A stretch of DNA of 58,510 nucleotides from Folioceros fuciformis (lineage: Eukaryota). The notes beneath the pieces are model-generated. The model saw nothing but the letters and a program-made list of their open reading frames with translations, was not told the DNA's origin and did not search any database. The number at the start of each line of letters is the position of its first letter. The stretch's first letter is position 1. Made by a program: the position numbers and the translations under genes. Location of the stretch: NCBI GenBank assembly GCA_049999805.1, contig JBNGIO010006249.1, forward strand, positions 137,079 through 195,588, read 5' to 3'. Positions 1 to 58,510 of this stretch are shown piece by piece.

Positions 1-75
1 TCAAGAAAAGCACAACCTAGCATAGAGAGGTGGGTCAAGAAAAGCACAACCTAGCATAGAGAGAGGTGGGTCAAG
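1..75. repeat. Tandem repeat, two ~35-bp units (tcaagaaaagcacaacctagcatagagaggtggg), may continue beyond the window start
   Basis: Direct duplication visible in the sequence. Confidence 0.85.
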
Positions 76-599
76 ATGACCTCAACCATGCGAAAACGGA
101 ACATTATGCGTACAGCAAAGTAGTGTTAAGACAAGTGGGAGGTCATACATAATGACTTGAAAAAAAATCTTTGATCATGAACACCACCCAGGCTCCAACA
201 GGAGCTTGTACTAGGATTTTACTATTGTAGAAGGTCGTAGGTATTGGAACTCCCCTCGAAATAATCGAACAACAACAGGGACTTAGTAGTTTTTTTTAGT
301 TTTGATCAATAGAGTGACTGAATATACAGTCCGAGTGGCTTCTTTTATACCCAAAAGTCTCTTGGGCCCATGGTAGTTCACTCTCCGGCATGGTTTTGCT
401 CACTAATCACAGGTGCTTGGGTCTTGACAATCGGAGAGGGCCGAACTCGCAGTTCCTTGGACATTGGCAAGATTATTTTGTGAAGATTATTCAGTGTGAA
501 GCCTAGAGAAAACACTCGATAGGACGAAAAGCAGGAGGCGCAAAAGAGGTCACGAGAGGCATAGTGAGCAGTAGCAGGAAGGGGGACGGCCATCAAGGA

Positions 600-1443
600 G
601 AATGAGGTCTACAGCAAGCGTGTGATGGCAGCTCACTTGGAGACAACAATTTCCACCGCTCAGTGGCCCATCATGGTTCATTAGAAGATAAAAGCAGGCG
701 GGCTGGTGCAGGAGCTGGGGCTCAAGTTTATGGAGAAGAAAGTGTCATGACAGTCCTGTTTTGGCGTAGGAGTGTGCTTGTTTTCTAAGGAGTATAGAAC
801 TTGAAGGAACTTTAAGTCAGAGGCCCCAGAGTTGTTTCATGAGGCTTATGGGCGAGAGAAGGCAGAGCGAGGAGGAGCAGTAATTGATCTACAGAAGAAA
901 AAGACTTTAAAAACTACAATGGCAGCGCTCATGAGGCTTGGAGAAGCGAGGAGTAACAATGGCTAGGTGGTGCGACAGCTAAATTCAAGGCAGCTGGTGG
1001 GGCTGGCCAAGTGGGTCCTATGCTTCTTAGAGAGTAAGAAGTTAGATCACATGGCTGACCATTTTCTAGTGTTTCTCCATGAGGTAGTCAGTGGGGCGAG
1101 GGTGGATTGGACCCGGATCATCTTTGAGCGTGCTTGTGAGGAGAGAGCGAATTTGCTAACCACTTCACCCCATCCCTCCTTCATCTCGCTGTTTTTGATT
1201 CATCTTTTTACACACACTAACACTAAGTGTCTAATAGAGTTGGAAGTCGTGTCTTCCCTTCATAGTTGGAAACCGGTCAAAGAGGTCAAGGTAGAGGAAG
1301 GTGAACATAAGGACGTCTCGGGGAGAACTTCAGCAGCTGGGAACCCGAGTCCCCAAGGGATTTCGAGGAAGGAGTCACGGTGCCTAGGAAGAGGAAGGGC
1401 CGAAGAACACAACGAAAGGTGGCAAAGAGAGGGAAAAGCCTAG
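600..1443 (+). mobile_element. Probable decayed transposon-derived ORF
   Basis: ORF 967-1443 is preceded by an in-frame stop that interrupts similar coding-like sequence. The segment 'RVDWTRIIF' resembles accessory ORFs of plant retroelements, and the context is repeat-rich. No diagnostic RT or integrase motif was seen. Confidence 0.3.
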
Positions 1444-2758
1444 CAAGTGAGTGTAGGGTTGAAATTGAGCAGTGCTAAGAAAGATTGTTGATAGATTGAG
1501 TGGGGAAATTAGTGAGAATTTGTGATGTAGTGTAGTGCCGAGGTATGGTTGGCCCTAATCTGCACCTACTAGTGTGATCTGGTTGTAGAATAATGCGAGT
1601 GTGGCTTGGTGTGCATGAGAATTAGTTTGCACAATCTATAGCTCCTTCACAAGCTTTAGATATCTGAAAGCTTGCTCAATCACGATGTGAGTAGAAGAGT
1701 GTTTGTAGTTATAATTATCATCCACATCAGAGAGACCTAATCCAGGTATGGGCACAAGTAGTCGTGGCAAGAGAGGATATCAAACGTCTCCTAATATGTA
1801 TTCTCCCACCTCATATCCAATTATCGTTTCCTTAGGCCCATGTAACTAATTTCCTTCCACTGCAGCTCTATAAAACCCTAAATTCACCAAGATTCTAGTA
1901 TAATTGGCCGTACTGGGCCACCATGTTACCACATTAAGAAACCATTTATTTGGGCCAACAAAATGGCTTGCATAGCCATGGAGAGACCTTTGTGGCCATA
2001 CCAAGTGAATTTCTATTAGCCCATGGGTTGCTCAATACTGAAATGAGTGGTATCCATGATTCCGGAATTAACTCTCAATCGCTTCTTGTTGGATCACATT
2101 TGGCCAAGTAAGATGCTATCTACCAAATTTCAATAGAACACATATGAAATGACAACAATAGTTGAAGGCTGTGGTAGTTCCCACACTGAATTGTTCTCTA
2201 AGGCTCTTATAAGAATCCCATGATACCAATCGATGAAGAGCAATTACCACTTGCTTGTGGACTGGTAAAATTTGTCCAGTGATCTCGAAGAATCTTGGCA
2301 CAATAGTGTGCTCAAGGTCATTGTGGACAAGACCACAAACATATTGAAACATATTAGGCAAAAACTTAGTGAAGGTTTTAAATGACTGTGATCATCGTAA
2401 ATAACATATTGTTCGTAGAGGTCCCAACAACTGGGTGCTTGTGGTTTAATGTACTAAGAGCTCTGTTGTAGACCTACCAAAAATTTTGGGGTCCATTCCG
2501 CTAGAGCAAGCATAGGAAGTAGAAGACCATTGATGGATTTCGTCATAAGCAAGATGTGCTCCACCCTAGTGTTCGCTTGGGCGTGGAGATCAAGAACCTC
2601 ATCCTGAGAATGAGAATCCAACCGGCTTTGACACAAAGCTAATCAGTGACAAGCTATGTGTGAGGGCACCTTGTAGTCCAACACTCATTGCCATAATGGC
2701 AATCACAACCTCCAAGTCACAATCACCTTGAGAAATTTGGCTACGATGGCAAAAGATG

Positions 2759-2871
2759 CGAATCAAAACGAAATAGCAATAGCACATAGGCACAAATATG
2801 AGTGCAAGAAGAAGCGAATCAAAACGAAATAGCAATAGCACATAGGCATGGATATGAGTGCAAGAAGAAGA
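2759..2871. repeat. Tandem repeat, two ~56-bp units (gaatcaaaacgaaatagcaatagcacataggca...gagtgcaagaagaag)
   Basis: Direct duplication visible in the sequence. Confidence 0.85.
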
Positions 2872-3209
2872 TGAATATAAATACCCAGAGAATACGGATA
2901 CAAATTGTATGATACACCTCCTTCTACATACGTGCCACGATGGCGGTTATCTTGGGTCCATAAAATCCTTCTTGTTTTTAAACATAGACCTATTTATAAA
3001 TCGTATCCACATAACTAAATGATAAATTGCCTGATCCTCCAACTTCGTGTCATTTGTGCAAAACTGGTCGAGGGCCAAGTTCATAGATTTTGACTCTAAG
3101 CCCATTTCCGTACTATGAACAACCTTGGCGCAGGTCTTCATAAATTAGGAAAATGCCTTACACATGCCCGCATGGTGTTAATGGCAAGGGGATAAGGATG
3201 TGCCCTACT

Positions 3210-4127
3210 TTGTAGAGGGGTGTACTTGTAGATCTTCGCCCATTCCCTCCCCTCGGCTACCCAATCTCTGAAGTTGGGGACAACATGCTTACATACCAAG
3301 ACCTACCTGTGTGAGGTCTGTTTTGACTATGTCAGCAACAAAAACCTATTCTCCTTGGGTGAGGAAGAGGTCATCTCCCCTCTACTACCTAACCAATGGA
3401 GTTGAGGACAACATGCTCGCAAATAAAGACTTATGTTAGGTTCGTAGAGGGGTGTACTTATAGTGTCGTTCGTTTTCTCCCCTCATGTACCCAACCCATG
3501 AAGTTGAGGGCAACATGCTCATAGATTAAGACATGAGTGAGGTCTATTCTAACCACATTAGCAACAGAGAAACCTGTCCTCCTTGGATGAGGAAAAAGGT
3601 CATCTCTTCTCTACCACCCAACCACGGGAATGAGAACAACGTACTTGCAGGCGAAGATTTATATGAGGTTTATAATGACCATGTCAATAATAGATAGAAA
3701 CCCATTCTCCATGGATGAGGAAAAGGTTAGTTCAAAGGAAAACAACATTAAACAAAGTGGATGGGCGCTCCTTCAAAGGTAGAATGCCAACCTCCTTGGC
3801 CAACAAAAATATGGCATCACATGCGAAGTAGCTCAGAGTGATGGATTTTCCCCTAGCTAGGCAATTGCGAAGATGAGTACTAGAGTTATCGAGAAGTATC
3901 TCACAGCAATAGATAGAAACGCATTCTCCATGGATAAGGAAAATGTCAGTTCAAAGAGAAACAACATTAAGCAAAGTGCATGGGCCCTCCTTCCAAGGTA
4001 GAAAGCCCAGCCTCCTTGGCCAACAAAAATATGGCATCACACACGAAGTAGCTCAAAGTGATGGATTATCCCCTACCTAGGCAATTGGGAAGATGAGCAC
4101 TAGAGTTGTCGAGAAGTATCTCACAAC
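3210..4127. repeat. Diverged tandem repeat block: ~110-230 bp units at 3210-3725 and two ~220-bp near-identical copies at ~3690-3908 and ~3909-4127; probably TE/LTR-internal
   Basis: 'gtagaggggtgtactt', 'gacaacatgct' and 'ggatgaggaaaa' recur, and 'cctccttggccaacaaaaatatggcatcac' occurs twice. Confidence 0.8.
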
Positions 4128-5163
4128 TGCAAGAAGAGAGAGAGCGTAGGTAGAGGAGGAAGAACCAAAAGCTATTGCACGCTACGTCATGTCTCTAGTC
4201 ATTTGGACTCGTGTCAATGGGTGAGGTTTTTTACAAGTTACTTAAGGCTTGTGCTCGAGAACCCATTGCAGTAGGAGTGAGATTGGCCTCACTTTGTAAT
4301 GCACCGTGGCTTTCTACAAGAAGCTAAAACCCATTGCCCTCCCATTGGCATTGACTAGCACACTACATATATGTAGGATGATAGGCAAGGAAGTGCAAGA
4401 CAACCAACATCTTTGGGACTAGCCCAATCCTATTCAAACAAGCAAGTGCAAGATAGTTGCCTCATCCTGTGTAGTGGTAATATTGTGTCTTTGACTTTTA
4501 TATTTTGGGCAAGGGAAACAATGCTTAGTTAAGCAATTAGTGCAGGTAAATCTCGTTGTTATGGTTCCCAATGAGGGCACCAGAACTTGTTTGTGGCTTG
4601 CATGGTCTTGGGGTACATGGACTCGGTCCTTCCTCTTTTTTTTTTTTAAATTAAGGTTTCCATTGAGATAACGCTTAGAGCGCCAATCCGTAGGGACCTA
4701 CGACACGGATTGAGATCAACTAGACGGAGAGGGTAGAGAAGTTGCAGGCCGTTAGCATGAATATTGAAATAAATGAAAGAGGAAAGAAGCGGAAAAAGCC
4801 CCGCCTTCTTGTGCATTCAAACCCCCGAATGGCCAACGGCTCTTTGTGCTGTCGCTGTGGCAGCGCACGCCAGCCGAATTTGATGGCTGTCTCCCAGCGC
4901 CTTCAGGCTCTCGTTCACCCGCCTCCTTCTCTTGTCCTCCACTACGCTCCCTGCCTCTGGTAGTACACACTGTCGTCGGAGCTTCGGTCTAGGATTTTGT
5001 TCCTCCTATTCATTCTGTCTGCTGCAAATGCGCATCGGCATTGCGGAGCGCTCGACCCTCTGGATCATCCGCACGGTTTGGCCGCCTCCGCTGAAGCCCT
5101 GTTCTTAATCCTGTGCCTGCTCTGCGGCAAGAGGCGCGGGTAGGCCGGGTGAGACTCTCTGAG

Positions 5164-8100
5164 ATGCCGCCCCATCGCCCCCGCCCGGGGCGGCCCGCTG
5201 CCTCCCCGGCTGACACTCCACACAGGGAGAGGGAGCCGTTCTCCGCAGGTCCGTTCCGGCAAAAGAGCGCAGCAGCAGGCGCGGGCACTACTCCCACCAG
5301 GAAGGTCCGCCAGTACGGGGAGAATCAGCCTCCCGAGAATGTGAACCTGGTGAGGGGAAACATTCTGGAGCCGGCATCGCCTGCGCTCCTCAAGTCGGCT
5401 TCCAAGAAGGCACTGGGGAATGGGCATCCCGGCGGCAGCCCAGCCCTGCCTCCCAAGCCGCCGTCCGCCAGGCCGTCCCCTGGCCAGACTGGGGCGCACT
5501 CCGGGGCAGGCCCCTTGAACCTGGTGGAGTCGGGCCCTAGAAGAAAGCTCAGCTGGGACATGGAGGGTGCAGGGACCTCGGACGCCGGATCTAACCAGGT
5601 CGCGGCGGTTTTTGCTCGTTTGCCGCTGGTGGATGGCAGCGTGGCTGATACTGGAGTCAAGGTTTGCATCTTTTTCAGTGTGTTCTGCTGGCTCGGTTGT
5701 CTGTAGGTTTTGGCGGGATTTGAATCTGGCTTGGATGCTCAGGCTGTCTTGTTTTTGCAGGTAGTTGTGAGGGTGAGACCCCTGAACGCCCGGGAAGAAC
5801 AAGAGGAAGAAATTGACGCCTTCCAATTTTCCTCTCAAACTATCTCCTTAGCTAATCAAACTTTCACTTTTGATGCTGTTGCTGGACCCGAAGCCGACCA
5901 GGTAGGTTCAGATTGTTGTGCCCATGGTTTTCGCATGTTACGTACGCCTAGGGGTGTCACTCAGGCAGGGTTGGAACTTTTCTCGGGATGTGCAGTCAGC
6001 CCTTTTTCAAATGGTTGGCCTTCCAATGGTGGAGAACTGCATTGCCGGCTTCAATAGCTCCATTTTCGCATATGGACAGGTCGGTTTTATGCTTTCCTCA
6101 ACCTAAGTATTCTGATGGAGTGGCCTCTGTGAAACTAACAGTTAGGTTGGATCTTGTTGTCTTGACAGACCGGAAGTGGGAAGACTTATACAATGTGGGG
6201 ACCTACAGACGATCCCTCCAGCAACAACCCAACCCCAAACGAAAACAGGGGTATAGCGCCTCGGATTTTTGACCAGCTCTTCAGCAGGATGCAACAGGTG
6301 CACTGACAGGCTGTCCCCATCATTATCTTGGATATCTGCTGTTTTCAGCACTTAACTGTATACGACCCATGATGCAAAGTTTTCTTAAGAGTTCCGTTTG
6401 CGTCGATCAGGAGGAGCTGAAGAATGTGAACGATCAGTTGCGGTATCAATGTAGATGCTCGTTTCTTGAGGTACAATAAAGGCTTATTGCCATCTTCACA
6501 GATTAATCTTCGTCATCGAAAATCTGAGCACTCTGTTAACCTTTTGTTGTTTTCAACGATAGATTTACAACGAACAGATCACTGATCTGTTGGAGCCCTC
6601 GCAAAAGAATTTGCAGGTACGTGACACAGTTGTGCTGTTACGGTTCAGGTTTGAATGTCGGGCTTGAATGCGATTTCGGTGCTGAAGGTGTTTTTGCCGG
6701 GTTGCAGATCAGGGAGGTTAAGACTGGAGTATATGTAGAGAATTTGACCGAGGAGTACGTATCCTGCGTCGATGACATAACTCAGCTGCTTCTAAAGGTA
6801 GTCAATCACTGCTTTCTGTGATGGCTCACTCCTGGAATGTTGCGACCATGGTGCCCTGCTGATGCACGTAACATGTTTGCTTCTTCAGGGACTGGCAAAC
6901 AGACGAGTCGGATCTACGATGATGAACAGTGAAAGTTCAAGGTCTCATAGCGTCTTTACATGTGTGATTGAGGCTCGGTTCAAGGTACGTGTTTCATCGA
7001 TTTCAGCTTATAGCTTCTGCTTTCGTCTCACGTCCTGACTAGCCAGTGTCACGTCGGAATGCAGAGCGTGGCACAAGGCGTAAGCAGCATCAGGACTAGC
7101 AGGATGAATCTTGTAGACCTTGCTGGATCTGAACGTCAAAAGCAAACGGGTGCTGCAGGCGACCGTCTGAAGGAGGCGGGCAATATTAATCGCTCCTTAT
7201 CTCAACTTGGGTATGAATCAACTCGCCTTGTTCTCCCGACCCGCACTCAATCCCTGAGTAGCGTTCCGGACTGAAATCAGGCGTGTCTTCTGGCAGGAAC
7301 GTTATCAACATTCTTGCTGAAGTTGCTCAAAGTGGCAAGCAAAGGCACATCCCTTACCGAGACTCCCGTCTCACTTTTTTGCTACAGGAATCTCTGGGCG
7401 GAAACGCTAAACTAGCAATGGTTTGTGCCATATCCACAGCAAGCAGGTAGCTATGGTGTGCCCTCGACTGACCCGACTCTTTGTCTGCGAATTTTGGAGG
7501 TCCTCATCAATTGAAGTTGTTTCTCAGCTGCAGAAGTGAAACTTTGAGCACCCTCCGCTTTGCAAAAAGGGCAAAGGCAATACAGAACAAAGCCATCGTC
7601 AACGAGGAGACTGCGAACGATGTCAACCTCCTACGTGAACAGATCCGGCAACTCAAGGTGAGAAGTCGGTTGCACTTTGTAAGTTTGTATCATGAGTATG
7701 GTCGCTGATCCTGTTTATTGGTGGGCAGGAGGAGCTAATGAGGATGAAGTCGAACATGCCTCAAAGTTCCCCTACTGGGGGATACTCTAGTGGCTGGAAC
7801 GCACGCAGAAGCTACAACTTGTTGCGGTTAAGTCTAAGCCACCCAATGGCGTTTCCAAAGTCAGACCTTGGCAAATCAGATTCCGACGAAGAGATGGAGA
7901 TTGACGAGGATTGCCTCGACGGCGGGAAAGTCGATTCCAGTGTTCAGGCAACCGACGAAGAACTGTCTTCTGGGAAGAGCACGTGTTCCAGCAGCAGCGA
8001 AGGCATGATGTTGTCACCGGAAAAGACCTCTGATCGAGCTGGAATGACTCAAGAGCATAACCGCTCGATCACAGCAGATTCACTGGCCCAGGAACTTTCT

Positions 8101-11100
8101 CCAGGTCTGATTCTGACAGAGGGTGGTGTGTCTGGTCAGCTCTTCTCAGACGTCCCTACAGAAATTACAACTGTCACCAGGCTGGTTTCAGACGAACTGG
8201 CAAGTATCCCCAAGATTGTAACTACGACGAAGGTTGCATTAGGTCCTATGTCAGCGGAGGCTGGTTCAGAAGACGCTCAAGAACAGGATACTATCGAGGT
8301 GCAGGCCGTCGCCAGCGCCGATGTACACGAGTGTTCGACCGAGACGCAGGGTGCAAAGGAAGGCGTGAAGGGAGATTTGCAACTAGAGGCTGCTGTCGAA
8401 GTGCAGACTGTCACCAGGGCCGATCCACAGGTAAAGAACGGTGAAAAGGAAGCTTCTTCGAGTGTGGTTGTAGAGGACACTCTGTCAGGAGGGCTCCAAG
8501 AAGAGGTTGTTACCCAGGTGAACAGTATCACCTGTTCCAACCCCGACTTGTCACTTTCCTGCAAGAACACTACACAGAGCGCTCTTTCAGGTGTAATCCT
8601 TGAAGACAATGGTTCAGCAGATCTCCTAGAGGTGGCTGTTACTGAGGTGAATATCGTCACCAGGGCCGACTCAGAGGACTTGTCATGTCCTCCCGAGATG
8701 GAGCTTTTTCAGAAAACTCTTGCAGGTGTAATGTCTGAGGAGGACATTGTTACAGGAGGCGTCTCAGAAGAAGGTGCTTTCGAGAAAAGAACTGCACGCC
8801 GGCTCGACGAAGATGAGGTGGCACTCTCAATCGGGAAGGATCCTGTCAGTTGTGCAGTGGCTACGCAGGCGTCGTGTTGCGAAGACCAGGATCTGGGTTT
8901 GAATTCTGAAGGCCAGATTGTCTTATCAGACAAATCAGCGACCGAGACAGTGCACGCATGTGCCTTTTGCGGATCACGAACAGTGGGAGCCAAGACGGAC
9001 AAGACTGATAGCCGGGAGGAATTTTCAGAGTCTCTGTCTGAGAAGACGGTGCAGACGGCAATTGACATGATGTACGTCTTGGCTGGGGTGCCGGTTGGCG
9101 AAGATGTGCTTCTAGGGGCACTGGCTGAGGAGAGCCCGCAAAAAAGCGCTTGCAGCCAGGGTGTGCTATCAACGTTACCATTCGAAGAGAAATTGCTAGC
9201 ACCTGCTGTCAGCCAGGATCGGCCTTCAGGTTCTCTAGCAGAAGAGAAACCGCTATCTAGCTCTCTAAGCCTGGATCTGTCACCATTGAAGGATACAAAG
9301 CAAACACACTCTGACAGCTTTTCGCTGTCAACTTCCCCAGACGACGGGCCTGCACAAGATACAAGTCTGAACCTGAATATCTGTAGATTATCAGGCCACG
9401 AGCCATCGACATTGGAAGCAGATGAACAGGGCGTGCTCTTAAGCTTAGCACGCGAAGAGGCTATGCAAAGGATTCCTGTGGTGGACCATATGGTTGACAA
9501 TGGTGATCTGGAAGAACTGGTCTGCGATTATGGGAGGTTTTCAACGGATCCCTCTGATTTTGTGTTTCCTAAGGATCGCATGTCTGTGGGACCCGTCGAC
9601 TCCCGGACAGAGAAGACTCCATTGTTCATCCAAACGCTGCCGGATAGTTGCGATTGGGAAGGGATATCGGTGCCTGATCCAGCCAAAGCAAGTGGTGATG
9701 AAGCCGCAGCAAGTGGACTCAAGAATGATCTGGACCTTGAACACGTTGCTGGTACAGATGGAGACTCCAAAGTTTTGAACGACGATGACACTGGCCCCCT
9801 GGTAATGTCGTCCACTGAGGTTCGAGAAAGTTGCAGTGTGAGACACCAGACTTCACCAACAGGGGAGGGTGCTCGGATTATTGCTGACGAGGGTGTTGCG
9901 GACAGAATTACAGGATCGCATACTTTTTCTGAGGGGGCAAACTGCGAAGCTGTGGTTGACCGAAAGGCTGAGCCGAGCTCTCCACGTGGACGAGAGATCT
10001 CCCAACCTCACATTGTCAGAGGTGAAGAGGACAGCTCCAGATCGGTTGGAGGGCTGTCTCCGCCTGAACAGGAGATTTCGCTTGTCTTTGCTGTCACTGA
10101 TGTTCGGTGGGACTCTGTGTCTGAACAGAGAACTGCTGTTAATGACAGAGTTGCCGGGTCTCATTGTGCGTCCGAAGTGGAGGTTCCCGACGTTGTGGTC
10201 GAGCGATCTGAATTGCCAGCTGGACAGCAACCAGCTCTTGTTGGGGTCATTGCAGCATTCCACGACTTCTCGGACAGTATAGGCCAAGAGAAAGATTTAG
10301 CGGAGCTGGAGCGTTGTGACAGGAATGATTGTGCTGCATTGTTAGTCATTTCAAATGTTTGCACTTCGTCATCGGTTTCGGGAAATTTCACAGAGGTCGC
10401 AGGTTACAGCAGTGAGGAGGAAAGAACTTTGGCCCAGGGCGACAGATCACACCCCTTGGCCAATACATGTGAGGTAATTCTTGGAGGCGTTCGCTCGCCT
10501 GTCAAGTCAGAGAGCGGAACCCCGAACTCGGATGCAGTGCAACATGCCAGGGCCCCTGTCGCGGCAGGCATAAGCGCTAATGTTCGAGATTCGGACGAAT
10601 CTCTTTGCCAGGAGCCGCCTTCATTCTCTATTGAGGGTGTGGACGCTCTTGTAGAACTGGCTGAGAGTACTCACGTTGCTGAGAACAGATCTAATGCACC
10701 GGGCAGGGAAATAGAGTTCGCTGCTACCCAAATTGTGGCGTTTTCTACGCAGTTGGATCAAGCGAATGAGGTGCCACTGGATGACGATGTGTGCCAACTT
10801 GGCACAGAGGGAGACAATCTGGGTAGAAGAACTTCATACTCAACCAGATCTTTGTTTGTCGACGGTGAGGACGCACCTGCAGCGGAAAGCGTTGGGGAGT
10901 CAAATTCTGTGGAATCACAGGAACTTGGTTCGTGTGAGCATGTCCTATCAATCGCAACCGACAGTGATAGATGCACAGCATGGCTCGGGAATGAAAGTGT
11001 TGCCTCTGGGACAGATGCTGCTGGTGCCGTTCTCGTGCCTTCTTCAGTGGAGATGCCGCAGGTAGTTGAGTCCCAGTTGGACGAGGAATTCTCTTCGAAG

Positions 11101-14100
11101 ACGGTTATCCCTGCTGGCGACAGAGTTTCATCAGTGAGCAGCACGGAGGATAATTGGCTTCCAGCCGTACTGGAAGTTACGTCACTGGCGGCAGAGGCGT
11201 TGGAGGCGTCACAGCCCACTGATTCCCCACCCGGTGAACTTTATATGGTCGTTGTGCAGGGAAGCATTGAACAGGGCCTGAAGGGCCTTGAGGAGACGGG
11301 TTACGTGTCTGACATTCCGCAGCTATTGGAAGCCAAGGAGCTGGAAGGGCATGGCGTTCAAGGAAGAAACCGGGGGTGTAAAGTCGACGAGAGTCAGCCC
11401 TATTATGACTGTGTCAGTGTATTCGACTCCTGCAGTGGGCTCTTGTCTAGCGTCAGCTGCTCAAGAAAGTACTCAGTATATGGCAGCCCCAGTGTCCAGG
11501 AATCTGTTGAAAGCCGGAGATTGGGATCACCCATGCACACTGATTCACCAGTGTTCACCAGGTGGGAGACTGCAAACTGTGGTAAGGAAAGGGAAAATGA
11601 AGAACCAGGTAACGAGTGTTCCATCCAGACCCCAGATAAGGATTCTTCCACCCAGACCCCAGATAACGGTATGGAGTCAGATGGCTCCCCTGAACTGCTA
11701 TCCACCGTCGCTGAAGAGCTACAAGAGGAAACACTTGCTGTAGAACTGGCGTCACCATTTCCGATGCCGACGCAGAGTGACTCTCCTAAGTTCTCTCGAG
11801 ACCCTTTGAATCTGGGGACTGTCAGTGGGACTGTCTTCAGCCCTCAAACTCGGCCCACTTCGAAGTCTCCTTTAAGCCTCATTCCCTCCAACGTCGCTGC
11901 GTCTTCCTACCTTAAGTCGAATGCTGGGCTTCAGTCACTTACCGACGATAATAGCCTTCAGAGCTGGTGTGCAGGAGGTGTGGAAAGTGATGGTGCGCTG
12001 TCGGCTGTGGATGAGGTTTCACCCTTCAAGAAGGAGTTTGAGAATGGTGGTTCGTCCAAGAAGAGACGGTCAGCAAGTAAGAGTCCGGGTTTGCTCCAGA
12101 GATCTCTACAAGTGCAGAAGACTCCGTTGTCACCAATGGATAGACTCTGGCCGTCTCTTTCTCCCAGAGAACGGCTTGCTGCAAGTCTTCACCGGGGAGC
12201 AGAGATATTGGAGAGAAGCAACACACCTTCTCCAGTCAGGCGGTCTTGTACTGTCAGCTTTGCTTTCCAAGGACAGGAGACAAGAATGAAAAAGGCTGTC
12301 ATGGTGGACGTGGGTGTACAGACATCGCCTGTGAAGGAGCTTATTGCAGCTACAGATGTTTCGGAGCTTGCTGACGGAGCTATAGTTGTTGAGCCTGTGG
12401 CTCTCGCTACCCCAAAAACAGAAGCTGTGAGCACTGATTTGGTCTATACTTCCGTTCAAACTTCTCCGGGTGCGTCTGAAAGTGAAGATCCTCAAGCCTC
12501 GTCGATGATTGATTCATCTCAATGGCAGATGGTGGCCATACAGGAGTCACCCACTCCAGTCAAACACGACCAGAAACCCCAGGTCCCGCTGAGCAAGGTA
12601 CCTTTTACAGTATTCCTGTACAAAACTTGCTGTGGCATTCCAATTTTGGGCAGACACTGACTACCTCCTTCAGGCTGTTGAAGCTGTTCTGGCAGGATCA
12701 ATCAGAAGGGAAACTGTGGCCGAAGAGAAAGTTAGAAAGCAAGCTGCTGAAATCGAGCAACTTAACCGACTGGTAACCCATCGGCTCAAGCCTGATGCCC
12801 GCAGGTATCTGTTTTTTCATGTGTAGCAGTTTGAGCTCATTTTTTTTTTTTTGCTTTGCTGGCAGGTCCGGCAATATAAGCATGAACGTGAGTGCAATGC
12901 TATCCTTCAGCAAAGTCGGGAGGACAAGATAGCTAGGCTGGAGAGCCTTATGGACGGGGTCCTGCCATCTGATGCTTTCGCGGATCAGGAATGGAGATCA
13001 TTAAATCATGATTATCAGGTGCTTACACCTTCACACAAACCTAGTGTTCTCCTACACCGAACCTGTAGATACTTCAAGCTGAATCTCGTCGTGTTTTGTG
13101 GGTATCAGATTTTGTTGGACAAGTATGACAATCATCCCGAAGTCACACTTTCAACAATTGAGCAACAAAGAATTCTGGAGGAACTCCGAGAGTATCGTGA
13201 TTTCTTTGACTTGGGTGAGAAGGAGGATATGCAAAAGGAAATCAGGCAGCTGCGCAAGCAGCTCCAGTCGTTTCTGGAGTCTGGTCCACCAAGACCAGTT
13301 GATAGTCGCCGACGGTCTATGATGCTGCAATCGATATCTTTGCGGCAATCCATGTCCCTAAGGCAATCTATGTCCCTGCAAGGCTCGATTGCAGAACCCA
13401 ACGCATTGGTTATGTGTGGAGATCCTAAACGGTTTGATGGAGCAAAGATGTCTGACGTATTGACCATGGTCGTCTCTGAAGACCAGTACGAAGAGGACGA
13501 CAAAAAGACTGTGCCCGAGCAGAAGGATGATGGGCAGGGGAGCAGCCTTTTCAAAGATATCGACAGTTTGGAAGAAGCCAGAAAGGAGTGGGAAGAACGA
13601 GAGAACGACTGGATAGCCGTTTTGGAAGAGCTGCGTCTGGAGGCTGATTCGTACAGACGTCAAGCTGAGATGAGAACGCATGAGCTAGAATGTGAAAGGA
13701 GGTGCTCAGACGAAGTGAGAGAGGCCTTGCAGATGGCCATGGAGGGGCATGCTCGCCTTCTGGATCAATACGCAGAGCTTCAGGAAAAGCACATCTCCAT
13801 ATTGGCTAAGCATCGCAAGATTCGGGACGGGGCCGCGGACGTGAAGAAGATGGCCAAACGAGCTGGCGTGACCCAATTGGAGTCGAAATGGCTAGAAACA
13901 CAATCCTTGAGGTTCGCAGCTATGGAGGCAGACCATGAGGAGGAAAAGCAGACAATGAGAGAGGAGATGGAGGGCCTGAGGGCTCAGCTCCGAGATACTG
14001 CCGATGCAGTCCAAGCCGCAGGGGAGCTCCTGGTTCGGTTAAAGGAAGCAGAAGAAGCCGTCTGCATAGCACAGGTTCGCAACGGTTTCGTGCCATTGGT

Positions 14101-14637
14101 GTGATGTGTCATTTGTTCGTGTAAGTTTTATAGATTGGGGACTGATCAATTGTGTTGTTTTCTCTACTTCAGGATGCCTCGTTACTTGCAGAGCAGGATG
14201 TGGACGCCCTGCAGAGAGAGCTGGAGAAGGTCAAGAGGAAGCATGGGACAGAAATGGCGACGATGCAACAGCGTCTGCTGGAAGCCAGGTTGCAGAGATC
14301 CCAAGTTTGTCAAATGTGTGTCATGGCAGAGCGTGTGAAATTCGAGTTCACTGAAGTAGACGAGGCGACGGCACAGGAAGAGATGCAAGCAGAGCAAAGG
14401 GCAGCAGCTTTAGAGGCTAACCGGCAGGCAGCATCCAGAGACTCCACCGTGAGGGGTCAATCGCCCATCCAGCCCACTATAAGTGATGACTGGGATTACC
14501 AGTCCCCACCAAGAGAATATGACCCAGCTTCCGAGCCCCAGTACAACTACTATCTGAATGACTACGAGAAGAGATGGCCTGAGAACCCGAGCGGGCCACA
14601 GGAGGTCGACTTCTTCTCTGGGGATTTGAAATACTGA
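5164..14637 (+). CDS. Kinesin-12 family motor (PAKRP/KIN12A-B-like), multi-exon, including a ~4.9 kb exon (~7729-12597)
   Basis: Spliced motor motifs [61 protein letters not shown] and [13 protein letters not shown] are present. Kinesin-12 tail motifs ([60 protein letters not shown]) follow. Introns are GT-AG. Confidence 0.95.
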
Positions 14638-14857
14638 CCGACCAGTTTGTCCCGTTTCTGCAGCTTCCTTGACGTCTGCAGTTGTAGCATATCTACCCAT
14701 TCTTTGTTCATTAATTGCTTCGTGATAGTCGTGTATATTGTGATCGTGGCTGTGGTCCGTAGGACGCCGAGTCTTGTATACGCGTACAGCTATGTAATGC
14801 ACTCGGTAGTATTTGCAATAAAATGAAAGAGCGACTAGCTCTCGGTAGCACAAAGCT

Positions 14858-16043
14858 ATGATCCTTTCGGCTTCCGGCAGCAGGCTGGTCTTCTATTCTC
14901 CCAGGGCGCTTACCTATGCTGCAGTTTTCCGACAGGACACGTCCCACTTGCGAATTTTGCCGTCAGGGTGCAGGCAGAGAAGTTTGGCTTGGTCTTCTGA
15001 ATTTGGAGGAGGTAGCTGGACAGCAGACTCCGATTCGGAAGCAGGCAAGCAAGGCCAGCTCTGGAGATGTTTGGAACATCACTCTTTGGGCTTTTAAATC
15101 TTGCCTCAAGATGATTGTGCGTTGCAGGAAGTTATTTTGATGCGTACCTTGGGGATGTGCATTTCATCGAGGAAGAGGAGGAGCCTCCAGTTTACGTGCC
15201 TCCTCCTCCCATAGCCTCTGAAGGTGAGAGAGAGCTTGGGTCTTGCACAAGTATAGGGCGAGTGGTGAACAGGGTAAACCTCACTTGGATGGACGCTGTG
15301 TAGATGTGGCGATGAGGGACCACGTGGAGGTCCTGCTGTATACGTTGAAGGAACTGGTTCCAGGCCCTATGTTGAAATCCGGAGAGGAGAAGCAGCGATG
15401 CAGTGAAGCGTTAGGGCTGGTCAGTGAGGTGGTAGAATTTCAAGATCCCTTCTTCTGTTTCCGTGGGATTGAAAGGTCTTTTCCCAGTTCCTTGGAAGCA
15501 TTGCCATGCAGCTCTTTGCTTGCCTTTGCTCCGCTGTCACCATTATTCCGTGTCTCACTGTGATATTCGTCTTTTGCAGCCTGGAAAATTTTGTAACGGT
15601 GCTTGCTGAAAGTGGTGCTGCTATTGAGCTGCACGAAATCTACTACGAGAGTCTTGTGAGCCATCGCTGTAAGTCAGTCAAGTCCGTCCCATCTTGCTTC
15701 AGTGCATCTGGACTTGGAACCTGACAAATGGCCGTCGAACTCGCTTGCAGTTAAGCGCTGGGTGTACTGCGTGTTTACCGTGGAACTTGTGCAAGACCTT
15801 GAGGATGCTTTGCACAGGCTGGGACTAGTGGGATGGTGGAACGAGACGCAGTCTGCATTGAGTAAAGACGGTGGAGAAAACGAAGAAAACCAGGGAATCA
15901 AGAAGGAGGACGCACCGGTAGAGACCATCCCCCTTGAACGGAGAGTCTCCGACAAGTTGGCTAAAGCAAACACTGCCCTGAAAGTGTCCGGAGAATTGAA
16001 GCTGGAGATGGACCAGAAGGGCAAGGTTGTCATGATTGTCTGA
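14858..16043 (+). CDS. Hypothetical multi-exon protein, start uncertain
   Basis: Short ORF segments are bounded by splice-like sites (SYFDAYLGDVHFIEEEEEPP; DVAMRDHVEVLLYTLKELV; LENFVTVLAESG; ELVQDLEDALHRLGLVGWW...GKVVMIV*). No family recognised. Confidence 0.5.
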
Positions 16044-16364
16044 AGCTTGCCTTCTTGTGCAATTATAGAATGAACATGCGTTGGTGACTTTCATGTTTCC
16101 TGGATACAGGTGGTGAACGTGATGGGCACATGGTATTCTATGGAAGACCAACCGGCTGAACAATTTTCAGCAGCGAAGCTCTGGCTGTCTGCCATCTTCT
16201 CCCGTCCTAGGTCAGGACAACAAGACGAACTCAAATCACGCAGTTCGGAAGATGGTTGAACTTTCCGCTTTATCCTGAATGGGTTGGAACCAGATTAACG
16301 GGGCTGAGAGCTACATCTACCTGCGACTGGAACTCGAATCTCTGCAAAAAAAAGGACTATATGC

Positions 16365-18075
16365 CTAGATGCTCTTGAATACATCCCTGGCAGTAGCAAG
16401 CGTGAACTTAACATCTTCATCCGTGTGGGCGAGGCTGGTGAAGCCCGCCTCATATTGGGAAGGAGCAAGGTAAACCCCCCTTTCCAGCATGCCTCGGTGG
16501 AACTTGGCGAACTTAGCAGTGTCACTCTTCTTAGCATCCTCGAAGCAGTAGACAGGTCCTTCAGTGAAGAAGAGCCCAAACATGCCGCTGATGTGTCCTC
16601 CGCACACGGCATGCCCGGCCTCCCTCGCAGCCTGCAGCAGCCCTTGAATCAGCTTCTTGGTGATCTCATCCAGATAAGCATACGTTCCAGGCTGCTTCAA
16701 TCTCTGCAGTGTCTTGATCCCAGCAGTCATAGCCAGAGGGTTCCCACTCAACGTCCCTGCCTGGTACATGGGCCCGGCAGGAGCCACCAGCTCCATGATA
16801 TCCCGCCGTCCGCCATAAGCTCCCACCGGCAGCCCACCTCCGATGATTTTCCCCAAGGTGGTGACATCCGGTGTTACCCCGAAGTACTCCTGGGCTCCCC
16901 CGTACGCGATCCTGAATCCAGTCATGACCTCATCAAAGACCAGCAGAGCTCCTTCCTCCTTGGTCACCTCCCTCAGCCCCTGCAGAAACTCCAGCTTGGG
17001 GACGATGAACCCTGCATTGCCCACCACCGGCTCGAGAATGACGGCAGCAACCTGACCCTTGTTTTGGGCGAAGAGCTCCTTCACGGCATCCAGGTCGTTG
17101 TAGGCAGCAGTCAGTGTATTCTCTGTCGCAGTCTTGGGCACTCCGGGCGAGTCCGGAAGGCCCAGAGTGGCCACTCCACTCCCAGCTTTCACCAGGAAGG
17201 CATCTGCGTGGCCATGGTAGCAGCCCTCAAACTTGATGATCTTCTCACGCTTCGTGTATGCCCGAACCAGACGGAGCATCCCCATACATGCCTCCGTCCC
17301 AGAGTTGACGAAGCGTACCATCTCCACACTGGGTACAGCCTCGATCACTAGCTCCGCCAGCTGGTTCTCCAGAACACAGGGGGCCCCGAAGCTGGTGCCC
17401 TTTTGCAAGGCTTCCACCAGAGCTGCGTTCACCTGCAGGATTTGCCCGTCACAAGCTGAGGTCAACCTGCCACAGGGAGACGAGAAGAAGGAGAAGCCTC
17501 TTTCTGTGTGTCTCTACGTACCTTGTCATCTGCGTGGCCGATGATGGAAGGGCCCCATGTCCCGACATAGTCCACATACTCGTTGCCATCGATGTCCCAG
17601 GCGTGGGAGCCCTTCACTCTGTCGAAGACAATGGGCTGTCCTCCTACAGACTTGAAGGCTCTCACAGGAGAGTTCACACCTCCGGGCATCAACTCCTGCC
17701 ACAGCAAGTCAACGTTTTAGACAACAAGCACAGGGAGAGATCGTGCCCAGCACATTGCACTCTGGAATGCTTGGCTCAAGAAATCGCAAATGAGCTGAGC
17801 TCATATGGGCTCAGAAACAACACTTTCAGCATGGGAAGGCAGGGAAGAAGACTGAGCAGTGGGTGAATGGATACCTTGGCAGCCTGGAAAATCTCCTCGG
17901 ATTTTTGCGTCACAAACTTCTTCTCCACCGACACCGCCATGCGGATCCCGGCTACTCTGCTGGGCCGCGCTCGCGTGCCGCCAGGCCTGCTAGTAGGTGC
18001 ATCCGCCTGCTTCAGCCCGCACCATTCCGCCTGCAGTGCTTGTGCTGCCAACCCGCGACCCGCCATGGCAGCCAT
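16365..18075 (-). CDS. GSA: Glutamate-1-semialdehyde 2,1-aminomutase, chloroplastic; exons 18075-17875, 17695-17522, 17432-16365
   Basis: Transit-peptide-like N-terminus; motifs [40 protein letters not shown] (PLP lysine) and [11 protein letters not shown]; canonical splice sites. Confidence 0.98.
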
Positions 18076-18386
18076 TCTCGATCGATAGACGCCGCCACGC
18101 GCACAGGATCCGCAGGGGCAAAAATCTGCAAAGAGGAAATCTGCAGAGAGGCAAAATCTCGGGAGACGGAATCGAGTCTTATCCGAAAGCTAAAGTCCGC
18201 GTATTGGCCAGAGGCAATGCGGTACTTTTGAGCCAGAGCTTTATCTTGGGAATTCTGCAATTTGTGCAGAGTGATCACATTACCAACATTGTTCGTTTTG
18301 GTGGTTGTGAGGGCTTTCGTCCTTTGCGACTTGTTGCTGAAACTAGTCCAAGAATCGGCTGTTGGAAAAGACACATCGGCGAGGGC

Positions 18387-20669
18387 TCACTGCCTGAAGC
18401 CTGTCTCCTTCAGGAAGTCAGACAACTGTTTGAGCGATCTGTACAGGGCTGCTTGTTGCGGATGCCTGTGATCTCCGACCACAAAAGTGTGCACCTCCTG
18501 GTCGATTACTATCCAGGTCTGGCCAGGAGATTTACATGCACCTGCACTCTTTCTCAGGTTTTCTACTTTTCCAGCACACTCCCACAGGCCAGCTTGGGCG
18601 TAGAGGTTTGACATCATTACATAAGCTGCAGGGTGTGCTGAGTCTAAGTGGACACAGGCCTGGAATGCTTGCTCTCCCAGTGACACATTGCCGTGCTTTC
18701 GACATGCATTTAGGAGACACAACCAGAGTGATGAATCAGGCTGCATTGGCATTTGGGCAAGAAGGTCCGTTGCCTTGCTGAAGAGTCCTGCACGGCTAAC
18801 AAGGTCGAGGACGTAAGAGAAGTGCTCCAGCTCTGGAGGGATGTTGTGGTCGGTTGACATGCTTTCAAAGAACGCAAGCCCTTGCTCCACCATCCCAGCT
18901 TGGCTGTATGCAGAGAGGAGCGCAAGACATGTGACTCTGTCGGGTTGGATGCCTGTCAGACACATGTTCTTGTAGCATTGGATGCTGGCCTCGCATTCTC
19001 CTGATTGGGCATAGCCAGCAATGAGGGCAGTCCATGCCACGACGTCGGGATTCTCCATTGAGGTGAAAACATTGCGCGCATCCACCATGCTCCCACATCT
19101 ACTGTAGGCCCGGAGTAAGCTTGTTGCCACGAACAGGCTGCACTCATGTTCAGTTTGCAGGATGGTTTGGTGCACATGCACACAGACTTCCAAGGCTCCT
19201 GTTGTGCCGCATGCTTCGAGGACAGAAACGTATGTTGTGTCATCCGCTCGCAGTCCTGCAGCTTGCATCCTGGCATATAGTTGCAGGGCCTTCTCACCAC
19301 CCTGGTCCTGCTGTGAGTATGCAGCGATCATGCAAGCCCACGACACCTGACTGCGCTGGGGAACGCTCTCAAACACCTGTTCCGCATCTCTGATGCTGCC
19401 GCACTTGACGTACAGGCTGACCAAAGAGCTATTAACAAACATGTTCTTGTCGAATCCCAGCTTTGCAGCTTCTGAATGGATTTTCCTTACCTTGTGCAGT
19501 GACCCTACCTTGACGTGTCGTCCATCCAAAAGCGAAGTTGGCTCATTTGTAGCAACCGTCACACATGCTTGGAGTGCACTCACAAAGACCATTCCATCTG
19601 GCCTGACCCCAACATCATTCATCTGCTGATACACATGCAACGCCTTGTCGCCTTGATTTTGCAGAGTGTATGCACCCATGACTGCAGTCCATGACACCAC
19701 GTCACGTTTAACCAAACCATTGAACAGCTCTTCTGCATCATTGATGCTGCCACACTTTGAATACATACTCAGTAATGAATTAGCAACAACTGTTTGTGAT
19801 CCAAACCCACTCACGGTAGCGGCAGCATGTAGTTCTTTCCCCTTCTGAAGAGACTCAATTTTGACATAATGCCCATCCAGCAGGGCACTCTCCTCCTTGT
19901 CTGCAAGCGAGCCACAGGCTTGAACAGCGCTTGCGAATGTCCAGGCATCTGGCCTCCCCACTTCCTCCAGCATTGCCCTGAAGATTTGCAGAGCTTTCTC
20001 TCCATGCTCCTGTTGAGAATACGCAGCGAGAATTGCGTTCCATGACACAACATCACGCTTAGACAATCCATCAAACACGTGTTGTGCATCCAAAATACTC
20101 CCACACTTCGCATACATGCTCACCAAAGTGCTCCCGACGAACGCATCTGAGTCAAGCCCATGCTTCCGACATTGAGCATGAATCCGCTTGCCTTCTTGCA
20201 GGTTACACAACCTACTGCATACCTTCAGCAAGCTGACAAACGTGTAGCTATTGGGTTGAACTCCTTCCTGTTGCATCTGCTCATAGCTTAAGAGAGCCTC
20301 CCGATATCGTCCAGAGTCACTGTACCCTGAAATGACGGCTGTCCAAGAGAGAACACTTCGGTGCGATATCCTTTGAAACACGTCCAGACCCTCGGCGACG
20401 CTCCCACAGGTGATCAGAGTAGTAACCACAAGGTCGCCCAAGCTTTCGTGCGATTCCAGACCATGCCTCTTCAAATGAGAAAGCACCCGCTTGGCCTCAG
20501 GGTGGGCCTTCTTCCTGATGCAGGCCTGCAAGAGGTGCTTGCAAGTGCGCACTGAAGGGACAGAACCCTGCTGATCCAAGTGTTGCAGGACGACGAGGGC
20601 CTTGTCCAGCCGTCCCTCCCTGCATAGCCTCTCAACATCCCTTGCAGTACAAGATGTTGCTAGTGTCCT
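18387..20669 (-). CDS. PLS-class pentatricopeptide repeat protein with E/E+ C-terminus and no DYW domain; 5' exon(s) probably upstream to ~21050
   Basis: Repeated MYAKCGS...A..VFD....DVVSW motifs; E/E+ region MPMQPD..LWLCLL.ACRKHGN...PGQTWI...HTFVVGD..HP; the frame extends upstream to a CAG acceptor near 20670. Confidence 0.95.
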   Translation of the reverse strand, partial: RTLATSCTARDVERLCREGRLDKALVVLQHLDQQGSVPSVRTCKHLLQACIRKKAHPEAKRVLSHLKRHGLESHESLGDLVVTTLITCGSVAEGLDVFQRISHRSVLSWTAVISGYSDSGRYREALLSYEQMQQEGVQPNSYTFVSLLKVCSRLCNLQEGKRIHAQCRKHGLDSDAFVGSTLVSMYAKCGSILDAQHVFDGLSKRDVVSWNAILAAYSQQEHGEKALQIFRAMLEEVGRPDAWTFASAVQACGSLADKEESALLDGHYVKIESLQKGKELHAAATVSGFGSQTVVANSLLSMYSKCGSINDAEELFNGLVKRDVVSWTAVMGAYTLQNQGDKALHVYQQMNDVGVRPDGMVFVSALQACVTVATNEPTSLLDGRHVKVGSLHKVRKIHSEAAKLGFDKNMFVNSSLVSLYVKCGSIRDAEQVFESVPQRSQVSWACMIAAYSQQDQGGEKALQLYARMQAAGLRADDTTYVSVLEACGTTGALEVCVHVHQTILQTEHECSLFVATSLLRAYSRCGSMVDARNVFTSMENPDVVAWTALIAGYAQSGECEASIQCYKNMCLTGIQPDRVTCLALLSAYSQAGMVEQGLAFFESMSTDHNIPPELEHFSYVLDLVSRAGLFSKATDLLAQMPMQPDSSLWLCLLNACRKHGNVSLGEQAFQACVHLDSAHPAAYVMMSNLYAQAGLWECAGKVENLRKSAGACKSPGQTWIVIDQEVHTFVVGDHRHPQQAALYRSLKQLSDFLKETGFRQ

Positions 20670-21909
20670 GCTGGAAGCAACATGATGAGTGAGCCCTCCG
20701 TAAGGACCATAATCCTTCCAGCCATATCCGACAGGGTTTTCTCACTCACCGCTCCTTGTCCCAACTTCCAAATGCAGGGCCGGCGGCTTGATTGCATTGC
20801 AGAGACAAAACGACGCTCTTCCGCCTGACGTGAAGGTTCAGTGGACTTGTCTGCTGGCAACAGAAGAAAGCTGCAGGCCACACAGTTGCCTGCATCTCTC
20901 AGAGGCGTCAAATGTGGGAACGCAAAGTGAGGATTTAAACGTTCATCCTTCAGCAGCCACCTCATTTTTCCACCACAGCATGGTTTCCGATGCGAGACTT
21001 GCATTAGAGGGACAGGATGACAAGCGACGGTCTGACCTAAGATCCATGAGCTTCACGAGAACCCTGCCTGTGAATTCCAGCCAGCAGCCCGATATCAGGG
21101 TTTGACACTGCAGGAATGGAGAGGCAGCCACAGACTAATGGCAGGCCGGAAAGAGGCCCAACCAGTCAAGGCAGACCCTGACACACACGGTATCATTCAA
21201 CAAGGACGGCCAAAGACGGACAACTTCACTCAGCAACCAGGTTGCACACTCGAGGACCAAAGGAGATGCAATCCAGCTTCATAGGCTCAAAACAAATCGC
21301 TTAACATTGCAGTATCTTGAAGATCTCTCGAGAAAACAAGAGGCTGTTTCATTGCGCCTGACGCCAAATAATTTTTGGGCACCTAAGGATGGTCCACACC
21401 GGCTTCAACATTGGAAGCAAATTGAGTTCAATAATCGGCGGTCTTATAACTTTGACGGATTCCCTTCCTCGCTGAACACCTTCTTCTGTCATATAACACT
21501 TAGCTTCCTTAGCCTACGTCCTGAGTTGGCGTTTGCTGTCTATCCATCAACAATGCGGGGAAGGAGGCCGGGGCTCGCAGCGTGAGGCTTGCAGAAGCCG
21601 CGGCTTGTCGTTTTCAAGTTTCCACGTGCCGTATCTGCTTCCACTTGCCGACGACGCAGGAAGGCAAGGGCCGCCTTCAAGGTCTGTCTCTCACCCTCTC
21701 GATCAAACGCGGAACAACAGTGAGGGATAACAAAAAAGATCCGTACACGGTGCTCAACGCGAGCAGCTAATGCTATGCCGAATGCAACCACAAAAGTTCC
21801 AATTTGCTGATCAGTAGCACTGCAGGCCTCTAGCACTCGTCGCCCTGAATGCACCGAATCTCCACTGTCTCTGCTGCGGCCTCACCAGCTTGCTACCCCT
21901 GCTACCCCT

Positions 21910-23554
21910 CTACTCCCCTTCCACGTACAGACCACGAATGAGGTTGATTGCCCGCGATGTCCACAAGCTACATTCCTCCTCGTTCCACATCCACACCTCG
22001 TCTTCCAGGCGCAAACCCCTTCGCCTGCAATACAGGCACACCGCCGTCAAGGCCCTATGCAATCGGTATGCATCACGTAGATAGTCGGTGCACTGCAGGC
22101 TGGAACGATAGGCTCTGTCCCTCGCGTCTTCCAACTCCTGCGCAGACAAGTCTTAAGTCAAGCTATGCGACACAAACATTGACATATTCACCTCTCACAC
22201 TCGATTTGCCGTACCCCGGTGAGCAATGAAACCCTGTGCAAGTTCGGCTCTTCCGGAACATTGTTCCTTTCAAACTGTGGTCCCCGAGTCCTGTACTCAC
22301 CACCGTCGTCGTCATGCACACTGTGGGAATATGGCTCGACCAAACCTGCAGGTTGCTCCACTTCGTCGAAGTCCATTGCCCAAATGTGGTCCCTGTTTGC
22401 TGATATCCTTTCTCTCCTACTCTGCAAATTCCAAATGCGAATGAATCTTGCAAGCTCCTTCCTCATAGTCGGCATGAACGCTGCATGCAAAGAATGGACA
22501 TGCCATGGATTCCTTGTGTCCAGCTCGTTGCTCTCTTGTAAATCTTGCATATGGCCCTTGTACAGAAACCCCCACCTCTCTTTGAGTAACCTCCAGATCA
22601 TCTGCAGCATACCAACACACTCGTGCCCAGCGGCTTATCATCATCTACAAGTTTCCACGGTTTGCAACTTCTGCCTCCCCAACACACCTCACTTGCCTAC
22701 ACAACGGGAAGCTCCATTTCCTTGTCACGTTAGTACTTTCCTCCTTACCTCATTCTGCACGGCCCCCTGATGACGTTGCTCCATGGTCTCGGCCTGACGA
22801 AGTCTGCCTCCACCAGGTTGTACTCGGTTGCAAAGTTAGGCTGGATGCGCTGAGGGTGACCAAACCTGTGCATGGTCCCTAGGTAAGCATTATAAATCGT
22901 CTCTGCACTCTTGTTGTCCGATAGCACCACCCACGTCACGTAGTGGGTGGTGCTATCCATGGCTACATGTACCCACATATTGAACATATTCATCTCCTCG
23001 TAGGCTGCAGCCGGAGCCACGGTCAGCGACCATCTATCAGCTCAAACTCTCATTCTTGCACGCAATAGCCATTATCATTGGCACTCACATTCCATGTGCC
23101 ACATCACCCGTCGTCTTGTACGCATTGCCATTGCATCCGGTTGCAAGGCATGCAAGGCAGCCGAGATTTTCCGCCTTGGCACGATGAACCCCGCATCGAG
23201 CAATGCAGCCTTCACGAATTCCACCCCCCATGTCACCCCATGCCTGGTGATGGGAATGTGCTCTAGTACGAGGGAAGCCACTGCCTCCACCGTCAACTGC
23301 TGCCCAGCATATGCACCAGTCCACCCTGGACAAGCGGGTAGCCATCTCCTCAACGTCCTTGCTGAACAGCCGAGCTCTGTAGCCAAGTCCTTCATTGTCC
23401 TTCTGGCTTGCCTTGTCCCCAAAGCAATTTCTTGCAATGTGGCCAAAGGGAGTGGGCATCCTTGCCGTCGATGCCTCCTCTCCCCTCCCCACTCACCCTC
23501 CACACTCTCTTCATTGGACTCCACCGATTCCTCCGCTCCTATCAAGGGCTCCAT
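21910..23554 (-). mobile_element. Decayed, intron-containing DDE transposase gene related to the IS3/IS481 integrase core (IS3EU-like)
   Basis: N-terminal HTH (TMKDLATELGCSARTLRRWL), then WHME|SYEEMNMFNMWVHVAMDS..LSDNKSAETI..FGHPQRIQPNFATEY..VQNE|MIWRLL..LHAAFMPTMRKELARFIRIWN. This follows the recalled consensus WHxDG..IHGxIDG..NNxAxTV..YGxPxRVRSDxGxEN..SVHNQRIERLW..LHYVFLP....L..F...WN. Predicted introns 23088-23005 and 22748-22602; frameshift near 22765. Confidence 0.7.
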
Positions 23555-23956
23555 TTTATTCCTCCCTCTCCCTCTCCCTCTCCCTCCCACGACACACTCC
23601 TTCCCCTCTGCCGTACGCAACCTCCGCACCGCCCCCCCGCTATCGTCGCGCGTACTTTGGCAGCCAACGACCCACCCTCGCTCTCGTGGTTGTCTTGACG
23701 GCTACGAGCTGCTGCACAATGGATGGGATGCAGCGCTGTGCTCGGGTCCGGGTACTTGAGTCTCGCGCCTGCTAGCATTTGTGTGCGCGTTCCGTTCATT
23801 CCAATCAGAGATTCGGAAATTTCCATCCCATTTTGTGAGCACTATCGTTGGCCTGCGATCCCAACTGCCCCCCCCTTCGACTGGGGGGAAGTGTCCCGAC
23901 AACTGTCGTTTGGCCGACTGTCGGAATTTGTGCTTTACAGTTCTTGTTTTCCACTA

Positions 23957-24028
23957 CAGCCCGAGCTTGCTGGTCAGCCCGAGCTTGCTGGTCAGCCCGA
24001 GTTTGCTGGATAGCCCGAGCTTGCTGGT
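23957..24028. repeat. 18-bp tandem repeat, about 4 copies (cagcccgagcttgctggt)
   Basis: Directly visible in the sequence. Confidence 0.9.
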
Positions 24029-24548
24029 TCGCAATGTGAGTCTATGAGAAGACGGGTACACGTCCCTGGCTCCTAGCAACGGGAGAACTGGTGAAGGACA
24101 GGTATCCATCTCCACACGCAGGTGCGCTACTCCATCGCCGTGGTCTAACCATCAAGAGCTCGCGATCGGGAGCGTGGTCAGTGAAAATGCGTGACTGGTA
24201 CGCAACTGTGCAGGGCAGACCGGACTCTGCATCCAGCACGAGGTAAACTCGAAGGCTTGCACTGGCACCAATCTGCGGATACTGCTAGTTGCTCTAGCCA
24301 AACTGTCACATCAATCGCACTCCCAACAGCTTCTACGAACGGTCAGAAGAGTACGTGTGTGTGGAGTTGGGCTGTAGGATTTGAAATTCTTGTGGAGTTT
24401 CGGTTTGAAGTGATGCAAGAAGTGTGGAATATATGGATATCTCGAAAATCATCTGCTTTCCAGGAGATGGTGTCAGCTCTGCCCCGGCTCCGATAACTAT
24501 GTTCCCTCTCGTGTAGGGCCATATAGTTTTGCCGTGTTTGCAGACTTC

Positions 24549-27500
24549 TCACCAATCAGATTCTTCCTCATCCAGATGAGCACTTAGCTCTCGGAGCAAT
24601 GCATTTACGTCTAGGTGTTGGTGCCTGTGGTCGCTTGCAAGGAAAGTATGCACCTGCTGGTCATGCTCAATCCAGGACTGGCCAGGCAGTTTCCAAGCAC
24701 CTACATCTTGTCTCAACTCGTCAATTTCGTTTGCCTTGTCCCACATGCTCGCTTGAGCATAAATGTTTGCCATGAGCAGGTAAGGCGCGGCTTGTTGTGG
24801 CTGTAGCGCCATAGCACCATCAAAAGCGCGCCTCCCCAGTACCACATTACCGTGTTTTCGGCAGGCACTCAGCAGACACAACCAAACAGACAGATCGGGC
24901 TGCATTGGCATTTGCGAGAGCAAACACTCTGCCTCGTCGAACAATCCTGCACGTCCGACGAGATCAATCATACAAGCATAATGCTCCTGCTCTGCAAGGA
25001 TGCTGTGGTCTCTGGTCATTTTGGAGAAGTACTCGAGTCCTTTCTCCACCATGCCAGCATGACTGCATGCCGACAGAAGTGCAAGGAAGGTGACCCCGTC
25101 TGGTTCCACACCGGCGACACGCATGTCCTCGAATAGCTTCGTGCTCAGTTGTAAACAACCTGACCGTGCATACCCAGCAATGAGTGCAGTCCATGATGCC
25201 ACATCGGGCTGCGAGACTGAATCAAAAACACGCTGAGCATCTACCATGCTTCCACACTTGCTGTAGGCGTGTATCAGGCTGCACGTCACAGGGGGACTAC
25301 GAAGGAGTCCATTTGCGGCGATACTCTTATGCGCCTGCACGCACATAGCGAGGGCTCCTCTCCTGCTGCACTGATCCAAGACACAGCGAAATGTAGCCTC
25401 GTCCCCCTGCACACCTTGTGCTTCCATCTGGGAGTACAGTTGCAGGGCCTTGTCTCCATGCTGTAGCTGAGAATAAGCTGCCATTAGGGCAGTCCATGGC
25501 ACCACGTTGCCCTGAGGAAGGGTGCTGAAGACCTGTTCAGCATCCTTGATACTCCCGCACCTTGCATAGAAGCCCACCAGCGTGCTACCTACATACACAT
25601 CCGTTTCCAGACCATGTCTGGATACTGAAACATGTACCTCTCTCCCCTTCAGCAGCGATCTGGCCTTTACGTTCTGCCCCTCCATCAGTGAACTCTTCTC
25701 ATTTTCTGCCAGAGTGCAACATGCTTGGATAGCGCTTACAAAGGTGCGTGCATTTGGCCTCACACCCTCTTCTTGCATCTGCCAGAAAACATGCAACGCG
25801 ATCTCTCCTTGGTCGTGTTGGGTGTATGCAGCAAGCATCACATTCCATGATACTACATCACGATGGGGAAGTGTAGTAAACACATGCTGCGCATCACCAA
25901 TGCTCCCACACCTTGCATACATACTCAACAAGTTGTTACCAACAAACACATCTGCTTCAAAACCACTCCTCCCAGCTACAGCCCCAGCATGAACTTCCTT
26001 ACCCTTTCGCAGGGACTCCACCATGATATGCTGACCCTCCACCTCCACACTATCCTCCATATCTGCCATGCTGCTACAAGCTTGGACGGCACTCACAAAC
26101 GTTCGAGCATCTGGCTTCAACCCCTCTGTTTGCATCTGCTGATAAAGCTGCAGGGCCCTCTCTCCTTGGTTTTGCTGAGCATATGCTGCAACCATCGCTG
26201 TCCATGACACCACGTCGCGCTGGGACAAGCTGTCGAACACGTGCTTGGCATCCAAGATGTTCCCACACTTTGCATACATGCTCACCAGAGAGTTGGCCAC
26301 AAACACGTCAGACTCAAATGACTGGCACGTCGCTGCAGCGTGTATCTCCTTCCCCTTCTGCAACGACTCCACCTTGACATTTTGACCGTCGAGCAAAACA
26401 CCTTCCTCCTTCTCCGCAAGAGTGGAGCAGGCTTGGAGAATGCTGACGAAGGTGTGCCCATTTGGCCTCACACCTTCCTCGACTTGCATTCTCCTGTACA
26501 TGTGCAAGGCCTTCTCTCCTTGGTCCAGCTGGGCATATGCTGAAATCATGGCGGTCCATGATACCACATCAGGCTTGGACAATGTGAAGAACACCTGCTC
26601 CGCAGCCCAGATGCTCCCACACTTGGCATACAAGGTAACCAAGGCGTTACCCACATAGGTGTGTGACTCCAGTCCCATAACAGCAACTGTAGCATGGATT
26701 TCCTTCCCTTGCCACAGCGCCTCTCTCTTGACATTCTGCGCATCCGCAAGCGAAGTCGGCTTCTCCTTTTCCGCAAGATTCCCACATGCTTGCAGAGCGC
26801 TGACAAAGGTCCAGGCATCTTGCGTCACACCTTCCTCCTGCATGCGCCAATACATTTGCAACGCCTTCTCTCCTTCATTATGTCGAGCATAAGCAGAGAG
26901 CATGGCATTCCATGACACTCCATCACGCTCCGACAACGTGTCAAAAACGTGCTGCGCATCCACGATGCTGCCACACTTTGCATACATGCTGACCAAACTG
27001 CTCCCCACGAAAACATCTTCTCCAAATCCATGTGCCACAGCAGCAGCATGAATCCGCTTCGCCTCGTCCAGGTCTCGCAACCTGCTGCACGCTTTCAGCA
27101 AGCTCACAAACGTGTACTTGTTAGGCTGAACCCTGTCCAGCAACATACGCTCATAGCACCCCAATGCCTCCTTACAAAGCCCAGCATCGCTGTACCCTGT
27201 GATAATGGCAGTCCAGGAATAAACGCTCCGCCGACTCAAGTTGTGAAACAGGTTCAGCCCATCTCCAAGGCCCCCACAGTTCACGAGCGTGCTCACTGCA
27301 AGGTCACCCAAAATTGTGTCGCAGCCCAACAACCCATGTCTCACCAAATGAGCCTGCACCCATCTTGCATCATCTAAAGCTTTCTTCTTACTGCACGCCT
27401 GCAGCAGGTGCTTATAGAGGTGCACCGAAGGAAGATGGCTGCCATGCTCGTCCACGCGTCGCAGAGCAACGATAACCTTGTCCAGCCGTCCATCCTTACA

Positions 27501-27659
27501 CAGGGTGAATAGGTCGGATGTGATGGCTGGCCTGCAAAGCACAGGATCATCAGTCTGTCAAGCAGCGCAGATTCCATTTCGCACTTCCGATCCCTCGTGT
27601 GGAAGACAGACGGACCTCTCAGTTTCAGGGCCGTTCACACCACGCAGGTAGGCATCCAT
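24549..27659 (-). CDS. PLS-class PPR protein with E/E+ C-terminus and no DYW domain; predicted exons 27659-27616 and 27531-24549
   Basis: ~1000-aa ORF of PLS triplets with the same E/E+ ending as the neighbouring PPR gene. A short first exon (MDAYLRGVNGPETER) splices in phase. Confidence 0.95.
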
Positions 27660-27896
27660 CGCCGCTCCTTCAACATTGCCACGTTCTTCAGACCCACGGT
27701 TGGACAACTTGATTTTAGTGACTCATGGCGCCAAAAAGGCATTCGCAAAGCTTGGAATTCGAGTGAAAATTTGACAGAGATGCAACTGTTAATATTCAAG
27801 AATGATTCCACTGAGGGTTGTGCAGGTGTGTGATTCATTCGAGTGTTCAAATAACGGCTCCATTGACTACTACCTTCACAAGCCTGAAACAAGCGA

Positions 27897-30566
27897 TCAG
27901 GAATCCAGGAGGAATCTGGAGAACCAGGCTCCGATATTGGCGAAGCTCTCAAAATCCGACTGGGGCTTATCGATGGCATGGCAATCCTCAGGAAACACGA
28001 TGGTCTTCACCTCCAAACCCCGCTGCCTGAGCGCGTGCACATATTGGAACCCAGTAGACACAGGAACGCGCCGATCTTGAGCGCCTAGCACGAACAGTGT
28101 GGGCACCTTCACGCTCCCCACGTGTGCGATGGGGGAAACCTGGTAGAACCGCGCCAGATCCTTGTCACTCGGAGCATCCGTGTATCCATCCTTCCCTTTC
28201 CTTCCCACAGCCTCCACAAAACACCAATCCGGAATATCCGTAATCCCCACCATGGACGACAGATTCGTCGCGGGATTTCTCACCGCAGCGGTGCGGAACA
28301 ACTCCGGAGCCTGCCCAATCAGATGCGTGGCCAAAAACCCACCATGCGAGCCGCCCAGAACCGCCACCAGCCCGGGATCCGCTAGACCCAGGCCCACGAC
28401 CTGCTGCAGCGCCACCAACACGTCGTCCACGTCCTGCCGCCCGGCCTTCCCCGGCAGGGACTGCAGTGCCGCCTCCCCAAACCCGAGTGACCCCCTGTAG
28501 TTCACGTGCAGCAGGTTGAACCCCAGCCCAGACAGAAATGCAGACGTCCTGGAGAATCCCGTAGTAGAGACCGAATGCGGCCCTCCATGCAGCACTAGAA
28601 TCAAAGGTCTCGGCCCCGCCTTCCCCTTCCTGTCCTCCCGCTCCCTCTCCTCCTCCAGATCCCTCTCCACAAAAATCGACTCCCCAGCTCCTCCCGGAAG
28701 CTGCAGGATTCGGAAGGAGATGGAGCTCAGCGTCTTCTCCACAACCTCCTCCACCGAGAGCTGAGGCGCTGACACATCAATCCACTGCCATTTCCCCTTC
28801 TCCTCTTCCCCATCTTCCCCTCTGAACCCTAACTTCAGCACCGGAGGGGAAGCCGGCGAGCTCGCCGCAGCAATCACCCACTGCCGGTGCACCCCCAGCA
28901 GGCTCCAAGACCATGTAGAATCCCCCGGGCTGATCCTCTCCACCTCCCCAGACTCCACGTCCACCGCCAGGATCACTTGCGTGCTCCGCCACGGCGACGA
29001 CAGCACGAGAAGATGAGACGCCTTGGTGCTGCGAGACGTCTCAAGCCAGGGCCTGGCAACAAACCCAAGACAGTAAAGTCCAGGAAATGCGCCTTCTTCA
29101 CTTTCTTGTACCACCGGAACCAGCACTCTCGCCTTGGATCTGGCCTTCCCGTCCTCGGGGGCCACGGGGGGCCATGCCAAGGAGTGGAGTGATGTACTGG
29201 AACAATGAACGCCGGTATCCACCGCGCTCTGCGCACTCAAGAAGCATAGACTGCTTCCATCCGGGGTGAAGGAGGGTGAGAATGCGCTAGACAGCGAGTC
29301 TGTAAGGCGCACTAAGCCCACATCAACATCATTATGCTCTGCTTCCGCTGCGTTTCCTTCTGCTTCAGCCTCATCGTCTGCCTCAACCTGCACCTTAGGG
29401 GCCCGGATGGTGTACAACGCACATGGCCTGTTGTAGCAATATTTCATGCCCAGCTGCCTTGGCGTGTTGAAATTGGTGGATTCCCGGGGCCAGCCGACGA
29501 AGACGAGCGATTCCTCGACGTCTTGTGCGTGGCCAGCGCGCGGAGCCCAGACCACCTGCCCAACCGAAAGGTCGGCCGGGATGCCAGGCACCTCGCGGAC
29601 ATGGCCCGACCCGATGGATGCGACGAAAAGCGCAGGGCGGCGCTTGCCGGTGTAGGATTCCCCCCAATCTTCCGTCCAGTCGCCCTGGCCTTTCCATGCG
29701 CCCGGGTCGGTCTCGGCGCCCCCTCCGAAAACCGGACGCGGCACGGAGGATGCCGGACCTTCAGCTATGTAGGCGACGCGGTCCTCCTGCGGGCTCCATG
29801 CCACGCCCTCGAACCAGCCGTCGGTGTAAACAGAACCATGCAGGGCGGCGCCCACCGGTAGGTCCTGCAGCAGGCGGCCGCGACCCCAAATCTCCAGTGT
29901 GGTAGTGGTCGCCGACCCCTGGTCTTCCGGCTTCCGGACCACAAGCAGCTTGGTGCCGGACGGGGACGGCGCCAGTAGCGAGGCGCCGCAGAGTTCCACG
30001 GGGAACGGCGACCATCGCTGCTCCTGCGGGCGGGAGGCGGCGTCCGGGAGGAACACGCTGCTCACAAAGGTCCGCTTGACGTTGGCGCGGAGGTTTGGCT
30101 GGTTGAAGGAGACTAGGAGGTCGAGGCTCCCCGGCGCCCCCGCCGCCGTGCTCACCCAAGCCTTCTCCAGCAGCGGCACGTCGTACCACGGTTGCAGCTG
30201 CTCGGCCGCCTTCCCGAGCTCCCTGTCCGCCTTCCCCTTGCGCGTTGGCTTGCCTGGTGACATTTCCGCTCCTTGACTCCACACGCCCGCGGCTATGGCG
30301 GCCGTGGCGTTGGCGACAAACGGCATCTGGCTTCCCGGATCCCAATCTTCTTCCTCAAGGCAGACTCGCCTCCATTTCTGTCCACGTTCACCGAACTGGC
30401 CCGACTCGTGCGGTGAAACACGGAGGGAGAAAGTACGAGACGTCTCGTTTGGGTCTGCATCCGGGTCAGGAGTTTCCCCTCCTTGTCTCCTTTGCTGCTG
30501 TGGCCGTTGCCGTGGATGATGTCCTACTTCCTCTGCCGGCTGTTTCCCGTGTTCGTCGTTTGGCAT
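27897..30566 (-). CDS. AARE: Acylamino-acid-releasing enzyme (acylpeptide hydrolase, S9C), single exon; start codon uncertain
   Basis: Motifs LHGGPHS, VNYRGSLGFG, GGSHGGF (catalytic Ser), GAQDRRVP (Asp), DCHAID (His), EDWGE and LGMKYCYNRPCALY. Confidence 0.95.
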   Translation of the reverse strand: MPNDEHGKQPAEEVGHHPRQRPQQQRRQGGETPDPDADPNETSRTFSLRVSPHESGQFGERGQKWRRVCLEEEDWDPGSQMPFVANATAAIAAGVWSQGAEMSPGKPTRKGKADRELGKAAEQLQPWYDVPLLEKAWVSTAAGAPGSLDLLVSFNQPNLRANVKRTFVSSVFLPDAASRPQEQRWSPFPVELCGASLLAPSPSGTKLLVVRKPEDQGSATTTTLEIWGRGRLLQDLPVGAALHGSVYTDGWFEGVAWSPQEDRVAYIAEGPASSVPRPVFGGGAETDPGAWKGQGDWTEDWGESYTGKRRPALFVASIGSGHVREVPGIPADLSVGQVVWAPRAGHAQDVEESLVFVGWPRESTNFNTPRQLGMKYCYNRPCALYTIRAPKVQVEADDEAEAEGNAAEAEHNDVDVGLVRLTDSLSSAFSPSFTPDGSSLCFLSAQSAVDTGVHCSSTSLHSLAWPPVAPEDGKARSKARVLVPVVQESEEGAFPGLYCLGFVARPWLETSRSTKASHLLVLSSPWRSTQVILAVDVESGEVERISPGDSTWSWSLLGVHRQWVIAAASSPASPPVLKLGFRGEDGEEEKGKWQWIDVSAPQLSVEEVVEKTLSSISFRILQLPGGAGESIFVERDLEEEREREDRKGKAGPRPLILVLHGGPHSVSTTGFSRTSAFLSGLGFNLLHVNYRGSLGFGEAALQSLPGKAGRQDVDDVLVALQQVVGLGLADPGLVAVLGGSHGGFLATHLIGQAPELFRTAAVRNPATNLSSMVGITDIPDWCFVEAVGRKGKDGYTDAPSDKDLARFYQVSPIAHVGSVKVPTLFVLGAQDRRVPVSTGFQYVHALRQRGLEVKTIVFPEDCHAIDKPQSDFESFANIGAWFSRFLLDS

Positions 30567-30603
30567 CTTTTTGCCGTGTGCTTGCAGCGGGTGAGGGTTG
30601 GGG

Positions 30604-31263
30604 TTACATCCACTCGGGTGGCCGTCCTTCCTTCTTCTCGTTCACTTTGAATTCCATCTGCAGAGCGAGCGGCTGGGTAGGTGGGTGGATTCGAGTATGG
30701 CATTGTGTGATTGTGCTTTTGGTTTGATTCTGAAAGCCGCTCACCTCGGATAGAATCCTTCTAGCGTCCCAAAACACATCTTCCTCCACAACCTGGTCAC
30801 AGAGGGAGACGGACGAGAGCACGAACCGTCTTGATAGCGTGGAGTTTGCAGACCACGACTCTCACTCAAGGGAAGGAGTAATTCTCGCCTGACCTCAGAA
30901 TCTGGCGAAAGCGATGCTATCAAGGGCCTTAGATCAATGTCCTCGTCCTGCTCGTCAAGGATGTCATCCACAATCAGTGCCCCAACCTTCTGACAACGCC
31001 TTGATCGACACAGCAAAGCAAATAAACTTACATGGAAAAGGGGAAACTTGAAGGGCAGGGCGGCATCAAGCTCCTCTATGGTAGGCAGTTTACTGTCTCC
31101 GAAAATCATCGGGTGTGCAGCCTGCTAGAAATGGGAAGCATCGGTTTCGGATTTCATCACCTACATTAGGATGACGCAGACATGGGAAACCGAAGGCTAC
31201 CTCGAAAGAGTCGGCAACATCTAACTCATCCAGTTCCACGATTTCTTGAGTCTCTGTTGCCAT
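30604..31263 (-). CDS. IFT43: Intraflagellar transport protein 43-like, multi-exon
   Basis: Spliced product reads IVELDELDVADSFE|AAHP..KLPTIEELDAALP..|DEDIDLRPLIASLSPDSE|VVEEDVFWDARRILSE|MEFK. This resembles the recalled IFT43 C-terminal signature [32 protein letters not shown]. Confidence 0.75.
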
Positions 31264-32187
31264 GATAAACAAGAACAGTGAAACACAATCTTGATATGAC
31301 ACTCGACTGCAGCGGCACCAGGGTGGTGAGGTTTGAAGTTTTCTACCATCCTCCTCCGCGTGCTTCTTCCGATCGGGCACCAATCTCTGTCGCCGCCCAG
31401 GGCCTGGAGCCGGAGGTGCCGACTTGCTCCCTTCCACCCCCGCTTCCGAGCACTGATAGGAGCCCCATCCGACCTTGGAGGTGCGCGGTGCCGAATCCTG
31501 CACAACAACCGCTCCCGATCAAACCTGCCAAACGCGAGTAGGAGCACGAATGTGGGCACTCACGACGCTGTGGCTTTCCGGTTCCTCGATGATTTCTTCA
31601 TGTCCTGCCATCCCCGTCCTTCAACGGTCCAGGGCACAGAAAACCGGTTGCTGTCATTCACGGATTTCGGCACGTAACACTGCAGTTACGACCCGAGCCT
31701 TTGCTCGTAGCGTTAGGTCTCTCTCCCTCCTCGCCCGCCGTTTTTGAAATTTCATCGCTGCCGATTTTGAATTCGTCTTCTTCTTGCTCCACCGGCAAAG
31801 CGTCTGGAGGTGAGGGAGTTGGTCAGGATCTCTCTCCCCCAGTTTTGTTTCCTCCTTCTTCTTGGTGGGATGCTTATATTCATGCAGCAGTCCGAGCCAT
31901 CCGCCCTGAACGGATTTGCTTCGGTTGCTTCTGCTTCTGTCGTGGATGTTGTAACCCTCTTTCCTCAATGACTGTAGGGTTTGCTGGTCTCAGTGGAGTC
32001 GCCCAACACTGCGGGGATTCCGGATTCCTTCTTCGCGTTGCAACCTTGTTGGTTCAGCGAGATTTGTGGACAGTTCAGGGCAATAAAGGGGGGTGGAGCT
32101 TTGGAACCAGGTGCTCTCCGGTGGCAACCCCAAGCAAGTACTTTCATCCCTTCCAGACAGCTCTCACCGGTAGACAAAGGTTGCGGC

Positions 32188-32715
32188 ATGCTGGAATGGG
32201 GTAAGGGAAACCCGATGATGGACAGTCTGCAAGAAATGCAAGTCCCGTTGAAGGAACCCGACTGGGATGGCAAGCAGGCTGCTGCTAGTGTAGGGAATTT
32301 AGACAGTCATGTAGAGGTAAATGCAATGCAGGATGCTGTGGTAGAAGAGAACAAGATTGTGTGTTTTGAGAACCAACGGTGGTGCGAAGTGGATTCTAGT
32401 CCGAGGGATGATGGCCATTTAGTACCGGAGCGCAGGGATTGTGATGAGGAGGAAGATGAGGACTCCGACTCAGGCTGTGTTGAACTGGAAGAGGAGGATT
32501 TGAGTCGTGGGGAGCGAGGACTCGGAGCTCTCTGGAGGTGGTCCCTGTGTGCCACCCTCATGTTTGTAGCATGGACTTTCCTAGGTGGTGTTTCCATAGA
32601 GTGCCGGAACCCACTTCCTGATATCCGGGAGAGAGATCCTGTCCAAAGGATCATTCTCACGAGGCGGAGGAGAGCCACTCAACGTAATGCGGCATCCGGA
32701 TCTACTTCTCCATAA
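32188..32715 (+). CDS. Hypothetical protein with an acidic tract and a C-terminal hydrophobic segment (possible membrane anchor)
   Basis: Long open frame (31981-32715) containing DEEEDEDSDSG and LWRWSLCATLMFVAWTFLGGVSI; no family recognised. Confidence 0.4.
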   Translation: MLEWGKGNPMMDSLQEMQVPLKEPDWDGKQAAASVGNLDSHVEVNAMQDAVVEENKIVCFENQRWCEVDSSPRDDGHLVPERRDCDEEEDEDSDSGCVELEEEDLSRGERGLGALWRWSLCATLMFVAWTFLGGVSIECRNPLPDIRERDPVQRIILTRRRRATQRNAASGSTSP

Positions 32716-32941
32716 AAGTTGTGGATATCGGAGGCAGCTGCTCCATTTCTCACTCATTCGCTCCATAACTTACTGTAGTCTTAGAATCAGTGTCGAAATG
32801 TGGTCTGGTCAGAAATTGGCCAGGGCCCAAATCAATGGAAAGCGGGTGGGACTGGACGCCTTCTCACCAACAAGGTGCTGTTTGCTCTGGCTTTTCTTGT
32901 CTTCACACACTCTGTGGTACGCTGCTGCAGGGAAAGGCAAG

Positions 32942-34033
32942 ATGGAGATGTCATGGGGTGACATGAAGGCCCTTGAATCTCTTCTTTGCTCATCGCAGGA
33001 AGAACATGAGAAACATGTCTCGCTCTCACCCTCGCCTACTTCTGCAAATTGCAGAATTACAACATTCAAGGCCAAGGGATGCATTTCAGACTGACGTGAA
33101 CTAAGGCTGCATTTCTGCCATATGTTGTAACAGAGACCATCCCGCCAGCCCACATCCCAATCAAGCGCTTTTCTCAGTCCAGGATTCATTGGTTCGCAAC
33201 CAGAAAGTATTGTCAACAAACTCAGACCAGACTCATACGGGTACCGCCATGGGTGGGTTCTTGTGTGTCCAGACATGGCACTGACAACCCAATGCTCCCT
33301 CGTTTGCAGAAAAGAGTGACACGGGCAAAAAGGATCATGCACACAGTGCCCAAGATGAGGGAGGTGACGTGACCTACGAGGACCTTGAGACAGACAGCCA
33401 AGGTCGAGAGCGTCCAGAGTGAGTTTTAGCACCTTAGTACCTAGGGAGGTGAAAAATCAGACGGCATGAATGCAAGGGCCAGCGCACCTCAACATTTCGC
33501 CTCATGTGAACGCAGATTCGAGTACATCTATAAGCAAGCCGTTTCCTCATCCGACGTCTACCTACAGATGGTAACCATTTGCACACCCTTCTCGGGATTG
33601 GACGCTATCTCCATCAACATTATCATCACCCTGACGACGCACAATATGTGAATTATTTCAGAGCGGCAAGAATCCATCCACCTTGTCGTGTGAAGGCCTT
33701 GTGATGAAAGTCAAGCTTCCTCGAGTCCAAGCAGTAGCAGATGTTACGCTCGATGTCCATCCTACTCATCTGAAGTTATCGTCAATGGACTAGTAAGCAC
33801 GTATACGGCTGTTATCTAGAACCGTACTGTTATCCAATATGCGCAGGATCCAGTCCCGAGGAGGTTCCGCAGATCCTGATGTTTCTTCTCGATTCATGTG
33901 TGTTGGCAGCTACTTGGGCACATCATTTCCTCACACCATCAAAGTGGAGAAAAGCAGTGCCAAATGGGACCCCTCCTCCTCCACTTTGATTATCACATTA
34001 CCGATCTTAAGAGAACTGGACCCTGACAACTAG
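32942..34033 (+). CDS. DNAAF6: Dynein axonemal assembly factor 6 (PIH1D3/Twister)-like, about 6 exons
   Basis: Spliced product contains GRERPE|FEYIYKQAVSSSDVYLQM|SGKNPSTLSCEGLVMKVKLP...|YLGTSFPHTIKVEKSSAKWDPSSSTLIITLPILRELD. This matches the recalled PIH1D3 motif PEYxIxYKQxVxxEDIFLGMxxKDPSTACCEDLVVKIKLP followed by a CS domain. Confidence 0.85.
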
Positions 34034-34194
34034 GCAACAGCAGGCAGCATTTGAAGTCCGATGCACCAATCTTGCAAGACTGGAAAGTTGGAAAAACTAC
34101 CTACATCTCATTTACTTCGAACAACTTCCATCATTTCCGGGCCACAAAATTTGGCAAAAGGCTCCATCCCCGGCGCCTACCTATCTGTCCTTCT

Positions 34195-34911
34195 TCACTG
34201 GGATTTGGATTTCCACTGATTCCAGTCGTAGTACAAGTAGCCCCTGCTCCAGCCTATCGCGGCTCTCACAGCAATCTCACCCCCGGGCAAGCCAACCTCA
34301 TCACAGGCTGCCTTCATTTTGGCAAACGGCTCCACCGGGAAAGTGCCATTGTAATCCTCCGCCAGCTCCCGGAACACCTACCAAACGCAGCAGGCAACGA
34401 ATGTAAGCACTTGTCCATCATCGAAGACTGCAAACCTAGGACGGTGACCAACCTAGAACGATGCCACACGCAGACACACCAACCTTTGCACAAACATCTG
34501 CCAGTCTCTCCTTCACGCTTGCCACGCTTGGTTCTTGTTCAAGCTGCTTGAGAATGTCGGACCTGAACTTCACAGTTTCCTGTAGTCGAAACAATGCTGT
34601 CGATCAGGACAGGCGGTGCAGAAAAATACTCCTGATCAGCAAAATGGATGATGATTTTCGCTCACCTCCTCTGCAAACTCCGCCTGGCTTGCCACCACAC
34701 ACAGGACTAGAGTTGACGGAGCGGCTCTGCGTAGAGAGGAGCTGCCGCAGCTCAGCCTCCCCAGCCCGCATTGCTGTCGGTGCGAGGAGAGCAAGAGCTG
34801 AGAGCGCCCAGCAGCCGCCCTCACCCCAGCCCGGCCATTCTCAGCCCTGGCAGATGAAGATGCTTGGAGAGACGAGATGTAGCAGCACACAGCTGCGGTT
34901 GCCACTGCCAT
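34195..34911 (-). CDS. PRIN2: PLASTID REDOX INSENSITIVE 2-like chloroplast protein, 3 exons
   Basis: Transit peptide followed by EFAEE|ETVKFRSDILKQL..DVCAK|VFREL..GTFPVEPF.KM....LPGGEIAVRAAIGWS..Y..DWNQW, which resembles recalled PRIN2. Confidence 0.7.
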
Positions 34912-35479
34912 GTCCGGTTCCCCGCCTCTTCTAGCTGGACAAATTCTCCTTCTGCTCTTCTGAGCTTTGAGGATTGATTTCATTTTATTCTTAATATTTT
35001 ACATATCGAAAAATAGCTTTTTACCCGCTTAATGGAAAAATCCATCCGGGACTGAGGGTGACGGATGATCTTTGATGATGCTTGCGCGTTCACTAGAGAC
35101 GAAGAGGGATTTGGACTGAAAAAAGCACAGACTAGAATGGGCAAGAGTACATTTTGCTGACGTGCACTGGGCACTGAGAAGATCAAGCAGTTTTGTCTGA
35201 TAGGAAACCGATGTTCTGTCTTTGTGCAGAATCCCATTTGGAAGAATGCTTTCTTGCTAGCACCAGAACGGGTAGATCTGGTTTGGATCTGATATTCCAT
35301 GGCATTCAAGTCACAAGCCTCGACGAAATTGAAGCGGCGCGTTTGAAGTTGGTGCTGGACAAGCATCAGGTGTTCAAAGGTACCATTAAATTAAGGTTGT
35401 GGCGATGCAGTCCCAAGACTAGAACCTGTTCGACAGTGAGCAAAGGAACCATTGTTCGTGTGAGGGAGGCGTCCCGTTT

Positions 35480-35710
35480 GGTCACCTTCCGTCAAGTCTG
35501 GTATGCCATGTTCGATCAACCTGCCGGCTGCTTGCACATCGAAAGAAATCGTAGAGCAGGACGGGGCTGCACACATTGACAACCTCTCAGTACCAGTCAC
35601 AAAAGCTTTACCCAGTATCCGTTCCCTTCCCTTCCACAACTCCTGCGAAATGGTATTACTTTCAACAAATGAAACACAGACACACGAGAGACCAACCTGT
35701 GAGTTTAGGA
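35480..35710 (-). pseudogene. Fragment of the C1D gene (one exon plus intron), paralogous to ~51437-51655
   Basis: Near-identical DNA 'caccttccgtcaagtc.ggtatgccatg.tcgat.aacctgcc.gctgcttgcacatcga', translating as DVQAAGRLIEHGIPDLTE. Confidence 0.8.
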
Positions 35711-35749
35711 CTCATTTGCTTTCTGGCTGAGGGATATGGCCTGGTGACA

Positions 35750-38403
35750 TCAAAAGCGTCTTGACATGCCACCTCTTCCTGCACTACCTTGCTGACGCCT
35801 GCTACCTCCTCGTCCGGCCCCTCGGCCTCTGGAGCTGCTATTGTGATTGCTGTAGCCTCGCCCCGCGTTAGGGACCTTGAGAGGGACGATGGGATTCAAG
35901 TATGCTTCTCCAGGAGAGTGGCGGACCGTTCTGGAAAGGCCTCGCAGCTGGGGAAGCCAGTGTGCGACATAGTCTCCTTCTGGGTCGTAATTCTGGGCCT
36001 GTTTTGGGATGCTGAAGTACCGATCTTCTCGAGGATCGTTTCCAACTCCTGGTGCAGACGACAGGTTCTTGCATTTCGTGAGGGGGTCTGATGCTGTAAG
36101 GGAATCAGACAGAAGCTTGGGAGGAGGACAAGCAAAGGCTACATGTGACATACCAGCTCCGTATGTCCAGTTTCCATAGTTGGAGCACGGATCGTGGTCC
36201 AGAAGGCACGACTCAAACCACTCTGCTCCTAAACGCCAGTCCAAGCCCATGTCTCTTACCAAGAAAGAGCATACAATCTGTCAACAACGAAACCATTCTT
36301 AGAGAGGCTCAGAACTGGAAAAGACGCCTGCTTACCTTGCAGTGGGGATCTTACCTGCCGTCCTCGGTTGGACATGAAGCCAGTGGAATGTAGTTCCTTC
36401 ATGTTGGCATCGATTAACGGGTATCTGCATGTGTTTTACAGGCTGCAATCAGATGAGAATCTGGCCAAATTTGGCGGTGACAGGGGTGAGTCCTCGACAG
36501 CATTCATGCGGTCTGCTTGTCCTTACCCAGTGCGACCTTCTCGCCAGGCTTCAAACAGAAGCTTGTCCTGTCCCCAAGTTTTGCCCACAATTTTCCGGGG
36601 CCCACCTGTGTCAGACATGACGCAAGCTCAGAGATTGAATCCTGGACTCTTTGCACATAGATCACATCATGTGAATCCTGCAACAGACCTAGGTAGAAGA
36701 TTGCATTTCCATACTTCATAGAGAGAAATCTGAAATAGTCTCTCCAGATAAGTTCGAACAGGACCCTGCACACATGCATCTCGATAAAGGTGGCCGTTCT
36801 AATTGAAGTGAGCAACGCCCCCACGCATTCTCCAAAGAACAAGCATACCAGTACGTGGACTCATTCGAAACCCTTTCTGACTCATATCGCTTGACCTGAA
36901 TCACAAGGAAATAGCCGCAGACGTGAATGCAGGCTACAGGTCGGAATTGCACGAATGTAAGGGTTGCATCTTTCTCGCACTACCTCGGCATGGATAAACC
37001 GTGGAGAGAGGGCTCCCACAGCTAGCCATGGAGAGAACTTGGTAGAGTAGTCGGCACCCAGTAATCCATTCCTTGTTTCTTTGTAAACACGCAGAAGATC
37101 CTGTGACACCGAGTTTTGCTTACTACATCAAGTGCAAGGCAAGGCCGACCATCGGCCTTTGTGGAGGACCAAACACCACCAATACCTTGGACCAGAAGTA
37201 GTCCTGGATCCTTGCAAGAGCTGCCTTCTCTCCGCCTATGAAACGCATCACACCCAGCGAACTCTGTGCAGACATCGAGATGTCATAACCATTGTCAAGT
37301 GAAAATGTGACGCCTTCGGTTTCGGATGTCTGAGTACCTGCTCTCGGGGAGATAATCCAAGATCACTCAACGTAGGCAGACTCCCGAAACCGCCCAACTT
37401 GTCTGTAACATCTGGGGGCAAGGGTCCGATTGATGCCGGCATCTTGATGGGGGACCGAACTCTCGAGGATTTCTCAACTTCCTGCAAAAACGGGCCCTGT
37501 TAACACCCATGAATGAAGTGATGTATGCCAACCAACCACGAACAACTATTGCACAGGCCTGTGTGACAGACATAATTTCTGACCTTTCTTGTCACACGTT
37601 CTCACCTTCCTAAACTGTGTGTAGACGTCAGGCAATCTTCCAGGCAAAAATGGCAGATCCTCTAAGTGGTACATGGTGGTACCCCAGATGAACTGCACCA
37701 TCGGATTCCTACCTTTCGACCCTTTGACGCCTTCAAGCTTAGCCAGACCCTTCTGTACGCCTAGTTCCACATCTACTTCCTCCTTGCAAGTTTCCTTCTG
37801 GGCAAACACCTGCAAAAGTAGATTCCCCTGTTCAGACTGTGACTATTCGACTTGAGCTCCAGAGACCACCCTCCCATTTCCTCACTCCTTTCCATCCACA
37901 AATCTGCCTGACAGTCCTTACGTTGTGAGCACCGATGTTCTTCACCAATGCCGGGACAAGCTCCTCCGGTTTACCCACTCGAATCACTAACTCCGACCCT
38001 CTCTCCTGCAAGCTGCTCCGCAAGTCAGCCAGGCTTTCCAGCAGAAACTGAGCTCGCAATTCTGCAAAACCGCATCACATTCAGCTTTCGAAAGGGGTTG
38101 GCAGCTAAGCCCATGCTCTCAAAACAGAATGGACCGCCTGCCCAACCTCCAGTTTTCAGAAACCCGAAATGGTAGGTAGTGCCAAAATGCCGTGGATCCA
38201 CACAATACACAGGAAGCACAGCCTCGGATGCCTGCCATGCCCTCTGCAAGGCCTCGTTGTCGTGGATCCGCAGGTCATTTCTGAACCAGACCACGGCGAC
38301 TCCAGATCCCCTCTGCCCCCCTCCTCCTCCTTTGCCAGTGCTGGCTTTCCTGCTGGGCTCTGAGGACAAAGATGCCATCGCCATGGGCTTGGCCCACGCA
38401 TTC
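35750..38403 (-). CDS. CRYD: Cryptochrome DASH, multi-exon; a transit-peptide exon may lie upstream to ~38900
   Basis: Motifs [66 protein letters not shown] and [32 protein letters not shown]. Confidence 0.96.
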
Positions 38404-39262
38404 ATTTTCCAGGGCAGAGACGGCCTCAGGCCGAAATCCTCACATGTCAACCTGGGCAAACGTTCCGCTGAGCAGGGACACGAGAGGCAAATACCTACTT
38501 TAGACGGACATTGCGTGGTCTTGGGGTCACCCAGTCCAGCACACAACACAACTCACAACGTGAAGTCAAGGCTGGGGCTCATCTTACTTGATGAAACGCT
38601 GCATCTTGACAACTGAGATGCGCCTCTCACCCACAACGTCCCTCAAGCTACTGCTGTCAGGCAAACCTCCCAGCAGCTGCACCTGGTTCCATGGACACGC
38701 CCGGAAAGAGATACAATGTGCCCATGGGGCGCACATCATCTCTACTACGAATACCCGAAAAACCGGTCATAGCATCATTCCACACAGATTGCAAATGACG
38801 CCAGGCTGGATCAGGAAGCCTTGTGAGGACATCCGCTTGACACGTCTCAAGAACACCGGATTTTCTATTTTTATCGAGAATTGAAACGATGGTGAGAAGC
38901 CCATGACCCCGAGGGTCAAGGTGAAAAGAAGATGCAACCTCCTTCTTTTGTTGGCAGAACATCATAAGCACAAAGAGCAAAGGCTCTCCAAAGCACAAAT
39001 CAAGAGCATGAAGCTTCAACTGCAGCGTTGAAAGGGCCGGGATCGAAGGAGGATGGAGACGGGCTGTCGGAAGTGGGCCGAAACGTGACTGACTTTTAGA
39101 ACGCTCAGCTCACTTTAACAACCATGAGAAGATGTACACTGAAGAACTTTCTACCTTACAAGTTCTTCCAGATTTGGATGTTAAGTAGATAAGGAACTGG
39201 TCTACCAAGGAAAACTGTGATGCACACTCGTACAAATAGATATGCCAACACTGTGGGGCTTG

Positions 39263-39470
39263 TCATGTGTGTACAGCATACTTGAAAGCTTCTATGACGA
39301 ATTGACCACCAGGAAACGGTATGAAATGGATGTCGGAGAATGTTGCTGTCGACACTTGTATACTCTGCACCTCAGAATATAATGCTCTGCAACTCAGGCT
39401 TACTGCGGCCCCGCCAGGATTATGAGCTAGCATTAGCATATCTCGCCGTAACGCTTCCAAGGTTCTCGGG
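39263..39470 (-). pseudogene. 3' fragment of an O-methyltransferase, disrupted
   Basis: EALRRDMLMLAHNPGG...ATFSDIHFIPFPGGQFVIEAFKYAVHT* matches the last exon of the neighbouring OMTs, but the KERT segment is replaced and no upstream exons are present. Confidence 0.8.
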
Positions 39471-39856
39471 TTCTTGGAAAACGTGAAGACAAAATGCGCT
39501 CTATGTTTATTACTGTAGTCTTGTTCCTGAGCCTCTTGGGGGTCTTCGATGTTGTTGCCTCTGCGCTCTTGCACTTTCTTATGTTTCCATGATCTGGTAT
39601 AATCCCATCACTCATGTTCGAGGAATGACGATCCAACGCCCCAATGACAATCTTCTTCACACGGGGTTCGACCTGACAATGGCAATGGGCAAAGCACTGA
39701 GTTTGTGAACACAAACATGATCTCGGAACAACACAGCACACGCTTCAGCTGTCTGGACCCTACATACAGCTGTTTGTACCTGAACAATACCCAATCCAGA
39801 GTTGTCCAGCAGAGGACATCTACTTGCGGAGCCCTGTATAAGCCTTTGAGGGCTTG

Positions 39857-41259
39857 TCATGTGTGTACAGCATCTTTGAAAGCTTCTACGAGGCATTCAC
39901 CGCCAGGAAACCGTAGGACCTTCATGTCGGAGAATGCTGCTGCCGACACTAGTGTCTGCCACTCAGACTCAGTGCGCTCCTTGCCTGGAGTATGAACTAG
40001 CACTGCGATGTCCAGCCATAATGTTGCCAATGCCACATCCAAGTCCAAGTCCTCACCTGGAGAGGGCACCACGGCCTCCACCACAACCACCTTGCCACCC
40101 TTCTCTGGCAGAGCCTTCCAACAATTTCGCAGAATCTGGAGGCACTGCTCGTCGTTCCAGTCGTGAAGGGTGTGCTGCGCGACGAGCAACTGGGTCAGAA
40201 AGGGACATGTGGAGGTCCAGCCGAGGGACTGGGCTGAAGAAGGGGCCAATTCCGTTCCTTTAGATGCATAAGCTCCAAACTATTGATCATGACCTCCTCA
40301 GAAAGGATTAATCACCTTCAGAACGACGACATCTCCTTCAGGAATGTGTGCGAACATGTCACCTGCGACGTGTGTGACACCTGATGCCTTGGGCGAATTA
40401 GGATGGTTAGGAGGATGAATCAATTCGACCGTTCGATCAACTCTGCATTCAGCACGGGACGTGGCAGCTCTCGAACTGGTGTTAACCAACCTGGTATTTC
40501 TGGAGCTGTGGATATGACGGCCGGCAGGTCGAGGTTAACGCCTTTGACATGAGGGTTGTGGTGGATGATCCTCTCCAAGGCCTTGCCAATGCCGCCTCCC
40601 ACATCGACAACCACACCCACATCTTTGAACCCTTGGTATTTCTCCAGTAATGGATCCAAGGTGAATCTGACGTAGGACGCCAGGCAGTCATTGAAAAGCC
40701 TTCCAAAATCCTTGTCCTCGTGGCAAATAGTCCAGACATCCTTGCCATCGAATGCCAAACCGAAGGGATCCTTCTCACTGTCGAGGATTACAGCTTCCAA
40801 GTACGCGTAAGGGTTTCACAGGACTGGGTGCGCCAGGATCTTCACAATAGGATACACAGATTGGGGTGCAGTGTAGACTAAGAGTTGGGACATGGGCGTA
40901 AGACCGTATCGGACATCGGAAGTCCCATCTCCTACAACCCAAGTCATCCGTCAGCTGTACATTATGCACAGTCAAGAGGTATACAAGAATCGAGATCAAG
41001 GAAGATTCTCACCATACTCCGCTCGGAAGACGTTCTGGAACACGAGGACTCGGAGGACACGAGAGAGATACCCAACGTTCGGAGAAACGGCGGGTAGTTT
41101 TGCTGCGATTTCCTCAGCTGTGAGGGCAGCATTGTCGCCAGAACCCGCAATGATGTCTGCGATTTTCAGATTCACAACAGTGCCTAGCACTGTCGACGGC
41201 ACGTATCCATTCATGAGTCCGAGGAGAGCCTTCGCTGCTGCGCCATCTGGATCTGCCAT
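39857..41259 (-). pseudogene. Class II (COMT-like) O-methyltransferase copy A, 4 exons, with an in-frame TGA at 40816-40818
   Basis: Motifs VDVGGGIG, LDLP, GDMF, LHDW and PGKERT are present. Exon 2 reads ILAHPVL*NPYAYLE. Confidence 0.8.
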
Positions 41260-42469
41260 TTTCCACGTACCTAGTTGCCAAGGTGGAATTGGAAGAACAC
41301 CGGGTTCACTCCTTGGATTGACACAGATCACATGGTACTGAACAGATTGGGTCGACCCAATACATCAAATCGAACCTATTGGTGATCTCACCGATCACCC
41401 GGACCCTTTCAGCATGCGGTGTATAAGGGGATAACGTACTTCAAATATTTAAGCCGTGCTGAGTGTGGAGGAGGCGAGCTAGCGTGTGGTGCAGAGGGAC
41501 ATACAGCAGGATCCCCTCAGATCGCTTTCCTTCACACGATCCTGCTGAGAAGGATCGGGTCCGCTCTGATAAAGTGGTTGAGGGTATCTGGATCTATTTG
41601 ACAGGATGCTTGACTGAAGATCCTATCGTCGTCTAAGCAGTTTTCCTTGACGAAAGATCGGATGCAAAGGAGATAGAGGAGGACATAGTTTTCCAAGTTC
41701 TGAATAGTGATGCACCCTAACGCAGATCTGCCTACACTACGCGATGCATTGAAAATTATGGTGCAAGATGATCTGCAAGGGCTTTCCAATGCCGCCTCCC
41801 ACATCGGCAACCACAGCAACACAGCTCAACCCTTGGCCAGAATTGAGTACAAGATGAATAAAAAAGCAGGACCTGCCCAAACAATCCTCCAAGACTTCGA
41901 TCGCAGTCCCCGAATCTTGCCATTGTGTGAGCTCCTTGCTTGTGTCCAGGTTTGCGTCTTATAAGAAAGCGATCCTGTGCAATGGCCTGCCAGGATGATC
42001 TCGTCGTCCGTGCGAATCATGAGATAACGAGGTCATGTCTGACCACGTGAAGACACATCGTTTGCAAAATATGGTGAAAACGTGCATGAGCTTGTCGTGG
42101 GAAGCACGCATTCGCAGGGTGTGGTTGCACACGACTTCTCCAAATCGTATTCCAAGCCGTCCGCAACGCGTCTCTTTCACTGATGGGAGAGGAAACAGCA
42201 ACCCCACGAGATCGATTACAACAGACGAAACCAAAACCAAACAGATTTGAGAACTGATTTTTCAGAAACATCTGGATCACATCGGGGAGTAACGATGTTT
42301 GAGAAATCCCTAGATCATTCTCCTGAACATTCTAGAAATTTCTGCACGCCAACGGCTCTTTCAACAATCGTCTCATTGTTCTTCCAACGCATCGTTGAGG
42401 AGTTTAGCGTAGTATGTACTTGAGACTTCCTCTTTGTTCGTGTTTTTGCTGCTCGTGGCCCCTGTCTTT

Positions 42470-42572
42470 GCTTCAGCTGGAAGATCGGTAGCATAGTTTC
42501 TCACAGCTGTAGTCACTGGTCGCACAGTTTCTCACTGCTGGAAGACTGGTAGCACAGTTTCTCACTGCTGCA
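42470..42572. repeat. ~31-bp tandem repeat, 3 copies (gtagcacagtttctcactgctggaagactg-like), upstream of the BAHD gene
   Basis: Directly visible in the sequence. Confidence 0.8.
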
Positions 42573-42761
42573 ACGTTGCATAGTTGCTCAGGGCTAGAAG
42601 ATTGACAACTATCTTGTTCTCGGATTCTTTGTGTTCTTACTCTCGGATGGCAGTTCAATCGCATACATGTCGATGAGCTCGAGATTCCAAATAGTTTTGC
42701 TTTCGGCAAAACAGTATCATCCGATACGGCTGCAAGTTTGATAGACAGTGTCTAGTTGACA

Positions 42762-44414
42762 ATGGAGACGACTGATATACCTGGACCTATCACAATACCT
42801 ATAACCATAGACACCCCTGAGTTTATCATATCTTCTCTGGATGAACGACATCGCTACCCCTTGTATCTTTCCAACATTGATCAGATGGTGTTGTTTCCAG
42901 TGGACACTTTATTTTTCTACAAATCCCATCCATGGAGAGGTAATGAGGATGTTGTTGAAGTTGTGAGAAATGGACTCAAGAGGGTTCTACCAAGCTATCC
43001 ATTCATGAGTGGGAAACATATCTATCGAAATCATCGTTACTGGATAGATTATCATGGATTTGGAGTGCAGTTTGCAGGTGCAAAAACAGATTTAAGTATT
43101 GCAGATTTGGGGGATCTTTCAAAAATGAATCCAATATTCAGGAGCTTTGTGGCAAAGCCTGTTCATGCAAGCACATTTCGACTACGACCAATAGTGTGTA
43201 TTCAGGTACAAAATAAAGCATCACAGCTGAACTAGAATAAACACGTTATGAAGTGATTGTACTTCTCTTGTATCTTCTATAATTACGCATGCTTGCCAGG
43301 TGACACGATTCAAGTGTGGCGGATTCACATTCGGGTTAACATGTATGCACACTTTATTTGATGGTGGATCTGCGCTACAATTTATGAGAAACCTAGCTAC
43401 ATGTTGCAAAGATTTTGTGTATGAACATCAACCATTACACCAGCGAAACATATTCATACCTTCCCCACAACATGATTTGATAAGAAGACATCCGGAACAT
43501 AACATTTCAAGTGAGTGTTCCTTTTTTAAATACTTAGATACTTTGATGATCTATCATTCACTTTTCAAAATAACTTGACTAACAGTTTCCTTGCAGCAAA
43601 TCCGGAAACAAAATGCTTCAATGTGCGTCAACGATGGAGGCAAACACCGTGGGAAGCTATTGATTTGTTGAAACTTTGTGGGAGTGTGTTCGATAACTTT
43701 CACACAGATAAGCGAGCACTCAATAAAGTTATGCACAACATATCACAAGTACTGGGTTCCAAATGTTCTACGTTCGATGTGCTAAGTGCACATATTTGGC
43801 AATCGCGAGCTAAAGCTCTTTACGAAAGTGGGGATGCAAAATCATGTGACTCAAATGAGATGTTGTTTGCTGTGGATTTCCGACAAAAAGTAGTACCCCC
43901 AACTTACGAAGGGTGGTGTGGTAATGCTGTTGTAACAGCAAAAGTTACATGCTCAATCAAAGACTTATATGAGAAACCTTTGTCTCACTTTGTGCAACAA
44001 ATTCAGGTCAGATGCAAGGTGTTGTGTATGATTCTGAACCATTTTTTGATGTGGTATGCTTATAGTTAGATTGTGACACTGGCAATGCTTCTTGTATAGG
44101 ATGTAAAAGCAGCAGTGACTGACACCCAAGTAAAGTCATCCTTGGCTTGGATCGAGAAACACAGAGGAGTAATGGCTTCACCAGGTTCTCTACTTCTCAC
44201 ATCTTGGTGGCGGTTTCCATTTGAGTTGATTGACTTTGGATGGGGAACACCAGTTTATGCTGGTCCAGTGATAAATGCGTTCACAGAGATTGCCTTCATC
44301 CTCCTAGACTGGAATAATTCTGAGAATGTGACTGTGTGCTTGGCTCTCCGCGCAGCAGCTTTGGCCAATTTTAGACACCATTTTTATGAACTTTTTACAT
44401 CCTCTTCCTTGTAG
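42762..44414 (+). CDS. BAHD acyltransferase (HXXXD/DFGWG), HHT/GLAUCE-like; exons ~42762-43206, 43300-43511, 43597-44006, 44100-44414
   Basis: Motifs LYLSNIDQ, Q|VTRFKCGGF (conserved Q-intron), HTLFDG, STFDVLSAHIWQSR, CGNAV and SWWRFPF..IDFGWGTP; exons splice in frame. Confidence 0.93.
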
Positions 44415-45743
44415 AAGCTTTTCGGAATGACTTAGATATGTTTATCTTCTCAAACGCATTGTCCTCTTTCTTTTTTCAAAGTGTTATACTTCAATGTCGT
44501 ATGTCTATCCTGGTACCACGGTATGAGAATTCTTCCTCTTTCCCATCAAAATGGGAAGAAGAAGAAATCTTATTGCGATGTTCAGATATGGTCCCACTCT
44601 TTTTGCTCGACCTTGCGGGCCCCGGTTACTGCGTGGAAGAGCGCAATCCTCCGTGGCTTCAGCTCGTTGGAACAAGGATGTCTTCAGCTGACTCTTCAGC
44701 TGTTCGAAACAGCAATGTCTTCATCTGACTCGTCAGCTGTTCGAAACAGCGATGTCTTCATCGGACTCTTCAGCGTCTTGGAACAAGAATTTCTGCAGCT
44801 GCCTGGAACAAAGATGTGATTGTGATTTTCTCTCCACTGCAGACGCCTAGGCCGCGGGCACTCCACTAGGCATTCAGACTTGCAAGTATGTGTGTGCCAA
44901 GACTGCGTTCTTTCTGGTGGTATCCTCCGAGTAATGGCAGTGACTGTCCTGTGGCTGGTCACAAGTGGCTGTCGTGTTAAGCATTCGTGTCCAAGTTCAT
45001 GCGTTTGAGATGAAAACTGTAGGCCTGGGGATGATGATTTGCAAGGCGGCCTTGACAGTGCCGCCTCCCACATCGGCAACCACACAAACATCCCTAAACC
45101 CTTTGGCCAGAAGTGAATCCAAGATGAATAAAAAATCGTATGGAGAGCGTGATCAAACGTTGCAATGGCAATGCTCTTACACGACAGTCTTCTTCACGAC
45201 CTTCGATCTCACAATGGCAGTGGGCCAGGCACCGAATTTGTGACCGCAAACATGATCTCGGGACTAGACAGCACACGCTTTATCTGTTTGGACCCTGCAC
45301 ACAGCTCTTGCACCTGACCTGAACAACACCCAATCTAGAGCTGTCCAGAGAAGGAAATCTACTGGCAGACGGGGCAGAGATGAAGAAAGTAGAGGCCATA
45401 TGGTTTTTAAAATGATAATCTATATTATTACTAAGTTTAATACAGTTAATATGTATACAATATGCTACCGCAAATTTGCTGGATTGTGCTGACCATACTG
45501 TGAACTTCAAAATTTCGGCGGGAGATGTGAACATTCCTCGTATCCTTCCCACTCTGCACCATGTCTATTCCATGTCACAAATCATGAACCAGCTCAAGCC
45601 GGGCCTGCCACTTGTAAAACAGGGAAGAATATCTTGACACAAGTTCCGTGTGCCTCAGCCTCATCCGTCACGACATGCTGCAATGGTCTTCAACGGCAAA
45701 CAAACTACGATACCCACAACATCTGTCTGCACTTAGAAGTTTG

Positions 45744-47112
45744 TCATGTGTGTACAGCGGATTTGATAGCTTCCATGATGAATTGGCCGTCAGGGAATCG
45801 GATGAAATTGACGTCGTAGAACGCTGCTGCCGATAATAGACTAAGCCACTCGGACTTAGTACGCTCCATGCCACTGGTATGAGCTAGCATTACCATATCC
45901 CGTCGTAATGTGTCAGCGGTAGCTTCCGGGTCCCCGTACTCATCTGGAGAAGGCAGCACAGTCTCCACCAAAACCAGTTTCCCACCCTTCTCCGGCAGAG
46001 CCTTCCAGCAATTTTGCAAAATCTGGAGGCACTCTTGGTCTCTCCAGTCGTGAAGGATCCACTGCGAGAGGAGCAACTAGGTTAGAAGGTTCAGTCGCAT
46101 ATTCGGGTTTGGGCTGCAGAAGCAAGGCCACTTCGTGGATTTCAGCATCAGTTGGGCTACTCAACAAGGGTACCTTCATGAAGATGGCATCAGCTTCAGG
46201 AATACTAGTGAACATGTCTCCCCCAACGTGTGTGACGCCTGATGGCTTGGCAGAGAAAACTATGCAGTTAGAGGACGAATCCATCCGACCGTTCACTGGA
46301 TACAGCATATCAGCACAGAGGCCGGTCTGAAACCGTGTGTTTACCCACCTGGTATCTCTGGGGCTGTGGATGTCACGGTCGGCATGTCGAAATTGATGCC
46401 TTTGAGATGAGGATTATAGCGGATTATCCTCTCCAACGCCTTGCCACTGCCACCTCCCACATCGGCAACCACAGCCGCCTCCTTGAACCCTTGGTACTCT
46501 TGCAATAAAGGATCCAAGGTGTAAGTGGTGTAAGACGACATGGCGTCAGTGAAAATCCTGCCGAAGTGCTGGTCCTCCTTGCAAACAGTCCACAGATTCT
46601 TCCCGTCGTTTGCCACACCAAAGGGCTCCTTCTTACTGTCGAGGATTGCATCCTCGAGAAACGAAAAGGGGCTGAATACTTTTAGGTGCATGTGCATTCG
46701 CACAACAGGATATACAGAGTGGGGTGAAGAGGAGACCAATAGCTGAGACATCGGCGTAAGACCGTATCGGACGGCGGAAGTCCCATCCCCTACAATTCAA
46801 CACAAATCGTTCGTCAGCGGTAGGTATCACAATCTCCAGAATAGAGGAGCAAGGAACCTTCTCACCATACTCCGCGCGGAACACGTTGTAGAACACCAGG
46901 AAGCGGAGAACACGAGCGAGATACCCCACGTTTGGAGAAGAAGCAGGCAGCTTTGCTGCAATCTCCTCAGCTGTGAGGGCAGCATCCTCGCCGTGACGGG
47001 AGATGATGTCTGAAATCTTGAGGTTCACAACCGCACTGATCACTGTTGATGGCACAAAGCCATACACCAGTCCCAAGAGAGCCTTCCTTGCTCCTCCACC
47101 CTGGTCTGACAT
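45744..47112 (-). CDS. Class II (COMT-like) SAM-dependent O-methyltransferase copy B, 4 exons, apparently intact
   Basis: Dimerisation N-terminus, then ADVGGGSG, FDMP, GGDMF, K|WILHDW and ERTKSEW; no internal stop in the spliced frame. Confidence 0.92.
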
Positions 47113-47479
47113 TTTCCAAGGACCTGTTTGCCAAGGGGGACTGCCTCTATCTACCGGCAGATTCACAAACCCGGAGATGGACGGACTTGGAACAAAAGAC
47201 CACCCCAAAAGGCAACATTACTCTCCCCCCTTTATACTGAACCTTCCTTGCTCCTCTACCCTGGTCCAAGATTTTTCCGGTACCTGATTGCAAAGCGGGA
47301 ATCCCGCTAGCTAATAACAGCTTCACCGCCTCGGAGATCGACAGACTTAGAACAAAAGACAACTCCAAAACAATCCATACCTCTCCCTCCCCTCCTCCTT
47401 TCGCGGTAATCAAATAAAATGCAAGAGTCACTTGACACCTCGGCTGGGTAGCTACACGACACTAGCAATCGAAAAGTCC

Positions 47480-47930
47480 TATCGTTCATTTCTCGTCCTC
47501 AGCTCTCCTTGTCTCAATCATTTCAGTATTCCAGCATCCCTTCCCTTCCCGAGCTCCTGCAGATTCATAGCACTTCCGACAAACAGAGAAACACAGAAAC
47601 CATCGCCGTCGATTTCTGACTCGCCCGGTCATCTTGTCCGCACACGAAGCCACTCTATCCTGTCGAGACTCTCACATTGCGGGGGAGTCAGAGTCAGCAC
47701 AGAGAGTGAAAAACCAAGCAACAGTGAGGGATTACACAACCTTCACCTCACCACAAGGGCTTCACCTTCAAAAGGTTACAGTGTCAGCCTTGGAGATAAC
47801 GGTATCCGGTGGAATTCCTCTGGTCCTCACCCGCACTGCACTGCATGCAAAAAATCTTTGGTCTGACAGTCGTATAGCATACCAACGTGGACAGGGGAAG
47901 GGTGGGAAAACCTTGGGTTGACAGCTGTAC
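47480..47930 (-). pseudogene. Decayed C1D copy upstream of OMT-B
   Basis: Reads VRVRTRGIPPDTVISKADT versus MYLRTKGISPDTHISKSEI in the intact gene; shares intron sequence 'ccagcatcccttcccttcccgag'. Confidence 0.75.
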
Positions 47931-48540
47931 GGCATTTCGTCATTCCCTATTTCGTATTTTGCGGCTCCCGGAGATTGATCCGGCCTCCAGTGCGCATTCC
48001 TGTCTTGTTTGCGGGAAATAGATTTGTTTTTCGTGCCTTCTGCTGAGCTCTTGGTTTTGGATTGGAGACTAGGTTGAGCATTCCGCTTCTCTGCTGTGGA
48101 CTGGCACCATTCTTTATGACTGGAGTCTTGCAGGTTCTTCGTGTTCTGCCAGCTTGCGTCACTTATGGACAATGCGTGCAACAACTCGGTTGTTGTTGTT
48201 CTCGTCTTTTCGGCTCTGTTTTCAGGCATCCGCTGTCAACGCAATCCACACTCTTGCAACCATGCCTAACCTGTGAGAAAAGTGGCATTGCTCCCAGAGC
48301 AGCTGCTCCGCTTTGCGTGTGGTAGCGGACACTCGTTTTCTGCCAGGGATCGTTGTATGTTTCTCAAGGTGAGCATGCAAATACTTTGTAAGTGTCCTGG
48401 TTGGAGGATCGTGTTTGTGTGCGAGGATTGCCCGCCTGTATGCTGAAGAATTTGTCGTTTCGCGTTCTGTTGTGTTTGCCAGGAGTTCTCCACAAGTACC
48501 TTGTTGCGATACATTGCTGAGCGCAGATGATTGAACCGGG
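47930..48540 (+). pseudogene. Decayed inverted copy of the unknown gene at 55320-56590
   Basis: 'ctaggttgagcattccgcttctctgctgtggactg' and later exon-like blocks are close reverse-complement matches to ~56340-55600; the frame is disrupted and truncated. Confidence 0.75.
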
Positions 48541-49160
48541 AGGCAGGAGCGACTGCTGCCTGGGCGAGGGAAGCCCTGGGCCAGCCCTTCTTTCTTTCGT
48601 CAGGAATCCACCGAAGGTCTTTTCACTATCATTTCTTTCTGAATATGTTAAGTTTTCAATTCAATTCGCGAACAACGTCTCATAATTACAAATGTTATTT
48701 TTAACTATAAAATAGCTTGATGCAGAAATGCTTACGTTCCGTGGTTTGTGGTAAACTCCAGGGCTCCATGTCCTCCAGCCTGTACGTCACGCCGGGAGGC
48801 CTGCCCTCTAGCCTCGTCGTCAGATACGCTGCCATCAGTGGTATGTACGCCATCCAAACAGCAAGGAATATTAGAAGACGATGCAGAGGTCGGTGGGGAT
48901 AAGCACTCCATGATTGCCCCGAACGCGCTACTCCGTTGTTTGCTGGACCGGCCTTCGACGTCCTCCGCCGCCGCAAGTGAGAATCCTCTTCTACCTCACA
49001 AATCGTGGACTACTTCAAGCACGGTCTGGCACAGCTGTAATACACTCATGATTGTATCGCGAACCTCAGCCTCATCAAGCATCATGTGGTAAGATAGTGT
49101 TGAACAGCAAGGACCCTACGATACCCACAACATCAGATTCAGTCGGCACTTTGAAGATTG

Positions 49161-50533
49161 TTATGTGTGCGCAGCAGATTTGTACGCCTCTATGACGAAC
49201 AGGCCACCACGAAAGGGGATGAAATTGACATCGTAGAAAGCTGCTGCTGATAATAGACTAAGCCACTCGGACTTCGTACGCTCCTTGCCACTGGTATCAG
49301 CTAGCATCAGCATATCCCGTCGTAACGCTTCAAGAGCAGCTTCGGAATTCTGATCCCCGTACTCATCTGGGGAGGGCATCACGCTCTCCACCAACACCAG
49401 CTTCCCACCCTTCTCCGGCAAAGCCTTCCAGCAATTCTGCAAAATCTGGACGCACTCTTGGTCTCTCCAGTCGTGAAGGATTCACTGCGAGAAGGGCACC
49501 CAGGTTGGATGGAGGTTCAGTCGGGGGTCTGGGCAGCAGGAGGAGCTCGTTTCGTTGTTTTCAGTCTCAAGTTGAAGTGTTCTACGAGGTTACCTTCATG
49601 AAGATGGCATCTGCTTCAGAAACGTTGGCGAACATGTTTCCTCCGACGTGCGTGACACCTGATGCCTCGGCAGAGAAAAACTATGCAGTTAGAGGACGAA
49701 TCCATTCGACCGACTGTAGTATTTCAGCAGAGGGGGAAGTGCAGAATAGAATAAGTAATTTACCCACCGCGTATTGCTGGGGCTGTGGACGTCACGGTTG
49801 GCAAGTCGAAATTGATGCCTTTAATATGGGGGTTGTAGACGATTATCCTCTCTAACGCCTTGCCACTGCCACCGCCCACATCGGCAACCAGAGCCACCTC
49901 CTCGAACCCTTGGTACGTTTCCAGTAATGGATCCAAGGCGTAGGAGGTGTGAGACGACATGGCGTCATTGAAGATCCCACCGTGGTGCTCGTCCTCCTTG
50001 CAAATAGTCCACAGATTCTTCCCATCGTTTGCCACACGGAAGGGTTCTTTCGTACTGTCGAGGACTGCATCCTCGATAAAGGAGAACGGGGTGAACACCG
50101 TCAGGTGCATTTGCATTCGCACGAAAGGGTACAAAGAGTGGGGTGCAGTGGAGACCAATAGTTGGGACATGGGCGTAAGACCGTATCGGACGGCGGAAGT
50201 CCCATCCCCTACAACCCAACACATATGATGCGCGTCAGCTGTACGTACCACAATCTGCAGGACAGAGGAGCCAGGTAACCTCTTACCGTACTCAGCGCGG
50301 AATACTTTGTGGAACACTAGGAAGCGGAGAACACGAGCGATGTACCCGACGTTTGGAGAAGCAGCAGGCAGCTCTGCTGCAATCTCCTCAGCTGTAAGGG
50401 CAACATCCTCGCCGTGACGGGCAATGACGTCTGGAATCTTGAGGTTGACAACCCTACTGATGACTGTCGACGGCACGAAGCCATACACCAGACCCAAGAG
50501 AGCTTTCCTTGCTCCTGTACCTTGGTCTGCCAT
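49161..50533 (-). pseudogene. Class II O-methyltransferase copy C, 4 exons, with TGA at 49482-49484 and GDMF changed to GNMF
   Basis: Close paralog of copy B. Exon 4 begins TGA ATC CTT CAC GAC TGG where copy B has TGG ATC (W). Confidence 0.8.
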
Positions 50534-50559
50534 GCTCTAAGAACTGCTTCCGAGGGGGA

Positions 50560-51130
50560 AATCCCTCTACCAAATGACAGCTTCACAGGCCCGGAGATGG
50601 ACGGACTTGGAACGAAAGACAACCCCAAAAGAGAAGATAACTTTCCCTCCCCTCCGTACTGATTATTGTCAACCGCACAAAGCCATACAAGCAGTCAGTA
50701 CCACAACCACCTCTAACGTAACATGCCATTACCCAGGTACGGATTGCCAACCGGGAATCCCTCTCAGTAATAGAGGCTTCACAGCCAGCCTGAGAGATCG
50801 ACAGACTTGGAACCAAAAAGCAACCCCAAAAGACAACATGACTCTCCCTCCACTCCGTACTGATCCCTGCTGACGGCACAAAGCCATACACGTCCCAAAA
50901 GAGAGCCTGCCTTCCTTACTCCTCCTCTACCCAGGTCTGCCATTTTCCAAGTACCTGTTTGGTAAGCGGCAATCCCCCGAACCAATAACTGCTTCACAGC
51001 ATCGGAGACCTACGGACTGGGAACAAAAGACGACTCCGACTGCCTTCCCTCTTTCCTGTGCGGTGATCAAACAAAACGTAAGCTTCACTTGACAACTAGA
51101 CGGACTACCCACACATGGCTTAGCCTAGTG
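50560..51130 (-). repeat. About three tandem copies of the OMT upstream/5' segment, including a false start (MADLGRGGVRKA); a similar duplication lies at 47150-47470
   Basis: 'gagat.gac.gacttggaac.aaaga..accccaaaa' and 'cacaaagccatac' recur. Confidence 0.75.
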
Positions 51131-51148
51131 ATCGTGTAGTTCCAAGGT

Positions 51149-52176
51149 TCACTTCTCATCCTCAGCTCTCCCTGTTTCAATCCTTTCTTTCTGAGCGATG
51201 GACAAAAACGCAGCAGCAGCTTCCTTTAAGTCCTTTCCAAACAAGGCCTGTCCCCTCCCGACGTGCTCTCCCCTCCCAACATGCTCTACCCTCGCTCTCT
51301 GCTTCCGAGTAGCAGCAGCCACTCTTCCTACATGATGCACACGCTTCCTTTGATCTGCAAAAGAAAGAAGTGAAATCTCAGGCAGAGCTGACAAGGTCGA
51401 AGGCCAGAACAAGTACTTTCAGCAGCAACGCATCTGTTCACCTTCCGTCAAGTCCGGTATGCCATGCTCGATGAACCTGCCCGCTGCTTGCACATCGATA
51501 GAAGTCGTAGGGCAGGAAGGGGCTGCAAACATTCAGAACATCTCACTGCTATGTCAGAAAAGCTTTACCCAGCATCCCTTCCCTTCCCGAGAACCTGCAG
51601 AATGATAGCACTTTCAACAAGCAGGGACGCAAGAAAAACCAACCTGTGGATTTATAACTCGCCCTGTCAACCTTTTCAGCGTACAAATCCACTCTTTCCT
51701 GCCGAGCCACATACCATGGGATTCAGAGTCAGGGAGAGAGCGAGCCCAAAACCGAGCCAGCATCAAAGGAATGACACAACCTTCAACCCATAACAGGAGC
51801 TTCAAAGAGCTTACAATCTCAGACTTAGAGATGTGGGTGTCCGGGGAAATCCCCTTGGTCCTCAAATACACTGCATACGATAATACCTTGGCTTGACAGC
51901 TGACCTAATCGTGCTGTAAATGCAGGAGAAAGGAAGAACGGCATGCCATGACACTGAATTGCACCACAACATACAAGAGAAGAGACAGCCAGCTGTTTTC
52001 GAGAGCCGCAAGAAGGTGGTGGCCCGATCTACGGGATTGAGATGCTCCAACACGTCCTGTTTACACCTGGGAAGCACCGTTTCCAGCTCCCGCTCCAGGT
52101 CTTGGAGCGCACCCTCTACTTCAGCCAAATTCTGCAACACCGCAGACGGAAGAACTTCGTACGACATGGTGGACAA
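51149..52176 (-). CDS. C1D: Nuclear exosome cofactor C1D/Rrp47 (Sas10/Utp3/C1D family), multi-exon
   Basis: Spliced product contains LEHLNPVDRATTFLRLSKTAGCLFS|MYLRTKGISPDTHISKSEI|..|TTSIDVQAAGRFIEHGIPDLT|DQRK...AAAAFL. Confidence 0.85.
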
Positions 52177-53015
52177 ATTTTCACAACGAAAGAATCGGAT
52201 ACCGCGCCAGGATTCCCCGATCTAACTCTCTGATTTACATACGCTGCAGATGTACATTGGCTACAGGCCAATTCCACTTCTATTTCGAGCTTCCCGAAAC
52301 TTTCTGTGTCAATACCGGTAAGCCTCTGGCCGCTACAGTTAAGTAGCTTCCACTTAGGGCTCAAGGGATAAGGATTCTTCGCGACGTTTGGCAACCTCCT
52401 GGATCGTCGGAAGCAGAGCCACCATGGCGGCACCGAACTCCCTGATGCGACAATTCAGGCACGGACGCGAGGAGCATAACAAGGCCGCCATTCAACTGAT
52501 CCATGTCCGCGAAGCGTCTCTTGACATCACAAGCCCGAAAGAGCGCCAAGGCATTCACTGTCGAGCAGAAAGCACAGGGGCAGACTCTAGCAGATTTGCA
52601 AATCTCACCAAACTACAACAGTCCGGCTCCGCTGAATCCAGGAGTTGGAGCCGGGTAGTACAGACTTGCTGCACAAAGTGTCAAACAGGCTAGCAACTGC
52701 GAGGACGAAGGTCCGCAAGGCAGGAGCACGAAGAGGGAGCCCAGATGCAACCGGCAGATTGGGGCGAGCCCGTCCACTGAGCTACTAAGCACAACTTAGT
52801 TGCCTCGAATATATTTAGTACGTGCGCTCACCTTATGCCTTGAATCTTGTTGATGCTGACTGCTTCGTTGACACATTCTCTATTGTTAATCCGCCCGCCC
52901 GGACATGCATACTAGGATAGCCTAGTCTCGAGGTTTCGAGGATTCAGAGGTTGTGGGTGGTTGAGGGATTTTGGCAGTGCTAGGACTAGATAAGCTGAAA
53001 ATTGTAAGTCCTGAA

Positions 53016-55060
53016 CTAGTTACCGAGGCTGGAACTTCGACGGAGCCACTCTGTGTCGCCAATTTTGCCAGATCCAAACCTGCCCAAAGCTTTGCTCCCC
53101 GTCAGTTTTAGCAGAGAGAGTCTTCCCGAGGATCCTTTGCTCAGTGATCTGCCCTTCGCCTTGGCTTCTGGGCTGTCGCTCACTTTCTCTTTGGTAGAGG
53201 GTGTAGCAAGCACTAGCTGCCGGATGTTGCAGCGGCAAAAGGGGCAGGCAGGAGGGGGTGAATAGGGTATAGCAGGGTTTGGCTTGTTGTAGCAACACAG
53301 TGCCAGTGTGCAAGTTGCACACATCTGGTGCCCGCAATCTCTGACCTCTATGGTGCAAAACTGTTCAAAGCAGATGCAGCACAACTCCCGTGAGCCCAGC
53401 CCGCCGACCTGCAGTTTACTCAACATCCAATTGTCAGATTTGCGTGAACTGCAACTAGATTCTCTGACAAAAGAGTTTGCTGTTTTCATTTCGCTGATGT
53501 TGTAAGCCGTCCAACCAGTGGCGGCGCTTACACTTAGGCTTACATTCTTGCTGTCAGGCTCGCCCCCCACACCGTCACTCTCCCCGGCGGCTCCTGGAGA
53601 AGAGGCTGCATTGCGCTCTCTTTTGCTGTTGGCTTCAGCTAGTGCTTCTTCTAAGACGAGTTTAGCCTCTGGATCAAGCTCACTCATGAACTTCCAGGGC
53701 GACGGCCACACCAAGGGTTCTGCAACGTTGGGGTCCAGCAAAGCTGCGCACTCAAAGTGGCGATGTCTCATGGCTACTCCGTATGCAGTGAACCTGACAC
53801 CCACATTTGCAATAGTTCAGAGGATGTCTGTCGTACGATTAGTTTAGGAGAGTGCTAAACTCGTGAGCCATATCCATGATGTTGAAGGGGAAAAACATAC
53901 CCTGCTATATTCCGGTGTCGTCGGTCAGCACCCCACGCAAGCAACTCTGTCACGCATTGAAGAGAACCGCCATATGCAGCAAACTGCAGAGGTGTGCTCC
54001 CGTGTCCAGGCCTGATCACAAACAAACAGGTGTAAGCGCATGGACCAAAGTTCAATACACACAGCTATGATTCTGGAAATACCCTGTTGTTGCAGTCGAG
54101 GCTGAAACCAGCGCTCCATTTTCTAAAAGAAGGCGTAAGACATCAACATGACCAGCCCTCGCTGCTAAATGGAGAGGAGTAGTTCCATGGCCGTCTCTGA
54201 CATTCACAAACCTGACGAATCCCCTGACACCACAAGACAAGTACACAAGTTTAGCGGCCAGGTGAATAAAGGGAACGGGACTCCAGAGAGAAAATACAGC
54301 CACTAAGAATTACCATGAGTCCGCAACATGACCGGATTGAGCGGCAGACAAAATTTGCCTAACACAGTCGGTGTGGCCTCCTTTGGAAGCGTAATGCAGG
54401 CACGTTCGTGCATTTACAAACTCAAAGCCGAGTATCTGTAATTATCCGCTTACAGATGTCAGAAATCATCAACTGAAGGAACATAGCTCTTCCCCTTAGC
54501 GGAAATTCGGCTCCTCCGATCACGAGAAAACAAACTGCCGGCAAATACTTTTAAGTTCATCTTACATGGGCTCCGGATTCCACCAGAGGTCCAACACAGT
54601 CTCCGTGTCCATTTTGGCAGGCCAGCATCAAAGCAGTCTGTCGACACACACTGAATCTTAGGGAACTACAATAGAACAATGCACATGGTACAGCCTGGTA
54701 CTTGATGCCACAATAATCACCTTTCCATTATGCGTTACAGCGTTCGGTTCAGCTCCATTATGGAGGAGGAACTTCAGCACCTGTCATGACGCAGAAAACT
54801 GATAAGCTTGCGGCATTAGCCTCGCCATTAAGGAAGAGGAATCCCAAGAACGTAAGTCGTAAAGATAGTGGATATCACACCTCTGTCTGGCCATGAGAAG
54901 CAGCAACATGCAAAGGAGTGAGACGTTCATAGAATCTGGCCTTGTGCAACAACTTGGGATCCTCTCTTGACACCCTTTCCACAAGGCTCACATCACCCTC
55001 CCTCACTGCAGCAAATAATTGATCCCTTTGATGACTACCGCAACTAACGGTTTGTCCCAT
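53016..55060 (-). CDS. XB3/XBAT31-like ankyrin-repeat RING E3 ubiquitin ligase, multi-exon
   Basis: MGQ..SC N-terminus; ankyrin repeats (TPLHVAA, TALMLAC, TCLHYA, TPLHLAAR, STPLQFAA); AEPLVWPSPWKF; RING CCICFEQFCTIEVRDCGHQMCATCTLALCC..KP..PPACPFCR. Confidence 0.95.
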
Positions 55061-55319
55061 TCCAAAGATGAACCAGTGGGTAACGAATGGCTACTTCATT
55101 CTCAAGATTTGTAAGTGACACATCTGGCAGGAGAAAATTTCATCAGACCTGACACAAAGTCCTGACTTCTGCAAGCACGTTAGCACCCTTCTCCAACCAC
55201 ATACAGAACATCATTCACCGCAAGAGCATTCGAATCTACTTAGAATGCAACCCTGAAAAAGTGAAGTGCATCAAAGGAAACATGCCTGTCCTTCTTCGCG
55301 AAGTGCGGTGTGGTCTCTC

Positions 55320-56590
55320 TTATGGCGTCGTACCCTTTGACGTGGAGGCACGGGAACCCACCCTATTCAAAGAGGTGTCTTTCACGAAATAACCATACTC
55401 TATAAACCTTGGTGGATTCCTGATCAAAGAAGGAGGGCCAGGGGGCTTCCCTCTCGCCAAAGCAGCTGCCGCCGCTGCCTCCGCAGCTATCCTCCTTTCC
55501 TGTGAAGTAACCCAATGCTGACTATATTTTTTCCTGACTAGGTCGTAGGATGGATGTGTCTTCACCCCGTAATCCTTCAGGGTCCGACACTTGCACTGCA
55601 GAATATAGTCAATCATTTGCGCTCCAACACGCATCACAACAAGGCACTTGTAAAGAACTCCTGGCAAACACAACACAACACGACACAACCAATTCTTCAA
55701 CACAGAGGCTGGTTTGCGAAACCAAGCCAGTGAGTCTTCTATGCAATGCAAAGCCTGAAGCGCTTATTTTCCAGCTTCAATGCCTCCGCAATCTCAGCGC
55801 CTGATGCACAATCGTCTACCTCACGAAACAGGCGGGCAATCCTCACACACAAACACGATCCTCCAACCATAAGGCTTCCAATGTACGTTGCACACTCACC
55901 TTGGGAAATATATATCGTTCCCTTTCTGAACAGGGGTTTCCGCTACCACCCGCAAAATGGAGCAGCTGCTTCGAGGGCAATGCCAGTTTTCAGACACGTT
56001 AGGCACGGGTGCAGCAGTGTAAATAGCGCTGACAGCGAATGGCTGACAACAAAGCCGAAAAGACGACGACAACAACAACAAAGTTGTTGCACAAATTGTG
56101 AAAAGGCGACGCAAGCCTAGCAGAACACGAAAAACCTTCAAACACTCCAGGCAAAAGGCACGGTGGCAGTCCACAGCAGGGAAGCGGGACGCTCAACCTA
56201 GACACCAATCCAAGACCAAGAGCTCAGGCGAAAGCGAGACAAGCACACCAATGTCGGGCAGACAAGACAAAAATGCGCGCCGGAGGCTGGCTACATCTCA
56301 GGGAGCCGGGGAGAAAAGAGATCTGGAATGACAAAATGCGCGGAGACAAGACGTGGAGGAGGCGTGTCATGCGCGAATGCTGGTACGAGAGACGCAATTA
56401 CCAGAGCGACGTGCGTCCAGCGTGCGGAAGCGATCGACATCGATTTCCACCCGCTTGCGCGTGATTGATCCAGATGTAGAGCAGCCAAGCTCTCCGCCCT
56501 CTGGAGTCGCCCGCGAATACGTGAGAGAGATTCAGAGGCCTGTTGCCGCGGCGAAGAGCAACGTGGCCGTCGGTTTGACCTCTTCACGCT
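55320..56590 (-). CDS. Hypothetical multi-exon protein with a Cys-containing, possibly zinc-binding segment; start uncertain
   Basis: Splice-bounded segments DCHRAFCLECLK|PFAV...ENWHCPRSSC...|GVLYKCLVVM...YGYFVKD...; a decayed paralog at 47930-48540 preserves the same blocks. Confidence 0.5.
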
Positions 56591-56979
56591 TCACGGGCAA
56601 ATTGGGGGCCACACATGGTCCTCGCGTTCCCACTTGCCCTAAACTGTGTCGAACCAGGAAGGCCACTATTGGTCGTGTTTTTCTAGCGCTCACCGCGTAC
56701 GGCATTATTGGTGCAGAAACTGTCGTACCAGTCCTTGTGTTGGGTTATGTTGTCGACTAATGTTTGACATCTTCACTGCTTTTGTTTTTTAATCTTTTTT
56801 TTTTCCTTCTCCTACTCTTCTCCTTGTGCCCATCGATGTTTAGGATTCTTTTTGGTTGACTGCTTCTGGCATTTCAGAAGCAGACATACCTGGTAGGTGT
56901 TGTGTAGGTTTAGAGTTTTATGGAGGAGGAAAGAAACTTTTCCATCTTTTGTAGTCACCATGTTACATAAAGATCTTGG

Positions 56980-57045
56980 GAACAAACAAACAAACAAAGG
57001 AGGCAAGGAAGCAAGCAAGGAAGGAAGGAAAGAAGGAAGGAAGCA
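56980..57045. repeat. Compound microsatellite (aaac)n/(ggaa)n
   Basis: Directly visible in the sequence. Confidence 0.85.
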
Positions 57046-57314
57046 TTATTTTTGTGTCTTGTGGATGATATGTGTCTACATTAAGACATCCCTTGTTTTG
57101 CCCTTGAATTAGACCCAACATCTGAATGATAGTTCACTAAGAAGGATTGGAGTAAGAGTTTACCTTGATCCATCTTAGCATGCAACAACAAAGAGAGACA
57201 TATAGCAACTATGAATTTGATTAAAGAAGAGCCCATCTTTCCAAATACTTCAATTAGAGAACTTTTGTCTTCGAAATGTGTGTTTGTGATGAAGGCATGT
57301 GTGTGGGTGTTGGT

Positions 57315-57510
57315 CAAGATAGCTTTCAATTTTGTAGGTTATGAAGATAGCTTTCCATTACGTAGGTTATGAAGATAGCTAGCTTTCCATTCTGTAGGTT
57401 ATGAAGATAGCTAGCTTTCCATTCTGTAGGTTATGAAGATAGCTAGCTTTCCATTTGTAGGTTATGAAGATAGCTAGCCTTCCATTCTGTAGGTTATGAA
57501 GATAGATTTC
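57315..57510. repeat. Minisatellite, ~28-33 bp unit (tgtaggttatgaagatagctagctttccattc), about 6 copies
   Basis: Directly visible in the sequence. Confidence 0.92.
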
Positions 57511-58510
57511 AATGTGTTGGCTTCACCCACAACAACAACCCATACATCAAGATGATATTGAACTGTTAGTTAGGCAGGCAATGTTAGAACTTGAAGAAAT
57601 GTGTATCACATAACACTTGGAGAATCACATAGTTGTTTGTTGTGTCAAATAGCTCACAAGAGCTTGTTGTTATGTAATCAGGATGATCAACAAAATAAAG
57701 ATTTGATAATTCTTAGCATTTTTTTCCTTCTTTCCTTCAAGAGTGATTTTATGTTTGGCTCTCAATTTTAAGCACTAACCAAATGTTCTCACTTGATGTT
57801 GCCTCTTACGCATGGGGTTGTTGCTAATGTTGATCTTGATGAAGGGACTAACCTATTATTTGTTAGCCCAATCAAAAGGCTAATCAAGAATCAAGAGATG
57901 GCTGGACTAGCTTCAAAGCAAGCTGCCATTGCACGAGAAAGGATGTTGGAGCTTCAATATTACTTCAGCAAATTAAGTAAGAAATGTCATTCATTTCGTT
58001 AAGCTTCTTGCAACATACTTTATATTTGTAAAAGTTTTATTTAAACAATTTTTACGCACTTTGATTTTTTTTAATGTTATTATGTCGACTTATCTTTTGT
58101 AGTTATATGCTCGAAGGCGTATCATTCAGCAACTGAAATTCAAATGCAAAGAAATCGCACAGCTATTCGAGCAGCCACAATAGAGAAGAAGCAGTTGCAT
58201 TCTGCTTTGAACACACTTTTGGAGGCTGAACGATGTAGTTTTGGGCAAAGCGATCTCCAACGAATGATCGAAAGAGTGAAAGATCTTCGAAGATACTGTG
58301 ACGATCAGAAAAGCTTTGTGCATCACAAGCAAGCCCAGGTCGATTCCAAATGCATTTCAATTCGAATGATGTTATTTTTTTCAAATTAAAAAAAAATAAT
58401 GAAGCACAAAAATTTGTTAACGAAAATTCAACAGCTCGACAAGGCTTGCACGGATGCAAAATCAGCTGAATTGGATTTGAAAGGAATCGAGTCGGATAGA
58501 AATCCTATCC

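Follow-up and report, generated by a model that had tools for sequence, protein, structure and literature searches.

A probable GingerRoot/IS3EU-lineage transposase relic with spliceosomal introns in Folioceros fuciformis

We found, between two PPR genes of Folioceros fuciformis, a gene on the minus strand that reads as a helix-turn-helix (HTH) plus DDE-type integrase-core gene of the IS3EU lineage with spliceosomal introns. On balance, we lean towards regarding it as a transcribed relic that functions neither as a transposon nor, today, for the host. The DNA analyzed here, called the window, is 58,510 nt long (GCA_049999805.1, contig JBNGIO010006249.1, positions 137,079-195,588 of the forward strand), and all positions refer to it.

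Gene model and splicing

The locus and its two neighbors comprise the following features.

23554-21910, minus: gene-like series of open frames between two PPR genes
23554-23089, minus: coding part of exon 1, from the ATG at 23554; predicted acidic leader, HTH and linker, ending in WHME
23410-23339, minus: predicted helix-turn-helix, about residues 49-72 of the product (Pfam matches below cut-offs; alignment to relatives)
23092-23090, minus: Glu codon of exon 1 in place of the first catalytic Asp
23089, minus: T, the last base of exon 1, which opens a split Ser codon
23088-23005, minus: intron 1, 84 nt, GT..AG, phase 1, in the Ser codon (T/CC; X3 contig and spliced model)
23004-22749, minus: exon 2, predicted first half of the rva_4 integrase core (Pfam, library search, alignment)
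22837-22835, minus: Asn codon of exon 2 in place of the second catalytic Asp
22767-22763, minus: run of five G (G5) with a -1 frame change relative to the ancestral frame (NVIR/GAVQNE; comparison with L001)
22748-22602, minus: intron 2, 147 nt, GT..AG, after QNE of the ancestral frame (HNQ of relatives)
22601-22215, minus: exon 3, predicted second half of rva_4 in the ancestral frame, opening with MIWRLL
22600-22598, minus: premature TGA in the frame of the ATG at 23554, one codon past the exon 2/3 junction (241-codon ORF)
22214-22138, minus: intron 3, 77 nt, GT..AG
22137-21369, minus: exon 4, C-terminal tail (ancestral frame) and 3' untranslated sequence to at least 21369
21912-21910, minus: stop codon of the ancestral frame, in exon 4
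20741-18387, minus: downstream neighbor, 784-aa PPR protein with E motif
27557-24549, minus: upstream neighbor, 1002-aa PPR protein with E motif

The introns were placed using the end pieces, bin depths and length of one contig from X3, a run of the same organism from a different sample and study, whose RNA status was guessed from its record. This contig (record 20; 1808 nt, minus strand) is listed as two pieces, 23484-23089 and 22136-21369, the first stopping exactly at the exon 1 boundary (23089). Its genomic span is 2116 nt, meaning that 308 nt are skipped; the depth of 7.33-7.48 in four bins between the end pieces, compared with 9.61 for the contig, locates the skipped bases. In fact, the window spliced from 23484 with three introns (84 + 147 + 77 nt) is exactly 1808 nt long, equal to the contig. 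The start of exon 4 is ambiguous by one G, which fits before or after intron 3, and the X3 piece is listed from 22136. The 5' part of exon 1 (23554-23485) is without RNA cover from this contig.

We treated X3 as RNA because its contig is spliced and its depth is zero on the intergenic stretch 23678-24011, where the DNA runs X1 and X2 both have cover; if it were DNA, the same picture would arise from a processed copy located elsewhere in the genome. Three GT-AG introns are removed in this RNA-like contig. An earlier note on this DNA had predicted two such introns: the introns are real, as judged from the X3 contig, but they number three, intron 3 having been absent from that prediction.

Relatives and domain composition

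When exon 2 was searched with HMMER against a library of 1.84 billion representatives, 28 proteins were returned at E<=1e-3, the best with an E value of 2e-10 and none with more than 47% identity. Fourteen of these library proteins were scanned against Pfam: 11 were rva_4 proteins, and P0002, P0021 and P0022 were unrelated repeat proteins. Word-index protein searches (near matches for exons 1 and 2, and exon 3 with longer proteins) brought no close relative. The Atlas clusters nearest to the full-length relative P0028 were 100% rva_4 and eukaryotic (Chordata, Ascomycota and Basidiomycota). With a profile of a smaller alignment (A3), we additionally obtained one metagenome locus, L001, on a contig of 3468 nt (46% GC). 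It is intact (WHMD, RVRSD and RIEHFW), and its identity to the window is 29% in exon 1 (E 7e-12), 38% in exon 2 (E 2.5e-19) and 30% in exon 3 (E 7e-8). No inverted repeats of at least 16 nt and no element ends were found in L001. In the alignment, the rva_4 relatives share the same N-terminal region, and the product of the window gene aligns colinearly with P0028, P0014 and L001.

An HMM search against Pfam, as had been proposed in the earlier note, placed rva_4 (PF24764, 'Integrase core domain') on both core exons: positions 22-80 of 194 matched the exon 2 ORF (E 5.9e-5) and positions 109-180 the exon 3 ORF (E 7.9e-6; 26.1 bits, cut-off 26). In the exon 1 ORF (23554-23093), 11 HTH families matched at residues 47-72, all below their cut-offs, with HTH_23 the best (E 3.7e-4; 20.7 bits, cut-off 24.6). 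The same residues align with the N-terminal parts of L001, P0028 and P0023, and the Atlas clusters nearest to the N-terminal region carry HTH_SpdB_C or HTH_23. Since the rva_4 matches of exons 2 and 3 are colinear, the reading as an HTH plus integrase-core protein on the minus strand, put forward earlier, appears right. The fourth frame matched no Pfam family, exon 1 gave nothing at E<=10 among PDB sequences, and an Rfam scan of the whole window gave no match.

Furthermore, the family profile matches the catalytic core of HTLV-2 integrase (E 0.004), and P0028 matches an IS481 transposase model over residues 5-181 (E 5.7e-7, far below the model's cut-off). An RNase-H-like integrase fold, the kind of match on which the earlier note had let its assignment depend, is therefore supported at the sequence level.

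Assignment to the GingerRoot/IS3EU lineage

GingerRoot was described in 2019 in the clubmoss Selaginella lepidophylla and also in mosses (Cerbin et al. 2019, PMC6839031). Within plants, that paper reports it from bryophytes and lycophytes only, after searches of sequencing reads from 18 species of Bryopsida and 3 of Lycopodiopsida; the elements are given as 3.9-12.9 kb long with terminal inverted repeats (TIRs) of 100-150 bp, and 221-364 copies are given for S. lepidophylla. IS3EU and GingerRoot have since been united in one lineage, with a bootstrap of 99%, whose elements have TA..TA ends and 6-bp duplications (Kojima 2023, PMC10045372). A 2022 paper names eight superfamilies of plant DNA transposons, GingerRoot being one of them, and states that GingerRoot does not occur in the genomes of angiosperms analyzed to date (PMC9804982).

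The earlier note had taken this transposase type to belong mainly to animals and fungi and not to be standard in plants; this premise is out of date because GingerRoot has been reported from a clubmoss and mosses (PMC6839031) and joined with IS3EU (PMC10045372). The same literature means that the locus adds little as a transposon: GingerRoot of non-seed plants was published as early as 2019, and it is considered equivalent to IS3EU.

The Selaginella GingerRoot rows in the supplement of PMC10045372 print WHMDSYDKL and R-V-R-S-D-C-A-V-E-H-E. Compared by eye with these printed rows, the window (WHME-S-YEEM and R-I-Q-P-N-F-A-T-E-Y) follows the plant GingerRoot pattern, not the animal IDGFSR / G-T-E-N. 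One library protein, P0005, is by eye about 80% identical to the printed pieces of row SL_GR-005 of the same supplement, and its identity to exon 2 of the window is 33%. The locus is thus very probably a derivative of the GingerRoot/IS3EU lineage, as judged from its domains and motifs.

An intron shared with a distant relative

The first intron of L001 (90 nt) splits a Ser codon after its first base (T/CA), directly behind WHMD. Intron 1 of the window (T/CC, 84 nt) stands at the same codon position and in the same phase. Being common to both, it indicates that at least one intron predates the split between the two copies. Introns in the transposase gene, one of them common to the distant and intact L001, fit a long residence of the lineage in intron-bearing hosts, and the main text of the GingerRoot paper is silent on introns in the transposase gene (PMC6839031).

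L001 and P0014 have no break at the HNQ place, which corresponds to the site of intron 2. P0003, P0004, P0024 and P0027 read HNQV, whereupon similarity ends, as would be expected of library fragments if a GT intron follows. In addition, many library fragments begin 2-5 residues before the start of exon 2.

In a tree of exon 2 with 26 relatives, the window fell in a polytomy with P0003, P0004, P0024 and the L001 group, and its terminal branch was 1.63 against a median of 0.45 (3.6 times).

Catalytic residues and reading frame

Alignment with relatives agrees with the altered catalytic positions (WHME, IQPN) pointed out in the earlier note. At the first, relatives read (W/M/Y)H(I/M)D and the window WHME (Asp to Glu); at the second, relatives read R(V/I)R(S/A)D and the window RIQPN (Asp to Asn). 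The region of the catalytic Glu reads QNE/MIW here and HNQ/RIE-x-W-W in relatives, a shortening by 3 residues when counted with the conserved intron place as anchor, although another alignment would put the E of QNE there. Directly before the first catalytic motif, 12 residues are missing in the alignment with relatives (with X at the frame break). Both indels of the catalytic region (12 and 3 residues) are in frame.

Among the relatives, P0001 also has an Asp-to-Asn change. We weighed whether this marks a lineage conserved in an inactive state and decided against it, since Asp is retained in P0009, a close relative of P0001, and the change arose independently in P0007 and P0024.

A frameshift had been suspected near 22765 and could be placed in the G5 run at 22767-22763. 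The run is one G short of the ancestral frame; a sixth G restores NVIR-GAVQNE, matching FLRGSSVHNQ of L001. No indel is listed at 22767-22763 in X1, X2 or X3, and the length of the X3 contig fits five G, so the -1 shift is real and present in two samples. In fact, the two DNA runs and the RNA-like X3 match the window base for base. As a consequence of the shift, the spliced mRNA stops after 241 codons, which cover the predicted HTH and half of the core, and the premature stop stands upstream of two exon junctions. Beyond the shift, the ancestral frame is open for 233 codons, to its stop at 21912-21910.

Element ends, copy number and neighborhood

PPR-E genes adjoin the locus on both sides, in line with the position between PPR genes given in the earlier note. 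One of their ORFs starts 628 nt downstream of the transcript end and the other ends 995 nt upstream of the ATG, leaving a 3.8-kb interval that holds this gene alone and is smaller than the smallest intact GingerRoot reported (3,931 bp; PMC6839031). Other neighboring genes are predicted to encode an XB3/XBAT31-type RING protein and an O-methyltransferase with a dimerisation domain; together with the PPR-E genes, these predicted products fit a land-plant origin.

A repeat search of 19000-27000 gave no credible inverted-repeat pair. In a sensitive inverted search, the best match between 20742-21900 and 23300-24548 scored 20.2 bits, which 22 of 40 shuffles reached, and we found no TIR there, in agreement with the earlier note, which had identified none. 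No 6-bp target duplication is visible, and no termini were found that one could flank.

All 28 library hits match one place in the window (tblastn), and a single X1 contig bridges 18131-26827 with 0 differences. Over 21340-24345, no further contig of at least 85% likeness adds depth in X1 or X2, whereas the PPR stretches draw dozens. One copy was therefore seen at this likeness in the X1 and X2 contigs, which is weak evidence on copy number, as contigs show presence, not absence. In organism B, one 263-nt contig with 3 differences from the window was found. Of the plant DNA transposon proposed in the earlier note, the IS3EU-lineage transposase gene stands, but the working transposon does not: it has no ends and no catalytic triad, and one copy was seen.

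Relic or domesticated gene

What would best explain these observations is that a GingerRoot (IS3EU-lineage) transposase gene became immobilised between two PPR genes. It would have kept the layout of the family, namely an N-terminal HTH, a linker, the rva_4 core and a C-terminal tail, and lost what a transposase needs: the first Asp became Glu, the second Asp became Asn, the Glu region was shortened and 12 residues were deleted. The -1 shift in the G5 run would have left a truncated product of 241 codons. Such a locus would be neither self-moving nor movable, and its present state may be that of a pseudogene starting to decay or, at most, of a gene for a truncated HTH protein. What would be unusual about such a relic is its continued transcription and correct splicing.

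A domesticated GingerRoot transposase, kept by the host for a non-catalytic role (most plausibly DNA binding by the predicted HTH), is a possible but rather unlikely alternative. Its product would be the present 241-aa protein, predicted to bind DNA, or a full-length protein until a very recent single-base loss in the G run disabled the gene. In its favor, the ends and the catalytic residues are gone, yet the gene still has a promoter and three introns that are used correctly, and it is represented by an RNA contig; the one copy seen lies in a gene-dense stretch. Moreover, the reading frame is more open than expected: its 445 codons contain one frameshift and no stop, although the window agrees with only 9 of the 18 columns conserved in at least 75% of relatives (9 of 19 when X is counted as a mismatch; 68-100% for 15 relatives in a leave-one-out comparison) and has the long terminal branch described above. 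In neutral simulations (4000 per level), a frame stayed free of stops with a probability of 0.32 at 4% amino-acid divergence, 0.073 at 11%, 0.0045 at 20%, 0.00125 at 28% and 0.00025 at 35%, with 0/4000 at 47%; from 20% divergence upwards, this probability never exceeded 0.0045. Neutral decay would predict less open frames than those observed, which suggests past selection on the frame after catalysis was lost. If much of the divergence arose at this locus, it would mean selection for an open frame after the loss of catalysis, a signature of exaptation. The in-frame state of the other indels and the open ancestral frame past the shift also fit domestication.

Conversely, two samples carry the -1 frameshift, the resulting stop stands ahead of two exon junctions, and neither an orthologue nor a close relative appeared in the word-index searches or, above 47% identity, among the 1.84 billion representatives. 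Some of the divergence may have arisen in an active parent family that was not among the sampled sequences, and not at the locus. The locus was also picked in the earlier note for its open frames, which biases the no-stop argument.

Lost catalysis and ends, expression, splicing and open frames together form the usual signature of exaptation; the frameshift and the failure to find an orthologue keep that reading unproven. Were it true, which we consider rather unlikely, this would be the first domesticated GingerRoot/IS3EU transposase, having kept its HTH and scaffold under selection on the frame and shed catalysis and ends. We therefore describe the locus as a degenerate member of the GingerRoot/IS3EU lineage for which past or present domestication is possible.

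The G run might also be read as a place of programmed -1 frameshifting or slippage, comparable to that of bacterial IS3 elements, from which a short HTH protein and a full-length fusion would result. The required shift is indeed -1, within G5 a Gly-tRNA bound to GGG could slip back by one base and pair perfectly again, and the frame past the site is the open one. However, the zero frame lacks an X XXY YYZ heptamer. The 60 nt after the site have a folding energy of -14.6 kcal/mol (z -2.0 against mononucleotide shuffles), but 90 and 120 nt give z values of 0.1 and -0.3. In L001, P0014 and P0028 the frame continues unbroken at this place, so the family as a whole does not share the shift, and the fusion protein would still be without the DDE residues. 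We consider this reading very improbable.

Equally hard to credit is the reading that the locus is a piece of an ordinary LTR-retrotransposon integrase, or else a conserved gene of the host that resembles an integrase. The Pfam family rve does match exon 2 weakly (E 0.012; 16.3 bits, cut-off 32.6), and the family profile touches retroviral integrase cores. Nevertheless, rva_4 outscores rve on exon 2, and rve has no match on exon 3. The N-terminus has HTH matches and no zinc-finger family (none at E<=1 in the exon ORFs), and this N-terminal region is shared by the relatives, which are themselves rva_4 proteins. The PPR genes abut, with no space for gag or pol between them. The LTR-retrotransposon integrase that the earlier note had named as the outcome against its own reading was thus not what we found.

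A working or recently working transposon, with ends beyond the searched region (intact GingerRoot elements, at the size and TIR length reported in PMC6839031, could have ends far off) or with lesions that are assembly errors, is the least credible reading, as the PPR ORFs leave 3.8 kb in which no inverted repeat was found, the two DNA runs and the RNA-like run agree with the window, and Asp-to-Glu and Asp-to-Asn are substitutions, not homopolymer errors.

Comparison with known systems

FHY3/FAR1, MUSTANG, DAYSLEEPER and ALP1 are domesticated transposases of plants with an origin in Mutator, hAT or PIF/Harbinger elements; their orthologues are conserved and their frames intact. The window gene resembles them in having lost ends and catalytic residues, in the one copy seen, in its host-like expression and in its retained (predicted) DNA-binding domain. 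Unlike them, it has a broken frame, and no orthologue was found. In the passages on GingerRoot consulted in papers that also speak of domestication, we met no domesticated GingerRoot gene.

With prokaryotic IS481 and IS3, the gene shares a predicted HTH and an RNase-H-like DDE core. The likeness to orfA/orfB of IS3, in that a -1 change parts the HTH from the second half of the core, is superficial: the window gene is eukaryotic with spliceosomal introns, and its frame change is not common to its relatives. With IS3EU of Repbase, it shares the Pfam core family and the (predicted) N-terminal HTH. The TA..TA ends that define IS3EU were not found at the window gene, and where the window and plant GingerRoot have (I/M)D-x-x-(S/T)-H and A-x-E-(H/Y), the printed IS3EU rows of animals and fungi show IDGFSR and G-x-E-N.

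Compared with GingerRoot (PMC6839031), whose 100-150 bp TIRs end in TA..TA or TG..CA, the window gene has no TIRs that we could find, its catalytic D, D and E are lost, and one copy was seen in place of the 221-364 of S. lepidophylla. Its transcription and splicing contrast with the heading 'Dearth of Expression' of a section in the GingerRoot paper, whose main text mentions introns only for captured gene fragments, not for the transposase gene. What the two share is a plant host, the apparent absence of an HHCC zinc finger and an integrase-related DDE core with motifs of the (W)HMD-SYDKL and R-V-R-S-D-x-A-x-E-H type.

The degenerate transposase relic of the GingerRoot/IS3EU lineage lies between two PPR genes, and the window also contains the following frames:

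7696–12660, plus strand: open frame of 1654 codons with a high content of Ser, Glu, Asp and Val
12827–14104, plus strand: next frame after it, 425 codons, without family
16365–17513, minus strand: class-III aminotransferase frame
27897–30641, minus strand: acylamino-acid-releasing enzyme/S9 peptidase, 914 codons (APEH_N, E = 1.7e-94; Peptidase_S9, E = 1.3e-32)
49760–50536, minus strand: O-methyltransferase frame with dimerisation domain
53016–53816, minus strand: XB3/XBAT31-type RING frame

The aminotransferase, O-methyltransferase and RING frames are ordinary plant genes, which supports a plant origin of the window. The 1654-codon frame matched no Pfam family at E ≤ 1e-5; it resembles a very large disordered exon from an unknown plant gene. 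The S9 peptidase frame is uninterrupted, a notable length of single frame for such a gene, and GC content is locally high within it (0.62 at 28001–30000).

In the upstream PPR gene, summed contig depth at 26684–27017 reached approximately 2260 in X1 (a DNA run) and 2175 in X3 (a run treated as RNA, from a second sample of the same organism), whereas depth near this segment was 8–30. This peak marks the segment as a motif present in very many PPR paralogues of the organism.

On the 5′ side of the relic, a repeat search found an 18-nt unit in about five tandem copies (23939–24028; family D6), and a GGGAGA-type repeat lies immediately 5′ of the ATG, within 23554–23600. Read mapping also revealed apparent read cuts at 23554–23595. 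These upstream repeats and cuts may be why the 1808-nt spliced contig from X3 starts no earlier than 23484.

In X4, a run labelled as another organism, a 263-nt contig matched window positions 22368–22630 with three differences and extended 29 nt into intron 2 of the relic, indicating that a very close relative also carries this locus.

A more distant comparison is provided by L001, a 3468-nt metagenome contig, in which no inverted repeats were found across its length. Its GingerRoot-type gene (732–2444) is apparently intact, with WHMD, RVRSD and RIEHFW all present; it contains intron 1 of the relic and lacks intron 2. In an alignment of relatives (A2), the change of the second catalytic Asp to Asn seen in the relic also occurred in three further proteins (P0001, P0007 and P0024), whereas Asp was retained in P0009, a close kin of P0001. 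This contrast indicates that the same inactivating change has arisen independently and repeatedly in decaying copies.
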